NCBI GenBank assembly: GCA_022711405.1
Contig: JAKLFC010000011.1
Location: 8,255-72,254, forward strand
Source: Bacteroidota bacterium
GTDB lineage: Bacteria; Bacteroidota; Bacteroidia; Bacteroidales; JAGONC01
DNA length: 64,000 nucleotides
Direction: 5' to 3'
Shown: positions 1 to 64,000 of the stretch, one piece after another
Layout of the letters: the number at the start of each line of letters is the position of its first letter
How positions within the stretch are numbered: the first letter of the stretch is position 1
Notes under the pieces: generated by a model
What the model saw: the letters and a program-made list of their open reading frames with translations, nothing else
Told to the model about the DNA's origin: nothing
Databases searched by the model: none
Program-made: the position numbers and the translations under genes

Positions 1-269
1 ATGCTCCAGCTGCAGGCTACCTCTTCGTGCTGATAACGCAGCAGGTAGTCGGTGCTGAAGGCGATGCAGACCTGATGGTTGTGCTCCAGGATGGAGATCT
101 TCTTTCCTTCCGGCGCTGAGTGCAGGTAGATCGTACCATTTTCGAATCCGAAGTTAAAAGGCAGTACATAGGGTTTGTTCTCCCGGTCGACCATGGCGAC
201 GTGACAGACCTCACACTTTTGTATGATCTCATAGATGGTGCTGCGGGATTCTATGGGTCGGCTCTTCAT
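1..269 (-). CDS. Pyridoxamine 5'-phosphate oxidase-like flavin-binding protein (C-terminal part runs off the window start)
   Basis: My own reverse-strand translation from ATG 269-267 gives MKSRPIESRSTIYEIIQKCEVCHVAMVDRENKPYVLPFNFGFENGTIYLHSAPEGKKISILEHNHQVCIAFSTDYLLRYQHEEVACSWS with no stop down to position 1. It is absent from the supplied track because it is open-ended. Its ATG overlaps the stop of the upstream gene (ATGA, 266-269). Confidence 0.6.
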   Translation of the reverse strand, partial: MKSRPIESRSTIYEIIQKCEVCHVAMVDRENKPYVLPFNFGFENGTIYLHSAPEGKKISILEHNHQVCIAFSTDYLLRYQHEEVACSWS

Positions 270-613
270 GATGATTGCTTTTTCCTGACATTGATCAGCG
301 AATTTACAAAAGAAATGATCAGGCTGAACAGCAGCGCCCACCAGAATCCATCCACTTCGAACCGTTGCCCGATGAGGTGATCGGCGATCAGGATGATGAC
401 CGCATTGATCACCAGCAGGAACAATCCCAGGGTGATGATGGTGAAAGGGATCGTCAGGATGACCAGCAGCGGTCTGAGAAAGAAATTGAGCAGCGCCAGA
501 ACCACTGCAACCAGCAGGGCGGTCCAGATTGAATCCACATGCACGCCCGGTAAAATGTAGGCTGTAACCAGGATGACAGCGGAGGAGATCAGTAATCTTA
601 ACAGGATACGCAT
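266..613 (-). CDS. Small multi-pass membrane protein, DUF360 / holin-4-like family
   Basis: 115-aa ORF made almost entirely of hydrophobic segments (ISSAVILVTAYILPG, ALLVAVVLALLNFF, LLVILTIPFTIITLGLFLLVINAVIILIA, WWALLFSLIISFV). No phage genes nearby. Confidence 0.6.
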   Translation of the reverse strand: MRILLRLLISSAVILVTAYILPGVHVDSIWTALLVAVVLALLNFFLRPLLVILTIPFTIITLGLFLLVINAVIILIADHLIGQRFEVDGFWWALLFSLIISFVNSLINVRKKQSS

Positions 614-664
614 TTCAATAGGAATTATGATTCAAAGGTAATGGTTTGTGTGATCCGCATTCTA

Positions 665-3574
665 TTAATAAAATGAATTGACATCCATTGAAAATAAAAA
701 TTGGAACATGAATTCAGACTCCTCAGGCAGGTAAATGGTTCGTAATCCCATATCAAAGGGTGCCAGGAACCTCAGTACATGCATATCGGCCGTGAGGTCA
801 AGACCCAGTGACTGGTAGGTATCCCTGTGGAGCTGGTTTTTGCTATCCCTGTACTCACCGGTCGCATAATCCCAGAAAATATTGGCTTTCAGCCTTTTAA
901 GATAGATCACCGGACCGAGGGCCAGGTCGGGGTACCAGAACGGGAATTTATAGCCTGCTGAAAAGCTGAAGGCATCATCCAGGTAGATACCGGAATACCC
1001 CCTGGGATAATTGATCAGATCGGCAAAACGATAGGTGCCGGGATCCTTGCGCTGGTATGCCGTATACAGCCGTAGTCCATGGTGCCTGATAATGCCGGGC
1101 AGGTAGAAGTAGCCTTCCGCTGATCCGATTTCTCCGAGGGGGATCCCGCTGAAAGGCGTATGCCTGAAGTTCAGGTCGAGCGTCATTCCCCACCTGGGAT
1201 AGAGATCGCGGTACGAGGTTTCCATCTGCCCGTACGCCAGCAGCCGGTACTCCATCACCTGGAAAGTACCGGTAACAAAACGGGAAGGAGCGTTCTCGGG
1301 ATGAGTGATATGCATAAAGGTGGCTCCCACAGAAGGCTGCCATCCGACGATCCACCTCGAGACAAGGTATTGAAGAGGTACCCTGAGCATTGTCCTCAGG
1401 TTATCTTCCCTCCAGGAGTATTCGACCTTGGTATCAAGCGAATCATAATAATAGCTTTTACGCTTTCCTATCTGGTAGGTGATGTCGGCCACCGGGTAAA
1501 GCCCGCGGTAGCTGAAGTCGGCAAACCAGGTCCCCTCCCTTTCGTTCATATCGTACCGGTAGCCCAGGGTTGTGAAAGCTGTGCTGAGCTTGTTCTGCGA
1601 CATGATGGATGCCCCGGGGTAGAAGTCCTGGTTGTCCACATCCACATAAAAGGGCCCCCAGCTGTGAACATTGAACAGGTTTTTCCAGTCGCGGTAAGGT
1701 CTGCTGATGTAGTGCGAATCAGCAAGTGCTTCGCCATCAAAGAGATATCCCTCAACCGATGTGAGCGAATCGGCCAGGCTGGAAAGGATATTGTTTTGCT
1801 CTTCCACCGGTTCCCACTCCTCCGGCACCAGCGGCAGGCGTTCGATCCGGTAGCCGTCGCCCGTATAGTTTGCATAATAAAGAAAGCGGTGATCATCGGT
1901 AATGAAAGCATCCGTCGCGCCCAGTGCGACACTGGTGACCTGCCGGATGTGGTGGCCCGAAGTATCCACGGCATAGATCTGATCCACGCCTGAATATCCA
2001 CCGGTGAAATAAACATATTTTCCCGCCGCCCTGGGCAAATAAAGTTCCGTGTGCGACCATGGAGTGATCACAAACCATGATTCCGAAAGCAGATCACAGA
2101 CAATCAATGCTTTACCTTTATCGCAAACACCCACTGCGACGATCTTTCGTTGATTTTCCATCCAGTCAGGGGTCATCAGAGATATGCCGCCGGGTGCAGG
2201 AATACGTTGCCTGACAGCCCCGGTAACCGGATCGAGGATCACCAGGCGGCTCCCGTCGAGTGAATCGAGCTCCACAGCGGCTATGCTGTGTGCGTCAGGC
2301 GACAGGGCAGGAGCAAAGATTCGCTGATGACGGGTGAGATCCCTGACCCTGCCTGTTTCGATATCGTACACCTGGACGTCGGCGTAGCTCCTGTTGTCCC
2401 ACCGGGGATCTGATCTTCTGGCCGACCAGGTGACCAGGTGGTGCGAAGCGGACAGGGTCTGGTTGAAATTAAATCCCGGGGTAAGCAGGACGGTTTCCTT
2501 ACCATTCCTATCAATAAGAATGTAACGGTTCACATCGTCGATGCTGCTTTTTTCTGCCAGAATACCCCGGCCGGGTATTTCAGCCGGGTGGCGGTAGTTC
2601 ACGTAGGTCGAACTTCGGTTGGCAGAGCCGGTGGACATTAATTGTGATTCATGGTCATTCACTGTCATACCTTCATCGCCTTTCCAGCAGGAATCAAGTT
2701 CTGAGAGGATGGAGTGGTATAGTTGGGATTTGGTGAGGCCTGTGTTCTTTTTCAGGGCATGGTTCCAGGGGACCAGCATAAATGGTTTGCGTGCAGCGGT
2801 ATTCATGGCGTCTTCCCAGATGCGGGGGCCGTAGCTGATCCGTGAGGCACCCACAAGGTAATATCCCAGCATGTAATGATTGGGAACGAAATCCTTATAA
2901 GAACCATAGACTGCCTTGTCGTAGGAATAGATGCCATGCGATGCCAGCTGACCCCTGAGGGGCATGGAAAATGAGGGCTCCCTTCCCCTGCCCGAAAGAG
3001 ACCACCCGGTTTCGGCGGCTACTGCATCCCCTTCCAGGAACCAGAAGGGTACAAAAAGACCGATCATGGCGGCTGCAGCCTGTTCGCCAAAAACGTAATA
3101 AAGCCCCCTGGTGAATCCCTGGTTCATTTTTTCGATCTGCTGCACATGCCTGTATTCATGGAGGATCAACTGATCGAGCCAGGGCTGGGAATAGTTATCC
3201 TGTGGAGGCGGGGTAAATATTTCCATCCTGCGGGGTGCCCACGGTACCATGGCATCGCTGAGAACGGAGGTGGTGTGAAAGATGACCGGTAGTTTCCGGG
3301 GACTTGAAGTGAGTGTTTGCACGCCCCTGGCTGTGACCTGCTCAAGCCCCGCTGCAAAATAGTGCGCCTTTGTCTCGTAGTAATCCGGAAAAATGACCTG
3401 GAAATGCTGCGTATTGATCTGCCTCCACTTCAGCGCAGCCGGATCCTGCCCCAAATCAAAATATTGAGTAAAACCGTTCGTAGAAAGTAACAGGAATATG
3501 GGCAAGACCGCCCAAAACATGCTTCTTCCTATCTCTCTCATCTTTCCTCTCTCCTTTCTCCTCTCTCCTCTCAT
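665..3574 (-). CDS. Exported HExxH metalloprotease-like protein with beta-propeller-like middle and outer-membrane-barrel-like C-terminus
   Basis: 969-aa ORF. Signal-like MFWAVLPIFLLLSTNGFTQ, so the true start is probably ATG 3541 or 3520. HExxH in LILHEYRHVQQ. TolB/PD40-like stretches (KYVYFTGGYSGVDQIYAVD). Ends in aromatic ...VNSFY. Only 2 bp from the upstream gene. Confidence 0.6.
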   Translation of the reverse strand: MRGERRKERGKMREIGRSMFWAVLPIFLLLSTNGFTQYFDLGQDPAALKWRQINTQHFQVIFPDYYETKAHYFAAGLEQVTARGVQTLTSSPRKLPVIFHTTSVLSDAMVPWAPRRMEIFTPPPQDNYSQPWLDQLILHEYRHVQQIEKMNQGFTRGLYYVFGEQAAAAMIGLFVPFWFLEGDAVAAETGWSLSGRGREPSFSMPLRGQLASHGIYSYDKAVYGSYKDFVPNHYMLGYYLVGASRISYGPRIWEDAMNTAARKPFMLVPWNHALKKNTGLTKSQLYHSILSELDSCWKGDEGMTVNDHESQLMSTGSANRSSTYVNYRHPAEIPGRGILAEKSSIDDVNRYILIDRNGKETVLLTPGFNFNQTLSASHHLVTWSARRSDPRWDNRSYADVQVYDIETGRVRDLTRHQRIFAPALSPDAHSIAAVELDSLDGSRLVILDPVTGAVRQRIPAPGGISLMTPDWMENQRKIVAVGVCDKGKALIVCDLLSESWFVITPWSHTELYLPRAAGKYVYFTGGYSGVDQIYAVDTSGHHIRQVTSVALGATDAFITDDHRFLYYANYTGDGYRIERLPLVPEEWEPVEEQNNILSSLADSLTSVEGYLFDGEALADSHYISRPYRDWKNLFNVHSWGPFYVDVDNQDFYPGASIMSQNKLSTAFTTLGYRYDMNEREGTWFADFSYRGLYPVADITYQIGKRKSYYYDSLDTKVEYSWREDNLRTMLRVPLQYLVSRWIVGWQPSVGATFMHITHPENAPSRFVTGTFQVMEYRLLAYGQMETSYRDLYPRWGMTLDLNFRHTPFSGIPLGEIGSAEGYFYLPGIIRHHGLRLYTAYQRKDPGTYRFADLINYPRGYSGIYLDDAFSFSAGYKFPFWYPDLALGPVIYLKRLKANIFWDYATGEYRDSKNQLHRDTYQSLGLDLTADMHVLRFLAPFDMGLRTIYLPEESEFMFQFLFSMDVNSFY
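3541..3572 (-). repeat. 32-nt pure homopurine (mRNA sense) tract GAGAGGAGAGAGGAGAAAGGAGAGAGGAAAGA
   Basis: Read directly from the sequence. It lies between the stop of the 991-aa gene and the probable start (3541/3520) of the HExxH gene. Confidence 0.9.
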
Positions 3575-3576
3575 AT

Positions 3577-6552
3577 TTATTCGGGCTTCATCACCACCCC
3601 GATCCTCTTTCTCCCGTCAATGAAGATCTGAAGTGGATGCTCAAAATGGACATGGCGCAGGTATTCATCTTCATAGACCGGTGGAATGGCGGAAAGGTAA
3701 TCAAGGTCATAATACCCGTCCCTGATGTACGGATTGATCGTAAAATAACCCACCCGGAATGAGGTAAGGTTCTGGAAGAAATGGGTTCCCTGGCTGGGGT
3801 CGATGCGGTAATGCGACAGTCCTGATTCAACGATCAGCCGTGCAGCAGATATCTGGGGCCATTTGACGGGGATGCCGAGCCAGGGATCCGCAGATCCCCA
3901 GCGGCCCGGGCCTACCAGGATATAATTCAGTTTCCTCGAAATGAACCATTCGTTCATGCCACTGACTTTCATCGCAATATCGTTTGTCTTGCTGGCAATG
4001 AAAGCCTGGGGCTTTACATAAAGAATATCCTGGATATTTTTGATGGTGCCGTTGCCCAGTGCTGACCTTGAATACAGGATCGTTTTTTCGCAGGGTATCT
4101 CATCCAGTTTTTCCTCAATGACTTCCGTATTATCGACAATAGGCCGGATCTGGAGGAGGTTGAAGACCATGGGTTCTCCCTTTCCCGGGTTCAGGTCAAT
4201 GGCAAATTCGATCTCCACGGGGCGGCTCATCTCCTGTGAACCCATTTCCAGTGCCATATGGATGATCTCCGCCAGTGGAAATACGTTGTGGTTCAAGATC
4301 TTCGAGAAAGTGATGATCCTCTGGCCGGGGTATTGTGTACCGTCGCGCAGCATATTGTTCTCGAAATCCCAGGTAGAGGCAATATTTTTCAGGGAATTGT
4401 CTTTATCTGCTTCATTTACAGGAAGTTTGATCATATTGATGGCATCATCCACATCCGGTTTGAAACTGGCCGGATCCAGGTTCAGGGCATAGAACATCTT
4501 CTGCGTCTCTTTCAATGCCATCTCCGGGGAGGAGAGCTGCAGGATCTTCCGGGGATGTTTGGGTGAGAAACGGAGTGTCATGCCTCCTTCCATCACATAT
4601 TTTCCAAGACCGAATGCAACATTGGCGATGCCGTCCTCGGGTTTTTCGGGTTCGATCGGGTAGAAGTTGATGGAGCGTGCCACACCGGAAATGGAAGGAT
4701 AGAAGCGGTCGTTATACCGCTGTCCGCAGACGGTCTGCAGTACGATCCCCATCTTCTCCTCGTCGATCACGTTGGAGGTGGCGGTCATGTAGGATTTGCT
4801 GTTCCGGAAAAACGCTGAGGCATACACACATTTGATGGCCTCGCTCAGCAGGCGGATCATGAGCCGTTCGTCATTGTCGACATACGGGATCATATAGGTA
4901 TTATAGATCCCTGCAAATGGCTGGTAATGACTGTCTTCCAGCAGACTGGATGACCGGATGGCCAGAGGGTTCCTGACATAGCTGATCAGTGTGTACAGGT
5001 CCTCATGGATCCGGAAAGGAAGCCTTGCTTTGGCAAACTGTTCCAGGATCTTTTCATCCGTAGTTTCTGACAGGGCGATCCGGTACAGATCATTTTGCTC
5101 GATGAATTCGTCGAAGACGTCGGTGCAAAGGACAACCGTTTTGGGTATGGAAACGATGATATCGTCGTATTTGTCGAGGAAGCGGTATTTTTTGATCAGC
5201 GAGTCGAGGAATGCCAGTCCGCGTGCTTTTCCGCCGATGGATCCGTTTCCGATCCGTGTGAAGCTGAGGTACTCATCGAAGCTTTCCTTGTTGAATTCGG
5301 CGATCACGCCCCGTGATTTGTACATCCGGAAGCTGGCGATGGCATCGAAGATGAACCGGCGGATGGCATCCAGGTCGTTGTCAAAGTCGGCCATGCGCAG
5401 GTCGCGCAGCAGGTCGGCCAGGGGGAAAAGGGTCCTTGCGCGCAGCCACTTGGAGATGTGGTTATGGTTGATGTGGTACAGCAAAGAGTCATCGGGCACC
5501 TCGAACATCTTCATCTGCAGGGTCTTCAGGTCCGGCGCCCGGTTGATCTCCTCCATGGTCTCCGGGTCCTGGAACACGAAGTCGCCGAAGGCAAAGAACT
5601 CGATGATGAAGTTCCGCAGCTCGATCGACAGGGTTTTGGAGGTTTTGTTGATGAATCCGACCTTCAGCTCCTTGGCCCGTATTTCGTTGGCCGCATCCGA
5701 ACTCTGCAGCAGCAGCGGCATGAAGACATCGTCCTTCTTGACCTTCATGCACAATTTGATCCCGGCCTCCTTATCCATTTCACCGCCACGCTTGTAACTC
5801 ACGTCGGTGATGATCCCCAGGAGGTTGTTTTTGTATTTTTCATACAGGATGACGGCTTCATCGTAGTTGGTGGCCAGCAGGATCTTGGGTCTTCCCCTCA
5901 TCCGGAGCATTTGCTGGTGCTCATTCAACCCTTCCAGCTGGAACGCCTTCGACTGCTTGAAGATGATCTTGTAGATGTTCGGCAGGTAGCTTGAATAGAA
6001 CCGGATCGAATCCTCCACCAGGATGATGGCCTGCACCCCCACCTCGTTGACATCATGTTCCACGTTCATCTTATCCTCGATCAGCTTGATGATCGCCAGC
6101 AGGATATCAGGGTTCCCAAGCCAGCTGAAGAAGTAATCCACATAGCTGTAATCTTCCTGGCTCACTTTCATGCTGACTTCCCTGGAGAACGGAGTCAGTA
6201 CAACGATGGGCTTCCTGGGGTATTTGTTCTTGATGCGTTTGGCCAGGTCAAAGGTGCCGACGTTGTCGGCGCTCAGCATGATGATGATCAGGTCGATGCT
6301 TTCATTGTCGAGGATCTCGAAGGCTTCCTGGTTGGAGTGTGTGATCATGAACTGCGGAGGGTAGCGCAGGTTAAGGGCCACATACTCATTGAAGATCTGT
6401 TCATCGATGCGGCCGTCACCTTCCAGGATAAAGGCATCGTAGGAGCTCGACACCAGAAGCACATGGTAGATGCGCTTCTTCATCAGGTTGATGAAAGGAG
6501 TGTCGGAGAAGTAGTACCGCTTGAGGTTAAGGATCTTCGGGTTGACAGTCAT
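3577..6552 (-). CDS. Pseudo-receiver + receiver + PEP/pyruvate-binding (PPDK_N-type ATP-grasp) protein
   Basis: 991 aa. Domain 1 is HVLLVSSSYD...DLIIIMLSADN, with SS for the acidic pair and Met at the phospho-Asp position. Domain 2 is IILVEDS...LLGIITDVSY...LLLQSSD, with acceptor Asp retained. ATP-grasp signatures GGKARGLAFL and AIRSSSLLEDS..FAGIYNTY. I see no GGxTSHAA swivel-His motif. Confidence 0.75.
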   Translation of the reverse strand: MTVNPKILNLKRYYFSDTPFINLMKKRIYHVLLVSSSYDAFILEGDGRIDEQIFNEYVALNLRYPPQFMITHSNQEAFEILDNESIDLIIIMLSADNVGTFDLAKRIKNKYPRKPIVVLTPFSREVSMKVSQEDYSYVDYFFSWLGNPDILLAIIKLIEDKMNVEHDVNEVGVQAIILVEDSIRFYSSYLPNIYKIIFKQSKAFQLEGLNEHQQMLRMRGRPKILLATNYDEAVILYEKYKNNLLGIITDVSYKRGGEMDKEAGIKLCMKVKKDDVFMPLLLQSSDAANEIRAKELKVGFINKTSKTLSIELRNFIIEFFAFGDFVFQDPETMEEINRAPDLKTLQMKMFEVPDDSLLYHINHNHISKWLRARTLFPLADLLRDLRMADFDNDLDAIRRFIFDAIASFRMYKSRGVIAEFNKESFDEYLSFTRIGNGSIGGKARGLAFLDSLIKKYRFLDKYDDIIVSIPKTVVLCTDVFDEFIEQNDLYRIALSETTDEKILEQFAKARLPFRIHEDLYTLISYVRNPLAIRSSSLLEDSHYQPFAGIYNTYMIPYVDNDERLMIRLLSEAIKCVYASAFFRNSKSYMTATSNVIDEEKMGIVLQTVCGQRYNDRFYPSISGVARSINFYPIEPEKPEDGIANVAFGLGKYVMEGGMTLRFSPKHPRKILQLSSPEMALKETQKMFYALNLDPASFKPDVDDAINMIKLPVNEADKDNSLKNIASTWDFENNMLRDGTQYPGQRIITFSKILNHNVFPLAEIIHMALEMGSQEMSRPVEIEFAIDLNPGKGEPMVFNLLQIRPIVDNTEVIEEKLDEIPCEKTILYSRSALGNGTIKNIQDILYVKPQAFIASKTNDIAMKVSGMNEWFISRKLNYILVGPGRWGSADPWLGIPVKWPQISAARLIVESGLSHYRIDPSQGTHFFQNLTSFRVGYFTINPYIRDGYYDLDYLSAIPPVYEDEYLRHVHFEHPLQIFIDGRKRIGVVMKPE

Positions 6553-6563
6553 GCCGTAAGGAG

Positions 6564-9500
6564 TTACTGTTTAGCAGGGAGATGTTCTGAAAACGCATCA
6601 TCGAACCGCTTATTCAGAATATCGCAGCCGTGGTGGAACATCCGGCCGCTACTGCTCCCGCTGGTCACCTGGAAAACAAGCCGCTGCAGTTCTTTCGGAA
6701 CCGTCAGCAGCGAAAGCGCCTCCAGGTGAATGTCTTCGATACTGCTGCTCCCGTTCAGGCCGAACAAGCCCAGCAGGTTGCTCAATTGCTGGTAGCCGGT
6801 CTGCTCCACCGGACACTTCAGAACCTTTTCAAATGTCTGGATCATCCTCTGGGTGTTGGTGAAACTGCCCCCCGATTCAAAGGGCATGGAAGCCGGAAGG
6901 ATCAGATGGGCGTGCCGCGCGGTATCCGTCATGAAATAATCCTGCACCATCACAAAGTCGGCAACGGACAACCATCCGGCAACCTTCACCTTGTTGCTGG
7001 CGCACCCCAGGGGGTCTTCCCCAAAGATGAACAGGTTCTTCAGCTGCGCATTTTCAAGAAGCTCGTACAGGTTATTGACGGGTCTTGGAATGGAACGGAT
7101 CTGCCACTTTTCCTTTAACCGGTGATGCAGATCCCTGTCGCTGATAGGTATACCGCCGATGCCAAGATCAGGTGAAATCCCCATGTCCGTCAGTCCCTGG
7201 GAATTGTTCTTTTCCTTGAGGACAAGGATGCCATTGGCTGTCTTTCCCAGCTTGCCCGTGAGCATGGCAAGGTTGTAGATTTCCGAGGCAGTGCCGGCGC
7301 AGCATTCCTTTTCCGAGAAGACAATGATGGCGTTCATTTCCCGGTTGATCTCCTTGGCAAACTCAATGACCTGATCCATGATGGGCACTCCCGAAGCGTT
7401 CAGCAAACCGACGAAGTCTTCCTTCAGGAGCTGCTGCCTGTAGGTGTCGAAATTGTCACAGTTATCATGGATGAAGAGACGGTTTTCGAACCCATTGGCC
7501 ACCAGGTAGTAATTAACAGCCCTGATAAAATGATAGTACGATTTGATGATCAGGCTGGAGTCTGCCTTCCGGATCATGGTGCTTTGCGGATGAACGGTGA
7601 CCAGCTCCACAGGGATATGGTACTGGTACTGGGCCTGATTGATCATGAAACCGGCCACGGCATTGTCGCTGTTTATTTCGGCTCCAATCAGGTAGATCTT
7701 GCTGGCATGCCGGATCTGTTCAAAGGGAACATTGTGGGACGAATCAAAATCATATCCTTTCCCCCTGTTCAGGTAATGGAAGCTACTGATATTGTTTGTG
7801 TTGACAGCGGCTCTTGCCATTTTCTGGACCAGGTACAGCTCCTCATTGGTCAGCCGTGCCCCTGCAAAAAATGCATTATCGTCGGCTTTCACACTATGGA
7901 TGCGCTCCCGGATGATCCGGAACGCCTCGTCAAATCCGATTTCGTGAAAATGTCCGTTTTCCCTGTGAAGCGGCCGGGTGATCCGTGAACGGTCATTGAT
8001 GTAGTGATACCCGAATTTGGCGTACCGGCACAGGTTGCCGTCCTTGTTGATCTCTCCTTCCGTGCCGGTGACCCTCATCACAAAACCGTTCTTATGATGA
8101 AGCATGATGTTGCATCCCACCGAGCAATAATTACAGATGGTCTCTACTGGCTGCAGACTGACCGGCCCTGGCTTGAAGGGTACATTTTCGGTGATCGCAC
8201 CTGTGGGGCAGGTGGATATGCAAAGTCCGCACGATTCACAGGTCGTATCCTGCAATGCATTTCCCATACTGGGTGCCACGAAGGTGTCAAATCCCCGGTT
8301 GATCAGTCCCAGTGCATTGGCCCCGACGACCTCCCGGCATATGCGGATACAGCGTGAGCAGAGGATGCATTTGTTGTTGTCGATTTCGATGTAGGGGTGT
8401 CTGAAGTCGATGGCATACTCGTTGAATCCCCCCATATAGCTGTTCTGTTCTGCTTCGTATTCAGAGCAGTACCTTTTCAGGTCGCAGGTGAAATATTCCA
8501 CGCAACCGCACTCCAGGCAGCGTTGTGTTTCGTGCAGGGCCACCTTTTCGCTTGGGTATCCCAGTTCCACTTCATGGAAGTTCATGCGGTCTGCCGGATC
8601 CAGGGTGGGCATCTCTTCTCTGGCCTGATGTGCGAAGTGAGCGGTATAATCCTCCGGAGTTTGTGTTTTGAAATGATCTTTTTTGCTCAGGAATTCTTTT
8701 TTAACGGATTCGACCGGTTTTCCCATCAGGAAAAGGTGGCAGCTGCGGGAGGCGACCTTTGCCTGCCCGATGGCCTGTATGAGGGTGGCCGGTCCGGTGA
8801 CACCGTCGCCCGCGGCAAAGATGGAAGGGATGCCGGTCTGCAGGGTAAGAGGATCTGCATCGATATCTCCCCACCTGTTGAGCTTCAGTTCTGCGCCGTC
8901 ATGGTGTTTGTTGATGCCATCCAGGAATTTGGCATCCGTTTTCTGGCCTATGGCGGCCAGGATATAATCCACTTCCACGTCAAATTCCGAACCTTCAATG
9001 GGTATGGGCCGGCGGCGCCCCGACCTGTCGGGTTCGCCCAGCTGCATTTTCTGGCAGGTGATGGATTTAACCATCCCTTTTTCGTCCTTATTGATCCTTG
9101 CCGGATTCGTCAGGAGCATGTAGTCGACTCCTTCCAGCCTGGATTCATGTATTTCGATGGGATTGGCCGGCATTTCCTTTTCTGTGCGGCGGTAGATGAC
9201 GATCACTTCCTTTGCTCCGCATCGCCGTGCGGTCCGGCAGCAGTCCATGGCGGTGTTACCGCCTCCGATCACCGCAACCCTCTTGCCGCGGAAGTTGAAC
9301 CGTTCACCGGTCAGTTCCATCTGCTTCAGAAAATCGATACCCGAGAACACGTTGGTGGCGTCTTCTCCTTCACAGCCGATGTTGGTGCCCTTTTGAGAGC
9401 CTATGGTGAGGATCACCGCATCGTACTTCCTTTTGATCTCTTCATAATCCTGGTTTTCTCCAAACCTTTTATTGAAATGGATCTGGACACCCAGTTCGGT

Positions 9501-10268
9501 GATGTTGTCCACTTCTTTTTGCAGCAGGTTGTTGGGAAGCCGGTATTCGGGGATACCATACCGGAGCCATCCGCCAGCCAGGGGAGCGGCCTCAAAAAGA
9601 TCTACCTGGTGTCCTTCTTTTTGCAGGAAGAAGCCACAGGAAAGGCCTGCGGGACCTGCTCCGATCACGGCGACTTTTTTCCCGGTGGAAGGCTTTACCT
9701 GTGGTTTCCATTTATTGGGCGATTCAAGATCGAAGTCCGATGCAAAACGTTTCAGGTAATCAATGCCCACCGCATGACCTTCGCTGAGCAGGTTGCGCCG
9801 GCATGCCACTTCGCAGGGTCTGACGCATACCCTTCCGCAGATGGCGGGCAAGGGATTGGTCTCCTTTATTAAAGCGACCGCTTCGTGATACATCCCTTTT
9901 TCGATCAGGGAAATATACCCCTGCACGTCCACCCCGGCCGGACAGGTATCCTTGCAGGGCCCGATGCAGTCCGCATAATGATTGCTGACCAGCAGGTTGA
10001 GCGCCGTCCTTCGTGCGCCGCGTATCCGTTCGTTATCGGTGCAGATCTTCATCCCCTCGCTGATCCTTGTGGAGCAGGAAGGTTGAAGTCCGCGGAAGCC
10101 TTCGACTTCGACCACGCAGAGGTAACAGGACGTATAGGGCACCAGCCGGGGATCATGGCAAAGGGTGGGTATCTGGATGCCATGCCGGCAGGCAAGCTCC
10201 AGGATGGTCTCACCGGGTTTGCCTTTGAGTATCTTTTCGTTGAGAATTATGTTCACTTCATCACTCAT
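6564..10268 (-). CDS. Mosaic redox subunit: 2Fe-2S ferredoxin + GltD-like NAD(P)H flavoenzyme + 2x[4Fe-4S] + NuoG/FdhA-like molybdopterin-oxidoreductase domain without Cys/Sec ligand
   Basis: 1234 aa. CHDPRLVPYTSCYLCVVEV (2Fe-2S). CIGPCKDTCPAG...CGRVCVRPCEVAC (GltD Fe-S region). VAVIGAGPAGLSCG and VAVIGGGNTAMDCCR (two Rossmann motifs). CILCSRCIRIC and CESCGLCISTCP (ferredoxin motifs). CNYCSVGCN (MopB cluster). TNEELYLVQKMARAAVNTNNISSFHYLNRG where formate dehydrogenases have C/U-H. Confidence 0.8.
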   Translation of the reverse strand: MSDEVNIILNEKILKGKPGETILELACRHGIQIPTLCHDPRLVPYTSCYLCVVEVEGFRGLQPSCSTRISEGMKICTDNERIRGARRTALNLLVSNHYADCIGPCKDTCPAGVDVQGYISLIEKGMYHEAVALIKETNPLPAICGRVCVRPCEVACRRNLLSEGHAVGIDYLKRFASDFDLESPNKWKPQVKPSTGKKVAVIGAGPAGLSCGFFLQKEGHQVDLFEAAPLAGGWLRYGIPEYRLPNNLLQKEVDNITELGVQIHFNKRFGENQDYEEIKRKYDAVILTIGSQKGTNIGCEGEDATNVFSGIDFLKQMELTGERFNFRGKRVAVIGGGNTAMDCCRTARRCGAKEVIVIYRRTEKEMPANPIEIHESRLEGVDYMLLTNPARINKDEKGMVKSITCQKMQLGEPDRSGRRRPIPIEGSEFDVEVDYILAAIGQKTDAKFLDGINKHHDGAELKLNRWGDIDADPLTLQTGIPSIFAAGDGVTGPATLIQAIGQAKVASRSCHLFLMGKPVESVKKEFLSKKDHFKTQTPEDYTAHFAHQAREEMPTLDPADRMNFHEVELGYPSEKVALHETQRCLECGCVEYFTCDLKRYCSEYEAEQNSYMGGFNEYAIDFRHPYIEIDNNKCILCSRCIRICREVVGANALGLINRGFDTFVAPSMGNALQDTTCESCGLCISTCPTGAITENVPFKPGPVSLQPVETICNYCSVGCNIMLHHKNGFVMRVTGTEGEINKDGNLCRYAKFGYHYINDRSRITRPLHRENGHFHEIGFDEAFRIIRERIHSVKADDNAFFAGARLTNEELYLVQKMARAAVNTNNISSFHYLNRGKGYDFDSSHNVPFEQIRHASKIYLIGAEINSDNAVAGFMINQAQYQYHIPVELVTVHPQSTMIRKADSSLIIKSYYHFIRAVNYYLVANGFENRLFIHDNCDNFDTYRQQLLKEDFVGLLNASGVPIMDQVIEFAKEINREMNAIIVFSEKECCAGTASEIYNLAMLTGKLGKTANGILVLKEKNNSQGLTDMGISPDLGIGGIPISDRDLHHRLKEKWQIRSIPRPVNNLYELLENAQLKNLFIFGEDPLGCASNKVKVAGWLSVADFVMVQDYFMTDTARHAHLILPASMPFESGGSFTNTQRMIQTFEKVLKCPVEQTGYQQLSNLLGLFGLNGSSSIEDIHLEALSLLTVPKELQRLVFQVTSGSSSGRMFHHGCDILNKRFDDAFSEHLPAKQ

Positions 10269-10295
10269 GGAAAATTCTCCTCATACCTTCAGTAG

Positions 10296-12074
10296 TTAGG
10301 ATAACCTGATCGCTTCGAACTTGCATTTAGAAAAGCATACACCGCACCTGATGCATTTTTCCTGGTGAATGAAATGCACCTGTTTCCGTTCGCCGGTGAT
10401 GGCTTCCACCGGACAATTCTTTGCACAGACCATGCATCCGGTACACTTGTCAGGGATGACCTCGTAGGTCAGCAGCTGCTTGCAGGCCTTGGCCGGACAT
10501 TTTTTATCCCGGATATGGGCTTCGTATTCGTCCCGGAAATATTTGATGGTGGTCAGCACCGGATTGGGGGCAGTCTGTCCCAGGCCGCACAGGGAGCTTT
10601 CCTTGATCTGGAAGGCAAGGTCCTGCAGCCGTTCGATATCACCCTGTTCTCCTTTGCCTTCGGTGATGCGGGTGAGTACTTCGAGCATTCGTTTGGTTCC
10701 GATGCGGCAGAAGGTACATTTCCCGCAGGATTCTTTCCGTGTGAAATCAAGGAAAAATTTGGCCACATCCACCATGCAGGTGGTTTCGTCCATGACCACC
10801 ATTCCTCCTGATCCCATGATGGCGCCTGTAGCGGTAACGGAGTCATAATCGATGGGCGTATGGGCCAGGTACTCAGGTATGCAGCCTCCTGAAGGGCCTC
10901 CCAGCTGCACTGCCTTGAATTTCTTGCCATCGCGGATGCCGCCGCCCAGCTTGAAGATGATGTCATTGATGCTGATACCCATGGGTACCTCCACCAGTCC
11001 CGACCGCCGTATTTTTCCTGCCAGTGCGAAGACCTTGGTCCCCTTGCTTTTCTCCGTGCCGTACCTGGCATAGGCTTCCGCGCCGTTGAGGATGATCCAC
11101 GGAATGTTGGCATAGGTCTCCACGTTGTTGATGTTGGTCGGCTTTTTCCATAGGCCGGAAGAGGCGGGAAACGGAGGCCGTTTGCGCGGCATTCCTCTTT
11201 CACCTTCCACAGAAGCGATGAGGGCTGTTTCTTCCCCGCAGACAAAAGCGCCCGCGCCTTCTTTAATATGAATGTCGAAATCAAAACCCTGTATCCCCAG
11301 GATGTTGTTCCCCAGGTAACCTTTCCGGCGGGCCTGTTCAAGGGCTATATTGAGCCGCTTGATGGCCAGCGGGTACTCCGCCCGGCAATAGATCACTCCC
11401 CCGGTAGCCTCGATGGCATAGGCCCCGATGATCATCCCTTCGAGCACGGAATGCGGGTCCCCCTCCAGTACCGACCGGTCCATGAACGCTCCCGGATCCC
11501 CTTCATCCGCATTGCAGATGATGTACTTTTCGGTAGCTTTGTTATCATTGGCAAATTTCCACTTCAGCCCTGTCGGGAAACCTCCTCCGCCACGGCCGCG
11601 CAATCCTGAGGAAATGACCGTCTGGACCACATCCATGCGGGAGATCCGCTGGCCGGCTATTTTTTTTATCGCACGGTATCCCTGCCTGGCTTCATACTCG
11701 TCGATGTTCTCAGGATCAATATAACCACAGTTTCTCAGCGTGATCTTGATCTGGTTCTGCATGAAATCATTATCCGCGGTAGGAAAGAGATCTGTCTGGA
11801 CCACATGCTCTTTTACCGGGGTATGATGGATGACATGCCGGTCGATGATCTCCACGGCCCTGATCTCATCGATTTCCCCATACAGGTAGGAACCTGTCTG
11901 GTCAATGATCTCCACCAGCGGTTCGCGGTAACACATCCCGATACAGCTGGTCTTCTTAAGATCAAAATCAAGGTTCTCAGCCTGGCGCAACGCCTGGATC
12001 TTTTCGTAGGTTTTCCCTGCACCGGCTGCGATCCCGCAGCTTCCCAGCCCGACAATGACTTTTATTTTTTCCAT
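10296..12074 (-). CDS. NuoF/HydB-like NAD(P)H-binding FMN iron-sulfur flavoprotein
   Basis: 592 aa. Thioredoxin-like 2Fe-2S N-domain, GRGGGGFPTGLKWKF, ESCGKCTFCRIG, and C-terminal ferredoxin motifs CTGCMVCAKNCP and CIRCGVCFSKC. Confidence 0.85.
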   Translation of the reverse strand: MEKIKVIVGLGSCGIAAGAGKTYEKIQALRQAENLDFDLKKTSCIGMCYREPLVEIIDQTGSYLYGEIDEIRAVEIIDRHVIHHTPVKEHVVQTDLFPTADNDFMQNQIKITLRNCGYIDPENIDEYEARQGYRAIKKIAGQRISRMDVVQTVISSGLRGRGGGGFPTGLKWKFANDNKATEKYIICNADEGDPGAFMDRSVLEGDPHSVLEGMIIGAYAIEATGGVIYCRAEYPLAIKRLNIALEQARRKGYLGNNILGIQGFDFDIHIKEGAGAFVCGEETALIASVEGERGMPRKRPPFPASSGLWKKPTNINNVETYANIPWIILNGAEAYARYGTEKSKGTKVFALAGKIRRSGLVEVPMGISINDIIFKLGGGIRDGKKFKAVQLGGPSGGCIPEYLAHTPIDYDSVTATGAIMGSGGMVVMDETTCMVDVAKFFLDFTRKESCGKCTFCRIGTKRMLEVLTRITEGKGEQGDIERLQDLAFQIKESSLCGLGQTAPNPVLTTIKYFRDEYEAHIRDKKCPAKACKQLLTYEVIPDKCTGCMVCAKNCPVEAITGERKQVHFIHQEKCIRCGVCFSKCKFEAIRLS

Positions 12075-12099
12075 AGGAGCATGGATAGGATTGTACCAA

Positions 12100-12642
12100 T
12101 CAGTTATTTTCTTTGATGCGGATATCCCGTATGATCCGCACAGCTTCCTTGCCTGTCAGTTTTCCAAAGACCTCTCCGGCCACCATCATAACGGGAGCCA
12201 GCGAACAGCAACCCAGGCATGCCACCGATTCAAGGGTAAACAGACCATCCGGGGTGGTCTCGCCATCTTTGACGTTAAGGGCTTCTTTCAGCGAGTCGGT
12301 GATCGTGTTGGCATTCTGCACATGGCAGGCGGTGCCGTGGCAGACCTTGATGATGTTCTTACCCACCGGGTGGAGCCGGAACTGTGCGTAAAAGGTGGCC
12401 ACACCATACAGATCGCTCAGCTTCAGTCCCGTGGCATCGGAAATCCTTTCAAATACATTCCAGGGTATATAGCCATAGATCTCCTGAGCACCCTGAAGCA
12501 AGGGAATGAGGCTGCCCTTTTTCCCCCGGTATTTCTCAAGCAGGGGCTCCAAAAGAGAGAGATCCGCAGGGTCCTGCTCCTGTTTTACCGTTTCCTGGTG
12601 TATCCGTGTAATTCGCATGGTTTCATGAATTGAAATGGACAT
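12100..12642 (-). CDS. NuoE/HydC-like [2Fe-2S] subunit
   Basis: 180 aa. CHGTACHV ... CLGCCSLAP. 25 bp upstream of the NuoF-like gene. An alternative start at ATG 12618 is possible. Confidence 0.8.
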   Translation of the reverse strand: MSISIHETMRITRIHQETVKQEQDPADLSLLEPLLEKYRGKKGSLIPLLQGAQEIYGYIPWNVFERISDATGLKLSDLYGVATFYAQFRLHPVGKNIIKVCHGTACHVQNANTITDSLKEALNVKDGETTPDGLFTLESVACLGCCSLAPVMMVAGEVFGKLTGKEAVRIIRDIRIKENN

Positions 12643-12662
12643 GTAAAAGTAAAAAAATGTTT

Positions 12663-12670
12663 CAAAGGTG
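12663..12670 (-). promoter_or_regulatory. Near-consensus -7 box CACCTTTG upstream of the NuoE-like operon
   Basis: About 20 nt upstream of ATG 12642. The first base deviates from TAnnTTTG. Confidence 0.3.
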
Positions 12671-12710
12671 CTTTAAAATGGAGGAATTATTGCCGGACGC
12701 CAGCTTTTTA

Positions 12711-12718
12711 TACTTTTG
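12711..12718 (+). promoter_or_regulatory. Bacteroidota -7 box TACTTTTG (TAnnTTTG) upstream of the DoxX gene
   Basis: The box ends 19 nt before ATG 12738. Confidence 0.4.
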
Positions 12719-12737
12719 CCTTGCAATAGGATTCCGT

Positions 12738-13220
12738 ATGAATTATTCAAACAGACAGACCATCGCACTTATCGCTCTCAGAATCGCCCTGGGCTGGCAC
12801 TTCCTGTACGAGGGACTCACCAAGATCTTTCAGCCGGGATGGACTTCCAGCACATACCTTATGGATTCCAAAGGATTTCTCAGCGGTTTTTACACGTGGA
12901 TCGCATCCCATCCTTCCGTGCTGTCAGCTGCGGATTTCCTCAATGAATGGGGTCTTACCCTGATCGGCCTTTCGCTGATCCTCGGACTTCTTACAAGGAT
13001 CAGTACCATCGCCGGAATGCTGCTCCTGCTCTTTTATTATTTCTCCCACCCTGCATGGATCGGCTTTGAATATATCTTCCCGTCTGAAGGTGCTTATTTT
13101 ATCGTTAACAAGAATATCATTGAGATTTTTGCTTTGCTGGTGATCTGTTCCTTCCCCACGGATAAAATCCTGGGAGTGGAAAGATTGATAAAAAGGAGAA
13201 AAGGTATAACTGGTGGGTGA
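12738..13220 (+). CDS. DoxX family membrane protein
   Basis: I prefer ATG 12738 (MNYSNRQTIALIALRIALGWHFLYEGLTKIF...). Four hydrophobic helices. The longer supplied ORF (from 12630) would overlap the divergent gene start. Confidence 0.65.
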   Translation: MNYSNRQTIALIALRIALGWHFLYEGLTKIFQPGWTSSTYLMDSKGFLSGFYTWIASHPSVLSAADFLNEWGLTLIGLSLILGLLTRISTIAGMLLLLFYYFSHPAWIGFEYIFPSEGAYFIVNKNIIEIFALLVICSFPTDKILGVERLIKRRKGITGG

Positions 13221-13283
13221 TAGTTATTCGTTGTTATTCATTGTCATTCAAATAATGACCACAACTAACCACAACTAACCGCA
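13221..13283. repeat. 10-bp phased repeats: TAGTTATTCG/TTGTTATTCA/TTGTCATTCA, then ACCACAACTA x2, abutting ATG 13284
   Basis: Read directly. Contains the palindrome GTCATTcaaatAATGAC. Confidence 0.8.
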
Positions 13284-14822
13284 ATGACGAATTTTTCACG
13301 CCGTGACATCATTAAAGGCCTTGCGACGCTTCCGGTGATCGGAGCGGTCGCCTACGGAGTATACCGACGTCAGAAAAGATACAGGGAACTGAACCGCAAT
13401 CTGATGGAAGACATACAGGTGCAGCTTCCCGATGAATTACCGGCGGTGAAGGGTGACAGGCTCCGCATTGGCATCATTGGCACAGGAAGCCGGGGCCGTT
13501 ACCTGCTTAAGGCACTTGGGTATGTGCAACCCGAATCCCTTGACAGATGGCAGGTAAGTGCCAGGGAAGATCCATTTTACAGGGAATACCTGCAAAACTT
13601 TCTCGAACAGGAAGACCTGAATGTGGAAGTCACAGCGGTATGCGATATTTTTGATGCCAATGCGCGGAAGGGAATGCTGGCATCCTCGAATCCGGATCGT
13701 ACGGGCACCGGAGGCAAATCCGGAAAAGAACCGGTGCGCTACAAGACCTATAAAGAGTTGTGTTCGGCATCAGATGTGGATGCCGTCATCATCGCCACAC
13801 CTGATCACTGGCATGTCCCCATGGCACTGGAAGCAGCCCGCAACGGAAAACATGTATATTGTGAGAAGCCCCTTTCATGGACCGTTGCCGAAACGTACGA
13901 GATCAGGAACGTGATCAGGGAAAGCGGAGTGGTGTTTCAGCTGGGACATCAGGGACGCCAGACCGACAGCTACCAGGTGGCCCGGTCGCTGATCCGGCAG
14001 AACGTGCTGGGCAAAGTAACCCTGATCGAGGTCTGCACGAACCGGAATGATCCCAATGGTGCCTGGGTTTACGAAATCCCGAAGGAAGCCGGCCCCGGCA
14101 ACATCGACTGGAACCAGTTCATTGGTCCTGCACCCTGGCATGAATTCAGCCTGGAACGCTTTTTCCGCTGGCGCTGCTGGTGGGATTACAGCACAGGGCT
14201 GAGCGGAGACCTGTTCACTCATGAGTTTGATGCCATGAACCAGATCCTCGACCTGGGCATTCCTCATTCTGCGGTGGCCTCCGGCGGGATCTACTTCTTC
14301 AAGGATGGCCGTACCGTCCCCGATGTGCTGAACATGTCGTTTGAGTATCCCGACCGTGACCTGACCCTTCTTTACAGCGCCACACTGGCCAGTGAAAAGA
14401 ACCGGGGAAAGGTGATCATGGGGCACGACGGTTACATGGACCTCAGCGAAACGCTGGTCATCAACGCGGATCCTCAGTCCACACGCTATCGGGAAAAAAT
14501 GGATCAGGGCCTCATCGAACCCAACAAACCTATCTATTCCTATGTCCCCGGTAAGGACAAAGTAGATGCGGTCACCTCTGCGACCGAAAAATATTTTGCG
14601 GGAAGGGGATTGCTGTATACCTACCGCGGAGGAAAAGAGGTGGATACCTCCCATCTTCACCTGAAGGAGTGGCTTAACTGCATCCGCCGTGGAAACGGAG
14701 CCCGGCCCAGCTGCCACATCGATGCAGCTTTTGAAGAGGCTATGACCGCTCACATGGGAACCATCGCCTATAAGGAAGGCAGGAGGGTTTACTGGGATAG
14801 CGGGAGAGAGAGTATTGAATAG
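13284..14822 (+). CDS. Gfo/Idh/MocA family oxidoreductase, TAT-exported
   Basis: 512 aa. Twin-arginine signal SRRDIIKGLATLPVIGAVA. GIIGTGSRGR Rossmann motif. YCEKPLS motif. Confidence 0.8.
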   Translation: MTNFSRRDIIKGLATLPVIGAVAYGVYRRQKRYRELNRNLMEDIQVQLPDELPAVKGDRLRIGIIGTGSRGRYLLKALGYVQPESLDRWQVSAREDPFYREYLQNFLEQEDLNVEVTAVCDIFDANARKGMLASSNPDRTGTGGKSGKEPVRYKTYKELCSASDVDAVIIATPDHWHVPMALEAARNGKHVYCEKPLSWTVAETYEIRNVIRESGVVFQLGHQGRQTDSYQVARSLIRQNVLGKVTLIEVCTNRNDPNGAWVYEIPKEAGPGNIDWNQFIGPAPWHEFSLERFFRWRCWWDYSTGLSGDLFTHEFDAMNQILDLGIPHSAVASGGIYFFKDGRTVPDVLNMSFEYPDRDLTLLYSATLASEKNRGKVIMGHDGYMDLSETLVINADPQSTRYREKMDQGLIEPNKPIYSYVPGKDKVDAVTSATEKYFAGRGLLYTYRGGKEVDTSHLHLKEWLNCIRRGNGARPSCHIDAAFEEAMTAHMGTIAYKEGRRVYWDSGRESIE

Positions 14823-14833
14823 TCAGCAGCATG

Positions 14834-14856
14834 TCCTGAGGGCGAAGCCCGAAGGA
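14834..14856 (+). terminator. Imperfect hairpin TCCTGAGGGC-GAA-GCCCGAAGGA just after the stop at 14822
   Basis: Read directly. No T-tract. Flanked by AGTCAGC-type heptamers. Confidence 0.3.
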
Positions 14857-14872
14857 TCAGCAGTCAGTAGTT

Positions 14873-14927
14873 TTGGAATTTGGATATTGGGATTTGTTTG
14901 GATTTTGGAAACTGGGATTTGGAATTT
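14873..14927. repeat. GGAATTTGG-family 7-bp periodic repeat (copy 1)
   Basis: TTGGAATTTGGATATTGGGATTTGTTTGGATTTTGGAAACTGGGATTTGGAATTT. Related copies at 45656-45707 (same orientation) and 45991-46043 (inverted). Confidence 0.85.
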
Positions 14928-14937
14928 ATACTGAATC

Positions 14938-15993
14938 ATGATCATCAACACTGCAATTATCGGTTACGGCCTGTCGGGCCGCGTCTTCCACGCACCCTTC
15001 ATCCACACGCATCCCGGATTCCGGCTGCATACAATCGTGACCTCCGGTAATGAAGCGGCAGAACGCTATCCCGGCACCCGGATCCTGAGGGATGTGGATG
15101 CGGTCATTCATGACGGTGAAATTGACCTGGTGTGCATCTGCTCGCCGAATGAATTTCATTTTGATCAGGCCAGGCAGGCGTTGCGTTCGGGTAAGCATGT
15201 CATCCTGGAGAAACCCGTCACCCCTTCCTCCCGCGAGGCTTCCGATTTGCTCGACCTGGCCCGGCAGACACAGTGCCACCTTTTCCCGTTCCAGAACCGG
15301 AGGTGGGACGGGGATTTTCTGACCCTCCGCCAGATCCTCGACCAGGAACTGCTGGGGAATGTCCTGGAGTTTGAATCCCATTTCGACCGCTACAATCCTG
15401 AGATCAGCAGGGCATCCTGGCGGTATGTGAACACCACCGCGGGAGGCACCCTGTACGACCTGGGTACTCACCTCATCGACCAGGCGCTGGTGCTTTTCGG
15501 CAAACCTGAAAGGATCTTCTGCCGGCTGTTCAACCAGCGGAAATACAGTGTGGTGGATGATAGCTTCCACCTTAACCTCCTCTATCCCAACCTGAATGTG
15601 ACCCTGAAGGCGGGTGTCTTTGTCAGGGAAAAAGGACCCCGTTTCACTGTTCATGGTACACGGGGATCTTTTGTGAAGTTTGGACTGGATCCCCAGGAAG
15701 ATGCACTAAGAAATGGGAAATGGCCCAAAGGAGAAGCGTGGGGGAGTGAATCCAGAAAAAACCGGGGAATCCTGAATACAGAGGCGAATGGTCATATCAT
15801 CCGTGGCCCTGTCGAAACCTTCCACGGAAATTACATGGGATTTTTTGATAATGTGTACCAGGTGCTGACCGCACATGCGGAACAGGCTGTGAAGCCTGAG
15901 GAGGCGATCCTTGCACTCACCGTGATCGAAAAGGCCAGGGAAAGTCATGCCTCAGGGCAGGTGGTTTCCATGGAACACGGATTACGCGGATGA
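14938..15993 (+). CDS. Gfo/Idh/MocA family oxidoreductase (no signal peptide)
   Basis: 351 aa. TAIIGYGLSGRVFH. ILEKPV motif. Confidence 0.8.
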   Translation: MIINTAIIGYGLSGRVFHAPFIHTHPGFRLHTIVTSGNEAAERYPGTRILRDVDAVIHDGEIDLVCICSPNEFHFDQARQALRSGKHVILEKPVTPSSREASDLLDLARQTQCHLFPFQNRRWDGDFLTLRQILDQELLGNVLEFESHFDRYNPEISRASWRYVNTTAGGTLYDLGTHLIDQALVLFGKPERIFCRLFNQRKYSVVDDSFHLNLLYPNLNVTLKAGVFVREKGPRFTVHGTRGSFVKFGLDPQEDALRNGKWPKGEAWGSESRKNRGILNTEANGHIIRGPVETFHGNYMGFFDNVYQVLTAHAEQAVKPEEAILALTVIEKARESHASGQVVSMEHGLRG

Positions 15994-16075
15994 CGCAAAA
16001 TTTTCACCGAACCGTCTTAAAATTCCCTTCTTTTTATAAATTAGCCTGTCGAACCAGGATGTAAACTCACCGGAT

Positions 16076-16912
16076 ATGACCACACGCAGAGATTTTCTGA
16101 AAACCATGGGTGTTCTTGGTGCCGGGACCATGGCCCTGAATGCTTTTCCCTCCTGCAGCCGCAAGAAAGACATTGGATTGCAGTTGTATACACTGAGGGA
16201 TACGGTGGCTAAGGATACACTGGAAGTCCTCAGGCAGGTAAGCGACATCGGATACAGCCATATCGAGCCCTATGGTTTCGACGGTAATTTTTTTGGTATA
16301 CCGGCCATTGAGTTCCGAAAAATAACTGACGATCTTGGCATGCGCATCACCTGTACCCATACAGGCATATCTGCCCAGAATGCCGATGCCTATCTTGAGG
16401 CAGCACAAAAGGCCGGCCTCGAATATATCGTACTGCCTTCCCCTATGGGCAGGAAGACGGAAACGGCCGATGATTACCGCAGGATGGCAGGGGAGATGAA
16501 TCAGATCGGTGAAAGGGCCCGGCAGGCAGGCATACGGTTCGGATACCACAACCACGCTCATGAGTTTACATCCGGCGCCAACGGTGTGTTCTATGATATT
16601 CTACTGCAGGAAACAAGTCCGGAACTGGTCTGCTTCCAGCTGGATATTTTCTGGATCATCAAGGCTGGGTACGATCCTGTTCCTTACTTCCGGAAATATC
16701 CGGGAAGGTTCGCCCTGTGGCATGTGAAGGATATGGATTCCTCAGGCGAAAGCACTGTGGTCGGTGGCGGGAATATTGACTACAAGGAAATGATGTCCTA
16801 TGCCGGTTTGGCAGGAATGGAATATTTTTACGTGGAACAGGAAAGTTATACAAAGAGTCCCATCGAATCGGTTCAGGATAGTTACAGGTATATACGGGAT
16901 CAGTTAATTTAG
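16076..16912 (+). CDS. Xylose isomerase-like TIM-barrel protein (sugar phosphate isomerase/epimerase family), TAT-exported
   Basis: 278 aa. TRRDFLKTMGVLGAGTMALNA. GYHNHAHEF and WHVKD metal-site-like motifs. Confidence 0.75.
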   Translation: MTTRRDFLKTMGVLGAGTMALNAFPSCSRKKDIGLQLYTLRDTVAKDTLEVLRQVSDIGYSHIEPYGFDGNFFGIPAIEFRKITDDLGMRITCTHTGISAQNADAYLEAAQKAGLEYIVLPSPMGRKTETADDYRRMAGEMNQIGERARQAGIRFGYHNHAHEFTSGANGVFYDILLQETSPELVCFQLDIFWIIKAGYDPVPYFRKYPGRFALWHVKDMDSSGESTVVGGGNIDYKEMMSYAGLAGMEYFYVEQESYTKSPIESVQDSYRYIRDQLI

Positions 16913-16924
16913 AGTGATGTTTTT

Positions 16925-17022
16925 CCTCCTTGCGCCTCGGTGTATTCCTCTGTGCGCCTCTGTGGTTAAATGTATTTTTACCACAGAGGCGAAGGAGGTT
17001 GTCACAGAGGCGCTCAGAGGGT
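16925..17022. repeat. TTAACCACAGAGG-family palindromic element (copy 1)
   Basis: ..CCTCTGTGCGCCTCTGTGGTTAAA-tgtattt-TTACCACAGAGGCGAAGGAGG..CACAGAGGCG..; the arms pair. Confidence 0.8.
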
Positions 17023-17059
17023 GTAAACAGGAATCTGTATCAATAAAAACAGGCATACT

Positions 17060-18550
17060 ATGAGTGACAAAAAACAAAAACAGGGAAAGGGTGCAATGGA
17101 CCGTCGCACCTTTTTGAAAACTGCCGGTGTGGCAGCAGCCGGATTCACCATCCTGCCCAGTTATGTCGTATCCGGCCTGGGACACCGTGTGCCAAGTGAT
17201 AAGCTGAACATCGCCGGCGTGGGCGTGGGAGGCCGGGGCGGCGGAGTGATAAAGGCCGTCAAAAGCGAAAACATTGTCGCCCTGTGCGATGTGGACTGGG
17301 ACTATGCATCGGGTCTTTTCAATGAGTTTCCGGATGCCGTGAAGTTTTACGACTGGAGGGAGATGTTCGATAAGATGGCCAATCAGATCGATGCCGTGGT
17401 AGTGGGCACACCCGACCATTCCCATGCCATCATTTCCATCAATGCGATGAAGCTTGGAAAACATGTGTACTGCGAAAAACCGTTGACCCATTCTGTGTGG
17501 GAATCCCGCCAGATGACCGAGGTGGCAGCCAACTACAGGGTGGCCACCCAGATGGGCAACCAGGGTAATTCGGGCGAAGGCATCCGCCAGACCTGTGAAT
17601 GGATCTGGGACGGCGCCATCGGGGAAATAAGGGAAGTGCATGCGTGGACCAACCGGCCGATATGGCCGCAAGGGCTGGAGCGTCCGGAAGAGATCATGAA
17701 GGTCCCAAAGACGCTGCGCTGGGATCTTTTCCTTGGACCTGCGAAGGATCGGCCGTACCACTCCATATATCACCCATGGAACTGGAGGGGATGGTGGGAT
17801 TTCGGCACCGGCGCCCTCGGCGATATGGCCTGCCATATCATGGATCCCATCTTTAAGGCGTTGATGCTCAAATATCCTGTGAAGGTGCAGGGCAGCTCCT
17901 CGCAGTTCAATACAGAATCTCCACCCCTGGCAGAAGTGGTCACCTACACGTTCCCGGCACGGGATAACCTGCCACGCCTGGCCATGCCCGAAGTAAAGGT
18001 CACCTGGTGGGACGGAGGACTGCTCCCGCCAAGACCCGATGAACTGCCTGCCGGCGAGGTAATGGGCCGTGACACCAATGGCGGCGTCCTGTTCATCGGA
18101 TCCAAAGGCAAACTGATGTGCGGCTGCTATGGACGTGACCCGTTCCTGTTACCGCTCTCCAGGGATGAAGCCTACCCGCGCCCCCTCCCGTCCCTGAGAC
18201 GGATCGAAACCAGCCACGAAATGGATTGGGTAAGGGCATGCAAGGAGAGCCCCGGTAACCGCACCGAAGCAAGTTCTTACTTCGGATATTCCGGACCAAT
18301 GAACGAAATGGTGGTGATGGGTGTGGTCGCTGTCAGACTCCAGGATCTCAAACGTGAACTGGAATGGGACGGGCAAAGCATGCGCTTCACCAACATCGGA
18401 GACAATGACGAGATCAGGGTGGTGACCAGCGATAAATTTCAAATCATTGACGGCCATCCTCATTTCGACACCAAACATGCCACCATGAACGCCAAACAGG
18501 CGGCGGAGGAATACATTAAGCATACATACAGAGAGGGGTGGGGCTTTTAA
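17060..18550 (+). CDS. Gfo/Idh/MocA family oxidoreductase, TAT-exported
   Basis: 496 aa. DRRTFLKTAGVAAAGFTIL. IAGVGVGGRGG. YCEKPLTH. Confidence 0.8.
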   Translation: MSDKKQKQGKGAMDRRTFLKTAGVAAAGFTILPSYVVSGLGHRVPSDKLNIAGVGVGGRGGGVIKAVKSENIVALCDVDWDYASGLFNEFPDAVKFYDWREMFDKMANQIDAVVVGTPDHSHAIISINAMKLGKHVYCEKPLTHSVWESRQMTEVAANYRVATQMGNQGNSGEGIRQTCEWIWDGAIGEIREVHAWTNRPIWPQGLERPEEIMKVPKTLRWDLFLGPAKDRPYHSIYHPWNWRGWWDFGTGALGDMACHIMDPIFKALMLKYPVKVQGSSSQFNTESPPLAEVVTYTFPARDNLPRLAMPEVKVTWWDGGLLPPRPDELPAGEVMGRDTNGGVLFIGSKGKLMCGCYGRDPFLLPLSRDEAYPRPLPSLRRIETSHEMDWVRACKESPGNRTEASSYFGYSGPMNEMVVMGVVAVRLQDLKRELEWDGQSMRFTNIGDNDEIRVVTSDKFQIIDGHPHFDTKHATMNAKQAAEEYIKHTYREGWGF

Positions 18551-18557
18551 TCCAGGA

Positions 18558-18601
18558 CCCCTCCCCAATCCCTCCCCTAAGGGGAGAGGCCAGGGGTGGG
18601 G
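18558..18601. repeat. C-rich/G-rich hairpin element CCCCTCCCCAATCCCTCCCCTAAGGGGAGAGGCCAGGGGTGGGG
   Basis: Read directly, 8 nt after the stop at 18550. Related to the element at 43735-43776. Confidence 0.75.
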
Positions 18602-18602
18602 T

Positions 18603-18634
18603 AACAATTTAACAATTTAACAATTCAACAATTT
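18603..18634 (+). repeat. (AACAATTT)x4 octamer array, 7 nt upstream of ATG 18642
   Basis: AACAATTT AACAATTT AACAATTC AACAATTT, read directly. Confidence 0.9.
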
Positions 18635-18641
18635 AACCGGA

Positions 18642-19427
18642 ATGATGAAAAAACTAAGTTTCTTATTAATGGCAATAGTTATGGTTGCAGCATGCAAGAG
18701 TCCATCAAAAGTGACACAACAGACAACGACCCCGGGAAAAGTCAAAATTGAAGCAAAAATGGCGGCGCCCAACACCCTTACACAGGCCGAGATCGATGAA
18801 GGCTGGCAGCTGCTTTTCGACGGGAAGAGCACCCAACACTGGCGGGGCTATAACAAACCCGATTTCCCCAAAGGATGGGAGGTGGTGGATGGCACCCTCC
18901 ATGTGATCGGTTCGGGCAGGGGAGAAGCAGGCCAGGGCGGTGACATCATCACCAGGGAGAAGTTCAGGAACTTTGAGCTGTCACTGGAATGGATGGTGGA
19001 TACCGGAGGGAACAGCGGTATCTTCTACCTGGCACGGGAAGTCGACGGCGAGCCCATCTGGAAAAGCTCTCCTGAAATGCAGATCCTGGATAACTTCAAT
19101 CACCCGGATGCCAAGCTGGGAATAAAAGGAAACCGCCAGGCAGGTGCGCTCTATGACCTGATCCCGGCTGTGCCGCAGAACTTCAAGGGTCCCATGCAGT
19201 GGACCCCCGTGAAGATCATGGTGTATAAGGGTACCGTCGTGCACTATATGAACGGTGAACAGGTGCTGGAGTACCATCTATGGACAGATGACTGGAAATC
19301 CATGTGTGCCGGCAGCAAATTCAAGGATTACGACATGTTCATCAACACTGCGGAAGAAGGCTATATCGGACTTCAGGATCATGGGGATGATGTGTGGTTC
19401 AGGAACATAAAGATCAGGAAGATGTAA
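18642..19427 (+). CDS. DUF1080 (3-keto-disaccharide hydrolase-like) lipoprotein
   Basis: 261 aa. Lipobox LLMAIVMVAAC. GNSGIFY, EMQILDN and GLQDHGDDVWFRNIKI are typical of the DUF1080 concanavalin-like fold. Confidence 0.75.
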   Translation: MMKKLSFLLMAIVMVAACKSPSKVTQQTTTPGKVKIEAKMAAPNTLTQAEIDEGWQLLFDGKSTQHWRGYNKPDFPKGWEVVDGTLHVIGSGRGEAGQGGDIITREKFRNFELSLEWMVDTGGNSGIFYLAREVDGEPIWKSSPEMQILDNFNHPDAKLGIKGNRQAGALYDLIPAVPQNFKGPMQWTPVKIMVYKGTVVHYMNGEQVLEYHLWTDDWKSMCAGSKFKDYDMFINTAEEGYIGLQDHGDDVWFRNIKIRKM

Positions 19428-19430
19428 CGA

Positions 19431-19522
19431 TATCAGATAAACCGATTAACCGATATCGGATATCTGATTTGATTTACGATTTAAATCAAAAATCAAATAT
19501 CGGTCAATCGGTTAATCAGATA
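19431..19522. repeat. ~92-bp nested imperfect palindrome between convergent DUF1080 and nfnB genes
   Basis: TATCAGATAAACCGATTAACCGATAT vs the reverse complement of ATATCGGTCAATCGGTTAATCAGATA (23/26 match). Inner pairs TTTGATTT/AAATCAAA and ATCAGATA/TATCTGAT. Confidence 0.7.
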
Positions 19523-21325
19523 TCATTTCCTTGTTCGCGGATGGGTTTTGGATAATTTCCGGTGCATGGCCCTGGCAGCTATCCGTCCTGCACCCATGGC
19601 CAGGATGACGGTAGCGGCCCCGGTGACGATATCCCCGCCTGCATAGACGAATTCCTTGGTGGTCTCCATGGTTTCGGCATTGACCTGTATATATCCCCTT
19701 GCATCGAGTTTCATATCCGGGGTGGAGTGGAAGATGACTGGATTGGGCCCATTGCCAACGGCTACGATGGCCATGTCACATTCCAGGATAAAATTGGAAC
19801 CTTCGATGGGTATCGGCCTTCTGCGGCCAGATGCGTCGGGTTCTCCCAACTGCATCTTGATGCATTCCATTCCCTTGATCATCTTGTTGTCGGTACCCAG
19901 AAAACGTATCGGATTGGTGAGCAGCCGGAATTTGATGCCTTCCTGGCCTGCATGATGGACCTCCTCAGCACGTGCAGGCAGCTCCTGCCGTGAACGGCGG
20001 TAAATGATGGTCACCTCCGAAGCTCCCGTTCGGATGGCCGTCCGGGCGCAATCCATCGCCACATTGCCCCCGCCGATCACAGCCACCTTATTTCCTTTCG
20101 GTTTTGGTGTGTCATACTCAGGGAAGCGGTAAGCCTTCATCAGATTCATCCTGGTCAGGTATTCATTGGCTGAGAAGACATTACCCAGGCTTTCCCCTTC
20201 CACGCCCAGGAACCAGGGCGCTCCGGCACCCACACCAATAAAAACGGCATCGAAATGCTCCAGTAATTCGTCAATGGTCAGGATGTTACCAATGATATGG
20301 TTCATTTCAACCCTGACTCCCATCTTTCTTAAAAAATCGATCTCAAATTTCACGATGCTTTTTGGCAGACGGAATTCGGGTATACCGTACGTGAGCACCC
20401 CTCCCGGTTCATGAAGTGCCTCATAGATCGTGACTTCATACCCAAGCTGGCGCATATCGGCTGCGACCGTCAATCCGCCGGGTCCCGATCCGACCACTGC
20501 AATCCTCTTCCCGGTGCTGGTCCTGATCTCGGGAATCTTCACCCTGTCGGATTTCCGTTCCCAATCAGCCACAAAACGTTCGAGCCTTCCGATAGCGACG
20601 GGTTCATCCTTTTTGCCAAGGATGCAATTCGCTTCACATTGCGATTCCTGTGGACAAACCCTCCCGCAGATGGAAGGAAAGACGTTGGCTTCCTTGATTT
20701 TCTTTATGGCAGCATCGAACTTCTCTTCTGCAATCAAGGCTACAAACGTTGGGATATCGATATTGACCGGGCAGCCTTCCACGCACCCCGGCTTCTTGCA
20801 CTGCAGACAGCGGCCGGCTTCCAGTAGAGCCAGCTCCGTAGTGTACCCGTAAGGCACTTCCTGAAAGTTACTGGTCCTTACCAGCTGGTCCTGCTCGGGC
20901 ATCGCCTGGCGCGGAATCTTCAGTTTGATGAACCGCTCATCCTCTCTGGTGATACCGTGCCAGTGACATCCGTATTTCAAACAAAAATAGAAGGGGATCA
21001 GCTTGGCATAGGCCGACACGATAGCTTCTCCAACCTTTGATCCGCAATCCGCACACCTGACCTCCGTGTTGATAATACTTTTCTTGCACTGAGGGCAGAT
21101 CAGATCATCAAGCACTTCTCCGTCATTGAGCGGATAGGAAGCTTTTACTTCAAAGACATCCAGGTAAGGACTCAGCCTGATTTCAAAATCATTTTCATGG
21201 TATTTCGCATTGAAAAGAAGACTCCTTTCATTTTGCCTCTCAACGTTGAAGGTTTTCTTACAGTGAGGACAGTAAAAACTGAGGAATGTTTTGAACTTTA
21301 AATAACGTACATCCTGCTCTAACAT
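19523..21325 (-). CDS. nfnB: NfnB/GltD-like NADPH-dependent flavin iron-sulfur oxidoreductase with ~140-aa Cys-rich N-terminal extension
   Basis: 600 aa. CLQCKKPGCVEGCP, CGRVCPQESQCEANC, VAVVGSGPGGLTVA, VAVIGGGNVAMDCAR, YAGGDIVTGAATVI. The N-terminus carries CPHC, CPQC, CADC and C..GCHWHG. Confidence 0.8.
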   Translation of the reverse strand: MLEQDVRYLKFKTFLSFYCPHCKKTFNVERQNERSLLFNAKYHENDFEIRLSPYLDVFEVKASYPLNDGEVLDDLICPQCKKSIINTEVRCADCGSKVGEAIVSAYAKLIPFYFCLKYGCHWHGITREDERFIKLKIPRQAMPEQDQLVRTSNFQEVPYGYTTELALLEAGRCLQCKKPGCVEGCPVNIDIPTFVALIAEEKFDAAIKKIKEANVFPSICGRVCPQESQCEANCILGKKDEPVAIGRLERFVADWERKSDRVKIPEIRTSTGKRIAVVGSGPGGLTVAADMRQLGYEVTIYEALHEPGGVLTYGIPEFRLPKSIVKFEIDFLRKMGVRVEMNHIIGNILTIDELLEHFDAVFIGVGAGAPWFLGVEGESLGNVFSANEYLTRMNLMKAYRFPEYDTPKPKGNKVAVIGGGNVAMDCARTAIRTGASEVTIIYRRSRQELPARAEEVHHAGQEGIKFRLLTNPIRFLGTDNKMIKGMECIKMQLGEPDASGRRRPIPIEGSNFILECDMAIVAVGNGPNPVIFHSTPDMKLDARGYIQVNAETMETTKEFVYAGGDIVTGAATVILAMGAGRIAARAMHRKLSKTHPRTRK

Positions 21326-21337
21326 AGTTCAATGCCT

Positions 21338-22162
21338 TTAGCGTATGGAAAACAACAGGGATGTCTTTTCATCGGCCAGATACATATTATTTCTTTTTTC
21401 CAGTTCCTCAAAATCGACCTGGAAACCATCAAAATCAGGTCCATCCACACAGCAGAAGCGTATTTCATCGTTGATCTTGACCCTGCATCCGCCGCACATG
21501 CCCGTACCGTCGATCATGATGGGATTCAGGCTGACCATCGTGGGAACATTGTATTGCCGTGTAAGCCGGATGATATTCTTCATCATGGGTATGGGGCCAA
21601 TGGCATACACCAGTTTGATGTCGTACCTTTCTTCCAGGTATTTTGCCAGGGGACCCGTCACAAAACCCCGTTCGCCATAGGTGCCATCATCCGTGGTGAT
21701 GACCAGTTCATCGCAAAGGATTTCCATCTCATTTTCCAGGATGAGCATATCTTTTGTCTTTGAACCGATGATGCCAATGACATAGTTACCCGATTCCTTG
21801 AATGCCTTGGTAATATGATGCAGGATCGCTACTCCCGTTCCACCGCCGACCATGACGACAGTGCCCTTTTTATCTGTGTCTGCAGCCCTGCCCAGAGGAC
21901 CAACCACATCCTTGATGAAATCTCCCTCATTAAGGGATCGCATCAGAGCGGTAGTCTTGCCCACCACCTGGAAGATGATGGTAATGATTCCCGCAAACTC
22001 GTCTTTATCAGCCACAGTCAAAGGTATTCGCTCACCGGTGTCATTGACGCGGATGATGACAAATTGTCCCGCTTTTACTTTCCTGGCGATTTTTGGCGCT
22101 TCGATATCGAAACGGATGATCGTCCCCATCGCCATCTCTTCTTTTCGTTTGATCTGAAACAT
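21338..22162 (-). CDS. nfnA: NfnA-like (sulfide/dihydroorotate dehydrogenase-like) FAD/NAD-binding [2Fe-2S] subunit
   Basis: 274 aa. GQFVIIRV..GERIPLTV, VMVGGGTGVA, and the C-terminal cluster GMCGGCRV...CCVDGP. Confidence 0.8.
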   Translation of the reverse strand: MFQIKRKEEMAMGTIIRFDIEAPKIARKVKAGQFVIIRVNDTGERIPLTVADKDEFAGIITIIFQVVGKTTALMRSLNEGDFIKDVVGPLGRAADTDKKGTVVMVGGGTGVAILHHITKAFKESGNYVIGIIGSKTKDMLILENEMEILCDELVITTDDGTYGERGFVTGPLAKYLEERYDIKLVYAIGPIPMMKNIIRLTRQYNVPTMVSLNPIMIDGTGMCGGCRVKINDEIRFCCVDGPDFDGFQVDFEELEKRNNMYLADEKTSLLFSIR

Positions 22163-22196
22163 AAACTAATATCAATTGACTTAATGACCTCTAATA

Positions 22197-23066
22197 TTAC
22201 CATTCCAGGCTATCTTCGATCTTCATTTCATAAAGATCGTCATCACTCAGGCCATGCCAGCGGCAGCCTTTCTTCGTACAAATGTAAAACGTAATGAACT
22301 TGGTCCGGGCAGAGATATTGATCCTGGCAACCGGAGAATGGCACCAGTCGCAGTGTTTGTCTTCCTGCCGGAGGCTTTGATGGCAATGCGGGCACTGAAT
22401 ATCCTTTAGGGTCTCGTGTTCCCTGAGAAATACCGTTGATTTTGAAGTGAAAACATTCAGGTAAGGGCTGAGCATGATCACTCCCGTTTCATTTTTTTCG
22501 TTTGTAATATCCAGTTTGATCATGTCATCCTCGATAAGGCTTTTTAAACAATGAGGACAATATGTCTGAAGAAATGTTCCTGATTCAATGATCTCCTTGA
22601 ATTCATCCACTTTTTTCTCCTCGATGAAGACAGGCCTGACCTCAGGTTTTTGAGACATTCTGCCCCTGAATCCATATTCCTGGTACATCCTTCTCAGGGC
22701 ATCACCCAGGTCGGTGAATTCCACGGCGTGGTTTTTACATCCCACCCTGGAACAAATGGCGACTCTTCCCCCCGTTTCCAGGTGAAAATGCACCATCGGA
22801 GCTCCACAGGTCAGGCATTCCACATTGGAGAGGATCTGCTGCTGACAGTGCGGGCAGTAAAAACCGGCAACTTTCCCAACCGGAAGCTCCATATCACAAA
22901 TATAATTATAACTGCCGTAGACAGAGCTCAGATGGATGGTGCCCCGCTGTCCCCCCATCTCGATAAGCAGCCTGATGCTGGCTTCATTGTCCACCAATTG
23001 CTCATCGTCCATGAGCATTTTCCCGCATATCGGGCATTTGACCCTGAGTGAAAGAAATTCGTACAT
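22197..23066 (-). CDS. Cys-rich protein with two tandem copies of the module found at the NfnB N-terminus
   Basis: I prefer ATG 23066 (MYEFLSLRVKCPICGK...) over the supplied 23120, because a TATATTTG box lies at 23090-23097. Copy 1: CPIC...CPHC-x9-CLTC...C..GCKNH. Copy 2: CPHC...CPHC-x9-CDWC...C..GCRWHG. Confidence 0.7.
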   Translation of the reverse strand: MYEFLSLRVKCPICGKMLMDDEQLVDNEASIRLLIEMGGQRGTIHLSSVYGSYNYICDMELPVGKVAGFYCPHCQQQILSNVECLTCGAPMVHFHLETGGRVAICSRVGCKNHAVEFTDLGDALRRMYQEYGFRGRMSQKPEVRPVFIEEKKVDEFKEIIESGTFLQTYCPHCLKSLIEDDMIKLDITNEKNETGVIMLSPYLNVFTSKSTVFLREHETLKDIQCPHCHQSLRQEDKHCDWCHSPVARINISARTKFITFYICTKKGCRWHGLSDDDLYEMKIEDSLEW

Positions 23067-23089
23067 AATGATTGTAATTAAACGTGGTA

Positions 23090-23097
23090 CAAATATA
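23090..23097 (-). promoter_or_regulatory. -7 box TATATTTG upstream of the Cys-rich gene / nfnAB
   Basis: 23 nt upstream of ATG 23066, inside the 97-bp gap after the stop at 23164. Confidence 0.45.
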
Positions 23098-23163
23098 ATG
23101 GTTACAAAAGCACTTAGCAAGTCACTCTTTCGTTCCTGCCTGTGATGCCGGATACATCCCGCC

Positions 23164-26100
23164 TTATTGCCATGTGATCACAGAAATCCTTTTTTTCCCG
23201 TCCATCTTGATCATCAGGGGCTTTTCGAAACGGACATGCCGGAAGAACCGGGCCTTTAGTACCTGGGGCTGCTGATCCAGCACATCCCAGCGGATGAACG
23301 TCCTGGGATTGTCATCCTGGATCGAAAAATACCCAACGTTCATGGAAGTTACATTATGAAAGAAATGGGATCCGGATGATGCATCCAGGGGGAATCCTTC
23401 CAGGCTGGTTTCAACGATGATCTTTGCATTGGATATCTGAGGCCAGTTCACCGGGATGCCAATCCAGCGGTCGCGTGTTCCCCACCTGCCGGGTCCGATC
23501 AGTACGTACTTTTTCCCTTCCTGACCCATCTGTCTGTTCAGCTGTTCTATTTCAGCAGCCATCTCCACCGTCTTCGATTTATCAAAAAGATTCCTGTCCA
23601 CGTAGATGACATCGTAAATAGTGGATATCATCCCGTTGCCCATTCCTTTTTCCGTGTACAGAAGGATCGACTCCCTGCTGATCTCATCCATGTCCACATT
23701 GTAATCCTGTGAGCTCCCCAAAAGAGGTTTGATCTGAAGCAGGTAAAAGGATGCCTTGTAATCCCTGTCCTTATTCAAATCTACCGCAAATTCGATTTCA
23801 ACGGGAGATCCAAGGGCTTCTTTCACCACATCGAGCGTAACCCCGATGGTTTGCGCCAATGGTATGTAATTGTATTTCAATATGTCGGCAAAGTTTACGA
23901 TACGGGGACCGGGTTTGCTGAGCCCTGGCATGATGGTGTTGTTTTCCACATTATACACCGAGGCGCAATGTGAAAGGGTTCCATGGCGCTCTGCAGCATC
24001 GATTTCGAGCCTGACCAGCCCGGCGGTGTCACCCTCCATCAGGTTTATCTTTCTCTTCTTCATATCCACTGCAAAAAATTCGAGCTGGGAGTTCTGAAAC
24101 TGTGCCTTGGGAGTATTGATCTCCACATTGGGGTATTTTGGCGAAAACCGGTGTGCTTTTTCTCCTTCCACTACATATTTTCCCAGTCCGAGTGCCAGCA
24201 CGGCAAATCCTTCCTCCGGCTTCATGTAGGAAAAAGGATAGTAATTGTAGGATTGCGCTACACCGCTTATGTGCGGATAGTACGCATCTTCATAGCGGTT
24301 CCCTACGACCTCCTGCAGTACGACGGCCATTTTTTCCTCTTCCAGCTTGTAATTGATGGAATGGATGTATCCCCTTGCCACGGGTGAGAATACCGAGGCG
24401 AACACCAGCTTGATGGCATCCATCAACTGAGTAAGCCGCTCGTTGGGATCGGGATGGTTATTGGGCAGCAGATACGTTTCAAAGATACCTGCAAAAGGCT
24501 GCATGAGCGAGTCCTCGAACAATCCCGACGACCGGACGGCCAGCGGCCTGTTGATCAGCTTAAGGTATGTCTTCAGCCTTTTGATGAGTGTTTCTGTAAG
24601 ATGACCCTTCAGGAACCATTTTTTGATCTCCTCATAGTCCTCTATGTTGAGAATCCTTTCGTAGAGCTTGTTCCTGATCATGAAGTATTCGAATTCCTCC
24701 GTGCCGATGACCGAAGTGATGGGTGTTTTGATGTTGATGTTGGGCACGGAGCCCGTGAAGTCGAAGTTATAGATCAGGGTATTGATGAATGCCAGACCGC
24801 GTCCTTTGCCTCCCAGCGATCCTGCCGACAAACTGACCACGTTGGTCTCATCGGTGATCGCCGATTCTTCAAATGGTACCACCTTCCCCTTATTCTGCTC
24901 GTCCCTGAACTGCTGGATGACACTGAGCAGGTACTGCCGGATATGTTCCACCGATTTGAACTCGTCCACCTTCTTGGGATGCAGTATCCGTGCTGCCTGT
25001 ATCTCCCCCCGGGCCATCAGCCAGAGCGAAAAATGATCATGCCGGGCGTGATAAAGCAGCGAATCACCGGGAATGGTCCTGAGCTGTTTCTCAAATTCCT
25101 TCAGCGACTGTGCAACGCCGATCTGGTTGCCTTCATTATCCCTGAAAAAGAAACTTCCGAATCCAAGGTAGTGCGTGATAAAGCTTTTCAGATCCTGCAA
25201 CAGGCTATCCGAATTTTTATCGATATAGGTCACCTTGAGCTCATAGGCAGTTTTTTCATTTTCTCTTTCTGACGACTGAAGAATGACCGGCAGCCGGGGA
25301 AGTTCCCTGCGGATCTGCTGTATGATCTCCACCCCTGCATTTTCAAGCGGTATGCCCTGTTTGTCGAACTTCATGTCGGTGATCAGGCAGAGCATATGGT
25401 CGCTGTATTTGCTGACAATCAGCATGGCCTGCTCATAGCTGGTAGCCAGCAGGATCTTGGGCCTGACCCGTAGCTTCAGTACTTTATATAATTCGTCGCT
25501 ACTAACGTCCGTGATGATCTGACGTGTCTGCTCCATGACAATATGGTACAGCAGGGGCAGGTACCGCGAGTAATATTTCGGTGAATCTTCCACCAGGAGG
25601 ATGATCCTTACCAGTCCGACCTCTGTGTCATTGGCTACGTTGATCTTATCTTCCAGGTACTTGACCATGGCAAAAAACATCTTCGATTCACCGTTCCAGA
25701 CGAACAAGTTGTCGATGCACCGTGTCAGATCCTGATTATCCTCGAACAGGGCCAGATCCTTATCATTGTTCAGCAGAAGGAACACGGGTATATAGGGGAA
25801 TTCCCGTTTTACCAGGCAGCTTAGTTCAATGGGTGTGGTCTTGTCCACTCCTATCATAAGAATGACCAGGTCAAAGTGTTTCTTGCGAAGCTGTTCCATG
25901 GCTTCATCAATGGTCGACACGCCGGTGATCCTCGGAATGGAGGTCAGGTTCAGCTGCTGGAACTCACCCAGGACATACTCGGCAAATTTTCCTTCCTTCT
26001 CAATGTTATAGGCGTCGTACAGACTGGCTACCAGCAGGATCTCTTTCACCTTGAAAGGCATCAGGTCATGGTAGATGTCACGGTTTATATTACTATGGGT

Positions 26101-27111
26101 CAGATAGTTATGAAGCAGATGCCGGCTGTATTTAGGTTGATCCGGAGAGGATTTGTATTTATCCAGGATCGTCTGATCGGAAAGGGTCTTCTTCAGGATT
26201 GCTTTTCCTTTGAGGCTGTTCAGGTATCCGGCGATCAATTCAGACAGGTTGTGTAACAGTTCACGTTCTTCCTTCAGGAAAGGGCCCTCATCAGAGCGGG
26301 GGAAATCCTTCAGGTAAAAGATCTCGATGGATCCTTCCTGGTTGTCGATGGTAAGAAATGGTTGCCGTTGGGTCCATCCTGTTTCCCGGAAATTGGGAGA
26401 GGTGAATTCCATGCCGGCGAAGCGGATCCTTGCGACGGTGAATTCAGGATACTGCCAGGCCTGGGGGAGGATCATGACGATCTGGGAGAGCGAATCCTCA
26501 ATGGGTTTGCCCTCTTTAAGAATACCCGTTGTCCGGTTGATACAGGCCATCTCCTTCAGTCGTTCCCTTGTCTCATAGGCGTTTTCCAGACCCTTCACGC
26601 TGTTGAGGTAGCCCACCAGGATACCGCTGACGTTGATGATCAGATCGCGCTCCTCTTTAAGAAAGGGACCTTCATCCGACTGGGGGAACTCTTTAAGGTA
26701 GTGTACCTCAATGGATCCCCTTTTTCCGTCAATGGTTTCAAAATCCTGCTTCTGTGCCCACGGAGTTTCTTCAAAGTCAACACTGTGATAATAGTGCTTG
26801 TCATAAATGATCCTTACCACGGTGTATTCAGGATACTGCCAGGCATCCTCGAGAATGAGGCATACCCCGTTCAGTGTTTCCTCCAGCGGACGGTTGGAAC
26901 GAATCAGGGCGATCGTTTTGTTGATGGCAGTCAGTTCCTTGATCCGCTCCTGCTTCTCGGCCAGCAGTTTTCTGAACTGTTCAGGATCAATCTGGATATT
27001 CTTCACCACAGATGGCTTCTGTTCGCTCATGATCTTTTTTTTATCAAAAATAGAGGACTTTGACCTATCCTTTATCGGTCGACAAAAAATATCATTTTTT
27101 TTCTGACTCAT
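23164..27111 (-). CDS. Large paralogue of the 3577-6552 protein: two tandem N-terminal sensor-like repeats + pseudo-receiver + receiver + PPDK_N-type ATP-grasp
   Basis: 1315 aa. Collinear with the 991-aa protein: IILLVEDSPKYYSRYLP vs IILVEDSIRFYSSYLP; LITDMKF vs IITDVSY; GGKGRGLAFI; AVRSSGLFEDS..FAGIFETY; GPGRWGTRDRWIGIPVNWPQIS vs GPGRWGSADPWLGIPVKWPQIS. The start could instead be the internal MSEQKP. Confidence 0.75.
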   Translation of the reverse strand: MSQKKNDIFCRPIKDRSKSSIFDKKKIMSEQKPSVVKNIQIDPEQFRKLLAEKQERIKELTAINKTIALIRSNRPLEETLNGVCLILEDAWQYPEYTVVRIIYDKHYYHSVDFEETPWAQKQDFETIDGKRGSIEVHYLKEFPQSDEGPFLKEERDLIINVSGILVGYLNSVKGLENAYETRERLKEMACINRTTGILKEGKPIEDSLSQIVMILPQAWQYPEFTVARIRFAGMEFTSPNFRETGWTQRQPFLTIDNQEGSIEIFYLKDFPRSDEGPFLKEERELLHNLSELIAGYLNSLKGKAILKKTLSDQTILDKYKSSPDQPKYSRHLLHNYLTHSNINRDIYHDLMPFKVKEILLVASLYDAYNIEKEGKFAEYVLGEFQQLNLTSIPRITGVSTIDEAMEQLRKKHFDLVILMIGVDKTTPIELSCLVKREFPYIPVFLLLNNDKDLALFEDNQDLTRCIDNLFVWNGESKMFFAMVKYLEDKINVANDTEVGLVRIILLVEDSPKYYSRYLPLLYHIVMEQTRQIITDVSSDELYKVLKLRVRPKILLATSYEQAMLIVSKYSDHMLCLITDMKFDKQGIPLENAGVEIIQQIRRELPRLPVILQSSERENEKTAYELKVTYIDKNSDSLLQDLKSFITHYLGFGSFFFRDNEGNQIGVAQSLKEFEKQLRTIPGDSLLYHARHDHFSLWLMARGEIQAARILHPKKVDEFKSVEHIRQYLLSVIQQFRDEQNKGKVVPFEESAITDETNVVSLSAGSLGGKGRGLAFINTLIYNFDFTGSVPNINIKTPITSVIGTEEFEYFMIRNKLYERILNIEDYEEIKKWFLKGHLTETLIKRLKTYLKLINRPLAVRSSGLFEDSLMQPFAGIFETYLLPNNHPDPNERLTQLMDAIKLVFASVFSPVARGYIHSINYKLEEEKMAVVLQEVVGNRYEDAYYPHISGVAQSYNYYPFSYMKPEEGFAVLALGLGKYVVEGEKAHRFSPKYPNVEINTPKAQFQNSQLEFFAVDMKKRKINLMEGDTAGLVRLEIDAAERHGTLSHCASVYNVENNTIMPGLSKPGPRIVNFADILKYNYIPLAQTIGVTLDVVKEALGSPVEIEFAVDLNKDRDYKASFYLLQIKPLLGSSQDYNVDMDEISRESILLYTEKGMGNGMISTIYDVIYVDRNLFDKSKTVEMAAEIEQLNRQMGQEGKKYVLIGPGRWGTRDRWIGIPVNWPQISNAKIIVETSLEGFPLDASSGSHFFHNVTSMNVGYFSIQDDNPRTFIRWDVLDQQPQVLKARFFRHVRFEKPLMIKMDGKKRISVITWQ

Positions 27112-27147
27112 GGAAGATTTTAGTTAATATTGCTCGCCTTTTTCTGA

Positions 27148-28530
<1,383 letters not shown>

Positions 28531-28552
28531 TTTGACCCCACACCTGTACCTG

Positions 28553-28580
28553 CCGGATCCCCGCGAAAGCGGGGATCCGG
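28553..28580. terminator. Perfect 12-bp stem / GAAA loop hairpin between convergent gdhA and the DUF4340 gene
   Basis: CCGGATCCCCGC-GAAA-GCGGGGATCCGG. There is no T-tract on either side, so a terminator role is inferred from position only. Confidence 0.45.
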
Positions 28581-28591
28581 AGGAGAGGTCT

Positions 28592-29638
28592 TTATCGGTA
28601 GTACGGTAGCGGCCGGGTGATCCGGTCAAAAACAAAGTACTGGATCAGTACATGGTCCTGCCCGTCATTGATGACCGCATAGAGCCGGTCCCTGTCAAAG
28701 ATGACAGGATTTCCATCCAGATCGATCTCACCCGGTAAGCCGGGTTTGCGGTACGTTTTTGCCACCTGTTGCCGGCCATCTTTCCGGGCAACCGTGATGA
28801 TATGCAGCGGCGAACCTGCAAATACCGTGTCTTGTCTCTGCGGATCCATGTCGTTGACCAGTGCCTCAAAACGGATATTCATGAACGATGTCACAAAGTC
28901 AAGCACACGGACCGTGTCATAGGCCGGTATCTCTATGCTGTCATTCAGTGAAAAAAGCCGGAATGAAGCAGGAGCCTCCTGGGTTATCCTGTAGGAATAG
29001 TCAGGTTGTGCAGGGAATTCTACCGAAATCCAGGCGATCTCCTGCAAGGGAATGGTAAAAATGGAATGGTCACGCCAGTCACTTTCAATGGTCCTGTAAC
29101 GTGATTGGACAAATCCGCGAAAGCCTGGCATATAAACGATATACGGAACCTTTGAGCCTTCCATCAGCATATACGTGCCAATGTTGCTTTGCGTGACATG
29201 ACCCACATAGTAGGTCCTGACATTCTTTTCATGCGGGAAGAGCCTGATCTTCCTGAAGAGCTTTATCCGGGGCACTTTCTGGTAGATCTCTACCTTGACC
29301 GAATTGGCCGCCAGTAGTTTGATGACCGTATTGTGGGCCGCCTCCGATACCGGCTCAAGGATGGCCAGGTTGAGCATGGTCTTCAGCAGCAGATCAACAC
29401 TTTCCTTCTGGGCCATGAATTTTCCGTTGAGATCCCATCCACCCTCCGGATTGCGTTCCAGCAATATGTTACGGTTGCTTTTATCCGAAAGGAAGATCTT
29501 TGTCACCGAACTGGTGTCACTGATGGCAAAAGAGGCCGTCTCCCTGCGGAGAGTGCTCCTGGAAGAGGTAATCACCAGAAAAGCGGCAAATGCGGCCAGA
29601 AGAATGATGAGAACAGTATATATCAGGTTTTTTTTCAT
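28592..29638 (-). CDS. DUF4340 domain protein (GldG-associated)
   Basis: 348 aa. N-terminal TM anchor LIYTVLIILLAAFAAFLVI. 4 bp downstream of the gldF-gldG ORF, the usual genomic partner. Confidence 0.65.
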   Translation of the reverse strand: MKKNLIYTVLIILLAAFAAFLVITSSRSTLRRETASFAISDTSSVTKIFLSDKSNRNILLERNPEGGWDLNGKFMAQKESVDLLLKTMLNLAILEPVSEAAHNTVIKLLAANSVKVEIYQKVPRIKLFRKIRLFPHEKNVRTYYVGHVTQSNIGTYMLMEGSKVPYIVYMPGFRGFVQSRYRTIESDWRDHSIFTIPLQEIAWISVEFPAQPDYSYRITQEAPASFRLFSLNDSIEIPAYDTVRVLDFVTSFMNIRFEALVNDMDPQRQDTVFAGSPLHIITVARKDGRQQVAKTYRKPGLPGEIDLDGNPVIFDRDRLYAVINDGQDHVLIQYFVFDRITRPLPYYR

Positions 29639-29642
29639 GAAT

Positions 29643-32228
29643 TTAAGTCAAGGAACGTGATCGTATGGCATGTACATACCGATGCTTTCGCCGGTACATT
29701 CTTATAAGGGCGTATAACAGGATCAGTACCACCGGGAGTACCGTATTGGTCACCTGGATCAGCGTCCGGTGGGAGGTCAGCTTTGTTTTATCCAGCAGCC
29801 TTAGCCTCACCTCTTTGGACCTGGCTGCGATCAGGCCTGAATCATCGCATAGATAGTTGACTGCATTGAGGATGAAATCACGATTCCCGAAGTGCTGCCT
29901 TGTGTACTGGTCAAAGCCGAGAGGCAGGGGATATCCCTGCGAAACATGCAGCTGATTGCGGATGATGTCTCCGTCGGCCACAACGATCATTCCTGTTGGC
30001 GGGCTTTTTTCCCTGAAACCTATTAAAGGACTGTTCTGGATCTGGGGAGGAACCCTGTTTTTATAGAGGGACTCAAATGTTCCTTCCAGTAGCACAGCAA
30101 CAGGCACATGGGCTGTCCTGTACAGGAGTCGATCCGGTTCTTCCTGGCAGATGCGCAGATCGATCAGCACAGGGGTCTGCATTATCCTTGAATAGGGTGA
30201 GGTCTCCAGCAGAATGGTTTTCCTGATCCCTTCCGCCTCCACGGTATCGAGGCTGCTGATAAAATTAGTCATGAGCGCATTCAGGTTCCTTACTACAGGA
30301 TGGCTGGAAGTCGGAAAGATGATTGGAAAATAATACCAGGGAACAAATCCGATCTGGGGCTGGTCGCCGATCATGCCTGTCACCATTCGTATGGGCAGCG
30401 CGTTGAGATCAAGGATCAGGTCGGGATTCAGACGGACACCGTATTTGAAGAGCATATCCTGGAGGTTCAGGTCGCGGGCCAGGCCCAGGGTCGTCGGTGA
30501 AGCAACCAGGCTGTCCATGGTGGCGTTCACCGGATCGATCAGCCACAGGACCTTGCCACCCTGCATGATGAACTGATCGATGATGAACTTGTCCTTCTCG
30601 CTGAAGGCAGTTTCCGGTTGCGCAATGAGGATGGCGGCATATTTGTTCCGGATGGCGATCGTCCCGTCGTTGGCCGTATCCCGCAGAGCCAACGCAAAAA
30701 TCCGTTCATCCAGGCTGATACGTTCTACCTTATAGTACTCACTGAGGGATGCAGTGATGTCGTACACATCGGTCTCCTTCAGCTCGCCGTGACCTTCAAT
30801 GAAGGCCAGCGCAGGCTTTGTACGGAGCGTAAGTTTGTGGATCATGCTGGAAATGTTGTATTCCAGCGACTGCACCGAATGGTTGAGGATCTCTTCGGGT
30901 GTCTGATTGATCTGACTTTGCAGCAACTCCAGGGGCAGTTCGGTTTGCCGGTAAGATACGATAGCCCCGGGGAAGATGATCTGCTGACTCGAACCGTCAC
31001 TCGTCTTCACCATCAGATCGGTGGGATTCAATCCCTTTCGTATCAGCTCTTCCTGCCGGGCTTTTACTTCCGATGGGGTTGCAGCATCAGAGGGATTGAT
31101 GAATTCGTACTGGATCCTGGAAGAATAGGCCCTGAACTCATCCAGCATCTCTTTAGTCGCATTTCTCAACCGTTTGAATCCGGCAGGAAAATCCCCGTCA
31201 AGGTAAACCTTGAAATAAACGATATCGTCCAGATCGTTCAGCAGTTCCTTGGTGGGTTGCGATAAGGAGTAGCGTTTCCCGGAGGTCAGGTCGATCCGGG
31301 TGAATACATAAGAACTGATCAGATTGACCACAAGGATCATGATCAACCCCATCCCGAAAGATAAAAGGTCGCTCCTTCTGACGTTTAATCTCTCCTCCCC
31401 TGGTTCTTTACCCTGCCGATATGACTTCTGACTTCTGACTTCTGACTGTTGACTGCCTCCCGCCTCCCACCTCCGGCTCTTGATCACAAGAAGGGTCAGC
31501 ATGAGGAACACAAAGACCAGGCTCAGAAAATAGAACAGGTCGCGGGTGTCGATCACTCCGCGGCTGATGGAGGCATAGTGCGACTGGATCCCCAGGGTCT
31601 GGATGAAAAGATCGAAACGTCCAAAAAGCTCCAGCGAATAGATCAGCTCAAAACCGATATAGGCGAAACCGCATATCAGCACAGCCACGACAAAGGCAAC
31701 GATCTGATTGTCGGTGATGGACGAGGCAAAGAGCCCGATCGCCACAAAACCGGCTCCCAAAAAGAGCAGTCCCAGATAAGAACCCCATGTGCCTCCCATG
31801 TCCAGGTTACCGGCAGGCTGGCCGAGCATGTATACCGACAGGAGGTAGATCAGCGTGGGCAGCAGGGAGAAGGCCACCAACAGAAAGCCGGCAAGGAACT
31901 TGGCAAACAGGATCTGGAAATCCGTCAGGGGTTTGGTGAGGATCATTTCAATGGTGCCGCTGCGCTTTTCTTCCGCAAACGACCGCATGGTAATGGCAGG
32001 GATGAGAAAGAGAAAAACAAAGGGCGCAACGACAAACAAACTGTCAAGCGTTGCATAGCCAAAGTCCGGAATATTAAAATCGCCCGGGAAAACCCATAGA
32101 AACAGACCGGTCACCAGGAGAAATACAATGATCACCACGTAACCGATCAGTGAATTTAAAAAACTGTTGATTTCTTTCCGGAGCAATGCGATCATCGGTT
32201 CAAACCAGTTTATTACAAGGGAAGACAA
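29643..32228 (-). CDS. gldF/gldG: GldF-like ABC-2 permease fused in frame to GldG-like ABC auxiliary protein
   Basis: 861-aa continuous ORF; the likely start is ATG 32195 (MIALLRKEINSF). The first ~250 aa form a six-TM ABC-2 permease (FAEEKRSGTIEMILTKP). From ~aa 290 it is GldG-like (FTRIDLTSGKRYSLSQPTKELLNDLDDIVYFKVYLDGDFP). The linker is encoded by 7-bp repeats. Confidence 0.7.
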   Translation of the reverse strand: MSSLVINWFEPMIALLRKEINSFLNSLIGYVVIIVFLLVTGLFLWVFPGDFNIPDFGYATLDSLFVVAPFVFLFLIPAITMRSFAEEKRSGTIEMILTKPLTDFQILFAKFLAGFLLVAFSLLPTLIYLLSVYMLGQPAGNLDMGGTWGSYLGLLFLGAGFVAIGLFASSITDNQIVAFVVAVLICGFAYIGFELIYSLELFGRFDLFIQTLGIQSHYASISRGVIDTRDLFYFLSLVFVFLMLTLLVIKSRRWEAGGSQQSEVRSQKSYRQGKEPGEERLNVRRSDLLSFGMGLIMILVVNLISSYVFTRIDLTSGKRYSLSQPTKELLNDLDDIVYFKVYLDGDFPAGFKRLRNATKEMLDEFRAYSSRIQYEFINPSDAATPSEVKARQEELIRKGLNPTDLMVKTSDGSSQQIIFPGAIVSYRQTELPLELLQSQINQTPEEILNHSVQSLEYNISSMIHKLTLRTKPALAFIEGHGELKETDVYDITASLSEYYKVERISLDERIFALALRDTANDGTIAIRNKYAAILIAQPETAFSEKDKFIIDQFIMQGGKVLWLIDPVNATMDSLVASPTTLGLARDLNLQDMLFKYGVRLNPDLILDLNALPIRMVTGMIGDQPQIGFVPWYYFPIIFPTSSHPVVRNLNALMTNFISSLDTVEAEGIRKTILLETSPYSRIMQTPVLIDLRICQEEPDRLLYRTAHVPVAVLLEGTFESLYKNRVPPQIQNSPLIGFREKSPPTGMIVVADGDIIRNQLHVSQGYPLPLGFDQYTRQHFGNRDFILNAVNYLCDDSGLIAARSKEVRLRLLDKTKLTSHRTLIQVTNTVLPVVLILLYALIRMYRRKHRYVHAIRSRSLT
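31423..31457 (-). repeat. Heptanucleotide array inside the CDS at the GldF/GldG joint: (AGAAGTC)x3 plus AACAGTC and GGCAGTC on the coding strand
   Basis: The plus strand reads GACTTCT GACTTCT GACTTCT GACTGTT GACTGCC. It encodes ...GGSQQSEVRSQKS... Confidence 0.9.
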
Positions 32229-32320
32229 AAATAATTATTTTCCGGTTATACTTTTTGCTAATTTCGCCTTTCGGAGGATTACCCCACCCACTGGCCTTCT
32301 CAATCAGCAAGAAATTGAAT

Positions 32321-33223
32321 ATGCGGCTTAAACCATGGATAGTACTGGTGCCTTTCATGATATGGCCTGTAAGTTATCTGCACGCACAGCAGCATTCAAC
32401 TTCTTTCCGTATCGATGTGGGCTACTATGCGGGTTTTGCAGGCGGAGAGCTTGGAACGAATACCAGTTCGACTGCTGATATGCACCGGTCGGAATTGATC
32501 ATCGGATCGGTTGGCAGAGGATTCAGCTTTTCAGCCTCGGGATCCTATTTCCTTGAAAAGAACCTCAGCATTGAGCTGGGCTATCAGTTTATGCTAAGCC
32601 CTGACATACTTTTTGAAAAAGTTGATGAGCCTGATTATTACACGGAGTCCATTGCCAGGATCACCTCACATTATGTAAAAATAGGTCCGGCCTTGTACAT
32701 GCCCTTGAAAAGATCCGATCTCACACTCTCAGGCAGGTTTGGTATTCTGATGCCGCCGGGAAGGTATTTTACCATCGAATCCAGTTCTTCGATCAATTAT
32801 GAACAGTTTGACTATGCCCAGGCGACCTGGAAGACAGAAAAGTACACGTTTCTTTTTTCCCCGGGATTTTATGCATCCCTGGATGCCGCTTACCCCATCG
32901 GGAAAAAAGTATCTCTTTATGGTGAAGTGGCGATACAGCTGGCTTCTGTCACTTATAAATCCTCTGAGATCATCAGGTATAAATCGGTGACCAACGACCT
33001 GATGAATGAGTATTCCTATGGCCTGTACAACCTGACGACGGCAGAACGGTATTCAGCGTATCTGAAAGAGCTCACCGATAAAAACAACATTCCGACTTCA
33101 CCGGATTTTGATGAGACTCAACCAACGGATAGGTTAACACGGCGGTTATCAGCCAGCAGTGTCGGCATCAATATAGGCATCGCCTATTCGGTCAGATGGA
33201 AGGATTTGATACACAAGAAATGA
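32321..33223 (+). CDS. Putative outer-membrane beta-barrel protein (unknown function)
   Basis: I prefer ATG 32321 (MRLKPWIVLVPFMIWPVSYLHAQQ, a signal peptide). Alternating-hydrophobicity strands such as FRIDVGYYAGFAGG and LSIELGYQFML. Confidence 0.5.
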   Translation: MRLKPWIVLVPFMIWPVSYLHAQQHSTSFRIDVGYYAGFAGGELGTNTSSTADMHRSELIIGSVGRGFSFSASGSYFLEKNLSIELGYQFMLSPDILFEKVDEPDYYTESIARITSHYVKIGPALYMPLKRSDLTLSGRFGILMPPGRYFTIESSSSINYEQFDYAQATWKTEKYTFLFSPGFYASLDAAYPIGKKVSLYGEVAIQLASVTYKSSEIIRYKSVTNDLMNEYSYGLYNLTTAERYSAYLKELTDKNNIPTSPDFDETQPTDRLTRRLSASSVGINIGIAYSVRWKDLIHKK

Positions 33224-33232
33224 GACGGTAGC

Positions 33233-34015
33233 CTATTCGTTGAATTCGATCCTTACCGGATCGTCGACCTCCATTCCCAGCAGGCTGCTGGCATTTCCCC
33301 TGTTCATGGCGATCTCCAGCAATCCGGAGGTCCCGAAAATGGCCAGCATTTCCCCTTCCGGCACATCGCTGTAGGAGGTGCTGATGGCTTGGACGGAATA
33401 CTGGGGATTACGGAAAGTGATCGTAAAACGGTTCCCTTTGCCCACCGACCGGAACAGATAATGACTGATATTGGTGATCAGATTCTCGTAAACATCCACG
33501 TAGATCACTTTTCCCTTGATGACCTGTCCATCCGCAACAGGCTGGAAGGAGATCATCCGGGTAAGGGCGGGCCGCGGACCACCCAACTCATCGATCGGTT
33601 TACCCGTCAGAATGTGAACCGCTACCTTGGCAAAAACATCCCGCTCCGAGAATGTAAAATAATCGGAGTCCTGTATGACGTCGATCTCAATGATCCTGTC
33701 CGGATCGTGGTCAAAGATCAGTGAAAAGATGCCGTTATCTGCCCCGATAAAAAAATGCCCCTCATAAAGAACAAGGGTATGCGGGGTTTCGATCGAAGCC
33801 TCCGTATTGATCCCGATCAGGTGAACGGTCCCGGCAGGGAAGCTCCGGAAACTGTTCCGCACAACAAACGACGCCTGATTCATATCAAAGGGCGTTATCT
33901 GATGTGAAATATCCACGATCGTAACATCCGGAAGCTGCGACAGCATCGTGCCTTTGACACTCGCAAGGTAAGGATCTTTCAAACCCCAGTCACTCGTGAT
34001 CGTTATAATGGCCAT
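33233..34015 (-). CDS. SAM hydrolase / SAM-dependent halogenase family protein (DUF62)
   Basis: 260 aa. MAIITITSDWGLKDPYLASVKG...IVDISHQI is characteristic of S-adenosyl-L-methionine hydroxide adenosyltransferases. Confidence 0.75.
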   Translation of the reverse strand: MAIITITSDWGLKDPYLASVKGTMLSQLPDVTIVDISHQITPFDMNQASFVVRNSFRSFPAGTVHLIGINTEASIETPHTLVLYEGHFFIGADNGIFSLIFDHDPDRIIEIDVIQDSDYFTFSERDVFAKVAVHILTGKPIDELGGPRPALTRMISFQPVADGQVIKGKVIYVDVYENLITNISHYLFRSVGKGNRFTITFRNPQYSVQAISTSYSDVPEGEMLAIFGTSGLLEIAMNRGNASSLLGMEVDDPVRIEFNE

Positions 34016-34113
34016 AAGCAGATATCGGAAAAGATTCCCTTACGTTTGACGATTTAAGCTATTTTTGTGCACTTCAAAATTACAAATTTGATCTGAACAC
34101 TTCAGTTTTTAAA

Positions 34114-34121
34114 TAACTTTG
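34114..34121 (+). promoter_or_regulatory. -7 box TAACTTTG upstream of phoH
   Basis: The box ends 19 nt before ATG 34141. Further matches are TACGTTTG (34041-34048) and TATTTTTG (34060-34067). Confidence 0.35.
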
Positions 34122-34140
34122 ATCAGATTTATCCAGTGAT

Positions 34141-35091
34141 ATGACCGAAAAGACCTTCAGCATCGAATCCTACAATGCCGTTGATATCTATGGAGTCAAT
34201 GACCGCAATGTACAAATGATCAGGGATGGATTTCCGCTTCTGAAATTTGTAATACGGGGCGATACGGTCAGGGTGATTGGGGAAGATAGCGAAATTGAAC
34301 AATTTGGGAAGAAATTTTCATTGATGCTCATGCATTATGATAAATTTGGTAAGCTGACGGAAAACGATGTGGAACAGATCATCGGACAGCCGGAGGACAC
34401 CGGATTTTATGCGGTCAGTGAGACCGGCAGCGACATCCTGCTGCATGGCCGGCAGGGCAACCTGATCAAGGCCAGGACGATGAATCAGCAGAAGCTGGTG
34501 GAAAGTACCCTGAAAAATGACCTGGTGTTTGCCATCGGGCCCGCCGGAACCGGCAAGACCTATACAGCAGTGGCCCTGGCCGTGAGGGCATTGAAGAACA
34601 AAGAGGTCAAGCGGATCATCCTGACACGCCCAGCCGTGGAAGCCGGTGAGAACCTCGGATTTTTGCCCGGCGATCTCAAGGATAAACTGGATCCCTACCT
34701 CCAACCGCTCTACGACGCCCTCCGCGATATGATACCTACACAGAAACTGCTTTCCTACATGGAAGACGGCACCATCGAGATCGCTCCTATCGCCTTCATG
34801 CGCGGCCGGACCCTTGATAACGTCTTCGCCATCCTCGACGAAGCCCAGAATGCCACCATCCCCCAGATGAAAATGTTTCTCACCCGAATGGGTAAAGCCG
34901 CCAAATTTATCGTCACAGGAGATATCACACAGATCGACCTGCCAAAAAACCAGCAGTCGGGTCTGGTGCATGCTTCCCAGATCCTCCAGGACATACCCGG
35001 GATTGGTTTTGTGCTCCTCGACGAAACAGACATCATCCGTCATAAACTGGTATCCCGTGTTCTGAACGCCTATCACCAACACAGGGAATGA
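34141..35091 (+). CDS. phoH: PhoH family ATPase
   Basis: 316 aa. Walker A GPAGTGKTYTAVALAV. ILDEAQN Walker B region. Confidence 0.85.
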   Translation: MTEKTFSIESYNAVDIYGVNDRNVQMIRDGFPLLKFVIRGDTVRVIGEDSEIEQFGKKFSLMLMHYDKFGKLTENDVEQIIGQPEDTGFYAVSETGSDILLHGRQGNLIKARTMNQQKLVESTLKNDLVFAIGPAGTGKTYTAVALAVRALKNKEVKRIILTRPAVEAGENLGFLPGDLKDKLDPYLQPLYDALRDMIPTQKLLSYMEDGTIEIAPIAFMRGRTLDNVFAILDEAQNATIPQMKMFLTRMGKAAKFIVTGDITQIDLPKNQQSGLVHASQILQDIPGIGFVLLDETDIIRHKLVSRVLNAYHQHRE

Positions 35092-35129
35092 AGAACTTCT
35101 GACAAAACTTCCAACAAATCCGCTCTGCT

Positions 35130-36083
35130 ATGAAAAACGCCGTGGTTGAAACCAATTTTTCTTTTCCCGGACAGACAAATCTCTACAAAGGGAAGGTCAG
35201 GGATGTATATACACTTGATGATCAGTATTTACTCATGATCACAACCGACCGGATATCCGCCTTCGATGTGGTACTGCCAAGAGGTATACCCTTCAAGGGT
35301 CAGGTGCTCAACATGATTGCCTCAAAATTTCTTGACGCCACCGAGGATATTGTACCGAACTGGAAGATCGCCGTGCCTGATCCCATGGTTACCTTTGGAC
35401 GCAGATGCGAACCTTTCAAGGTGGAAATGGTCATCCGGGGATACCTCTCAGGACACGCCTGGAGAGAGTATCAACAGGGCAAAAGAAGACTGTGCGGTGT
35501 GCCGATGCCCGACGGGATGAAGGAAAACCAGCGCTTCATGTCACCTGCCATCACCCCGACAACAAAGGCCATCATAGGTCATGATGAAGATGTTTCCAGG
35601 GAAGAGATCATCTCCTCCGGCCTGGTCGGCAGAGAGGATTATCAAAGGCTCGAAACCATGACATATGCCCTCTTCGAAAGAGGCACACGGATGGCTGAGA
35701 ACATGGGCCTGATCCTGGTAGATACCAAATACGAATTTGGAAAGATCGATGACCAGATCTACCTCATTGATGAGATTCACACACCGGATTCTTCAAGGTA
35801 TTTCTATAAGGATGGATATGAAGAACGACTGGCAAACAATGAACCCCAGAGGCAGCTTTCCAAGGAGTTTGTCAGGGAATGGCTCATGCAGAATGGATTT
35901 CAGGGTAAAGACGGTCAGCAGATACCCATGATGGACGATGATTTCGTGCACCAGGTCTCGGAACGATACATCGAATTGTACGAGATCATCACCGGTGAGA
36001 AATTCGAACAGAGTGACATTTCCGATGTGGTGAAAAGAGTGGAAGGAAACACCCGGAAATTCCTGCAGGCTTATTTAAGATAG
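35130..36083 (+). CDS. purC: Phosphoribosylaminoimidazole-succinocarboxamide (SAICAR) synthase
   Basis: 317 aa. [10 protein letters not shown]...TDRISAFD...LVDTKYEFG. Confidence 0.85.
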
Positions 36084-36086
36084 CTC

Positions 36087-36968
36087 CTATAACTGCTGCA
36101 ACCGGTCCATCAGCAATTCTACCAGCTGGCCGACCTTGCTCTTGTAACCGGGATCGTACTGGTTGGAAGCCCGGTTGGCAATGGCAGCACAAACCGTAAT
36201 GGCTTCATGACCAAGCATCCTGCAAAGACCGTAAAGCGCTGAGGTTTCCATTTCATAATTCGTGATCTTTCTTCCCCTGAAAGAAAAGGAAGCGATCGCA
36301 TCATTGAGCTCTGGATAGGCGAGGCGAAGTCGCACCGAGCGACCCTGCGGTCCATAGAATCCCGGGGCAGTAAGGGTCATCACTTTCAGGAATCCTGCAT
36401 CGAGCTTCTGCATCAGGAGCTCGGATCCTCTGGCAGCATAGGGCTGGGATAGCTTTTCCGGCCAGTGGGTGTGTGCACGGAAAGCTTCGGCAAGATCATA
36501 TTCAAGGAGATTGTTCTCATCGCGGTAATAATTCATCAACCCATCAATGCCGATGGCATATTCCGACATGACAAAAGCATTCAGGGGGACTTCCGGCTGG
36601 ATCGCACCCGAAGTGCCAATGCGCAGGATGGTCAGCCGCGTGTGGTCACTTTTCCTGGTACGCGTGCTGAAATCAATATTGACCAGGGCATCCAGCTCAT
36701 GCACGATAATGTCGATGTTATCGGGTCCCATCCCCGTCGACATGACCATCACCCTCTTATTGCCCAGGTACCCGGTATGGGTCAGCAACTCCCTGTTCTG
36801 TCCGATGTACTCGATCTGGTCAAAATGGCCTGAGATCATTCCAACACGCTCGGGGTCACCTACAATGATCACGCAGGGAGCAACCTGCTCCGGTTTCAGG
36901 TGCAGGTGGTAGACGCTTCCATCAGGATTGATGATCAGGTCGGTGTGCTTGTAAAACGGTTCACTCAT
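36087..36968 (-). CDS. Nucleoside phosphorylase (PNP/UDP-1 family)
   Basis: I prefer ATG 36968 (MSEPFYKHTDL...). VIIVGDPERV, MSTGMGPDNIDI, RIGTSGA, EMETSALY. Confidence 0.75.
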   Translation of the reverse strand: MSEPFYKHTDLIINPDGSVYHLHLKPEQVAPCVIIVGDPERVGMISGHFDQIEYIGQNRELLTHTGYLGNKRVMVMSTGMGPDNIDIIVHELDALVNIDFSTRTRKSDHTRLTILRIGTSGAIQPEVPLNAFVMSEYAIGIDGLMNYYRDENNLLEYDLAEAFRAHTHWPEKLSQPYAARGSELLMQKLDAGFLKVMTLTAPGFYGPQGRSVRLRLAYPELNDAIASFSFRGRKITNYEMETSALYGLCRMLGHEAITVCAAIANRASNQYDPGYKSKVGQLVELLMDRLQQL

Positions 36969-37042
36969 GCGACAAAAGTAATCAAACCGCCTGTACATCC
37001 ATGATGGAAATCCGTAATTTTGTGCGTTCTAAAGCGCATCGC

Positions 37043-38287
37043 ATGAAAAAAGCAGAGATCATTGCCATCGGTGACGAGCTCCTGATCGGGCAGGTCATCA
37101 ATACCAATGCAGCCTGGATCGCATCGGAGCTGAGCGACATCGGCATTATGACCGTCCGGATGACGGCTGTGGGAGATGACCTTGACGAAATAGAGGATTC
37201 CATCAAGGCTGCAACCTCGCGGGCCGGCGTGATCCTGGTGACCGGAGGGCTGGGCCCAACCCGGGATGATATCACCAAAACGGCTTTCTGCAGGTACTTC
37301 AACGTATCCCTGCGCTTCGATGAATCTGTTTATGAACAGGTCAGCCAACAGTTGCGGAACAGGCGGATACCAGCCCTGCACTCGCAACGCTCCCAGGCCA
37401 TGGTCCCTGAAGGTGCCCGGCCGGTACCCAACACCGTGGGAACTGCTCCCGGACTCTGGTTTGAGAAAAATGAACGGATCTATATCGTCATGCCGGGAGT
37501 TCCCTTTGAAATGAAAGAGATGATGCAGCAGCACATCCTCCCTGAACTGAAAAAGCGTTTCGCGGAGGATGTCATCCTTCATAAGACCGTACTGACGACG
37601 GGTGCCGGTGAGTCAAAGATAAGCGAGATGATCGAACCGTGGGAGCTGGCACTCCCTCCCCATATCAGGCTGGCCTACCTGCCGCAGCCCGGACTGGTCA
37701 GGCTGCGTCTTTCGGGAAAGGGCACGAATGCCGAAGAACTTGCCCATGAGATCCATGATCAGATCATCCGGCTCAGCCAGCTGATCCCGGAATTGATCTT
37801 CGGTTATGATGATGACACATTGGAAGGAGTGATCGGGAAAGAATTGTCCGAAAAACATCAGACCCTGGCCACGGCAGAGAGCTGCACAGGTGGCTACATT
37901 GCCCACCTGATCACCAGTGTTCCCGGGAGCTCACGGTACTACACAGGCTCGGTCGTCGCCTATGCCAATCCCATCAAGGAACAGGAACTCGGGGTTCAGT
38001 CCCAATCCCTGCTAACATTCGGTGCGGTGAGCGAACAGGTGGTCAGGGAGATGGCTGAAGGGATCCGGAACCGGTTCGGTACTGATTATGCCGTTTCAAC
38101 TTCCGGTATTGCCGGTCCGGATGGCGGCACACCCGAAAAGCCCGCCGGGACCGTCTGGATTGCTGTATCTTCCCCCGGAGGTACCACTGCCAGGAAATTT
38201 TTCTTCAAGGACGACCGCCTGCGGTTCATCCGGCGTACGGCCATGGCGGCGCTGGATATGCTGAGGAAAGAGATTGCTAATTCATAG
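37043..38287 (+). CDS. cinA: CinA family protein (MoCF-biosynthesis-like domain + nicotinamide-nucleotide amidohydrolase domain)
   Basis: I prefer ATG 37043 (MKKAEIIAIGDELLIGQVINTN). C-terminal LATAESCTGG motif. Confidence 0.85.
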   Translation: MKKAEIIAIGDELLIGQVINTNAAWIASELSDIGIMTVRMTAVGDDLDEIEDSIKAATSRAGVILVTGGLGPTRDDITKTAFCRYFNVSLRFDESVYEQVSQQLRNRRIPALHSQRSQAMVPEGARPVPNTVGTAPGLWFEKNERIYIVMPGVPFEMKEMMQQHILPELKKRFAEDVILHKTVLTTGAGESKISEMIEPWELALPPHIRLAYLPQPGLVRLRLSGKGTNAEELAHEIHDQIIRLSQLIPELIFGYDDDTLEGVIGKELSEKHQTLATAESCTGGYIAHLITSVPGSSRYYTGSVVAYANPIKEQELGVQSQSLLTFGAVSEQVVREMAEGIRNRFGTDYAVSTSGIAGPDGGTPEKPAGTVWIAVSSPGGTTARKFFFKDDRLRFIRRTAMAALDMLRKEIANS

Positions 38288-38347
38288 CCATTGATGGTCA
38301 TTCGTAGTCATCTGCCAGCACTCCGTGCTTTACGTGATTCGTAGTCA

Positions 38348-38386
38348 TACATGACAAGGAATGACTATAAATGACAACGAATGACA
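38348..38386. repeat. ATGAC motif repeated four times at exact 10-bp spacing (38351, 38361, 38371, 38381)
   Basis: ACATGACAAGGAATGACTATAAATGACAACGAATGACAG. Preceded by two ATTCGTAGTCAT direct repeats (38299-38310, 38337-38348). Confidence 0.85.
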
Positions 38387-38469
38387 GAAAAATAACTCTC
38401 ATTTGTTTATTTGATTTTTTTTCCCGTACTTTGCACCCCACTTTTTGAACGACGGAAAATTTTAAGAAA

Positions 38470-38709
38470 ATGTCACGCATTTGTCAAATCACCGGAAAAA
38501 GCATGATCGTAGGGAACAGTGTTTCCCATTCGAATATCAAGACTAAAAGAAGATTCTATCCCAACCTGCAAACCAAACGATTCTTTGTGGAGGAAGAAGG
38601 CAAATGGATCACCCTGAAGGTATCTGCAGCAGGACTGAGGAATATCAATAAGAAAGGCCTGTATGCCTGCATTCAGGAAGCCAGGGAAAAGGGATTCCTG
38701 GATAAATGA
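38470..38709 (+). CDS. rpmB: 50S ribosomal protein L28
   Basis: 79 aa. [34 protein letters not shown]. Confidence 0.9.
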
Positions 38710-38750
38710 CAGATCAAAAGAGCCACGATCAATAATAGATCAAGCAAGGA

Positions 38751-38781
38751 ATGCCGTTACCTGATGGAAACGGCATTTTTT
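38751..38781 (+). terminator. Rho-independent terminator of rpmB
   Basis: ATGCCGTT - 10-nt loop - AACGGCAT followed by a T6 run, 42 nt after the stop codon. Confidence 0.7.
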
Positions 38782-38819
38782 CATTTAATTGGATATGACA
38801 TCTCTCCCGGCAATTCCCT

Positions 38820-38841
38820 GGTCCCCGCGAAAGCGGAGATC
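38820..38841. repeat. Second copy of the CCCCGCGAAAGCGG(G/A)GA hairpin family
   Basis: GGTCCCCGC-GAAA-GCGGAGATC. Compare 28553-28580. Confidence 0.6.
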
Positions 38842-38927
38842 TGGGAGGGGTAAATAGATTCATTCTTCATTGTTTGCTGAAAATAAATTTCTCCGGGGGC
38901 CGTTTTCATTAATCCACCAAATCAAGG

Positions 38928-38935
38928 TATCTTTG
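38928..38935 (+). promoter_or_regulatory. -7 box TATCTTTG
   Basis: 10 nt before ATG 38946. Confidence 0.4.
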
Positions 38936-38945
38936 TGGGCTGCCG

Positions 38946-39611
38946 ATGAAACGAACTTACCATATCCTGTTCCTGTTCCTGATCCTGTTCCCGGGTTCAG
39001 ATCTATGGTCACAGACCGGTGACCAAAAGAAACAGGAAGAAAAGGAAAGGCTGGTACAGTTTTCGGGAGTGGTGGTCACGGCCGACAGCCTTCGTCCGGT
39101 TCCCTTCACGCATATCATGGTCAAGAAAAACCGCTGGGGCACAGTGGCCGATTACTACGGTTATTTCTCCTTCGTTGCACGGGCAGGTGATACGATACTG
39201 TTCACATCGGTGGGATATAAAAGATCATCCTATACGATCCCTGACACGATTACCAGGAGCCGTTATACGCTGATCAAGACCATGACCGCGGATACGATTC
39301 TGCTGGATGAAACCGTGATCTACCCGTGGCCGACAAAAGAGCAATTCAGGGAAGCATTTGTCAAAATGGACATCCCCCAGGACGACCTGGAGCGGGCCCG
39401 CATCAACCTTGCACGGGCTGAACTGAAGGAACGGGCTATGTCATCGCCCATGGACGGGAGCATGAACTATAAGAATTACATGCAGTGGGAAACCTATAAA
39501 CACTACTATATCGGCCAGACACAACCCATCACCATCCTCGACCCCTTTGCCTGGGCGCAGTTCTTCAAGGCATGGAAGGAGGGGAAATTCAAACGCCAGA
39601 AGAAACAGTAA
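38946..39611 (+). CDS. Carboxypeptidase-regulatory-like domain protein (secreted)
   Basis: 221 aa. Signal peptide ILFLFLILFPGSDLWSQ. FSGVVVTADSLRPVPFTHIMV...GYFSFVARAGDTILFTSVGY. Confidence 0.6.
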   Translation: MKRTYHILFLFLILFPGSDLWSQTGDQKKQEEKERLVQFSGVVVTADSLRPVPFTHIMVKKNRWGTVADYYGYFSFVARAGDTILFTSVGYKRSSYTIPDTITRSRYTLIKTMTADTILLDETVIYPWPTKEQFREAFVKMDIPQDDLERARINLARAELKERAMSSPMDGSMNYKNYMQWETYKHYYIGQTQPITILDPFAWAQFFKAWKEGKFKRQKKQ

Positions 39612-39646
39612 GATCAAAAATCAAGAAGCAAAAATCAAATATCAAA
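39612..39646. repeat. Heptamer array GATCAAA AATCAAG AAGCAAA AATCAAA TATCAAA
   Basis: Starts immediately after the stop at 39611. Confidence 0.8.
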
Positions 39647-39686
39647 AGGTATTCATCATCCCCGATCATGAACGACAACTGCTTAT

Positions 39687-39714
39687 TGCCAACTGCCAAC
39701 CGCCAACTGTCAAC
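39687..39714. repeat. Heptamer array TGCCAAC TGCCAAC CGCCAAC TGTCAAC, ending 6 nt before ATG 39721
   Basis: Read directly. Confidence 0.85.
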
Positions 39715-39720
39715 CGGTCA

Positions 39721-42207
39721 ATGATTCGATCCTTCCACCTCATATTCCTTCTTTTATTCCTGTTTCCGTTCTTTCTGACGGGTCAGGAAACGGCAATTAT
39801 TTATGGTAAGGTGACCGCGAGCCGGTATGAACCACTGGAACTGGTCAATATTTCGGTTGCGGGATTCCCAAGCGGCAATGCGACGGACAAATCAGGAAAC
39901 TATGAGATAAAGGTACCCGCCCTTACCGAAATGACCGTCGTCTACAGTTTTGTGGGATACGTTACACAGCGTTATGAATTTTACCTGGAACCTGGCGAAA
40001 GAAAAGAGATCAATGTCATCCTGCAACCATCCACCACCGAGCTGCCGGATGTGGTCATAGAGGACCAGAAGCTCAGGACTACCACCCTTACCCGGATCGA
40101 CCCCAAAGACGCCACCCTGATCCCCTCTGTCTCGGGCAGCTCTATCGAGAGCCTGATCAAGACTCTGCCCGGCGTGGCAGGCACCAACGAGCTGAGCTCA
40201 CAGTATTCGGTACGCGGAGGCAATTACGACGAGAACCTGGTCTACGTCAATGATATCGAGATCTACCGCCCCTTTCTCATCCGGTCGAGCCAGCAGGAGG
40301 GACTCAGCTTCCTGAATCCCGACCTGGTGTCGGCCATTTCCTTCTCAGCGGGCGGCTTTGATGCCGAATACGGGGATAAATTATCCTCCGTGCTGGATAT
40401 CAAATATAAACAGCCCACCCGGTTCGCAGGCTCCTTCTCCCTCAGCCTTCTGGGAGCAACCTTTCATCTGGAAGGTGCCGACCGCAACCAGCGCTTTACC
40501 TACCTGCTGGGTGTCCGCTATAAGAACAACCAGTACATCCTCAAAGGCCTTGAAACTGAAGGAGACTATAAACCTGTATATACCGACGTCCAGACATTGC
40601 TGAGCTACAGGCTGACCGAAAAACTCAACCTCTCCTTTTTAGGCTATATGGCCAGAAATATCTACCAGGTGGTCCCCCAGTCCAGGGAAACCGCTTTTGG
40701 TGCCATCAATGAGGCGTACAAGTTCACGGTCTACATGGAGGGAAATGAACGTGACAAGTTTGTCAATTACCTGGGAGGACTTACCCTGGACTACAACCTG
40801 AAGGAAAACCTGAGGATGAAGTTCATTGCATCGGGATTCCGCACACTGGAGACCGAGAATTTTGATATCCTGGGGCAATACTGGATCTCACGCCTGGAAA
40901 CGGACTATACCAGCGAGGATTTCGGAGAGCCCACCGAACTCCTGGGAGTCGGCTCCTACCTCGATCATGCCCGCAATGATCTGGTAGCGAATGTCTTCAA
41001 CCTGGAACACAGGGCGATCTATGATGTTTCGCGTCATTACATCCAGTGGGGGGTGAAATACCAGCATGAATGGATCGAGGATGCGTTGGTTGAATGGGAA
41101 CTGCTCGACTCGGCAGGTTTTTCCCTTCCGCATCCCCCCGATTCCATAGGATACACCGTTCCTTCGGCCCAGCCATCACATCCCTTTGAACTTTTCTCTG
41201 CCGCCAGGGCAGACCATACCCTTTCTTCCAACCGCTTCACGGCTTTTGGGGAGGATAGCTGGAGCATCCTGGTCACCGATTCGTCACGGCTTGCCCTGAC
41301 CTACGGGATCAGGTTTCATTACTGGGATATGAACCAGCAGTTCCTGGTCAGCCCCCGGTTTACCCTCTCCTACAAGCCTCGCATGAAACAGGATATCCTC
41401 TTCCGTTTTTCTTCCGGGTATTACTACCAGCCACCCTTTTACCGCGAGATGCGGGATTATGAAGGCAACCTCAACACCGACCTGAAGGCCCAGAAGTCGA
41501 TCCACTTCGTCCTGGGCAGCGACTGGAATTTCACGGCATGGTCGCGGCCCTTCAAGTTCGTGACGGAAGTCTACTATAAAAAGCTGGATGACCTGGTTCC
41601 ATATATCATCGACAACGTCAGGATACGGTATGCTGCGACGAATAACTCCCACGGCTATGCAGCCGGCATCGACATGAAGGTGAACGGCGAATTTGTGAAA
41701 GGGATGGAATCCTGGGCCAGCCTTTCCTTCATGAAGACCATGGAGGATATTGAAGATGACTACTATTTTGATGCCGACAGCAATATCGTTTACCCCGGGT
41801 ACATCCGAAGGCCGACCGATCAGAGGATCAATTTCGGTCTGTTCTTTCAGGATTATCTTCCCATGAACCCGACCTACCGGATGCAGATGACGTTCCTGTA
41901 CGGGACCAATCTGCCGTTTGGTCCACCGGATCAGCCCAAATACAAGCATGTGTTTGAATCGTCACCCTACCTGCGCGTGGATGTCGGATTTTCAAAGCAG
42001 CTGATCGGGCAGGGGACATTCTTTTCTGAAAAGAATCCCTTGCGCTACATTGAAAATGCCTGGATCAGCCTTGAAGTATTCAACCTTCTGCAGCATAAGA
42101 ATACCGTCTCCTACCTCTGGGTGCGGACCATCGACAATTACCAGTATCCTGTTCCCAACCGCCTGACGCCCAGGCAGCTGAATGTAAGGCTTGTAGTGCA
42201 ATTTTAA
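39721..42207 (+). CDS. TonB-dependent receptor-like outer membrane protein
   Basis: I prefer ATG 39721 ([22 protein letters not shown]). CarboxypepD_reg-like domain, plug motif ([41 protein letters not shown]), and C-terminal ...RLVVQF. The upstream part of the supplied ORF only reads through heptamer repeats. Confidence 0.75.
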
Positions 42208-43433
42208 GCAAAACTAAGTATCGACTCGCGAATTCTCTGGACCGCATCCAGGATCTGTTCCTGTGTGATCACCAGCGGAGGAGCGAACCGGATGATATGC
42301 TGGTGCGTGGGCTTGGCCAGCACACCGTTCTCCGCCATCTTCAGACAGACATCCCATGCTTCCTTTCCGTTCTTCGGTTTGATAACGATGGCATTCAACA
42401 GTCCTTTTCCCCTCACCAGCTCGATCATGTCGGATGGGATCTTTTTCATTTCCGACCGGAATAGCTGACCCATCTGTTGAGCATTTTCTGCAAGGTTCTC
42501 ATCGCGGAGGACCTGCAGGGATGTGACGGCGACCTTTGCCGCAAGCGGATTGCCGCCAAAGGTACTTCCGTGCTGACCGGGTTTGATGGTCAGCATGACC
42601 TCATCGTCGGCAAGGACCGCGGAAATCGGATAGGCCCCGCCTGAAAGCGCTTTGCCCAGGATGATCATATCCGGCCGCACGTCTTCGTGGTCGCAGGCCA
42701 GCATACGGCCGGTACGGGCAAGTCCGGTCTGAACCTCATCGGCAATGAACAGCACATTCTTCGACTGGCACAGCCGGCAGGCTGAGGAAAGATATCCTTC
42801 ATCCGGTACAAATACACCTGCTTCCCCCTGGATGGGCTCCACCAGGAAGCCTGCCACATCGGGATCCTCCAGCGCCTTCTCCAGCGCGGGGATATTGTTG
42901 TAGGGGATTACGACAAATCCGGGCGTATAGGGGCCAAAGCCTTCCCGTGCATCCGGATCGGTGGATGCAGAGATCACCGTAATGGTCCGTCCGTGAAAAT
43001 TACCTTCGCATACGATCACTTTAGCTTTTGACTCCTGGATGCCTTTGACATGATAGGCCCATTTGCGGCAGAGCTTCAGCGCAGTTTCCACTCCTTCCGC
43101 GCCCGTATTCATGGGCAGCATCTTATCATAGCCGAAGAATTCGGTGATGTATTTTTCGTAAGGGCCCAGTGAATCATTGTAAAACGCCCTCGACGTCAGC
43201 GTCAGCGTCTTTGCCTGGTCAATGAGCGCTTGGATGATGCGCGGATGACAGTGCCCCTGGTTGACCGCTGAATAGGCAGATAAAAAATCGTAGTAGCGCT
43301 TTCCTTCCACATCCCAGAGGTAAACCCCCTCACCACGCGACAGCACCACTGGCAGCGGATGGTAATTGTGCGCTCCGTACTTCTCTTCCAGCCCCATCAG
43401 GTAGGCCGAGGTCATTTTTTCTGTAAGTTCCAT
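42204..43433 (-). CDS. rocD: Ornithine--oxo-acid aminotransferase
   Basis: 409 aa. [46 protein letters not shown]. Class-III PLP aminotransferase pattern. Confidence 0.85.
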
Positions 43434-43481
43434 AAAATCAATAATTTAAAATCTTCTGTTAATTAAATCACAATACCCTTG

Positions 43482-43489
43482 CAAAGGTA
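43482..43489 (-). promoter_or_regulatory. -7 box TACCTTTG upstream of rocD
   Basis: 48 nt upstream of ATG 43433. Confidence 0.45.
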
Positions 43490-43572
43490 CCGATTTCATT
43501 GATACAGAAAAAGCTCCCGGAGTTAATTTCCTATAGTTGGAATTGAAAATATCAGAACGACAGAGGTTTTTT

Positions 43573-43618
43573 ATTTAACCACGGAGAACACAGAGGAAAT
43601 ACGGAGGCGCACAGATTG
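43573..43618. repeat. TTAACCACGGAG-family element, solo arm (copy 2)
   Basis: TTTAACCACGGAGAACACAGAGGAAATACGGAGGCGCACAGATTG. I did not find an inverted partner. Confidence 0.6.
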
Positions 43619-43734
43619 AATGTAGCCTAATCCCCAGATCCGAGGAGCTGAATTACGGTGGAATTGCTGGCTTGACCCGCGGCTCCGTAGCAGCCAAATA
43701 TAGGTAGCAGTAGAGGATATTGACCCCACCCCCT

Positions 43735-43776
43735 AAGCACCTCCCCTTCAGGGGAGGAGTTGGGAAGGGGTGCTTG
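43735..43776. repeat. Hairpin element AAGCACCTCCCCTT-CAGG-GGAGGAGTTGGGAAGGGGTGCTT
   Basis: Imperfect stem. Overlaps the stop codon and last 9 codons of the 43748-44440 gene. Confidence 0.65.
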
Positions 43777-44440
43777 ATTTCAGTACATATTCCCGAGCAA
43801 GGTATGTCTCGATGGTATGATAATCCAGGAAGGATCTTGTATCAGTGTACACCTGGATCATATGGTACCACATGGTAAGGGGATTGCCAAAGAAAATGAA
43901 GGGATTGGTCAGGTGTTGTCTTTTCCGGAAATGCTCCTCCACGATGCCGTCCCATCCCTCCAGGGCATCCCTCCCCCTGGCATCCACAACATTCCGGTTA
44001 TAGTGCCACAGGGGATGGATCTTCAGGGACAGCGGCGTATGACTGTTGAGCCAGCGGTCCAGGAATGTTGCATAATCAATGCCTGGTTTTTTCCGGAACA
44101 AGGTAAGCAGGCAAACTCCCGGTGTCCGTGTCCCGTCGGCCCAGGTTTTTTGATAGGCGACAGGCAGGGCTTCCGTCACCTGGTATACGCCAGCCAATCC
44201 CTTTGGCAGGAAGGTCAGTTCTGTCATCCCTTCGATCTTCCCGGAAATCGACAGTACGGCTGCTTTTCTTCTTTTAAAAGGGATAACCGATAGTGGAGGC
44301 GGAGGACCCTCGGTAAGCGTCAGGGATACATTTACTCCCGGTGCATTTGTGGCAACCTTCCTGGCGAAGTCCAGTACGCGCTCCTTAAATGCATTGCAGG
44401 ATTCCTGCTTTTCGCCCCGTATCAGAATCATGGATTTCAT
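43748..44440 (-). CDS. Hypothetical protein, possibly EthD-like
   Basis: 230-aa ORF. Weak resemblance of IDYATFLDRWLNSHTPL...WDGIVEEHF to EthD domains. The last 9 codons lie inside a hairpin repeat. Confidence 0.4.
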   Translation of the reverse strand: MKSMILIRGEKQESCNAFKERVLDFARKVATNAPGVNVSLTLTEGPPPPLSVIPFKRRKAAVLSISGKIEGMTELTFLPKGLAGVYQVTEALPVAYQKTWADGTRTPGVCLLTLFRKKPGIDYATFLDRWLNSHTPLSLKIHPLWHYNRNVVDARGRDALEGWDGIVEEHFRKRQHLTNPFIFFGNPLTMWYHMIQVYTDTRSFLDYHTIETYLAREYVLKSSTPSQLLP

Positions 44441-44500
44441 TGTGGTCTTTTAAAGGATTCGTTTTATTTTAGCCTCTTTTTTACAGGCAAAGAAAATAAA

Positions 44501-45559
44501 ATGAGCGTTACGAAACAATATCCAAAAGGGATCAGCATTCTGGTTACCGGCGGTACCGGTTTTTTGGGCCGGCGAATCGTGGAGGAGTTCCTGGCACCCG
44601 ACTGCCCTGTCGCGGTGTTGGCCATCACCGTTTTTGATGTTAAGGAATCAGTTATTCCTTTGTCATCAAAAGTACGTTTTATACAGGGGGATGTGCGCCA
44701 TTATGAACAACTCTCCGACGCTTGTAAAGGGGTGGATGCCGTGATCCATTCGGCGGCCATCATCGACTGGGGTACAAAATCGGAAGAAGAGGTTTTATCG
44801 GTCAATTACACCGGTACCGTGAATGTGCTCAGGGCCTGCAGGGAACACGGCATCCGGTCCCTGGTGTACACTGGCTCGCTGGATGCGGTGTTCACCGGCA
44901 AACCCCTGGTGGATATCGATGAGGCGCAGCCCTATCCCGAAAGACACCAGACGGTCTACTGCCGCTCCAAGTACCTGGCCGAGCAGGCCGTAAGGTCGCT
45001 GGATCATGGTTCGGTCGACTGGGTGGTTTTGCGTCCTTCCGACATCTACGGCGAAGCCGATCCCTACCATATCGGCTCGCTGATCGATATGGCCCGGAAA
45101 GGCTTTTATGTCCGGCTGGGTAATGGCAGGTCGAAATGTCAGCATGTATATGTGGGGAACATGGCCCATGCGCACGTGCTGGCTGTGAAAGCGTTGCTGG
45201 AAAAGGAACCCGGTGTGGCCGGCAAAGTCTATTTCATCACCGACGGCCCGGGCACAAACTTTTTCTCCTTTTTTGACCCTATCGTTACCGGGGCAGGGTA
45301 CAGGATCTTTCCAAAGAATCTCTGGCTTCCAGAAGGTCTTGCCTATGCCATCGGCAGCATTTCCGAATTTTTTGCCTGGCTGATCCGTCCTATCGTGCGG
45401 TATTATCCTAAATTCAGCCGGTTTGCCGTAACCTATACCTGTACTGATTTTACATTTTCTTCAGCCAAGGCTGAAAAAGAGCTGGGTTTCAGGCCGAAAT
45501 ACAGCCAGGCGGAAGCTTTGAAAAGGACAGTGGAATATTACAGGAAGCAGCGGGATTAG
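44501..45559 (+). CDS. 3-beta-hydroxysteroid dehydrogenase/isomerase-like NAD-dependent epimerase/dehydratase
   Basis: 352 aa. VTGGTGFLGRRIV. YCRSKYLAE (YxxxK). Confidence 0.8.
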   Translation: MSVTKQYPKGISILVTGGTGFLGRRIVEEFLAPDCPVAVLAITVFDVKESVIPLSSKVRFIQGDVRHYEQLSDACKGVDAVIHSAAIIDWGTKSEEEVLSVNYTGTVNVLRACREHGIRSLVYTGSLDAVFTGKPLVDIDEAQPYPERHQTVYCRSKYLAEQAVRSLDHGSVDWVVLRPSDIYGEADPYHIGSLIDMARKGFYVRLGNGRSKCQHVYVGNMAHAHVLAVKALLEKEPGVAGKVYFITDGPGTNFFSFFDPIVTGAGYRIFPKNLWLPEGLAYAIGSISEFFAWLIRPIVRYYPKFSRFAVTYTCTDFTFSSAKAEKELGFRPKYSQAEALKRTVEYYRKQRD

Positions 45560-45621
45560 GTCAGCGGTCAGCGGTCGGCGGTCGGCGGTCGGCGGTCAGC
45601 AGTCAACAATCAACAGTCAAA
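45559..45621. repeat. Nine-unit heptamer array GGTCAGC x2, GGTCGGC x3, GGTCAGC, AGTCAAC, AATCAAC, AGTCAAA
   Basis: Begins on the last base of the TAG stop at 45557-45559. Confidence 0.9.
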
Positions 45622-45655
45622 GGGCAGCGGCTTATCCCGATAAGCGATGTGATGA

Positions 45656-45707
45656 GGGATTGGAATTTGGAATTTGTTTGGATTTTGGATCCTGGAATTT
45701 GGGATTT
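45656..45707. repeat. GGAATTTGG-family repeat (copy 2)
   Basis: GGGATTGGAATTTGGAATTTGTTTGGATTTTGGATCCTGGAATTTGGGATTT. Confidence 0.85.
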
Positions 45708-45714
45708 ACACAAG

Positions 45715-45741
45715 AGAGGCTGCCCTTTTGGGACAGCCTCT
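45715..45741. repeat. Hairpin AGAGGCTGCCC-TTTT-GGGACAGCCTCT
   Basis: 11-bp stem with one bulged A. Read directly. Confidence 0.6.
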
Positions 45742-45878
45742 AAGAAACAACTTAAAAAGGTCCGCCGGATGACACTATCCGCCGGAAGCGGAGTATTTCT
45801 ATGGAAAACAGACCAGATACATCATCCTCATTTTGAGGTGTAAAAATAAACATAACTCCTGTCAAATCAATAGCCTTG

Positions 45879-45905
45879 TTGTCCGGATAAATTTTATCCG
45901 GACAA
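45879..45905. promoter_or_regulatory. Palindrome TTGTCCGGATAA-ATT-TTATCCGGACAA (12-bp perfect arms)
   Basis: Read directly. A second copy lies 75 bp downstream. Confidence 0.5.
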
Positions 45906-45953
45906 ATGATCCGGCTACATATTGATTTACAGTGTTTTGTAAAAAGACATTTG

Positions 45954-45979
45954 TTGTCCTGATAAATTTATCCGGACAA
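45954..45979. promoter_or_regulatory. Palindrome TTGTCCTGATAA-AT-TTATCCGGACAA (one mismatch)
   Basis: Read directly. Followed by a further half-site, ATCCGGGATAAATT. Confidence 0.5.
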
Positions 45980-45990
45980 AATCCGGGATA

Positions 45991-46043
45991 AATTCCAAAT
46001 CCCAACATCCAAATTCCAAACAAATTCCAACATCCAAATTCCA
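45991..46043. repeat. GGAATTTGG-family repeat (copy 3, inverted orientation)
   Basis: AATTCCAAATCCCAACATCCAAATTCCAAACAAATTCCAACATCCAAATTCCA. Confidence 0.85.
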
Positions 46044-46106
46044 GGCTGCCGTACTGGGGCTCCTACGGAGCCTGCCAACTGCCGGCTGCTGCCTCACAGT
46101 CGTCCG

Positions 46107-46793
46107 TCAACCACCAAAATAATCCCACAACGCATCAGCGGGCGGCTGAGCTTCGATCCGGATCGTTTCCTTCGATACAGGGTGGGAAAACTCTACCCGA
46201 CGTGCATGCAAATGAATGGAACCGTCGTCGTTGGTGCGCGGGAAACCATATTTGATATCACCCTTGATCGGACACCCGACGGCGGCCAGCTGTGCCCGGA
46301 TCTGGTGATGACGCCCTGTAAGTAATTCTATCTCAATCAGATGATAAAATTCGCCGGATTGAAGAAGCCGGTAATTCAACTCGGCTCGTTTGGCACCCCG
46401 TACCTCATGGTCATATGCATAAGACTTGTTCTGCTCCTCATTCCTGCGCAAAAAGTGAACAAGATGACCGGATTCAGGCACAGGCCTGTTCTTTACGACC
46501 GCCCAGTAGATCTTCTGAATATTTCCATCCCTGAGCATCCCGTTCAGCCTGCCCAGCGCTTTTCCGGTGCGTGCAAAGATCACCGCACCACTGGCAGGCC
46601 GGTCGAGGCGATGGACAACACCCAGGAAAACATTTCCCGGCTTGTGGTATTTCTTTTTAATGTAAACTTTTAAGAGATCAACCAGCGGAACATCACCCGT
46701 CTTATCGCCCTGAACGATCTCGGAAGGAAGTTTGTTGAAGACCAGGAGATGGTTATCCTCGTATAGAATCCTTTCAGTACTGTTCACGCTCAT
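46107..46793 (-). CDS. RluA family pseudouridine synthase
   Basis: 228 aa. [17 protein letters not shown]. Overlaps the panB stop by 20 nt. Confidence 0.8.
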
Positions 46794-47604
46794 TAGGAAA
46801 CTCCTTGACCTTCACGTCATTGATGTACTTCTGCACCGATCCTTCGATCTCTTCCATCAGGTTGTGATAACGGCGCAGGAAACGCGGAGAGAAATCCTGT
46901 GTGATCCCGAGCATGTCGTAAAGGACCAGGACCTGCCCGCTGACACCACCGCCCGCGCCGATGCCGATCGTGGGGATCTTGATCTGTTCTGTCACTTCGG
47001 TAGCCAGTTTGGCAGGGATCTTTTCCAGGACGATGGCAAAGCAGCCTGCCTCCTCCAGGATCCTGGCATCTGCTTTCAGCCGCTCCGCCTCCTCTGCCTG
47101 TGTGGCACGCACCACATAGGTTCCGAACTTATGGATCGACTGGGGTGTCAGCCCCAGATGCCCCATGACAGGGATCCCGGCCGAAAGGATCCGGTGGATG
47201 GATTCTACCACCTCCTGACCGCCTTCCATCTTTACCGCATCAGCACCCGCCTCCTTCATGATCCGGATGGCAGAATTCAGCGCCTCCTTCGAATTGCCCT
47301 GGTAGGTGCCGAAGGGCAGATCCACCACCACCAGCGCCCTGTTGACCGCACGCATCACCGAGGATGCAAGAAAGATCATCTCATCCAGGGTGATGGGCAG
47401 GGTGGTCTTATGACCAGCGATCACATTTGAAGCCGAATCCCCGACCAGGATGACATCTATGCCCGCCTGGTCCAGGATGCGCGCCATGGAGTAATCATAA
47501 CAGGTCAGCATGGCGATCTTCTCATCCTGATGCTTCATCTCCTGAAGCACATGCGTGGTGATCTTTTTGGCAGAAGCAAAAATGGATGTGTTCATACACG
47601 GCAT
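46774..47604 (-). CDS. panB: 3-methyl-2-oxobutanoate hydroxymethyltransferase
   Basis: 276 aa. [12 protein letters not shown]...[10 protein letters not shown]...[10 protein letters not shown]...VKMEGG. Confidence 0.9.
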
Positions 47605-47615
47605 TTTTATTCTAA

Positions 47616-47623
47616 CAAATGTA
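47616..47623 (-). promoter_or_regulatory. -7 box TACATTTG upstream of panB
   Basis: 11 nt upstream of ATG 47604. Confidence 0.4.
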
Positions 47624-47642
47624 GGAATTAAAACATTAATGG

Positions 47643-47650
47643 TACTTTTG
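47643..47650 (+). promoter_or_regulatory. -7 box TACTTTTG only 4 nt before ATG 47655
   Basis: If this box is used, the mRNA would be leaderless or nearly so. Confidence 0.3.
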
Positions 47651-47654
47651 TGCC

Positions 47655-48668
47655 ATGAAAAAAGTGGGGATCATCATCCTTCTTGCCCTGGGACTTGCCT
47701 CCTGCAGCACCGATGTGGACCTCATCGGGGATTATGAGGATATCACTGTCGTTTACGGGCTGCTCAACCAGAACGACAGCATTTCCTATCTGAAGATCAA
47801 CAAGGCATTCCTTGGAGAGGGAAACGCCCTGATCATGGCACAGGAACCCGATTCATCCAGCTATCTGAACAACCTGTCTGTCATCATGGAAGCATGGAAG
47901 AATGGGATCCTGGAACAGACCTTTACCTTCGACACCACCACCATCTACAACAAGGAGGTAGGAACGTTTTACTATCCCGAACAGGTGCTCTACCGCTGCG
48001 TCACATCCAACAAGCTGGATGATGAAAGCCTTTACCGGCTGGTCATTACCAACGAACTGACCGGCAAGATCATCACTGCCAGCACCCCCCTGGTTTCCGA
48101 TTTTCCCATCCTTAAGCCGATCGTTAACAATCCTGTCAAACCAACGATCCACTTTCCGGATAATGATAATCCGAAAGACCTGGAATGGCTGTCGGCAAAA
48201 TACGGCAAGCTGTATAATGCGATCATGCGGTTTCATTATAAAGAAACATTCAGCTCGGTGACGGATACCCTTTATAAGTACGTGGAGACAGCCTACTCGC
48301 CCAAAAAATCCGAGACTCTTGAGGGAGGTGAGGAAATGCTGATCCAGTTTGCCAACAACAGCTTCTATAAACTTCTTGAGCAAAATGTCCCCTATGAGCC
48401 CGCAAAGGAAGCAACCGTCGAGGCCCGGTATGCCATTTCCGTCGAATACATTTTCTCGGTGGCAGGGGATGACTTCAATACATTCATGGAAGTGAACGAC
48501 CCGTCCAGCAGTATTGTCCAGGAGAGGCCCGAATATACCAACGTCGAAAACGGGATTGGGATCTTTTCGAGCCGTTACAATAAATCCAGGCTTTACTACA
48601 TAAGCCCCCTCACCGAAGAGATCCTTTTAACCAAAGGACTGAAGTTCGAGTCGGAGATCGGGAAGTGA
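47655..48668 (+). CDS. Lipoprotein of unknown function (possibly DUF4249-like)
   Basis: 337 aa. Lipobox LLALGLASC. No catalytic motif recognised. Confidence 0.5.
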
Positions 48669-48730
48669 TCCCCGGATTTTCCTGCCGTTTTGTCACCCAT
48701 CTGGCAGTATTCCCCGCTTTGGCATAATGA

Positions 48731-48767
48731 TTGAAACACCTCCAGTCATTCAATTTTGAGGTTTCAA
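48731..48767. promoter_or_regulatory. Inverted repeat TTGAAAC(A)CCTC-N15-GAGGTTTCAA upstream of dnaK
   Basis: Read directly. Encloses a near -7 box, CAATTTTG (48751-48758). ATG at 48795. Confidence 0.35.
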
Positions 48768-48794
48768 CATCATTAACATTTTTATACTTAGAAC

Positions 48795-50711
48795 ATGGGT
48801 AAAATTATTGGAATTGACCTGGGTACGACCAACTCCTGTGTGGCAGTCATGGAAGGCAATGAACCTGTTGTGATCCCTAACAGCGAAGGCAGAAGGACTA
48901 CACCTTCCATCGTTGCCTTTACCGAGAACGGTGAGCGCAAGGTTGGGGATCCAGCCAAGCGACAAGCCATCACTAATCCCACGAAGACGATCTATTCGAT
49001 CAAACGGTTTATGGGAGAAACCTTTGACAGGGTTCAGAAAGAGGTTGCACGTGTTCCTTTCAGGGTTGAAAGGGGAGACAACAATACGCCCCGTGTGAAA
49101 ATTGATAACCGGCTGTACACCCCCCAGGAGATATCCGCCATGGTCCTTCAGAAAATGAAAAAGACGGCAGAGGATTACCTGGGACAGGAGGTGACCGAAG
49201 CAGTGATCACCGTGCCGGCCTATTTCAGCGATTCTCAGCGCCAGGCCACCAAGGAAGCCGGTGAGATCGCCGGTCTGAAGGTAAAACGGATCATCAATGA
49301 ACCTACGGCTGCATCACTGGCTTATGGCCTCGATAAAAAGCACAAGGACATGAAGATAGCCGTGTTCGACCTGGGCGGAGGAACGTTCGACATTTCCATC
49401 CTGGAACTTGGCGACGGTGTGTTCGAAGTGAAGTCTACCAATGGGGATACCCATCTGGGCGGCGATGATTTTGACCAGACCATCATGGACTGGCTGGCAG
49501 AAGAGTTCAAAAAGGATGAGAACATCGACCTGAGGAAAGATCCCATGGCCCTGCAGCGGCTCAAAGAGGCTGCTGAAAAGGCCAAGATAGAGCTTTCCAG
49601 TTCCACCTCAACAGAGATCAACCTGCCCTATATCATGCCGGTCGACGGCATTCCAAAGCACCTTGTCAGGAACCTGTCAAGGGCGAAGTTCGAGCAGCTG
49701 ATCGATCCCTATGTCCGTCAGACAATCGAACCATGCCGTAAGGCCATGCAGGACGCCGGACTGAAAACATCCGATATCGATGAGGTCATCCTGGTGGGAG
49801 GCTCCACACGGATCCCTGTCATTCAGAAGACGGTGGAAGAGTTCTTCGGCAAAACACCTTCCAAGGGGGTAAATCCCGATGAGGTGGTCGCCGTGGGTGC
49901 CGCCATCCAGGGCGGGGTACTGACCGGTGAGGTGAAGGATGTCCTCCTGCTGGATGTGACGCCCCTCTCGCTGGGCATTGAGACCCTTGGCAGCGTATTT
50001 ACCCGCCTGATTGAATCCAATACGACGATACCGGTCAGGAAATCGGAGGTCTTCTCCACTGCATCGGATAACCAGCCCTCGGTGGAGATCCATATTCTTC
50101 AGGGTGAACGCCCGATGGCGCATCAGAACAAAAGCATCGGCCGCTTCCACCTCGACGGGATACCGCCCGCACCAAGAGGCATACCTCAGATCGAGGTCAC
50201 CTTCGACATCGACGCCAACGGTATCCTCCACGTCACGGCAAAGGACAAGGGAACGGGCAAATCACAGAACATACGCATCGAAGCTTCTTCCGGCCTGACC
50301 GACAGCGAGATACAGCGTATGCGCGACGAGGCAAAGGCCAACGAGGATGCCGACAAAAAGGAACGCGAGCGGGTTGATAAGGTGAACAGTGCCGACGCCA
50401 TGATCTTCCAGACAGAAAAACAGCTCAAAGAATACGGGGATAAGATCCCGGCTGATAAGAAACAGGCCATCGAACGGGCACTTTCCGACCTCAGGGCAGC
50501 ACATCAGAGCAAGGATGTTGCCGGTATCGACAACGCCCTGAACAACCTCAACAACGCATGGCAGGCCGCCAGCCAGGATATGTACCAGGCCGGCCAACAG
50601 CAGCAACAGGAACCTCCCCAGGGACAGGGGACAGGCGGACCGGACGAACGGAAATCCTCAGGAAAAGACGAAGAGGTGACCGATGTCGACTTTGAGGAAG
50701 TGAAGAACTGA
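48795..50711 (+). CDS. dnaK: Molecular chaperone DnaK (Hsp70)
   Basis: 638 aa. [32 protein letters not shown]. Confidence 0.95.
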
Positions 50712-50751
50712 TGTTAATAAAAAATTGACCCCCTCTATCATTTATTATGGA

Positions 50752-50759
50752 TATATTTG
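50752..50759 (+). promoter_or_regulatory. -7 box TATATTTG upstream of the LTD gene cluster
   Basis: The box ends 50 nt before ATG 50810. Overlaps the left arm of a 12-bp perfect inverted repeat. Confidence 0.45.
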
Positions 50760-50800
50760 TAATTGGATAACAGATTAACTGGATCTGACCAATTACAAAT
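50755..50800. promoter_or_regulatory. Perfect 12-bp inverted repeat ATTTGTAATTGG-N22-CCAATTACAAAT
   Basis: Read directly, between dnaK and the first LTD gene. Confidence 0.5.
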
Positions 50801-50809
50801 CTATTCATC

Positions 50810-53800
50810 ATGAAGAAATTTTACTTTATTTTCCTGATGGTCACCGGACCGTGCCTTTTTCTCAGGGCACAGAATGCATGGATCAACGAGGTCCATTATG
50901 ACAATACGGGAACGGATGTCAATGAATTTATTGAAGTGGTCATACAGAACGCAGGGAGCTATTCCCTGTCGGACTTTATGGTAACCCTGTACAACGGAGG
51001 CAACGGAACCAGCTACGGGACCAAGACGCTTGACCTTTTCACGGCTGGTGCCACCAGCAACGGATTCTCGATCTTCTATTTCGTTTATCCTGCCAACGGC
51101 ATTCAAAACGGATCCCCCGACGGGATGGCACTGTCGTACCAGTCGGTGCTGATCCCGGGCCAGTTCCTCAGCTACGAAGGAGTGTTCACGGGTTCCGGAG
51201 GTGTGGCCAATGGATTGATTTCCGTCGACATTGGCGTGACAGAAGCAGGGAGCGAACCAGTGGGACAATCCCTTCAGCTTACCGGCTCAGGTACCCTCTA
51301 TAACCAGTTTACCTGGCAGGCTCCCGCCGACGACACCCCGGGCCAGCTCAACAACGGACAGACTTTTGGCGGTACCCCAACCAACGCGATCAGCTACGCC
51401 TATGCAAAATCTGCCACCGCCCTGGATGTGATGTATAACCTGTCGGTGACCTCGGTCAACCCTGCCAGCTACATCCTCACCGGAACCGCCCCGATCACGT
51501 TCTCCACGGCTGTCATCGACGGGACCGACAACAAGCTGGTGCACCTCACCGGCCCATCCGTCAGCATGACAGGAGATAATGTGGTGGATAAGATCAAAGA
51601 CACTTCCATCCCATCCGAATATGACTTCTACGCGGGCATCCTGCCGGTTTCCTTCACCAATACCACCAATCCGGGCGGCGTGATGGACAACATCCACTTC
51701 GCCTCCTTTCAGGGCATCATCTCTGCAGACGATAATTTCAATAACGTCTGGATCAGCGACAATTCATCAGCCTATCACGGAGTGATGATCTATGACAATA
51801 ACTTCGACGCACTGGTCAATGCAGGTGATGAAATCCTGATACGATCCAAACGTGATGTGTACAACAACCTTACGGAACTGGTGACACCGGCGCTGCTCAA
51901 CATCCTTTCCACCGGCAATGCGCCGTATGGACCGGCAGTGATCAACGGTTCCGATATCAGCGAAACATTGCCTGCCAACACCGATCCGGGAGAGAAATGG
52001 GAAGGACAGCTGGTCAAAATACAGAATTTCACGGTAGAAGCCTATACGGATTACGATTATGAATGCAGCTGGACCGGCAGCAGAACGACGTATTATTTCC
52101 ATGTAGGCGATAACGTGGACTATCAGTTTGGCACCACCGAGCTCGTGGTCGGACAGTCATATGCCTCTATCACCGGTGTGGTGGACTGGTCAGGTACAGG
52201 CCCGTATTACCGGATCAACCCGAGAACCCAGTCCGATATTGTACCCAATCCAACGTCTGCCAGGATCGTCGGATCGTTCCAGGGATGGAACACGACAGAT
52301 CCCAATTACGTCATGAACGGAAAACCCAATGGACTTTTCCAGCTGACCAAGACATTACCGGCAGGTGATCATGAATACAAGGTGATCGAGGGGGATAGCT
52401 GGAGCGATCCCAACTATCCTGCGAACAACCAGCACATTGTGCTCGGCGCCAGCTCCTCTGTCACCTGGATAACCAACATCGATGCAAATCTTGTGACCCA
52501 TACGCCGCCCAACGTCTCCGGTAATTTTCTTTCGGAAATGGGTGGTCTTGACTGGGATCCCGGTGCCACCATCGGAGAGATGACGGACGGAAATAATGAT
52601 GACATCTATACCAAAAAGATAAAGGTGCCCGAAGGCGGTTGGGAATGCAAGATCGCCCTCAACAGGAACTGGGATCAGAGTACAGGGGATAACACATTCT
52701 TCCTGGCTAACGGAGTTGATTCCGTGGCATTTACCTATGACATGGCGACCAACACCACGGCGGTAGTCGGCGCTCCCCCGGTCTATGCAGCTATTACCTT
52801 TATCATCAACGATGCGGAAGAGCAAACCTTCGGGGGCTTTTACCTGAAAGGGAGCTGGGATGCGTCGGGCAATTATGACCCTGAATGGAACTCCGGCAAT
52901 GAGCACACGGCCATGTACGACGACGGCACACACGGCGACCAGCTGGCAGGCGATCATATCTTTACAGCCCAGGTCAACCTGGCTGTCGACTACGGCTATC
53001 ATACATGGGAGTGGGGAGTGAACGACGAGGATCACAACTGGGTGGCAGGCAACTGGCCTTTTACCTTACCCGGGACTTCCCCGCAGACACTGACCCAGGT
53101 CTTTGGGCCCATTCCCTCGCTTGTCATCACAGAGATCATGTACAATCCTCCGGAGTCCGGAAATGACACCCTTGAGTTCCTTGAAATCTACAATCCGGGA
53201 GCAGTGGCCATTGATCTGGAGGGATTTCATTTTAAGGAAGGAGTGACCTTCACATTCCCCGAAACTACCCTTTTACCTGAAAGTTATACCCTCGTCGCCA
53301 TCAGCTCAGGCGCCATGGAGAATTTTTTCGGTGTGGAGGCATTTCAATGGACCGACGGAGCCCTGAACAACGGTGGCGAAACCGTCATCCTGGCTGACAA
53401 CCTGGGCAGGGCCGTTGACTCCGTTGCCTTTGACGACGCAGCACCCTGGCCCACCTCACCGGATGGCTTTGGCCCCTCGCTGGTGTTTTGTGATCCCTCC
53501 CTGGATAATTCCATCCCCGACGACTGGTCGGCCTCGTTGGATTATGCCGGCGTGAATGCGGCCAATGACTCCATCTTCGCTTCGCCGGGAACCGGATGCA
53601 TCTACCAGGTACCCCCCGTCCTCATCACCGAGATCATGTACAACCCTCCCGAAGAAGGAGCCGACAGCCTTGAGTTCATCGAGCTGTTCAACAGGGGCAA
53701 CGGAGTCATCGACTTCGATGATTTTTATTTTTCTTCCGGGGTGGAATACACTTTCCAGAATCTGCAGCTCACACCGGGCGAACGGGTGGTAATCGCAAAG

Positions 53801-56134
53801 AATAAATTCGCCTTCCAGAATGTCTTCGGATTCCTGCCACTTCAGTGGACCAGCGGCGACCTGGACGATAACGGTGAGACCATCGAGATCAGGGATCCTT
53901 ACGGCAACACGATCGACCATGTAGCCTACGATGATGAATCGCCATGGGATACGATCCCCGACGGATACGGACCTTCCCTCTCGTTCTGTTATCCCTATCT
54001 TGACAATGCATTACCTGAATACTGGACACCTTCCACTGAATTCGCTGCTGTCAACGGCAATGGCGACACGATCTGGGCATCACCACTGGCGGGATGCACA
54101 CTGCCGGATTACGAGATCGTCATCACCGAGATCATGTACAATCCCCCGGAAAGCGGTACCGACAGCCTTGAGTTCATCGAGCTGTACAACCGCGGGGCGG
54201 AAACGGTCAGCCTGGAAGGATTCTATTTCTCCGAGGGGCTCACCTACACCTTCCCCCCGGTTGTCATTGAGCCGGATGCCTACCTGGTGGTCTGTGCCGA
54301 TTCATCGGCTTTCCGGAGCGTTTTCGGATTTTCTGCCCTCCAGTGGACCGATGGAGCCCTGAACAATGGCGGGGAAAACCTTGCCCTGAGGGATAATTTC
54401 AATACACAGCTTGATTTTGTTCCCTATCTGGACCAGCTGCCCTGGGATACGCTGGCCGACGGAGACGGACCCAGCCTTACGCTCTGTGATCCTTCCCTCG
54501 ACAATGCCCTGCCCGAAAGCTGGGCTGCCTCCACCGAATTTGCAGCCATCAATGCGGCAGGAGATACCCTCTTCGCCACCCCCGGTGCCGGCTGCGGTAT
54601 CGTCACACTGCCGGAAGCAGACTTCTCTGCCAGCAGCCGGGAGATACTCAAAGGCACAAGCGTGGATTTTACGGATCTGTCAACCGGTCAGCCTGACACA
54701 TGGGCCTGGCAGTTCGAAGGTGGGACTCCCGCTTTTTCCGATGAACAAAATCCGTCGGGGATCGTCTATTCCGCTGCCGGAACATTCGATGTGACACTCA
54801 CGGTCACCAACCTTTACGGGGAGGATACGGAATTCAGGTCAGGTTACATCACCGTGCTTGACTCCACCTTTTATTCGCTCGTCATCACCGAGATCATGTA
54901 CAATCCACCCGAACAGGGAACCGATTCCCTGGAGTTCATCGAGCTGTACAACAATGACCAGGTGACGGTCAACCTCGCTGGATTCTACTTCTCGAAGGGT
55001 GTTGATTTCACGTTTCCGGAAGTATCCCTGGATCCCGGGGAATATATGCTGGTTGCCTATAATTCGCAGGCGATCCTCAATACGTTCGGCGTGAACGCCT
55101 ACCAATGGCTGGGCGGAGCCTTGAGCAATGGCGGGGAGGAAGTGGAGCTGAGCGATCCCTTTGGCGTGGTGCAGGATTATGTCAGCTACGACAGCGAAGA
55201 TCCCTGGCCGCCTCAGTGCGACGGACTGGGCCCCTCACTGACCCTGTGCTACCCGGATGAGGATAACTCCCTGCCCGGATCCTGGAATACTTCCACCGAA
55301 TTTGCTGCGGTAAACCAGGATGGGGACACCATCAGGGCGACGCCCATGGGAGGCTGTCAGGGGATTGTTCCTGATGCAAATTTCGTTGCCTCTGAAACAA
55401 CTGTCGCGGTGGGAGGAACCATTGATTTTACAGACCTTTCAGTCGGTAACCCGACCATTTGGGACTGGACCTTCGAAGGAGGAACACCTCCGGCTTCTGA
55501 TGAACAGCATCCCCAGGATATCCTGTACAATGAACCAGGCAACTTCTCGGTTACCCTGAAGGTCACCAATAATCTGGGTAGCGATACAAAAACCATTGAG
55601 AATTACATCACGGCCGGCTACGCACCGGTGGCTGAGTTTGTGGCCGATGAGACCGAGGTCACCGTGGGGACGACCGTTTCGTTTGAGGACCTGTCCCTTC
55701 ACGAACCAATTACCTGGGCGTGGGTGTTCCCGGGAGGTACCCCTTCCACTTCCAATGTACAAAATCCGGAGGTCAAGTATGAAATCGCCGGAGATTTCGA
55801 TGTGGAACTGACCGTCACCAACGCATTTGGCGAAAACACGGTCACTAAAGTGGAATACATACACGTGGCGGTTGGGATCGATGGTGGGATGGCGGTACCG
55901 GACCAGATTTCAATCTATCCGGTTCCCTCCGATGGCGTGGTTGTCCTCGACAACCTACCCGTACCAGTTACTCTGGAAGTATATTCCCTGATCGGTGAGA
56001 TGGTCTGGGGAAGCAGGATAAACCAGACCCATTGCAGACTTGACTTCGGATGGCTGAACAAGGGTGTTTATTTCGTCCGTTTCATCGGACAGGATCAGGG
56101 AATCAATGTCATTAAAAAGATGATCATCAATTAA
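50810..56134 (+). CDS. Giant T9SS cargo protein: ExeM/NucH-like N-terminal LTD + OB-like region, two starch-binding-like modules, four LTD repeats, three PKD domains, T9SS C-terminal domain
   Basis: 1774 aa. Signal peptide. INEVHYDNTGTDVNEFIEV. Four copies of (V/I)ITEIMYNPPE..D(S/T)LEF(I/L)E(L/I)(Y/F)N...PWP..(P/A)DG.GPSL. PKD-like V(D/S)F(T/E)DLS...W.(W/F).(F/V).GG.P. C-terminal IYPVPSDG...GVYFVRF. Confidence 0.85.
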   Translation: MKKFYFIFLMVTGPCLFLRAQNAWINEVHYDNTGTDVNEFIEVVIQNAGSYSLSDFMVTLYNGGNGTSYGTKTLDLFTAGATSNGFSIFYFVYPANGIQNGSPDGMALSYQSVLIPGQFLSYEGVFTGSGGVANGLISVDIGVTEAGSEPVGQSLQLTGSGTLYNQFTWQAPADDTPGQLNNGQTFGGTPTNAISYAYAKSATALDVMYNLSVTSVNPASYILTGTAPITFSTAVIDGTDNKLVHLTGPSVSMTGDNVVDKIKDTSIPSEYDFYAGILPVSFTNTTNPGGVMDNIHFASFQGIISADDNFNNVWISDNSSAYHGVMIYDNNFDALVNAGDEILIRSKRDVYNNLTELVTPALLNILSTGNAPYGPAVINGSDISETLPANTDPGEKWEGQLVKIQNFTVEAYTDYDYECSWTGSRTTYYFHVGDNVDYQFGTTELVVGQSYASITGVVDWSGTGPYYRINPRTQSDIVPNPTSARIVGSFQGWNTTDPNYVMNGKPNGLFQLTKTLPAGDHEYKVIEGDSWSDPNYPANNQHIVLGASSSVTWITNIDANLVTHTPPNVSGNFLSEMGGLDWDPGATIGEMTDGNNDDIYTKKIKVPEGGWECKIALNRNWDQSTGDNTFFLANGVDSVAFTYDMATNTTAVVGAPPVYAAITFIINDAEEQTFGGFYLKGSWDASGNYDPEWNSGNEHTAMYDDGTHGDQLAGDHIFTAQVNLAVDYGYHTWEWGVNDEDHNWVAGNWPFTLPGTSPQTLTQVFGPIPSLVITEIMYNPPESGNDTLEFLEIYNPGAVAIDLEGFHFKEGVTFTFPETTLLPESYTLVAISSGAMENFFGVEAFQWTDGALNNGGETVILADNLGRAVDSVAFDDAAPWPTSPDGFGPSLVFCDPSLDNSIPDDWSASLDYAGVNAANDSIFASPGTGCIYQVPPVLITEIMYNPPEEGADSLEFIELFNRGNGVIDFDDFYFSSGVEYTFQNLQLTPGERVVIAKNKFAFQNVFGFLPLQWTSGDLDDNGETIEIRDPYGNTIDHVAYDDESPWDTIPDGYGPSLSFCYPYLDNALPEYWTPSTEFAAVNGNGDTIWASPLAGCTLPDYEIVITEIMYNPPESGTDSLEFIELYNRGAETVSLEGFYFSEGLTYTFPPVVIEPDAYLVVCADSSAFRSVFGFSALQWTDGALNNGGENLALRDNFNTQLDFVPYLDQLPWDTLADGDGPSLTLCDPSLDNALPESWAASTEFAAINAAGDTLFATPGAGCGIVTLPEADFSASSREILKGTSVDFTDLSTGQPDTWAWQFEGGTPAFSDEQNPSGIVYSAAGTFDVTLTVTNLYGEDTEFRSGYITVLDSTFYSLVITEIMYNPPEQGTDSLEFIELYNNDQVTVNLAGFYFSKGVDFTFPEVSLDPGEYMLVAYNSQAILNTFGVNAYQWLGGALSNGGEEVELSDPFGVVQDYVSYDSEDPWPPQCDGLGPSLTLCYPDEDNSLPGSWNTSTEFAAVNQDGDTIRATPMGGCQGIVPDANFVASETTVAVGGTIDFTDLSVGNPTIWDWTFEGGTPPASDEQHPQDILYNEPGNFSVTLKVTNNLGSDTKTIENYITAGYAPVAEFVADETEVTVGTTVSFEDLSLHEPITWAWVFPGGTPSTSNVQNPEVKYEIAGDFDVELTVTNAFGENTVTKVEYIHVAVGIDGGMAVPDQISIYPVPSDGVVVLDNLPVPVTLEVYSLIGEMVWGSRINQTHCRLDFGWLNKGVYFVRFIGQDQGINVIKKMIIN

Positions 56135-56147
56135 AAACAGACATGCA

Positions 56148-59100
56148 ATGAAAATTCCTGTTGAGAGGATCCACTGGCTGATCCCTTTTCTGATCTTTCT
56201 GATCTTTCTTCCGGCGGTCGTTACTGCTCAGAAGGTCGTTATCAATGAGATCATGTACCACCCCTCTGAGGAGCTGGGTGCCGACAGCGTTTTTGAATAC
56301 ATTGAATTATACAACAGCGATACCGCCGGCTTCGATCTCTCGGGCTGGTCGTTCACCGAGGGGATCTCCTACGTGTTTCCCCAGGGCATAAGCCTGGGGA
56401 AGGAAGAGTACCTGGTGATTGCACGGAATCCTGATTCTGTGATGACTCATTATGGAATTGAGAACGTGTACGGTCCTTTTTCGGATTCACTTGCCAATGC
56501 AGGGGAAGAGATCGAATTGAGCAACAATGAAGATGACGTGATCGATTATATGATGTACGGTAACGAGGGTGACTGGCCTACTGAGCCCAACGGTAAAGGT
56601 CCTTCCCTGGAGCTCATTGATCCTGTCATGGAAAACACAGAGCCGGAAAGCTGGGATGCCAGCATAGTCGACGGCGGTACACCCGGCATTCTCAACTCTG
56701 TTGCCTATCATGAGCCTTCCATCGTTGTGACCAGCCCTAACGGAGGGGAGTTCTGGGAACAGGGGGAAGAGTATCCGATCACCTGGACATCCGTCGGGAT
56801 GGAGGGAGCGGTCAGGATTGAATTGTACAAGGATGGACTACCATTCGGGGTGCTCAGCGATAGTACTGACAACAGCGGCTCATGGACATGGGCCATACCG
56901 GTGGGCCAGCCTGCCGGTATCCATTACAGGATCAGGATCTCCGATGAGGCCGACGATGACCCCGCCGATGTAAGCGATACGGATTTTGCGATCATCATGC
57001 CCACCGAAGTTCCCAATGTGGTGATCACTGAGATCATGTACAATCCCCCTCAGGGAGAGACAGATAACATCGAATTCATCGAAATATTCAATAACTTCAG
57101 TGCACCGGTGAACATGGAGGATTCCTATTTTTCGAAGGGGATCGATTATCTGTTTCCGGATACTGTCCTCTCACCGGGCGCCTATATAGTGATTGCCCGG
57201 AACGCCGTGGAGTTTGAGAGCATCTTTGGATTTACTCCATTCCAATGGACCGGCGGAGAGCTGGGCGATGACGGTGATACGATCCAGATCCGTAATCCGC
57301 TCAATATCATCATAGATATGGTTCCCTATACGGATGAGCTTCCCTGGGACACCCTGGCCGATGGATACGGTCACTCCCTGACCTTCTGTGACGCTTATCA
57401 GGATAATTCAGATCCGGAATTCTGGATGGCCTCTGCCGACCTGGCAGTGATCACCCCTGATGGAGATACGATCTACGCCACACCCGGCGGCGCCTGCGGA
57501 AGTATGGCTCCGGTTGCTGATTTCGAGGCCGATACGACTACCATCTACCAGGGTGAGGGAGTCAACTTCACGGACCTTTCGGCAAATAATCCAACCTACT
57601 GGTACTGGACTTTCCCAGGAACATTACAAGGCTGGTCCACCGAGCAGAACCCCGGCCCCATCATCTATGAGACTCCGGGACTCTACGACGTTAAATTGAT
57701 CGCCTATAACATCAACGGCACGGATACCCTGACCAGGGAAGACTATATCGAGGTCCTCTTTATTGATAATACGCCCCATGCCAATTTTACGGTCAGCGAC
57801 ACCATGATCTATGTGGGTTCGGCAGTCGATTTCACCGACCTGACAGCCAATGAGCCCACTGCATGGGAATGGCATTTCCCGGGAGGAGAGCCTTCCTTCT
57901 CCAATGACCAGAATCCGCAGGGTATCCTCTACAGCGCTCCCGGTTTGTATGATGTGCAGCTGTTTGTCACCAATGAGTTCGGAGAGGACCTGATGATCAG
58001 GAATGATTACATCGCCGTCTTTGACACGATCCCTGCCGGCCTGGTCATCACCGAGATCATGTACAATCCGCCGGAGACCGGCACCGACAGCCTTGAGTTC
58101 ATCGAGATCTACAACAACGGTGCTTCCCCTGTCGTTCTCAAGGGGCTCCATTTTTCCGAGGGGATCGATTACACGTTCCCCGGAATGGTGCTGTCCTCCA
58201 ATGAATACCAGGTGGTGGCTGCCAATTCGGAATCCCTGTTCAATACCTTCGGCGTCGCCTCCCTGCAATGGGCCGAAGGAGCCCTGAGCAACAGCGGGGA
58301 AGATATAGAGCTATCCGATTTCTTCGGCACCGTCGTGGACTATCTCGAATACGACGATGAGGCCCCGTGGCCCCTGGAACCTGACGGTGGCGGCCCGTCG
58401 CTGACGCTCTGTGATCCGGATGCAGACAATTCACTGCCGGAGAACTGGCAGGCCTCCATCGAATTTGCAGCCGTCAATGCGGCGGGAGATACCATTCGCG
58501 CCACGCCGGGCCGTGGCTGCGCTACCCCGCCAACGGCTGACTTTACCTCCGATTTTATAGCCATCGCCCCGGGTGATTCCATCAGCTTCTTCGACCTGAG
58601 CACCGGCCAGCCGGAGGAATGGCATTGGAGCTTTGTGGGCGGTACGCCGGAATCCTCCAACGGACAGAATCCCCAGGACATCCTGTATACCACAGCTGGT
58701 ATATATACAGTTTCTCTTTCGGTCTTCAACGACTATGGGGCCGATTCACTGACGCGCTACGGGTATATTACGGTAGGATTCGCACCCCAGGCTGATTTTG
58801 TGGTCGATGAAACGGAGATCGCAACAGGTGCACAGGTGACTTTCACCGATCTCTCCCAGGGATTCCCATTGTCAGTGTACTTCTGGACGTTCCCGGGAGG
58901 TGTACCGGATACATCTGACGAACAAAATCCGGTCGTGACCTACCCCGATGCGGGGGATTTCGATGTCACCCTCACGGTTACCAATGTGTTTGGCGAGAGT
59001 GCCGAGCTGAAAACAGAATATATCCACGTGACAGTGGGTGTGGGCGACATTGGTGAAGACGACATGGTTTCGGTGTATCCTGATCCATCCGACGGATGCG

Positions 59101-59294
59101 TCAGGATACAATCACCCGTGGTCCCCCTGGAGGTTGAAGTGATCAGCATCCTGGGAGAGAAAGTTTTCGGGGGTACCCTTACCGAACCTGTCTCAGATCT
59201 TGACCTGCAGGGATTGCGAAAAGGGATCTACTTCCTGGTTTTTCATTCCGGCAACGACCGTCCGTTGCAACCGGTCAAATTGATGATCTATTAA
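56148..59294 (+). CDS. T9SS cargo protein with three LTD repeats, a Kre9/Ser-Thr-rich-anchor-like Ig module, four PKD domains, T9SS C-terminal domain
   Basis: 1048 aa. LTDs at VINEIMYHPSEE.., VITEIMYNPPQGETDNIEFIEIFN and VITEIMYNPPETGTDSLEFIEIYN. C-terminal VYPDPSDG...GIYFLVF. Confidence 0.85.
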   Translation: MKIPVERIHWLIPFLIFLIFLPAVVTAQKVVINEIMYHPSEELGADSVFEYIELYNSDTAGFDLSGWSFTEGISYVFPQGISLGKEEYLVIARNPDSVMTHYGIENVYGPFSDSLANAGEEIELSNNEDDVIDYMMYGNEGDWPTEPNGKGPSLELIDPVMENTEPESWDASIVDGGTPGILNSVAYHEPSIVVTSPNGGEFWEQGEEYPITWTSVGMEGAVRIELYKDGLPFGVLSDSTDNSGSWTWAIPVGQPAGIHYRIRISDEADDDPADVSDTDFAIIMPTEVPNVVITEIMYNPPQGETDNIEFIEIFNNFSAPVNMEDSYFSKGIDYLFPDTVLSPGAYIVIARNAVEFESIFGFTPFQWTGGELGDDGDTIQIRNPLNIIIDMVPYTDELPWDTLADGYGHSLTFCDAYQDNSDPEFWMASADLAVITPDGDTIYATPGGACGSMAPVADFEADTTTIYQGEGVNFTDLSANNPTYWYWTFPGTLQGWSTEQNPGPIIYETPGLYDVKLIAYNINGTDTLTREDYIEVLFIDNTPHANFTVSDTMIYVGSAVDFTDLTANEPTAWEWHFPGGEPSFSNDQNPQGILYSAPGLYDVQLFVTNEFGEDLMIRNDYIAVFDTIPAGLVITEIMYNPPETGTDSLEFIEIYNNGASPVVLKGLHFSEGIDYTFPGMVLSSNEYQVVAANSESLFNTFGVASLQWAEGALSNSGEDIELSDFFGTVVDYLEYDDEAPWPLEPDGGGPSLTLCDPDADNSLPENWQASIEFAAVNAAGDTIRATPGRGCATPPTADFTSDFIAIAPGDSISFFDLSTGQPEEWHWSFVGGTPESSNGQNPQDILYTTAGIYTVSLSVFNDYGADSLTRYGYITVGFAPQADFVVDETEIATGAQVTFTDLSQGFPLSVYFWTFPGGVPDTSDEQNPVVTYPDAGDFDVTLTVTNVFGESAELKTEYIHVTVGVGDIGEDDMVSVYPDPSDGCVRIQSPVVPLEVEVISILGEKVFGGTLTEPVSDLDLQGLRKGIYFLVFHSGNDRPLQPVKLMIY

Positions 59295-59316
59295 TACCAT
59301 CTTATAACTCATTGTC

Positions 59317-60984
59317 ATGAAAAGAATTCTGACCTTTATCGCTTTACTTTTTTTGAGCCATCTTGCTTTCTCCCAGAACATCTGGCTGAATGAGATCCAT
59401 TATGATAATGCCGGAACCGACCAGGGCGAGTTCATCGAAATCGCCCTGCAGAATGCCGGCAGTTATACCCTGTCGGATTTCACCATCACCCTTTACAACG
59501 GGAACAACGGAGCGCAATATGACGCCCGGACCATGGACACTTTCACCGTGGGAGGCTCTGTGGAAGGCATAACGCTCTATTATCTGGCATTCCCTGAAAA
59601 TGGAGTCCAGAATGGAGAAGAGGATGGCCTGGCAATTTCTTACCAGGGAACAGTGGTGGCCGGCCAGTTCGTGAGCTGGGAAGGGGTATTGACCGCTACG
59701 GACGGTCCGGCCAGCGGAATGACCTCCACCGATATCGGAGTGGCTGAATCCAGTGCCACGCTGGTTGGACAGTCGCTGCAGCTGGGGGGCACCGGAAGCA
59801 TGTACAGCGAATTCACCTGGCAGGAAGCCCAGACAGCTACCATGGGAGCGATCAATGCCAACCAGCAGTTCGGTGCCTTCACTCCTGATCCCGAACCCTC
59901 CGAATACCCTACCGGCTTTACTGCCATTGCGCAGGGATTCGACATCGTGGTATCCTGGACCGATGCCGGCGGGACCCAGCCGCCTCACCGCTACCTGGTC
60001 CTCGCGGCTGACCACATCCTCTCCGGTACACCACAGGATGGAACCCCGGTGGCTGACGATATGGATTTCAGCGACGGAAACGGCGCCGCCAACATTGATA
60101 TTGGTATCGGTACGGTCACTTTCACCGGTCTGACCTCCGCCACCACCTACTATTTCAACATCTTCCCCTATACGAATTCGGGTGAATACATTGACTATAA
60201 GAACGACGGCACTCCCCCTCAGGCCGAAACGTCCACCTCGAATCTTACCGTGATCCTCCAGGAAGATTTTGAGAGCCAGACCCTGGGCGACTGGCAGGCA
60301 TACTCGGTCACCGGTGACCTGCTATGGGAACCTTCTTCCTTCAGCAACAACTGGTTCGCCCGGATGAGCGGATTCAGCGGCGGACCGCTGGAAAACGATG
60401 ACTGGCTGATCTCTCCGGCACTGAACCTGGAAAATTACCACAACGAGGTCCTGACGTTCATTACTGCCATGAATTACACCGGCCCTGCGCTGCAGGTGAA
60501 AATATCCACCGATTATGAGGGATCGGGCAATCCGGGTCAGGCCGAATGGACCACCCTCGAGGCAGTGCTCTCTGCAGGTAGCTGGGAATGGATATCCTCC
60601 GGACAGATCGATATCTCGGATTACGACGGCAACCAGGTATTTGTCGCCTTCCAGTATACCAGCAACACGACAGAGGCCGCCACCTGGGAAGTGGATGATA
60701 TCATGATCGTCGGTGAAGCGAACGTGGGGATATCCAATCCGCTGCAGACCCTGAACGTGAACGTATACCCCAATCCTGCAGACAGCTACATCCGTCTGGA
60801 TCTTTCCCGTGGACAATACCGGGTATCACTCTTTACGATCCAGGGAAGGTTAATTGACCAGTTTCTGCTGGATGATGGACAAAATACCATTGACCTGGGA
60901 ATGGTACCAAAGGGATTGTATTTCCTTAAGGTAACTGACCTTGAAAAAGGCACTACAGGCACTGTTAAAGTCACTATCAATTAA
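59317..60984 (+). CDS. T9SS cargo protein: ExeM/NucH-like N-terminal LTD + FN3-like + choice-of-anchor-J-like domain + T9SS C-terminal domain
   Basis: 555 aa. LNEIHYDNAGTDQGEFIEI. LQEDFESQTLGDWQAY...NDDWLISPALNL. C-terminal VYPNPADS...GLYFLKV. Confidence 0.8.
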   Translation: MKRILTFIALLFLSHLAFSQNIWLNEIHYDNAGTDQGEFIEIALQNAGSYTLSDFTITLYNGNNGAQYDARTMDTFTVGGSVEGITLYYLAFPENGVQNGEEDGLAISYQGTVVAGQFVSWEGVLTATDGPASGMTSTDIGVAESSATLVGQSLQLGGTGSMYSEFTWQEAQTATMGAINANQQFGAFTPDPEPSEYPTGFTAIAQGFDIVVSWTDAGGTQPPHRYLVLAADHILSGTPQDGTPVADDMDFSDGNGAANIDIGIGTVTFTGLTSATTYYFNIFPYTNSGEYIDYKNDGTPPQAETSTSNLTVILQEDFESQTLGDWQAYSVTGDLLWEPSSFSNNWFARMSGFSGGPLENDDWLISPALNLENYHNEVLTFITAMNYTGPALQVKISTDYEGSGNPGQAEWTTLEAVLSAGSWEWISSGQIDISDYDGNQVFVAFQYTSNTTEAATWEVDDIMIVGEANVGISNPLQTLNVNVYPNPADSYIRLDLSRGQYRVSLFTIQGRLIDQFLLDDGQNTIDLGMVPKGLYFLKVTDLEKGTTGTVKVTIN

Positions 60985-61035
60985 AATTTAATTTAACGTG
61001 CTTTCGTTATCAAACGAAGTTGTTTTCAAATCCAA

Positions 61036-61140
61036 TTTAACCACGGAGTACACAGAGGATTCACTGAGAACACGGAGTTCAAATGACTTATTACTAATCC
61101 TCTGTGTTCTCCGTACTTCTCCGTGACCTCCGTGGTTAAA
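61036..61140. repeat. TTAACCACGGAG-family palindromic element (copy 3, complete)
   Basis: TTTAACCACGGAGTACACAGAGGAT...ATCCTCTGTGTTCTCCGTACTTCTCCGTGACCTCCGTGGTTAAA. 52 nt after the stop at 60984, followed by an A-rich run. Confidence 0.8.
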
Positions 61141-61218
61141 TAAAAAAATACATTTTGATACAACCTCAGGTTAGAAACATGTCCCCTGACATTTAATTAT
61201 TGGACAATAGGTTGCATT

Positions 61219-62793
61219 ATGCCAGACCTGCGAAAAATATTCCTTCTCATCAGCTTTTTTTTGTGTGCCATTGCCCTGTTTGCCCAGGAAACCGATGAGA
61301 AACAGGTTAAATCCGGTTCCCAGCCGGTTCGGCTGGAGATCGAAACCCGGCAGGATACAGAACCTTTCACCGTGATTCCATTCGGCCCGAAAGGTATGCT
61401 GTTGTTCTATGAAAGCGTTGCAGTTACCGACGATAAGGATCATACGGTCTGGATCTTTAAATTGTATGATGTCAATTTTCGTCAGGTCTGGATACAGGAA
61501 ATGCCGATTCTGAAAGACCTGAAATATGAAAAATCCGTAAGCCATAATGACCTGCTCTACCTGATCTTTTATAATCGTGAAAAGAGCTTTGACGGGAACA
61601 ACTTCGAGATCGTGACGGTTCCCGGTACCAAAGATGGGCTGATCGCGGCCAAGACCGGTAAAATACCCGACAAGAGCCTGCTCGCCCACTTTACGATCTG
61701 GCACCAGAAGGCGCTTCTTGGAATCATCAGCGATGACGACCAGTCCTCCATCATCGGTTTTGACCTGTCAACCGGCGAACAATTCCCGACTCCCCTCACC
61801 AATGCAAGGTTTACCTTCCTGCTGGACATGAAGTTGGATACCGCAGCCGGGACCCTTCATGCTTTCTATAAGACTTATGACAATGAAGCCAATGAATTCA
61901 TCTATTACAGGCAGTTCAATGAGCATGGCGACAGCCTTTTGACGGTCCCTGTTTATAATGACGCTGCCCGCTACCTGATCAACAGCGGTGAGATCCTTTT
62001 ACCCGGGTACGGACAGGTGCTGATCATCGGTACCTTCAAAGACAATCCAAAAGGGAAAACAGATAATGTATATAACGGACTTGACATTGAATCATCAGGG
62101 ATATTCGTGACCCGGCTGACAGGAACCTCGGTCGACTTTATGAAATATTACAACTTTTCAGAATTCTCCAGTTTTTATAAGAACCTGTCGGTCAACGATC
62201 TGTCGAGGATCAGGAAACGGGACAAAAAGGGAGAGGAGATCACCATTGATTATAACCTGCTGGTACACAATATCATTCGGCTGGAAGACGGCTATGTTTT
62301 TGTAGCTGAAGCATATTATCCTGAATATCACACAGTTACGAGAATGATGTACGATTGGTACGGGCGCCCAATGCCGTCCTACTATAATGTATTCGACGGT
62401 TACAGGTACACATCTGCTTTCGTCACCCGGTTCGATAAAGAGGGGAACATGTTGTGGGACAATGGCATGGAACTCTGGGATATTCTATCCAACAAACTGG
62501 AGAACAGGGTCAATGTGATCTTTGACGGGGAGGAAACCATTCTTGCGTTCAATTTCAAAGGAGAAATAACATACAAGGCCTTTACCGCCAAGGAAGAGCA
62601 GCAATCGCTTGAATATGTCCCAATTGAATCAAAGCATACCCGTGATAAAATGACATCCGAATCGGGCAGCAACATGATGTACTGGTACAGGAATTATTTT
62701 CTGGTCTATGGTTACCAGCGTATCAGGAACACGATGCTCAGCGAAGAGGATAAACGCAATGTGTTTTATGTGAACAAAATAGCGTTCGACTGA
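61219..62793 (+). CDS. Secreted hypothetical protein
   Basis: 524 aa. Signal peptide IFLLISFFLCAIALFAQ. No motif recognised. Confidence 0.55.
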   Translation: MPDLRKIFLLISFFLCAIALFAQETDEKQVKSGSQPVRLEIETRQDTEPFTVIPFGPKGMLLFYESVAVTDDKDHTVWIFKLYDVNFRQVWIQEMPILKDLKYEKSVSHNDLLYLIFYNREKSFDGNNFEIVTVPGTKDGLIAAKTGKIPDKSLLAHFTIWHQKALLGIISDDDQSSIIGFDLSTGEQFPTPLTNARFTFLLDMKLDTAAGTLHAFYKTYDNEANEFIYYRQFNEHGDSLLTVPVYNDAARYLINSGEILLPGYGQVLIIGTFKDNPKGKTDNVYNGLDIESSGIFVTRLTGTSVDFMKYYNFSEFSSFYKNLSVNDLSRIRKRDKKGEEITIDYNLLVHNIIRLEDGYVFVAEAYYPEYHTVTRMMYDWYGRPMPSYYNVFDGYRYTSAFVTRFDKEGNMLWDNGMELWDILSNKLENRVNVIFDGEETILAFNFKGEITYKAFTAKEEQQSLEYVPIESKHTRDKMTSESGSNMMYWYRNYFLVYGYQRIRNTMLSEEDKRNVFYVNKIAFD

Positions 62794-62794
62794 A

Positions 62795-63700
62795 TTATTT
62801 GATCCGGCTCTTTTCTGTTTCGATCTGGTCAATACGATCCTTCTGCTCAGAGATCTGCATTTCAATGCTTTCCACCTCATCCTCCAACTGTCCGATGGAG
62901 CGTTCGGCTTCCTTGATGTCGTTCTTGTATTCCACGATGTTTTTCTGTTCTTTTTCCCGCTGGTTCTCCATCTTCTTCTTCTCCCGTTCCAGGGTGCCCA
63001 GCTCCTTGTCGGCCACCTTATAGCCTTCCGGATCGTATGATTTGAGCGAGGCAACCACCGCTTTCTTGTTCTTTATTTCCGTGTTTTTGAATTCCAGATC
63101 ACTATCCAGAATATCGATCGACTCCTCCGACCGGCGTATGCTTTCTTCGCTCTCCTTGATGGATTTCTGGTTCTTCTCAATGGCATCCACCTGTTCTTTG
63201 CGCTCCGATTCAAGGGTTTTTAACTGAGTGTTCTCATCATTCAACTTCTGCTCGTATACTTTGATATACTGACCCACGGCAAAGTCCCTCACGCCTGATT
63301 TCAGGGCGACGGCAAGCTCATTCTGCCTGGGATTTTGTGATGAAGTGCTCAGGAAGACGCTATCGAGCTCAAAACAGGCAATGATCCGGATATTGGAATC
63401 CAGGTCATAGACCGAACTATAGACATTGACGGAGTCCAGGGTGATCTTCTTGAAAACGGCGCCCTGGATGTTTAGTTCGTTGGAGACCGCCTGCACCTTG
63501 AGCTTTGTGCCGGTCTCAAGGTATTTGATCCATTCTTTACGGATGGTTTCATATTTCCCGCCGGGTATATCGACGATAAAGGCAGGCTGTTCTCCTCTGG
63601 AGATCGCTTTGATTTCTTCTTTTACCTCAAGGGTAACCTGTGCGTGAATTACCTGCATGCTCAGCAGAATACTGGCGAAAAGGGTGATGGTTTTTTTCAT
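62795..63700 (-). CDS. Secreted hypothetical protein with long C-terminal coiled coil
   Basis: 301 aa. Signal peptide ITLFASILLSMQVIHAQ. The C-terminal half is E/K-rich with heptad-like periodicity. Confidence 0.55.
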   Translation of the reverse strand: MKKTITLFASILLSMQVIHAQVTLEVKEEIKAISRGEQPAFIVDIPGGKYETIRKEWIKYLETGTKLKVQAVSNELNIQGAVFKKITLDSVNVYSSVYDLDSNIRIIACFELDSVFLSTSSQNPRQNELAVALKSGVRDFAVGQYIKVYEQKLNDENTQLKTLESERKEQVDAIEKNQKSIKESEESIRRSEESIDILDSDLEFKNTEIKNKKAVVASLKSYDPEGYKVADKELGTLEREKKKMENQREKEQKNIVEYKNDIKEAERSIGQLEDEVESIEMQISEQKDRIDQIETEKSRIK

Positions 63701-63756
63701 GATGGATGGTTTAAAATTTTTATGGCCGCGATTTCATCAAATTTAATACCAGACTG

Positions 63757-64000
63757 TTAATTGGTTGATCCTGAAAGTCGGATAAGCATTACCCCGTGGT
63801 GGTTGACCGGGAACTTCATTTCTCTGTCAAAAGTTCCCAGGTCTTTCTGTCGCCACAGATCCCTTGCTTTTTTAGGTCCGGTGATTCCAAGTTCTTCCCA
63901 TGTTACCGATACCGTTTCGGTGTGCTGGCCGCCCGTCCAGTCGAACATCCCCGCGGGGGATGGGTCGCCGGTGTTGAACAGTCCCACGGCCAGGGACCCA
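63757..64000 (-). CDS. C-terminal end of a GH27-like alpha-galactosidase (N-terminus beyond window end)
   Basis: The frame stays open to the window end: ..SLAVGLFNTGDPS...VSVTWEELGITGPKKARDLWRQKDLGTFDREMKFPVNHHGVMLIRL. This resembles the C-terminal beta-sandwich of GH27 enzymes. Confidence 0.45.
   Translation of the reverse strand, partial: GSLAVGLFNTGDPSPAGMFDWTGGQHTETVSVTWEELGITGPKKARDLWRQKDLGTFDREMKFPVNHHGVMLIRLSGSTN

Follow-up and report, generated by a model that had tools for sequence, protein, structure and literature searches.

A predicted NfnABC/StnABC-type transhydrogenase of Bacteroidales and its gene neighbourhood with receiver/ATP-grasp proteins and NADP-type glutamate dehydrogenase

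The window analysed here, a stretch of 64,000 nucleotides from a Bacteroidales genome, carries five tightly packed genes on its minus strand. The first three resemble the subunits of an electron-bifurcating transhydrogenase, the fourth codes for a protein with receiver and ATP-grasp domains and the fifth for an exported protein with an HExxH motif. The locus raises the question of whether these five genes make up a single functional unit and, if they do not, which genes belong together.

Five packed genes and a transhydrogenase trio

The ORF listing of the window confirmed five minus-strand ORFs with intergenic gaps of 25, 27, 11 and 2 bp: nfnC/stnA (gene 1; 12100..12642), coding for a NuoE-like [2Fe-2S] subunit of 180 aa; nfnB/stnB (gene 2; 10296..12074), coding for a NuoF-like FMN/NADH subunit of 592 aa; nfnA/stnC (gene 3; 6564..10268), coding for the 1234-aa large subunit; RR (gene 4; 3577..6552), coding for a predicted signalling enzyme of 991 aa; and gene 5 (665..3574), coding for an exported outer-membrane protein of 969 aa, probably 958 aa. 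The second ATG of gene 5, at 3541, is the likely start because the close homologues P0123 and P0124 are 958 aa long; the gap between RR and gene 5 would therefore be 35 bp and not 2 bp.

A terminator scan of the stretch yielded 19 terminator-like sites, near the shuffle expectation of 13.3 +/- 3.6; the sites were located within coding sequence and none was found in any gap between the five genes. No perfect Bacteroidetes -7 motif (TAnnTTTG) was found on the minus strand within the five genes, the sole one on this strand in positions 1-13300 being at position 640, beyond gene 5. None of the sparse RNA contigs bridged the 6552/6564 or the 3574/3577 junction, these contigs being too few to reveal co-transcription. 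Since the gaps are tight and free of terminator-like sites, co-transcription of the five genes in this genome is plausible; if it occurs, it would be a lineage-specific packing.

For all three subunits of the trio, the top solved relatives were the matching chains of 9bov, 8oh5 and 9n5u. NfnC matched 2Fe-2S_thioredx (PF01257, E 1e-48), with 9bov_C (7e-56, residues 24-180), 8oh5_A and 9n5u_C as best solved relatives. NfnB, with the Pfam domains Complex1_51K, NADH_4Fe-4S, SLBB and two Fer4 at residues 538-590, begins with a thioredoxin-like stretch and ends in a 2x[4Fe-4S] ferredoxin domain. It was matched over its full length by 9n5u_B (5e-261), 9bov_B and 8oh5_B, with E-values given as 4e-259 to 5e-261, and as about 1e-255 to 1e-261 for the full-length matches. 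The Pfam order in NfnA was Fer2_4, Fer4_20/Pyr_redox_2 (GltD), Fer4_Nqo3, Molybdop_Fe4S4 and Molybdopterin, and the Pfam search found no Molydop_binding domain. In this protein a [2Fe-2S] domain at the N-terminus is followed by an FAD/NADPH domain of the NfnL/GltD kind and then by a NuoG/Fdh-like Fe-S domain whose molybdopterin fold lacks the cofactor; NfnA aligned with 9bov_A in one continuous match (residues 9-1032, E about 1e-241 to 9e-241). An identical three-domain architecture has been described for Csac NfnA (PMC11829005).

As judged from homology, these results identify genes 1-3 as a Bfu-type NfnABC/StnABC electron-bifurcating NADH/ferredoxin/NADPH transhydrogenase, an ordinary enzyme type with structures already solved. 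The enzyme is predicted to reduce 2 NADP+ in a reversible reaction coupled to NADH and reduced ferredoxin. An earlier, sequence-only reading had proposed the same type of enzyme; the ORF list agreed with the five co-directional genes and the gaps that it gave, the last gap becoming 35 bp from the ATG at 3541, and profile annotation agreed with its domain calls (NuoE-like, NuoF-like, GltD mosaic, receiver/PPDK_N and exported HExxH). It had also held that no described version of the enzyme includes gene 4 or gene 5, with which two observations are in accordance: the solved complexes are heterotrimers (PMC11829005), and literature searches on the gene 4 family found nothing.

Domain anatomy of RR and of the gene 5 product

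Pfam assigned PPDK_N (PF01326, E 2e-36) and Response_reg to RR. The chain starts with a pseudo-receiver (receiver 1, about residues 27-165), in which alignment to YycF placed a Met at the position of the acceptor Asp, followed by receiver 2 (about 172-305) with residues E180, D250, S284 and K303. A linker domain made of helices (about 305-435) then leads to an ATP-grasp domain of the PPDK_N type (about 438-815), and the chain closes with a new C-terminal domain (about 820-991). This last domain, which had no Pfam match, contains the motifs GPGRWGSxDPWLGIPVxW and QG(S/T)H924FFxN.

An alignment of 101 RR-family sequences sharing 33-52% identity (A1) showed that the four residues of receiver 2 are each kept in at least 90% of the sequences. 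The ATP-grasp domain carries the motifs GGK (440-442), RSSxxxED (533-540), E780/E782 and Q801/R803; residues G440, G441, K442, R533, S534, S535, E539, D540 and Q801 were invariant, and E780, E782 and R803 were at least 90% conserved. This pattern was counted in favour of an ATP-grasp site and a receiver 2 that would be catalytically competent. The best Foldseek matches of the AF2 model (pLDDT 93, pTM 0.91) were the ATP-grasp domain of rifampin phosphotransferase, HpeI, the tandem receivers of PleD (whose chains held ranks 6-12) and PPDK, the fold matches including 5hv1 and 1kbl.

The RR homologues are labelled 'phosphoenolpyruvate synthase' at NCBI and, taken with the PPDK_N domain, this label suggests a metabolic role as PEP synthase or pyruvate phosphate dikinase, with PEP or pyruvate being fed into the pathway. 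Such a function is very improbable. The PEP-utilizers swivel domain (PF00391) was matched in the same genome by only two other genes (contigs C7 and C23) and by neither RR nor its paralogue PAR described below; the RR C-terminal profile, compared with Bacteroidales swivel domains, gave an hhalign probability of 0.2%. Pfam and NCBIfam found no PEP/pyruvate-binding TIM barrel or other known substrate domain in RR, the NCBIfam PEP synthase models scored 18-46 bits against cut-offs of 598-883, and the N-terminus is occupied by two receivers. Any dikinase chemistry of RR is putative because the C-terminal domain is unlike the canonical phosphohistidine swivel domain.

In the gene 5 product a signal peptide precedes a helical HExxH...E domain (residues 40-300), which is followed by a TolB-like β-propeller (325-581) and, at the C-terminus, by a β-barrel (636-963) which ends in FY. 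Its HExxH motif reads HEYRH, and residues H139, E140, H143, E181, G182 and D183 were invariant in an alignment of 100 sequences (A2). In the AF2 model (pLDDT 89, pTM 0.87) the barrel has ~16 long strands and the HExxH motif lies in helix 132-150. The best Foldseek matches were TolB and tricorn, and neither Pfam nor Foldseek gave a match to a peptidase family or fold. The protein appears to be an outer-membrane zinc-peptidase-like protein.

Distribution and genomic neighbours of the trio, RR and PAR

A second member of the RR family is located in the same window, 11 kb from RR. This gene, PAR (23164..27111, minus strand; Pfam PPDK_N and Response_reg), codes for a 1315-aa paralogue which has the architecture of RR over 971 residues, with 37% identity by BLASTP, plus a 330-aa N-terminal extension. 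Divergent from PAR is the gene for an NADP-type glutamate dehydrogenase (GDH; 27175..28530, plus strand; Pfam ELFV_dehydrog), which scored 789 bits with the NCBIfam model PRK09414 'NADP-specific glutamate dehydrogenase', above the cut-off of 536. Downstream of PAR, at 19523..23120 on the minus strand, are genes whose products Pfam assigned to the Zn-ribbon (307 aa), NfnS-like (274 aa) and NfnL/GltD-like (600 aa) types; they represent a second, NfnSL-type NADPH module. The order in the window, GDH, PAR, NfnSL, sugar cassette, NfnCBA and RR, is that of a larger cluster in a split copy, the splitting element being a sugar-oxidation cassette on the opposite strand.

The RR family was found in 181 of the 201 sampled Bacteroidales genomes, often in two copies, and comprised 1208 clusters of 50% identity at E<1e-30; full-length NfnA was found in about 73 of the same 201 genomes, and more than 100 genomes have RR and lack Nfn. 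Because of these frequencies RR is not a dedicated Nfn subunit. RR and PAR belong to a near-universal, uncharacterised Bacteroidales family that joins a pseudo-receiver and a receiver to an ATP-grasp domain of the dikinase type and to the new C-terminal domain. The gap between nfnA and RR, 11 bp in the window and 12 bp in L092, and the location of RR directly after nfnA in G117, G122, G123, G126, L015, L054 and L055 could be taken to indicate an accessory, maturation or regulatory subunit bound to NfnABC, in a four- or five-subunit Bfu variant. We consider this improbable: besides the many genomes with RR alone, the commonest fourth gene after nfnA codes for a ferritin-like protein, not RR, and NfnABC/StnABC, native and recombinant, are active as heterotrimers or tetramers of heterotrimers (PMC11829005).

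An unbiased census of the neighbours of nfnA in 72 genomes found RR/PAR in 20 genomes, GDH in 17 and either one in 21. The other neighbour families occurred in at most 4 of the 72, with the exception of the NfnSL module genes and of the 151-aa ferritin-like gene, which lies beside nfnA in 30. The linkage is kept in at least five different arrangements: GDH//PAR-NfnCBA-RR(-GDH2) in G117, G122 and G123; co-directional GDH-NfnCBA, divergent from PAR-RR, in G033, G174, G066 and G111; GDH//PAR-NfnCBA in G185, G120 and G073; GDH//PAR-Znr-NfnSL-NfnCBA in G070, G118, G114, G083 and the window; and NfnCBA//RR-GDH in G198. PAR orthologues lie between GDH and nfnCBA in G117, G122, G185, G120 and G073, and PAR is separated from nfnCBA by the Zn-ribbon/NfnS/NfnL trio in G070, G118, G083, G165 and G114. 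In further families RR is found inside the examined flank of the trio. In RR-centred loci GDH is directly downstream in 19 of 80 and a glutaminase or aminotransferase is nearby in 8; an RR orthologue of 74% identity has an NfnSL pair directly upstream.

These neighbourhoods might also have arisen by accident, RR and the outer-membrane protein being functionally unrelated to Nfn, their packing historical and RR having GDH, or something else entirely, as its sole partner. RR is far more widespread than Nfn, the majority of RR genes do not have Nfn nearby, and RR, PAR and GDH are all absent within about 8 kb of the trio in ~70% of the Nfn-bearing genomes (51 of 72 loci). Adjacency labels cluster on the RR tree, where Nfn adjacency and GDH adjacency are each explained by about 3 changes; therefore, much of the adjacency pattern is inherited, not independent. 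The interval between nfnA and RR is 100-700 bp in relatives or is interrupted by an opposite-strand DUF4136 gene (L088, L093), and unrelated housekeeping neighbours are about equally recurrent in the 80 closest RR loci, Obg, adk, hpt and PAP2 in 9-11 loci and nfnA in 11-13. On the other hand, with NfnSL and ferritin-like genes set aside, RR/PAR and GDH stand at least fourfold above the other families in the census, the linkage has persisted through no fewer than five rearranged gene orders in many families, and NfnSL, another NADPH module, occupies the same place beside RR/PAR elsewhere. An accident is for us unlikely, if by no means negligible.

The link in gene order between Nfn, RR/PAR and GDH is real, and the conserved unit is, as far as gene order can tell, the supercluster GDH//PAR-(NfnSL)-NfnCBA-RR. 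The conserved genomic partners of the RR/PAR family are NADP-type GDH and, where present, NADPH-forming Nfn modules. This recurrent supercluster of the trio, RR, the larger paralogue PAR and GDH had been missed by the sequence-only reading.

Gene 5 behaves differently. Its family is present in 124 of the 201 genomes of the order, and it follows RR in 6 of the 7 judgeable genomes of the window's own family and in none outside that family. It is most simply regarded as a family-level passenger, for which no functional connection with the other four genes could be detected, and may have been placed after RR in the ancestor of the window's own family. The proposal of a single five-gene functional unit is not supported in that form, given the family-limited adjacency of gene 5, the near-universal occurrence of RR and the wide or interrupted nfnA-RR gaps of relatives. 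The adjacency of the last two genes is nevertheless not limited to this genome, the finding that would have refuted the sequence-only reading: RR directly follows the trio in several other families (for example G117, G122, G123 and G126), and the adjacency of gene 5 is kept within the family.

Proposed role and comparison with known systems

Our preferred reading, to which we assign a probability of about 0.6, joins four elements: the trio is an NfnABC/StnABC enzyme, RR and PAR regulate the NADPH/glutamate node as signal-gated enzymes that use ATP, the supercluster is conserved and gene 5 is a passenger. Nfn would supply or consume the NADPH used by GDH. We infer that a phosphorylated second receiver (D250) switches RR and PAR, and that ATP is used at their ATP-grasp site; the modification might be aimed at GDH, at Nfn or at a metabolite, and the conserved C-terminal His924 may serve as phospho-carrier. 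The outcome would be a tuning of the NADPH/glutamate (ammonium assimilation) node. A more specific version, possible rather than probable, is that RR/PAR represent a new class of receiver-gated ATP-grasp (dikinase-like) modifiers with an unprecedented phospho-carrier domain (His924), controlling NADP-GDH and/or Nfn post-translationally and setting the NADPH/glutamate balance while ammonium is assimilated, across Bacteroidota. Bacteroides GDH is reportedly inactivated in vivo in a reversible manner; if the modifier reading is true, RR/PAR could be the factor behind it.

By itself the enzyme contributes little that is new; it widens the known range of the NfnABC/StnABC type to about one third of Bacteroidales genomes, among them digester and sediment lineages. 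The main value lies in RR, a signalling enzyme of ~1000 aa present in about 90% of the sampled Bacteroidales and mislabelled 'PEP synthase' in databases. Gene order ties it to the two deciding steps of ammonium assimilation in these anaerobes, the supply of NADPH (Nfn) and its use (GDH), making it a candidate regulator through which nitrogen assimilation and redox balance could be controlled post-translationally or in response to a signal. Bacteroidota dominate guts and digesters, and RR orthologues should exist in genetically tractable Bacteroides.

The window trio has its three subunits, the C-B-A gene order and the architecture of the large subunit in common with NfnABC of Caldicellulosiruptor saccharolyticus (9bov/9bp5), StnABC of Sporomusa ovata (8oh5/8oh9) and the archaeal Nfn-Bfu (9n5u), and shares with them the C-terminal 2x[4Fe-4S] domain of NfnB. 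The trio differs in that it belongs to a Bacteroidales MAG of anaerobic digesters, and not to an acetogen or a thermophile, is known here by sequence and sits within a GDH/RR/PAR gene cluster.

The gene 5 product shares a TolB-like propeller with TolB/tricorn-type proteins and, with gluzincin (HExxH...E) metallopeptidases, the HExxH motif and downstream Glu, both invariant; in contrast to TolB and tricorn, its propeller lies in one chain between a helical HExxH domain at the N-terminus and a C-terminal β-barrel of ~330 aa.

RR has the PPDK_N ATP-grasp fold and the nucleotide/Mg residues (GGK, RSSxxED, ExE, QxRP) of the PEP-utilising dikinase superfamily members rifampin phosphotransferase, PEP synthase/PPDK and the two-component kinase HpeHI, but it lacks the canonical swivel and all of their substrate domains, and it adds two receivers at the N-terminus and, at the other end, the new domain with its conserved His. 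As in the PleD-type Rec-Rec' regulators, a pseudo-receiver and a receiver in tandem precede an enzymatic output; in RR, however, the pseudo-receiver comes ahead of the receiver, the reverse of the PleD order, and the output is an ATP-grasp domain instead of a GGDEF cyclase.

The five-gene array and its transcription

ORF calling reproduced five genes on the minus strand: gene 1 (nfnC; 12642-12100, 180 aa), gene 2 (nfnB; 12074-10296, 592 aa), gene 3 (nfnA; 10268-6564, 1234 aa), gene 4 (RR, a pseudo-receiver/receiver/ATP-grasp protein; 6552-3577, 991 aa) and gene 5 (an outer-membrane protein; 3574-665, 969 aa as the longest ORF). The gaps of 25, 27, 11 and 2 bp given by the sequence-only reading were recovered, and re-run domain annotation agreed with its domain content for the five proteins. 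The last gap is likely wider: close homologues of gene 5 are 958 aa long, which fits a second ATG at 3541 preceded by a purine-rich run, and with this start the gap after RR would be 35 bp. The pure-purine run AGAGGAGAGAGGAGAAAGGAGAGAGGAAAG is located at 3544-3573 (minus strand), between the RR stop codon and the likely gene 5 start; translated within the longest ORF, it gives the implausible N-terminus RGERRKERGK.

A DoxX gene upstream from gene 1 is oriented in the opposite direction, so that ~95 bp of divergent promoter region precede the array. Terminator-like sites of the stretch were all located within coding sequence and none in the gaps, and their count was at shuffle level. The sigma-70 consensus used in the promoter scan is uninformative in Bacteroidota; a scan for the strict TTTG...TAnnTTTG pattern yielded two matches in the window, which is chance level, neither within the operon. 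On the minus strand, positions 1-13300 contain a single perfect Bacteroidetes -7 motif, at 640, downstream from gene 5. This motif, TACCTTTG (633-640, minus strand), lies in the 51-bp gap ahead of a Phage_holin_4_2-like gene (613-266), which suggests that the latter starts a new transcript.

Two public metatranscriptome-type runs (X25 and X26) contained low-level transcripts in all five genes. One RNA contig (10188-10343) runs across the nfnB/nfnA junction; none of the contigs, which are short and of low depth, covers the 6552/6564 or the 3574/3577 junction. The 11-bp nfnA-RR junction is common to the closest relatives only (12 bp in contig L092, for example), and the gap is 100-700 bp in other genomes. 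On two related contigs, an opposite-strand DUF4136 gene of about 181-184 aa is located between nfnA and RR (L088:5038-5583 and L093:6254-6808), and interrupts any nfnA-RR co-transcription in these close relatives. Because of these longer gaps or the intervening gene, RR would normally have its own promoter. Co-transcription of the five genes in the window's genome is plausible but unproven.

In its AF2 model (pLDDT 89), the gene 5 product consists of a signal peptide, a helical domain with an invariant HExxH and a downstream EGD, a TolB-like propeller and, at the C-terminus, a β-barrel of ~16 strands with an FY end. Searched against solved structures, the sequence gave weak TolB matches (E about 5e-4 to 2e-3). 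The family occurs in 124 of the 201 Bacteroidales genomes of the order sample, mostly as a single copy. Gene 5 directly follows RR in six genomes, all of the window's family (G000, G083, G201, G202, G203 and G206), and on metagenome contigs L090-L093, but not in G204 of the same family. Outside this family it never follows RR and is never close to RR or Nfn in the order sample (7-24 kb away in a few genomes), which rules out a conserved place in the module; in four genomes with adjacent nfnA and RR (G117, G122, G123 and G126) it is located on other contigs. We read gene 5 as a probable lineage-specific passenger.

Anatomy of the RR protein

Alignment to YycF showed that the first receiver-like domain of RR has Met in place of the acceptor Asp. 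In the second receiver, residues E180, D250, S284 and K303 are each kept by 90% or more of the 101 homologues aligned (33-52% identity). The PPDK_N ATP-grasp signature residues are also kept (GGK 440-442, RSSxxxED 533-540, E780/E782 and Q801/R803), and the last ~170 residues contain the near-invariant motifs GPGRWGSxDPWLGIPVxW and QG(S/T)H924FFxN. This C-terminal domain had no Pfam match, was not found in a PF00391 search of the genome, and its profile did not resemble those of canonical swivel domains (hhalign probability 0.2%), ruling out a canonical swivel domain hidden in this region.

The AF2 model of RR was confident (pLDDT 93, pTM 0.91), and its best fold matches were the ATP-grasp domain of rifampin phosphotransferase, the stand-alone ATP-grasp subunit HpeI, the tandem receivers of PleD, and PPDK; the sequence search against solved structures gave weak receiver matches only (YycF, E 0.02). 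RR is publicly annotated as PEP synthase, and PEP synthase models scored far below their cut-offs. The domain, residue, profile and fold evidence thus identifies RR as an enzyme of the dikinase ATP-grasp lineage under receiver control, not a PEP synthase. A full-text literature search found nothing relevant, either about the RR family or about a system in Bacteroides that modifies glutamate dehydrogenase (GDH).

Gene neighbourhoods of nfnA and RR

In the window, an NADP-type GDH gene (27175-28530, plus strand; type by NCBIfam) is divergent from PAR (27111-23164, minus strand), the larger paralogue of RR, 37% identical to it over 971 residues. PAR is followed by a Zn-ribbon protein gene and an NfnSL-type pair, a second NADPH module (23120-19523, minus strand). 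The Zn-ribbon protein, 307 aa and Cys-rich, precedes the NfnS-like and NfnL-like proteins, the latter with a 140-aa N-terminal extension; these three genes recur between PAR and nfnCBA in G070, G118, G083, G165 and G114. A sugar cassette of ~6 kb (13284-19427, plus strand), whose first gene encodes a 512-aa Gfo/Idh/MocA-type protein (Pfam on the L092 orthologue), splits the supercluster, with GDH-PAR-NfnSL on one side and nfnCBA-RR on the other; the cassette is missing at the corresponding place in several other families.

The window's proteins were mapped onto the ~20 kb surrounding each full-length nfnA in the order sample, and layouts were found to recur across many different families: GDH / PAR-nfnC-nfnB-nfnA-RR, optionally with a second GDH (G117, G122, G123); GDH-nfnCBA co-directional and divergent from PAR-RR (G033, G174, G066, G111); GDH / PAR-nfnCBA (G185, G120, G073); GDH / PAR-Zn-ribbon-NfnSL-nfnCBA (G070, G118, G114, G083 and the window); nfnCBA / RR-GDH (G198); and, without Nfn, GDH / PAR-RR (G023). 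Unbiased clustering of all ORFs in the loci (72 genomes) ranked a 151-aa rubrerythrin/ferritin-like gene first (30 genomes); RR/PAR were neighbours of nfnA in 20 genomes, GDH in 17, Zn-ribbon genes in 8, NfnS-like genes in 6 and every remaining family in at most 4. RR, PAR or GDH occurred in the nfnA flank in 21 of the 72 genomes, the chance expectation being ~2% (a rough estimate that assumes four genes in a 4-Mb genome). As a matter of gene neighbourhood, the link of Nfn to RR/PAR/GDH is real, and it survives rearrangement, which argues for selection and not mere inheritance. Against this weigh the ~70% of Nfn loci without the link, the adjacency labels on the RR tree, explained by about 3 changes each, and the housekeeping neighbours, as frequent as nfnA among the closest RR loci.

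The ferritin-like gene is the commonest gene directly 3' of nfnA in the order (L102:1476-1931, minus strand; L045:9537-9992, plus strand; and 28 other nfnA loci) and is absent at the window's nfnA-RR junction. Its product may act with Bacteroidales Nfn as a fourth partner related to oxidative stress. Split Bfu-type clusters (L089-L091:1-6006, minus strand; L105:12408-19406, plus strand) encode NuoE, NuoF and an 865-aa NuoG-like protein that lacks the GltD insert; NfnS-like and GltD-like proteins are encoded by separate genes behind these. The arrangement resembles NfnABC in unfused form, beside the same RR/PAR genes.

The RR family is huge: a word search matched more than 8000 90%-identity clusters, 1208 50%-identity clusters were found at E<1e-30, and 181 of the 201 order genomes have the family, often in two copies. 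RR is therefore not a dedicated Nfn subunit. In the 80 RR-centred loci, GDH was directly 3' of RR in 19, PAR (as a paralogue of ~1150 aa) directly 5' in ~20, nfnCBA upstream in ~11, and a glutaminase or aminotransferase nearby in 8; upstream of the 74%-identical orthologue, an NfnS/NfnL pair takes this place. The GDH directly 3' of RR in many genomes (e.g. L094:17299-18627, plus strand) is a second isoenzyme that shares 62-65% identity with the window's GDH and has PRK14030 as best NCBIfam model. The 80%-class GDH adjoins PAR, each paralogue tending to have its own GDH.

Possible role and relation to known enzymes

The five genes had been proposed to form one functional unit. The array itself stands, the trio encodes a known enzyme type and RR is linked to it; the single unit does not stand, gene 5 being a passenger. 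The unit dissolves into a known operon, a linked uncharacterised regulator family and a lineage-specific passenger, and what matters is that the RR/PAR family is genuinely linked to Nfn yet uncharacterised.

NfnABC would interconvert NADH plus reduced ferredoxin with 2 NADPH, and together with the adjacent NADP-type GDH it could act as a pair that supplies and uses NADPH in ammonium assimilation or, running in reverse, in glutamate oxidation. RR and PAR may be switched via D250 of receiver 2 and would then spend ATP on modifying a target at the NADPH/glutamate node, a role that we infer. The conserved His924 could hold a phosphoryl group, by analogy with dikinases and with HpeHI, described as a split kinase (PMC12167813).

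For each of genes 1-3, the best solved relative was the matching chain of the same three complexes, Caldicellulosiruptor NfnABC, Sporomusa StnABC and archaeal Nfn-Bfu: 9bov_A (E 9e-241, a single stretch, residues 9-1032), 8oh5_C and 9n5u_A for gene 3; 9n5u_B, 9bov_B and 8oh5_B (E 5e-261 to 5e-255, full length) for gene 2; and 9bov_C, 8oh5_A and 9n5u_C for gene 1. The domain search found no Molydop_binding domain in the 1234-aa protein. Full-length NfnA was present in ~73 of 201 genomes sampled evenly over the order. The earlier assignment of the trio as an NADH/ferredoxin/NADPH transhydrogenase is borne out: the matching chains and the shared NfnA architecture indicate an ordinary representative of an enzyme type that is already known and has solved structures. 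The published NfnA combines three domains: an N-terminal one with [2Fe-2S], an NfnL-like one with FAD and an Fdh/NuoG-like one, for which the pterin-binding site is set against the site in true formate dehydrogenases (PMC11829005). The 1234-aa protein of the window has this same architecture.

Follow-up and report, generated by a model that had tools for sequence, protein, structure and literature searches.

The PPDK_N-type ATP-grasp is the nucleotide-binding domain common to rifampin phosphotransferase, PEP synthase and PPDK. To our knowledge all characterised enzymes with this domain use the swivel histidine of a PF00391 domain and, with the exception of the plant glucan dikinases, all of them act on small molecules. 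The two-component aromatic kinases HpeHI and MarK have an ATP-grasp that is separate from the usual dikinase body; HpeI is reportedly a bare ATP-grasp of 330 aa that needs HpeH, the carrier of the swivel histidine. Tandem CheY-like domains, one of them phosphorylatable, precede an enzymatic output in regulators of the PleD type, and glutamine synthetase adenylyltransferase GlnE is an ATP-using enzyme that switches a central enzyme of ammonium assimilation on and off. Here, we describe a protein that shares its detached ATP-grasp with HpeI and its tandem receivers with PleD. It is encoded in a stretch of 64,000 nucleotides from a member of the Bacteroidales, the whole of which is termed the window below. 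The gene and its domains are the following:

3577..6552, minus strand: target gene, A-type REC-REC-ATP-grasp-CTD protein of 991 aa (open reading frame and translation, Pfam, AlphaFold2)
6043..6474, minus strand: pseudo-receiver REC1, residues ~27-170 (alignments, CheY-like fold in the model)
5593..6039, minus strand: receiver REC2, residues ~172-320 (alignments, Foldseek)
5257..5592, minus strand: linker domain, residues ~321-432, two short strands and then helices, weakly DUF5752-like (DSSP of the model)
4108..5256, minus strand: PPDK_N-type ATP-grasp, residues ~433-815 (Pfam PF01326, E 2e-36; Foldseek; conservation)
3580..4107, minus strand: family-specific C-terminal alpha/beta domain, residues 816-991 (stand-alone model, conservation)

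From the N- to the C-terminus the protein thus consists of a pseudo-receiver, an intact receiver, a helical linker, the ATP-grasp and a C-terminal domain of 176 aa. All motifs quoted in an earlier note on this DNA are present in the translation, i.e. DLIIIMLSADN (87-97), IILVEDS (176-182), GIITDVSY (246-253), LLLQSSD (280-286), GGKARGLAFL (440-449), AIRSSSLLEDS (531-541) and FAGIYNTY (546-553), followed by the C-terminal block with GPGRWGSADPWLGIPVKWPQIS (881-902) and PSQGTHFFQNLTS (919-931). Pfam assigns residues 438-815 to PPDK_N and gives a weak match to Response_reg; the AlphaFold2 model (pLDDT 88.4, pTM 0.83) displays two CheY-like domains and the ATP-grasp. This is no chance reading frame since at least 8000 clusters at 90% identity match the protein over its full length; the family counts 1208 representatives at E<1e-30.

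Both N-terminal domains have a CheY-like (beta/alpha)5 fold for which Foldseek finds PleD, LuxO, TorR, ArcA and other receivers, PleD being aligned with the tandem over ~300-415 columns (E ~1e-6). REC1 shows S35/S36 instead of the acidic pair and M92 (codon 6277-6279) at the acceptor position, and it has no lysine. Since these residues do not form a receiver active site, REC1 is a pseudo-receiver, as had been suspected from the letters alone. In relatives its acidic-pair positions are S/A-S and its acceptor position is M/F/S/T/L, with aspartate in 0 of 39 diverse sequences. The second receiver had been considered intact and REC2 indeed retains the complete set of E180, D181, D250 (codon 5803-5805), S284 and K303; D250 is aspartate in all 23 close and in 32 of 39 diverse relatives. 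If compared to PleD the order of the tandem is reversed, with the pseudo-receiver in the first position, and the output is an ATP-grasp instead of GGDEF. None of rifampin phosphotransferase, PEP synthase and PPDK possesses two N-terminal receivers. Within this window no histidine kinase gene lies beside the target.

Typical conserved residues of the ATP-grasp are K442, R533, S534, E539, D540 and Q801, invariant in 39 relatives with 32-49% identity, whereas E780, E782 and R803 each occur in 36-38 of the 39. The GGK, RSS..ED and E..E..Q.R residues of rifampin phosphotransferase, PEP synthase and PPDK are kept, and this pattern shows a domain predicted to be catalytically intact. Its closest structures in Foldseek include rifampin phosphotransferase (5HV1, E 1e-12), PPDK (1GGO) and, as fourth-best match, HpeI (9GOJ, E 1e-9); NCBIfam adds weak matches to PigC and RedH. 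With an intact second receiver and invariant ATP-grasp residues, a phosphorylation-controlled ATP-dependent enzyme, as the note had proposed, is a reasonable reading.

The nucleotide-binding domain is of the dikinase type (PF01326, E 2e-36; Foldseek 1GGO and 5HV1), but the protein lacks the PF00391 domain and the rifampin-binding or PEP/pyruvate domain of the enzymes compared. A permissive threshold of E<=10 revealed no PF00391 in the whole target or in its segment 806-991; PF02896 was not detected by Pfam, and the protein ends 176 residues past the ATP-grasp. The PEP synthase equivalogs of NCBIfam score far under their cut-offs (NF004881 with 46.3 bits against 883, TIGR01418 with 24.8 against 739.75). 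The place of the swivel phospho-histidine domain and of the PEP/pyruvate barrel of true dikinases is taken by the C-terminal domain. HMM scan and fold search thus rule out that the target is a PEP synthase or PPDK, in agreement with the note.

Modelled alone, the C-terminal domain reaches a pLDDT of 91.6. It contains a GxGRWG loop (881-886), E909 and an SxG[ST]HFF motif (920-926) with H924 (codon 3781-3783). G883, R884, E909 and G922 do not vary among the 39 diverse relatives, 38 of which have H924. Scanning of residues 806-991 revealed no Pfam relative even at E<=10, and the profile of the domain has no sequence match in the PDB, dikinases included. Foldseek gave a best PDB match of E 0.03 (TM <=0.31), and BFVD yielded none; the 50 best matches comprise no dikinase or EI His-domain, and no Rossmann-type match was obtained. 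Any role assigned to H924 is a guess because the domain has no recognisable relative. In contrast with HpeHI this family has its own C-terminal domain and receivers, and an HpeH-like partner gene was not seen nearby; in seven annotated neighbourhoods no gene bearing PF00391 or PF02896 accompanies the family.

In databases the family is named 'phosphoenolpyruvate synthase', and no functional study of it was found in the literature. It occurs in human-gut Bacteroides, including B. thetaiotaomicron; orthologues from gut Bacteroides and Phocaeicola fall into clusters that can comprise 2000-3700 sequences each, and one exact B. thetaiotaomicron sequence is found on more than 1000 contigs. Its members form an A group, with 48-55% identity among winA, Spiro_1 and B. 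theta, and a B group, with 45-51% among winB, Cloaci_1 and Spiro_2. Judged by these identities, A and B are conserved orthologue groups of an ancient paralogue pair, and the target is the A-type member of this pair of paralogous orphan response-regulator enzymes. In the window both types are present, each in its own module:

665..3574, minus strand: secreted TolB/DPP-IV-propeller-like protein, 969 aa (weak TolB/DPPIV_N matches)
6564..10268, minus strand: StnC-like subunit, 1234 aa, with [2Fe-2S], GltD-like NADPH/FAD and NuoG/FdhF-like modules (Pfam, NCBIfam, PDB)
10296..12074, minus strand: StnB/HydB-like NuoF-type FMN subunit, 592 aa (Pfam, NCBIfam)
12100..12642, minus strand: StnA/HydC-like NuoE-type [2Fe-2S] subunit, 180 aa (PF01257, E 1e-48)
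19523..23120, minus strand: genes 3' of paralogue B (Pfam), namely
19523-21325, minus strand: GltD/NfnB-like protein (Pfam)
21338-22162, minus strand: PyrK/NfnA-like protein (Pfam)
22197-23120, minus strand: Zn-ribbon protein (Pfam)
23164..27111, minus strand: B-type paralogue, second family member, 1315 aa
27175..28530, plus strand: glutamate dehydrogenase, 451 aa (ELFV_dehydrog, E 3e-91)

The three genes upstream of the target repeat the StnA/B/C layout of StnABC/Nfn-Bfu (8OH5, PMC10482914) and by homology are a StnABC-type operon with the predicted activity of an electron-bifurcating NADPH transhydrogenase. The StnC-like protein follows the [2Fe-2S]-GltD-NuoG/FdhF order of StnC, whose architecture in PMC10482914 served as reference, and matches 8OH5_C (E 2e-221), 9BOV_A (E 9e-241) and 9N5U_A (E 8e-191). 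In the 592-aa protein Complex1_51K, NADH_4Fe-4S, two Fer4 and an N-terminal thioredoxin-like 2Fe-2S domain are found. The gaps between the NuoE-like, NuoF-like and StnC-like genes and the target amount to 25, 27 and 11 nt, the target being located 11 nt 3' of the StnC-like gene. The available part of PMC10482914 includes no receiver/ATP-grasp gene in its description of the Stn operon. The 969-aa frame starts 2 nt downstream of the target and may be co-transcribed with it; a homologue of its product was absent from the first 84 related loci (L001-L084), and this linkage is not conserved. The paralogue B is 37% identical to the target over 971 aa and keeps all key residues, but has an additional N-terminal region of ~330 aa made of two ~125-aa repeats. 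It is divergent from gdh with a spacer of 63 nt. In this genome the Stn operon accommodates the A copy, and the neighbours of the B copy are gdh and NfnAB-like genes.

Glutamate dehydrogenase is the commonest conserved neighbour of the family; A-type genes, often accompanied by their B-type paralogue, adjoin it in distant lineages. At 80 distant metagenome loci gdh is present in 51 (in 44 not more than 700 nt away) while Stn is found in 2 and Nfn in 5, but related genomes are non-independent samples so that these and the following raw counts overstate the support. In 34 of the distant loci both flanks extend for 2 kb or more, and 26 of these have gdh. In the target's own orthologue group gdh occurs in 13 of 80 species loci, and 10 have Stn-like genes at a distance of up to 8 kb; NfnAB-like genes accompany a few others. 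B-type orthologues adjoin the A-type in 17 or 18 of these loci, almost invariably as a tandem; in 53 of the 80 gdh, glutaminase, Stn and Nfn are all absent from the flanks. Two close relatives viewed individually have no redox genes nearby. The linkage to gdh takes several independent forms. A Cloacimonetes locus (L085) reads B-A-gdh-HK-NtrC-type regulator with an NtrB-like kinase, a contig bearing a Spirochaetales-labelled protein cluster reads A-B-gdh, and a further locus (L087) gdh-A-PhoU. The order is B-StnABC-A in L035 and L048, and gdh<->B-NfnAB-A in L059, where an NfnA+GltD pair lies between B and A as it lies 3' of paralogue B in the window; such a pair also stands beside family genes in L089, L092, L127, L139 and L141. 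Some loci have glutaminase, aminotransferase and RidA neighbours.

In the B. thetaiotaomicron type of locus the arrangement is gdh <-> A -> <- (catalase) <- gdh <- maeB, and within 8 kb on either side of the Bacteroides orthologues, which lie between two gdh genes, there is no Stn or Nfn. With BT1969 described as maeB (PMC8865466) and BT1971 as catalase (PMC12596196), the numbers BT1972 for the family gene and BT1970 for gdhA were inferred. These loci show that the family repeatedly adjoins homologues of NADPH-regenerating enzymes, i.e. transhydrogenases of the StnABC and NfnAB types and NADP-malic enzyme in Bacteroides. The conserved redox linkage expected in the earlier note hence does recur, as the 10 species loci with Stn-like genes show, but only in a minority, with gdh dominating. 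Its suggestion that the target acts on or senses the neighbouring redox complex holds as far as this linkage goes, but the dominant partners of the family are gdh and the tandem paralogue. Since the recurring complexes are all NADPH-linked transhydrogenase homologues, a role at the NADPH/2-oxoglutarate/glutamate node fits better than redox-complex sensing.

As its most faithful partners are glutamate dehydrogenase and NADPH-producing complexes, the family probably regulates ammonia assimilation. More specifically, and tentatively, the target may be a modifying enzyme that depends on ATP, is gated by its receiver and controls the NADPH-consuming assimilation of ammonium by GDH, although the link to GDH is guilt by association. 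A putative histidine kinase would phosphorylate D250 of REC2, and the pair of receiver and pseudo-receiver could, by analogy with PleD, then promote homodimerisation or A/B heterodimerisation. Dimerisation would switch on the ATP-grasp, and ATP would be used for the phosphorylation, or some other modification, of an acceptor that the C-terminal domain binds, with the invariant GxGRWG loop, R884, E909 and H924 as candidate acceptor or phospho-carrier site. The physiological target would be the GDH/NADPH node of ammonium assimilation and most likely GDH itself, under post-translational on/off control. The likeness to GlnE is a functional analogy alone, in that each ATP-using enzyme would have a homologous second module, either in the same chain or as a partner; there is no kinship in sequence or fold. 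The proposed target is GDH and not GS, and control would be exerted by a receiver and not by PII. A bolder version, rather unlikely at present, makes the A/B pair a new class of protein-modifying ATP-grasp enzymes that reversibly switch NADP(H)-glutamate dehydrogenase in anaerobes including gut Bacteroides, with the GxGRWG...SxG[ST]HFF domain, of a kind not seen before, replacing the swivel histidine as acceptor or phospho-carrier site.

Several other explanations can be considered. The acceptor could be no protein but a metabolite of the 2-oxoglutarate/glutamate/NADPH node, e.g. an oxo-acid enolate or hydroxyl, and the target a receiver-regulated small-molecule (di)kinase or ligase modelled on PEP synthase, rifampin phosphotransferase, HpeHI and PigC. 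This is unlikely, but several points are in its favour: the mostly small-molecule substrates of characterised PPDK_N enzymes, the closeness of rifampin phosphotransferase and HpeI with the weak PigC and RedH matches, and a C-terminal glycine-rich loop that follows a beta strand and, together with the conserved Arg, Glu and His, is what a site for phosphate or a small ligand typically shows. A metabolic enzyme would likewise suit the neighbours gdh, glutaminase, aminotransferase and RidA. However, a regulator is indicated, more than an enzyme of a pathway, by the two receivers and by the extra sensor-like repeats in paralogue B, and transporter or pathway genes are not consistently co-located, the conserved neighbour being one enzyme, GDH.

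We regard as improbable the note's own reading, that the target senses the redox complex next to it or acts on it; this complex would be the Stn or Nfn transhydrogenase, and the means could be e.g. subunit phosphorylation or a response to the state of NAD(P)H or ferredoxin. The tight operon with its 11-nt gap speaks for it, as do the Stn-like genes in 10 of 80 species loci, the B-StnABC-A order of L035 and L048, the NfnAB-like genes between B and A in L059 or beside family genes in five metagenome loci, and a GxGxxG-like loop that, judged by its letters, could bind a dinucleotide. But most family members have no redox complex nearby, as the distant set and the Bacteroides orthologues demonstrate, and the C-terminal domain shows no Rossmann-type match.

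A self-contained phosphorelay, with the ATP-grasp loading H924 and the phosphoryl group passing to D250 in cis or of a partner, would make the protein an unconventional histidine-kinase-like signal generator instead of a receiver of signals. Most loci do lack an adjacent histidine kinase, the nearly invariant [ST]-H motif resembles the T-S-H of swivel domains, and the paired paralogues could phosphorylate one another. This is nevertheless quite improbable, since the C-terminal domain is unlike any phospho-histidine carrier fold, no output domain would be left to act on the signal, and all examined ATP-grasp and C-terminal residues persist in the 7 of 39 relatives that have no acceptor Asp. Still less probable is a non-catalytic adaptor in which the ATP-grasp binds a nucleotide as signal and partners are regulated by binding; receiver proteins often act via protein-protein contacts and a substrate has not been identified, but the catalytic and Mg-binding residues are (nearly) invariant down to 32% identity, which is the pattern of an active enzyme. 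A true PEP synthase or PPDK with a swivel-His/PEP-binding partner encoded elsewhere, suggested by the database annotation and the HpeI precedent, is hardly credible in view of the missing PF00391 and PF02896 in cis and in the seven neighbourhoods, the low equivalog scores and the conserved extra domain where the missing ones would be.

The family is abundant, and its label 'phosphoenolpyruvate synthase' is misleading when the metabolism of anaerobes and gut bacteria is reconstructed. If regulation of GDH by the A/B enzymes is true, a phosphorylation-gated enzyme would tie GDH-dependent ammonium assimilation to NADPH supply by Nfn, Stn and malic enzyme in Bacteroidota and other anaerobes; we know of no description of classical GlnD/GlnE-type machinery for this control layer in such organisms. 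It would also represent a new type of output in two-component signalling and a new catalytic partner domain of the PPDK_N ATP-grasp superfamily. Moreover, it might explain the reversible in-vivo inactivation of B. fragilis GDH that is said to have been observed in the 1980s, and the 'trans-acting gene(s)' near gdhA reportedly noticed in B. thetaiotaomicron in 1996 could thereby be identified at the molecular level. However, what immediately follows the inferred gdhA on its 3' side is the catalase gene, with the 3' end of the family gene beyond it, so that the trans-acting factor may be something else.

Two minor features of the N-terminal half are worth recording. REC2 contains a conserved helical insertion, EGLNEHQxMLRMRGRPK, and the linker scores weakly against DUF5752, at E 0.01 in the target and at E 1e-5 in another member (P0193), with matches in 12 of 39 members of the family.

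The gene at 3577-6552 (reverse strand) translates into an open reading frame of 991 codons, in which all peptides quoted in the earlier note are present. That note had proposed to check the protein by an HMM scan and by structure comparison. In Pfam the domain PPDK_N covers residues 438-815 (E 2e-36), Response_reg gives a match below threshold and neither PEP-utilizers (PF00391) nor PEP-utilizers_C (PF02896) is found; NCBIfam PEP synthase models give about 46 bits with cut-offs near 880. If the protein is additionally scanned in separate pieces against Pfam at E<=10, the second CheY-like domain shows weak similarity to Response_reg (E 0.018) and the linker a weak match to DUF5752. The AlphaFold2 model (pLDDT 88.4, pTM 0.83) is confident. 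It was based on an alignment of 39 relatives with 32-49% identity from a search of 50%-identity representatives, a second profile search having brought up mostly the proteins already collected, which are 55-70% identical. The following domains can be delimited in this model:

residues ~27-170, CheY-like domain 1 (REC1)
residues ~172-320, CheY-like domain 2 (REC2)
residues ~321-432, linker, two short strands followed by helices
residues ~433-815, ATP-grasp domain
residues 816-991, alpha/beta C-terminal domain

Foldseek searches with the model match the ATP-grasp domain with rifampin phosphotransferase (5HV1, E 1e-12), HpeI (9GOJ) and PPDK, and the receiver pair with PleD. This protein is not a PEP synthase and its architecture is receiver-regulated.

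Residue conservation was followed in 23 close and 39 diverse relatives. In REC1 the acidic pair is missing in all of them and replaced by S/A/C then S/T, and the acceptor position (M92 in the target) is occupied by M, F, S, T or L but never by Asp. REC2 has kept E180, D181, D250, S284 and K303, with the acceptor D250 found in 23/23 close and 32/39 diverse relatives, so the description as pseudo-receiver plus receiver was correct. Across the 39 diverse relatives no change occurs at the ATP-grasp residues K442, R533, S534, E539, D540 and Q801, and 36-38 of these relatives have E780, E782 and R803, counted residue by residue. This domain has the residue pattern of an active ATP-grasp and is intact.

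The conserved residues of the C-terminal domain are G883, R884, E909 and G922 (invariant in the 39 diverse relatives) and H924 (38/39). These residues fall in a GxGRWG loop after a beta strand and in a SxG[ST]HFF motif. Modelled alone, the domain reaches a pLDDT of 91.6. Since SQGTHFF resembles GGxTSHAA, a degenerate swivel phospho-histidine domain was considered. As a claim of membership this was rejected: PF00391 is silent and no Pfam family matches residues 806-991 at E<=10, the sequence profile has no match in the PDB, and Foldseek gives no significant match in the PDB (best E 0.03, TM <=0.31) or in BFVD. On present evidence it represents a domain specific to this family, without recognisable relative or assigned fold class and distinct from PF00391.

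Full-length matches of the target comprise at least 8000 clusters at 90% identity, most of which go under the names "phosphoenolpyruvate synthase", "PEP/pyruvate-binding domain-containing protein" and "CheY-like". Among 50%-identity representatives there are 5055 matches at E<=1e-3 and 1208 at E<=1e-30, and the architecture of about 990 residues holds down to 31% identity. Members occur in metagenome-assembled genomes labelled Bacteroidales, Chlorobiota, Spirochaetales and Cloacimonetes, and exact look-ups revealed orthologues in gut Bacteroides and Phocaeicola including B. thetaiotaomicron (56% identity to the target), B. fragilis, B. xylanisolvens, P. vulgatus and P. plebeius. We distinguish A-type proteins, to which the target belongs (48-55% mutual identity across phylum-level labels), from B-type proteins (45-51%); A and B share about 36-39% and both keep all catalytic residues. 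Both are old orthologue groups. Two Bacteroidales proteins, P0193 (1557 aa) and P0210 (1524 aa), carry some 550-580 extra N-terminal residues in which no Pfam match was found. PPDK_N is matched twice in P0254 (1639 aa), of which only the first 580 residues align to the target; a partial tandem fusion or an artefact of assembly could explain this. In the literature no paper on this family was found: searches for PPDK_N with response regulator gave nothing relevant, those for DUF5752 nothing, and those for response regulator with PEP synthase only an irrelevant R. centenum paper. The finding goes beyond a local oddity: the family is very large and mis-annotated, and its catalytic partner domain is uncharacterised.

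Upstream of the target and on the same strand lie genes for a NuoE-like protein, a NuoF-like protein and a 1234-aa protein in which [2Fe-2S], GltD-like and NuoG/FdhF-like parts are fused (Pfam, NCBIfam), with gaps of 25, 27 and 11 nt from the NuoE-like gene down to the target. The fusion matches StnC of the StnABC transhydrogenase from Sporomusa ovata (8OH5_C, E 2e-221) and 9N5U_A, named NfnA by its depositors (E 8e-191), and has the StnC layout described in PMC10482914. The match to StnC and this layout identify the "redox operon" of the earlier note as a putative Stn-type electron-bifurcating NADPH:ferredoxin/NAD+ transhydrogenase. On the other side, 2 nt past the target, a 969-aa gene (665-3574) encodes a secreted protein with weak TolB/DPP-IV propeller similarity, for which no homologue was seen in the first 84 related loci fetched. 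Neither this gene nor DoxX nor the GFO/IDH/MocA genes count as conserved neighbours. A scan of 1-13400 for sigma-70 promoters and terminators, with models not suited to Bacteroidota, performed no better than shuffles. In two species the StnC-like and the family gene are separated by an inserted 151-aa protein (L042, L048; about 7500-7970), which has E..E..RH motifs in repeated form and is by eye rubrerythrin/ferritin-like.

The window contains a second member of the family in another setting:

19523-23120, Zn-ribbon, PyrK/NfnA-like and 600-aa GltD/NfnB-like proteins, downstream of the B-type gene
23164-27111, reverse strand, B-type paralogue of 1315 aa, 37% identity to the target over 971 residues
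27175-28530, glutamate dehydrogenase gene (gdh), divergent from the B-type gene with a 63-nt spacer

The paralogue has an additional N-terminal region of about 330 residues that consists of two repeats of about 125 residues and has no Pfam match. Compared with the NfnB-type chains of about 470 residues among the PDB matches, the GltD/NfnB-like protein is extended N-terminally by about 150 residues.

Two sets of 80 loci each were analysed with tblastn, namely species-level genomes with orthologues of 60-72% identity and distant metagenome relatives. Of the species-level loci, 13 carry gdh, 10 an StnC-like gene, 1 an NfnA-like gene and 18 two or more family genes, and in 53 of the 80 neither gdh, glutaminase, Stn nor Nfn lies within the flanks. 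Among the distant relatives gdh is present in 51/80 loci (44 of these within 700 nt) and in 26/34 of those whose flanks each extend over 2 kb or more. For a random gene, gdh within 8 kb would be expected in less than 1% of cases; this is a back-of-envelope estimate, not a computed control, and assumes a genome of about 4 Mb with gdh in one or two copies. The recurring arrangements are:

B-A-gdh, Bacteroidota loci and Cloacimonetes
A-B-gdh, contig with a Spirochaetales-labelled protein cluster
gdh-A, L087
B-StnABC-A, L035 and L048
gdh<->B-NfnAB-A, L059
gdh <-> A -> <- (catalase) <- gdh <- NADP-malic enzyme, B. thetaiotaomicron-type genomes

Their distinctness argues against simple inherited synteny. 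By its genomic setting the family is coupled to gdh as well as to homologues of enzymes that regenerate NADPH. In Cloacimonetes (L085/L086, 5731-16842) B-A-gdh is followed by an NtrB-like kinase and by a sigma-54 regulator of the NtrC type; ahead of the module, in divergent orientation, lie a Rex-like repressor and an operon for a bifurcating hydrogenase of the HydABC type. In one Lentimicrobium-like clade, where a glutaminase gene also lies divergently upstream, and in one unrelated contig, the family gene has genes for phosphate transport (PstB/PstA/PstC/PstS-like) or PhoU next to it (L001-L003, L009, L012, L021, L031, L082; L087 13018-13689); synteny or a phosphate link may account for this.

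In B. thetaiotaomicron-type loci (L169-L171, 6332-17036) the orthologue has a gdh gene on either side (445 and 444 aa); some strains have a catalase gene as an insertion, and an NADP-malic enzyme gene follows. With BT1969 being maeB (PMC8865466) and BT1971 the catalase (PMC12596196), gene order suggests that the orthologue is BT1972, flanked by BT1970 and BT1973. Literature searches for BT1970, BT1972 and BT1973 and for "reversible inactivation" of GDH in Bacteroides gave no matches, and a B. thetaiotaomicron glutamate paper (mSphere 2026) does not mention the family gene. For this species the 1996 study of Baggio & Morrison reportedly placed trans-acting gene(s) near gdhA, with a complementing fragment of about 3 kb. 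This lead supports a role at the GDH/NADPH node, but its assignment to the family gene is tentative because the catalase gene lies between the presumed gdhA and the family gene.

We infer that phosphorylation of D250 would turn on ATP-dependent chemistry at the C-terminal domain, the switch probably working by PleD-like dimerisation of A with A or A with B. This chemistry would act on the GDH/NADPH ammonium-assimilation node and most simply on GDH itself. As a physiological hypothesis this is clear and testable. Among its rivals, a small-molecule dikinase or ligase would agree with the structural matches of the ATP-grasp domain, and the gdh neighbours would also fit such an enzyme. That the protein regulates the redox complexes, Stn or Nfn, was the idea of the earlier note, whose observations and whose reading as a receiver-regulated protein with intact ATP-grasp, other than PEP synthase, hold. 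Linkage to redox genes stands for the Stn-like genes of the species-level set, but the redox complex is not the main conserved partner, gdh being far commoner in the distant set than Stn-like (2/80) or NfnAB-like genes (5/80). An internal His-to-Asp relay could be built on H924 and D250, the latter being replaced in some diverse relatives. A non-catalytic adaptor would suit a receiver protein and is less easily combined with the ATP-grasp residues. A split PEP synthase has the database names on its side and the family-specific C-terminal domain against it.

Elsewhere in the window, 13284-19427 encodes three GFO/IDH/MocA oxidoreductases, a xylose-isomerase-like TIM-barrel protein and a 3-keto-disaccharide hydrolase, a cluster that looks like a 3-keto-glycoside pathway of sugar oxidation. 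At 50810-60984 three consecutive large secreted proteins have C-terminal sorting domains for type-IX secretion, accompanied in the first two (1774 and 1048 aa) by lamin-tail and PKD domains. This fits a Bacteroidota origin.

Follow-up and report, generated by a model that had tools for sequence, protein, structure and literature searches.

The window, the whole 64,000-nucleotide stretch of Bacteroidota DNA analysed here, carries a long and a short paralogue of one protein family, each paired with a GltD-containing gene cluster (Table 1). The long paralogue heads, or sits just upstream of, a run of three genes on the same strand: the Cys-rich gene, nfnA and nfnB. An earlier note, made from the letters of this DNA, had described this order, and the nfn genes proved genuine by both NCBIfam and PDB matches. 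NfnA matched 5jca_S best (E 4e-88), followed by 4ylf_A (E 4e-73), and NfnB matched 4ylf_B best (E 6e-169), followed by 5jca_L (E 2e-153). NfnB carries an N-terminal Cys-rich extension of ~135 aa that is homologous to the Cys-rich protein; the MYEF start of the latter is kept in six orthologues, and in-frame stops precede it in three of these. The other "GltD-type system" noticed in the window exists, but its identity was corrected to a StnABC-type transhydrogenase: the StnC-like protein matched StnC of S. ovata (8oh5_C) at E 2e-221 and 9bov_A at E 9e-241, and the orthologous stn genes at surveyed locus L001 contain PF01257 and PF01512 (the StnABC domains are described in PMC10482914).

Table 1. 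Features of the window around the two paralogues; residue numbers of the long paralogue count from its first ATG.
Feature	Residues	Position	Strand	Size or basis
Long paralogue ORF		23164..27111	-	1315 aa counted from first ATG
Sensor-type repeat 1	45-174	26590..26979	-	HMM domain E 8e-79 (HMM built from both window copies; match to own model by construction)
Sensor-type repeat 2	176-303	26203..26586	-	HMM from window copies (match by construction)
Pseudo-receiver	~350-475	25687..26064	-	DLVILMIGVD in translation
Receiver	~500-640	25192..25614	-	Pfam Response_reg, 25.6 bits (cut-off 30.2, not reached)
Linker domain	641-760	24832..25191	-	Weak DUF5752 similarity (PF19027)
PPDK_N-type ATP-grasp nucleotide-binding domain	765-1145	23677..24819	-	Pfam PF01326
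Family-specific C-terminal domain	1146-1315	23167..23676	-	170 aa; AF2 model, conservation
Spacer		23067..23163	-	97 bp; Bacteroidetes-type -7 box TATATTTG at 23097-23090, upstream of Cys-rich gene
Cys-rich double Zn-ribbon gene		22197..23066	-	289 aa from ATG 23066; Pfam Zn-ribbon matches
nfnA		21338..22162	-	NF004862, 373 bits (cut-off 220)
nfnB		19523..21325	-	TIGR01316, 573 bits (cut-off 472)
NADP-specific glutamate dehydrogenase gene gdhA		27175..28530	+	NF006929, 789 bits (cut-off 536)
stnABC-type transhydrogenase genes		6564..12642	-	StnC-like PDB matches
nuoE-like gene of stnABC		12100-12642	-	
nuoF-like gene of stnABC		10296-12074	-	
stnC-like gene of stnABC		6564-10268	-	
Short paralogue		3577..6552	-	991 aa, without sensor repeats; 11 bp downstream of stnC

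The true start of the long paralogue is probably M28 (ATG at 27030), giving 1288 aa, because this is the length of most orthologues, the closest one (91% identity) included, and because a -7 box, TATTTTTG, lies at 27052-27045, 14 nt ahead of this ATG. The gdhA gene is divergent, as had been observed, but the 63-bp gap attributed to it holds only for a start at M1; with M28 the gap is probably 144 bp. BLASTP aligned aa 349-1312 of the long paralogue with aa 22-987 of the short one at 37% identity over 971 residues with 12 gaps, which bears out the proposal that the two are collinear paralogues. The motifs quoted for the long paralogue (DLVILMIGVD, IILLVEDS, LITDMKF, ILQSSE and GPGRWG..WIGIPVNWPQIS...GSHFFHN) were all found in its translation; the short paralogue has GTHFFQN in place of GSHFFHN. 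Both proteins matched PPDK_N of Pfam (E 2e-38 and 2e-36) and, weakly, Response_reg. It is correct to call the long paralogue the larger one, but a sensor-type repeat of 128 aa occurs twice in its extra ~320 aa.

From N- to C-terminus, the long paralogue is made up of the two sensor-type repeats, a Met-substituted pseudo-receiver, an intact receiver, a linker, an ATP-grasp domain and a 170-aa C-terminal domain. The repeats are 47% identical to each other and had no Pfam match at E<=10. Orthologues with one, two, three or four copies have ~1160, 1288, 1417 and 1552 aa, respectively, and the repeat is also found in stand-alone proteins of ~192 aa and in fragments that join it to PAS or HisKA domains. 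In the pseudo-receiver, Met419 takes the place of the phospho-acceptor Asp and is invariant in 34 sequences. The phospho-acceptor pocket of the second receiver is intact (E508, D509, D579, S613/S614 and K632; codons checked); E508 is present in 33 of 34 aligned sequences and the other residues are invariant in both alignments, across both paralogue groups. The tandem receiver part of the model had its best Foldseek match in the tandem-receiver protein PleD (E 4e-7). PF19027 matched the isolated linker segment at E 4.6e-5 with 23.3 bits (cut-off 23).

The ATP-grasp domain matched profile positions 3-324 of 328 in PF01326 at E 2.3e-38. When the family profile was compared with solved structures, the best sequence match was rifampin phosphotransferase (5hv6/5fbs, E 4e-6), with the catalytic motif VRSS..ED...FAG..TY aligned between the two, and Foldseek matched the model to PPDK (1kbl/1dik, E 4e-5). 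The GGK.RG, VRSS..EDS.QPFAG, EIE and LLQI.P motifs are invariant across both paralogue groups. The domain is an ATP-grasp of the PEPS/PPDK/rifampin-phosphotransferase type in which all nucleotide-binding motifs are present.

The 170-aa C-terminal domain is new and has no significant match in the PDB. Its AF2 model (pLDDT 88.6, pTM 0.88) had a best Foldseek match in the PDB at E 0.024 with TM<=0.31, its profile matched no PDB sequence, Pfam gave no match, and hhalign against the swivel domain of E. coli PpsA returned a probability of 0.2%. The candidate identity as a PEP-utilizers swivel domain thus failed every test (Pfam, PDB sequence, Foldseek and hhalign). In 150 representatives the His (His1249 here, codon 23365-23367) was 100% conserved and GxGRWG, an E, SxGxHFFxN and a Y were conserved at 95% or more; in the model this His is predicted at or after a low-confidence, flexible loop. 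The domain was found in 2183 clusters at 50% identity and, among the 150 best matches listed, formed the C-terminal end save in a few double-domain proteins. Because the swivel-domain tests were all negative, His-mediated transfer by this domain would be an analogy only.

The family is large, mainly from Bacteroidota, and uncharacterised; its members are named 'phosphoenolpyruvate synthase', 'PEP/pyruvate-binding protein' or 'pyruvate, phosphate dikinase' in the databases. Such names, together with the PPDK_N domain, would fit a metabolic enzyme like PEP synthase or PPDK that is regulated by its receiver. However, the NCBIfam PEP-synthase models scored 15-46 bits against cut-offs of 600-1060 with ~100-200 residues matched, both the PEP-utilizers domain and the PEP/pyruvate-binding TIM barrel are absent, and the protein ends 170 aa past the ATP-grasp in a domain similar to neither. 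This domain content contradicts a PEP synthase identity, which we regard as extremely improbable, and 'phosphoenolpyruvate synthase' and 'PEP/pyruvate-binding protein' are misnomers. Literature searches returned the family as an architecture in a census, with no biochemical or genetic data on any member.

The 97-bp spacer and its TATATTTG box had both been described correctly. L006 and L170, both close relatives, keep the box and its surroundings, and no terminator-like hairpin was called in the spacer. Since a -7 box lies there, nfnAB may be transcribed independently of the long paralogue. The Cys-rich gene with nfnAB also follows the long paralogue in L006, L015, L023, L063 and L170.

Neighbours within 10 kb were surveyed at 65 long-type loci in species-representative genomes of other species. 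A GDH gene was near 31 of these, the other paralogue near 24, a KorAB-type 2-oxoacid:ferredoxin oxidoreductase near 19, a NarL-type response regulator near 17 and Nfn/Stn-type genes near 10. A rough calculation on generous assumptions gives ~1-2 loci each for GDH, KorAB and Nfn/Stn by chance (~2 for the last), and the observed counts overstate independence because the loci are related phylogenetically. At least one of the five kinds of neighbour was present at 39 of the 41 loci with 3 kb or more on both flanks, and an Nfn/Stn cluster began no more than 400 bp past the stop codon at 7 of the 49 with at least 3 kb downstream. Stn adjoined 3 of 80 short-type loci, and Nfn/Stn genes were found at none of the 15 loci of a third subgroup. 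This subgroup and the closest short-type orthologues (65-72% identity) mostly lack all these neighbours; elsewhere, orthologues of the short paralogue adjoin glutaminase and lie near an ammonium transporter. The non-random link to GltD/NfnB/NuoEF enzymes that the earlier note proposed therefore exists among long-type loci, but it is neither dominant nor family-wide, the other four neighbours being commoner. What these neighbours have in common is the 2-oxoglutarate/glutamate/NADPH node rather than GltD-like proteins in themselves.

The two paralogue/GltD pairs of the window are not two independent coincidences but the ends of one conserved supercluster (long-Cys-nfnAB...stnABC-short), which is present in L012, L015, L023 and L105 and is split in the window by a 6.9-kb insertion. 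The korAB/fabD/murI synteny is in part plain vertical inheritance, and it might be argued that the adjacency of nfnAB and stnABC is also inherited without functional meaning. Much of the surrounding synteny is indeed the conserved housekeeping gene order of one clade (uppS-bamA-skp-murI-korAB...fabD-folE), and Nfn/Stn genes accompany only the minority of loci counted above. Against this, Nfn/Stn-type clusters lie beside the long paralogue in at least 4-5 different arrangements: nuoE is 17 bp from it in L001, the closest relative (L170) has a third kind of GltD-containing cluster, of five genes, inserted at the same place, and L054 has a distantly related nfnAB (46-49% identity). GDH has stayed adjacent through at least four rearrangements, its gene lying upstream and divergent, downstream in the same direction after an overlapping NarL-type regulator, or downstream and convergent, and a second GDH isoenzyme gene follows the short paralogue. 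At several loci the genes are 11-65 bp apart. We consider synteny without function quite improbable.

As relatives of the long paralogue lie beside genes for GDH, 2-oxoacid:ferredoxin oxidoreductase and NADPH-forming transhydrogenases, it probably regulates that node. The reading that we favour, with slightly better than even confidence, is that of a cytoplasmic signal-transduction enzyme that regulates the 2-oxoglutarate/glutamate/NADPH node by ATP-dependent phosphotransfer, gated by its receiver and by a ligand, with the short paralogue as its partner closing the stnABC operon. A ligand on the repeats and phosphorylation of Asp579 would gate the ATP-grasp, which would spend ATP to phosphorylate a target, probably via His1249 of the C-terminal domain. 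The output would tune the expression or activity of the companion genes, those for NADP-glutamate dehydrogenase, KorAB, NfnAB, StnABC and the short paralogue, which lacks sensors, and, in many genomes, that for a DNA-binding response regulator of the NarL type. If this is true, the long paralogue regulates ammonium assimilation and the redox node.

Alternatively, the protein might be an unconventional sensor kinase in a phosphorelay, whose ATP-grasp and C-terminal His-loop domain autophosphorylate, as PEPS and PPDK do on the swivel His, and replace a HisKA/HATPase_c kinase. At the 17 long-type loci with a NarL-type response regulator, this is the immediate neighbour, divergent at ~100-170 bp or overlapping or abutting downstream (-7 to +6 bp) and then followed by gdhA. 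A search with two query kinases, which would miss other classes, detected no HisKA_3-type kinase within 10 kb of these loci, and Pfam annotation shows none at L001, L004 and L005. Repeats like those at the N-terminus are elsewhere joined to PAS/HisKA sensor kinases, and the conserved His follows a flexible loop. The window itself, in which no histidine kinase was seen among the large ORFs scanned, lacks a NarL-type regulator, however; tblastn with KorA, KorB and NarL-type representatives found no match there. Moreover, the protein's own receiver suggests that phosphoryl groups are received rather than originated, the C-terminal domain resembles no known phospho-His carrier domain in structure or sequence, and we know of no precedent for His-to-Asp transfer from a PPDK-type system. 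An originating kinase seems unlikely to us.

The ATP-grasp/C-terminal module could also act post-translationally, (pyro)phosphorylating a small molecule or a neighbourhood enzyme, with GDH, KorAB, NfnAB and StnABC as candidates, to switch flux directly. Coupling at the operon level is to enzyme genes rather than regulators in the window and in L001, L007, L008, L010 and L110, and rifampin phosphotransferase, the nearest solved relative of the ATP-grasp, phosphorylates a small molecule. According to the title of a 1996 paper, trans-acting genes that lie downstream of gdhA affect GDH activity in Bacteroides thetaiotaomicron. On the other hand, no substrate-binding domain of known type is evident, and a literature search gave no backing for a reversible inactivation of GDH in B. 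fragilis. We give such direct modification a small chance.

Several known systems come close to the long paralogue. With PEP synthase and PPDK it shares the N-terminal nucleotide-binding ATP-grasp, keeping the GGK, VRSS..ED..FAG, ExE and LQxRP-type motifs, but it has two receivers and sensor repeats in front and, in place of the swivel phospho-His domain and TIM barrel, the unmatched 170-aa domain. Rifampin phosphotransferase, the best solved match of the ATP-grasp profile, is likewise a PPDK_N enzyme without a PEP-binding barrel, and its structures 5hv6 and 5fbs were deposited as 'phosphoenolpyruvate synthase'. It carries a swivel His domain and a rifampin-binding domain, neither of which is detectable in the long paralogue, and lacks receiver and sensor domains. 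PleD-type regulators also have a tandem receiver and pseudo-receiver ahead of an enzymatic output domain, but in the long paralogue the pseudo-receiver comes first, the output is an ATP-grasp with a new domain instead of GGDEF, and in the long form sensor repeats are added at the N-terminus. An apparently identical domain combination has been seen before, in the published census, which lists the architecture only and gives no function, C-terminal domain, sensor repeats or link to a gene neighbourhood. The NtrBC-PII system of Proteobacteria controls ammonium assimilation genes by 2-oxoglutarate/glutamine status; it has no homology to the long paralogue beyond the receiver domain, but the two would share a physiological niche, a functional analogy drawn from gene neighbourhood.

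One BLASTP alignment of 971 columns (37% identity, 12 gaps) joins the 1315-aa and 991-aa proteins from aa 349 to aa 1312 of the longer one, and the two are thus collinear paralogues, as the earlier note had proposed; all the motifs it quoted were found in the translation of the long paralogue. The gene order read there also held: the Cys-rich gene, nfnA and nfnB follow downstream on the same strand. The Cys-rich gene has its start at ATG 23066: six orthologues share the MYEF start, and in three of these stop codons lie shortly before it. The 97-bp gap and the TATATTTG box described ahead of this gene are therefore correct. On the other side, an NADP-specific glutamate dehydrogenase (GDH) gene, gdhA, does lie divergently upstream, but the spacer is probably 144 bp and not the 63 bp claimed. 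Most orthologues of the long paralogue, including the closest one (91% identical), are 1288 aa long and a Bacteroidetes -7 box, TATTTTTG, stands 14 nt ahead of the Met28 ATG, suggesting that the start is probably 27030 (Met28) rather than the first ATG.

Features of the window that bear on the two paralogues
Feature	Position	Strand	Remarks
Short paralogue	3577-6552	(-)	991 aa, without sensor repeats
stnABC-type (Sporomusa-type Nfn) genes	6564-12642	(-)	beside short paralogue
Sugar-oxidoreductase block	12630-19427		6.9 kb
NfnB N-terminal extension	20921-21325	(-)	first 135 aa of NfnB
nfnB		same strand as long paralogue	downstream of nfnA; TIGR01316, 573 bits (cut-off 472); PDB 4ylf_B, E 6e-169
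nfnA		same strand as long paralogue	downstream of long paralogue; NF004862, 373 bits (cut-off 220); PDB 5jca_S, E 4e-88
Cys-rich Zn-ribbon gene	22197-23066	(-)	downstream of long paralogue
Box TATATTTG	23097-23090		before Cys-rich gene
Long paralogue	23164-27111	(-)	1315 aa from the first ATG
gdhA/long-paralogue spacer	27031-27174		contains GCAATATTAAC
-7 box TATTTTTG	27052-27045		ahead of Met28
Three secreted-protein genes	50810-60984	(+)	consecutive

A scan for sigma-70 promoters and terminators gave no more sites than were found in shuffled sequences, and its promoter model is not right for Bacteroidota; the TAnnTTTG -7 motif was used in its place. A conserved operator was also considered for the divergent spacer between gdhA and the long paralogue. 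The k-mer signal in 19 spacers (that of the window and those of 18 loci) was too weak to claim one, yielding only AT-rich words and the 9-mers GCAATATTA and ATTATTAAC, which are common to 5-6 of the 19; they may be where a regulator binds, or may simply be inherited from a common ancestor.

A 128-aa repeat, present twice (aa 45-174 and 176-303, 47% identical; 26203-26979 on the minus strand), accounts for the extra N-terminal length of the long paralogue; Pfam, applied to the N-terminal 338 aa, recognized no family at E<=10. The short paralogue has no copy, and orthologues that are otherwise collinear have one, two, three or four (among them P0006, P0085, P0094 and P0012), and this accounts for lengths that cluster near 1160, 1288, 1417 and 1552 aa. 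Since the repeat recurs in abundant stand-alone proteins of ~192 aa and in fragments with PAS or HisKA domains, it behaves as a sensor module. The repeats are followed by a pseudo-receiver, a receiver, a linker with borderline similarity to DUF5752, an ATP-grasp domain and a C-terminal domain of 170 aa.

The match of the long paralogue to Pfam Response_reg (E 1.4e-5, 25.6 bits) falls under the cut-off of 30.2. The AF2 model of aa 330-1315 (pLDDT 78) contains two consecutive (beta-alpha)5 units, and Foldseek matched this model to PleD-type tandem receivers (E 4e-7) and to several single receiver domains (TMt 0.65-0.74). The first unit has an invariant Met419 at the acceptor position and is therefore a pseudo-receiver. 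In the second, D509, D579, S613/S614 and K632 are invariant in alignments of 12 and 34 sequences from both paralogue groups, and E508 is present in 33 of the 34; from motif knowledge, we take D509/E508, D579, S613/S614 and K632 to correspond to the CheY positions.

The ATP-grasp domain is of the PPDK_N type (PF01326) in both proteins, with E 2.3e-38 over profile positions 3-324 of 328 in the long paralogue and E 2e-36 in the short one, and its GGK, ExE and LLQxxP motifs are invariant. Foldseek with the model of aa 330-1315 also returned PPDK (E 4e-5). The nearest solved relative of the ATP-grasp profile is rifampin phosphotransferase (E 4e-6), and the VRSS..ED..FAG..TY motif lines up in the two.

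The C-terminal domain was identified by HMMER in 2183 clusters (50% identity) among 1.84 billion representatives, and the family has thousands of full-length members. In the 150 best matches listed the domain lies at the C-terminal end, except in three proteins of 1523-1654 aa with two matched stretches, and some proteins that have it, ~570 aa long, lack receivers. Conservation among the 150 representatives is at least 95% for GxGRWG, a Glu, SxGxHFFxN and a Tyr, and 100% for one histidine, His1249. A stand-alone model was predicted with high scores (pLDDT 88.6, pTM 0.88), and in it a low-confidence loop precedes His1249.

A divergent swivel phospho-His domain (PEP-utilizers, PF00391) was the initial expectation for this domain. 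The sequence 'IIVETS...SGSHFF' resembles the swivel motif 'aIVTe.GG.TSHAA', and there is a loose likeness to that domain in the order of secondary structures and in an 'IVE..(loop)..SH' pattern, which we regard as a lead only. We rejected this assignment after four comparisons that found nothing. Pfam gave no family for the isolated 170 aa even at E<=10, the domain profile had no relevant match among PDB sequences, and hhalign against the swivel region of E. coli PpsA gave a probability of 0.2%. Foldseek of the model against PDB produced nothing significant (best E 0.024, TM<=0.31), and the 50 matches listed include neither PPDK nor PEPS nor enzyme I. The relatives' loci analysed contain no PEPS/PPDK gene.

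Two further arrangements of the domain were seen. In Riflebacteria and Cloacimonas, which are not Bacteroidota, members of the family come in tandem pairs (L068, 13815-15320; L085, 12957-15866). The domain occurs twice in some proteins of 1523-1654 aa (P0311, P0334 and P0338), which suggests a receiver-less ATP-grasp/C-terminal unit fused to a full-length member.

A scan of species-representative genomes gave at least 597 relatives, and the best 80 loci were analysed with flanking sequence out to 10 kb, or to the contig end if that came first. Neighbours were detected by tblastn with the proteins of the window and by all-against-all clustering of flanking ORFs. Within 10 kb of the orthologues of the long paralogue (65 long-type loci), a GDH gene was found in 31 loci, the other paralogue in 24 (usually long then short, 23-110 bp apart), a KorAB-type 2-oxoacid:ferredoxin oxidoreductase with a TIGR03710 alpha subunit in 19, a NarL-type response regulator in 17 and Nfn or Stn genes in 10. 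At least one of these five was present in 39 of the 41 loci with 3 kb or more on both sides. By chance, about 1-2 loci each would be expected for GDH, KorAB and Nfn/Stn, under generous copy-number assumptions and with shared ancestry ignored. The KorAB-type genes are on the same strand and upstream of the long paralogue, directly so in most of their loci, and the NarL-type regulator is its direct neighbour in most of the loci that have one. GDH genes are placed divergently upstream, co-directionally downstream behind an overlapping NarL-type regulator, convergently downstream, or as a second isoenzyme after the short paralogue; the persistence of the link through such rearrangement argues against mere inherited synteny.

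In L017, L020, L052 and L127 the paralogue pair is flanked by two different GDH isoenzymes, the upstream divergent one of the window gdhA type (74-85% identical to it) and the one after the short paralogue of the PRK14030 subfamily (59-65% identical).

Other members of the family have fewer such neighbours. In a third subgroup, which has no sensor repeats, korAB was found in 3 of 15 loci and serine/glycine genes in four, and no other gene recurs; the closest short orthologues mostly lack any recurrent neighbour. Three Pfam-annotated examples of the short paralogue have a glutaminase or an ammonium transporter in place of Stn, or nothing relevant. Downstream of the short paralogue lies a beta-propeller gene; it was dropped as a partner because it is not conserved beside family members elsewhere.

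The earlier note had considered it unlikely to be chance that two paralogues each lie beside a GltD/NfnB-type NADPH enzyme. The counts in other genomes show that the GltD-type link is real but minor, with Nfn or Stn genes in 10 of the 65 long-type loci and Stn upstream in only 3 of 80 short-type metagenomic loci. Nor are the two pairs independent. The arrangement long paralogue, stnABC, short paralogue is found in L001, where 17 bp separate the long paralogue from nuoE, and in L007, L008 and L110; L010 breaks off ahead of the short paralogue. In L015 and L023 the order is long paralogue, Cys gene, nfnAB and, after 2.7-2.9 kb, stnABC, and part of this order is present in L012 and L105. In L054 the nfnAB that follows the long paralogue is only distantly related and the Cys gene is missing, and in L055 the long paralogue precedes nuoEF. 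These arrangements identify the two pairs of the window as the ends of one conserved supercluster.

The block of sugar-oxidoreductase genes that splits the supercluster of the window, compared with the 2.7-2.9 kb between stn and nfn in L015 and L023, looks like an insertion. It contains a DoxX gene, three GFO/IDH/MocA oxidoreductases, a sugar-phosphate-isomerase-like TIM-barrel protein and a 3-keto-disaccharide hydrolase, and one of the oxidoreductases and the isomerase-like protein have TAT signals. In L170, which holds the closest relative (long paralogue 91% identical), an inserted five-gene cluster on the opposite strand (14959-21842) separates the Cys-rich gene from another Cys-rich gene and nfnAB. 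Its products are NuoE-like, NuoF-like, NuoG/molybdopterin-like (775 aa), NfnA-like (271 aa) and GltD-like (465 aa), and the cluster looks like an unfused Stn/Nfn hybrid.

Several features of these regions stand apart. In L001 an AbiEii/DUF6922 toxin-antitoxin-like pair with small ORFs (20503-21637) is inserted between the rubrerythrin gene after stnC and the short paralogue, in a long-stnABC-short cluster that is otherwise conserved. The N-terminal extension of NfnB is Cys-rich and not part of solved NfnB structures, whose alignments begin near aa 133; with 40% identity (E 6e-26) it matches the second half of the Cys-rich protein, itself an internal duplication of the same module of four Cys pairs, which thus occurs three times around nfnAB. 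The three large secreted proteins encoded elsewhere in the window have type IX secretion C-terminal sorting domains, two of them (1774 and 1048 aa) with lamin-tail (LTD) and PKD domains too, and have no relation to the long paralogue.

Three themes recur among the neighbours: a ferredoxin enzyme for the reductive formation (or the oxidation) of 2-oxoglutarate, amination of 2-oxoglutarate by NADPH-GDH, and the use of ferredoxin and NADH by Nfn/Stn to provide NADPH. With its sensor repeats, a phosphorylatable receiver, an ATP-using domain, a paralogue and often a DNA-binding response regulator nearby, the long paralogue is most simply a regulator of this 2-oxoglutarate/glutamate/NADPH node. On the observed domain composition, conserved residues and neighbourhood statistics we base a model in which a ligand and phosphorylation of Asp579 would gate the protein, which would carry out ATP-dependent phosphotransfer via His1249 and act on putative targets. 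No HisKA_3-type kinase was found near the regulator-adjacent loci with two HisKA_3 queries, a weak negative that leaves room for the long paralogue itself as the kinase. In this more novel proposal, which we think improbable, the two paralogues would form a new class of sensor kinase. The PPDK-type ATP-grasp would load the invariant C-terminal His, from which the protein's own receiver and an orphan NarL-type regulator would obtain the phosphoryl group, giving a two-component-like pathway without HisKA/HATPase_c. Such a kinase would act in anaerobic Bacteroidota as master regulator of both ammonium assimilation and the provision of NADPH (gdhA, korAB, nfnAB and stnABC).

To our knowledge, Bacteroidota lack the NtrBC-type nitrogen regulators of Proteobacteria, and how they coordinate ammonium assimilation with the ferredoxin/NADH/NADPH balance is poorly understood. 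The position of long-type members beside 2-oxoglutarate, glutamate and NADPH genes makes them a concrete and testable candidate for regulating this node. The work also offers for study a new domain in which one histidine is invariant, and corrects the annotation of the neighbouring clusters to NfnAB and StnABC, predicted electron-bifurcating transhydrogenases, in one supercluster bracketed by both paralogues. A literature search (PPDK_N with Response_reg, and response-regulator censuses) yielded one sentence on the architecture, in a census that already lists the REC-plus-PPDK combination, as 'Bacteroides-like'. The search found no functional study, description of the C-terminal domain or variable repeats, or mention of the link to neighbouring genes, and a search on reversible inactivation of Bacteroides GDH found nothing.

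Compared with known systems, the window contains genes for NfnA-type (FAD/NAD/[2Fe-2S]) and NfnB-type (GltD-like) subunits side by side, as in NfnAB, and the best PDB matches of both are NfnAB of T. maritima (4ylf) and NfnI of P. furiosus (5jca). The 1234-aa protein encoded next to the short paralogue has Pfam Fer2_4, Fer4_20, Pyr_redox_2, Fer4_Nqo3 and Molybdopterin domains and matches Sporomusa ovata StnC (8oh5_C) at E 2e-221. This is the StnC-type fusion of 2Fe-2S, GltD and NuoG/FdhF-like parts that follows NuoE- and NuoF-like subunits in StnABC; the ORFs upstream are 64-78% identical to L001 genes with PF01257 and PF01512. The same architecture has been described for the Stn transhydrogenase (PMC10482914). 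On the match and the architecture, genes for both NfnAB and StnABC lie less than 25 kb apart in the window.

The long paralogue shares the PPDK_N nucleotide-binding domain with PEP synthase and PPDK but has no match to their PEP/pyruvate TIM-barrel (PF02896) and ends after the 170-aa C-terminal domain. It scores at most 46 bits with the NCBIfam PEP-synthase equivalogs (cut-offs 598-1063); it is not a PEP synthase, and the family is mis-annotated as such. The likeness to rifampin phosphotransferase (5hv6/5fbs) spans only ~140 ATP-grasp residues, and the full-length model NF041857, which also takes in the rifampin-binding and swivel His domains, gives 17 bits against a cut-off of 999. Pfam finds the DHp and HATPase_c domains of a histidine kinase in neither paralogue, and the large window ORFs that were scanned include no histidine kinase. 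With response regulators, in contrast, the long paralogue shares the receiver (CheY-like) fold, and its second receiver has the acidic pocket, the phospho-acceptor Asp, the Thr/Ser and the Lys. By kind, we file it as a response regulator with an enzymatic output.
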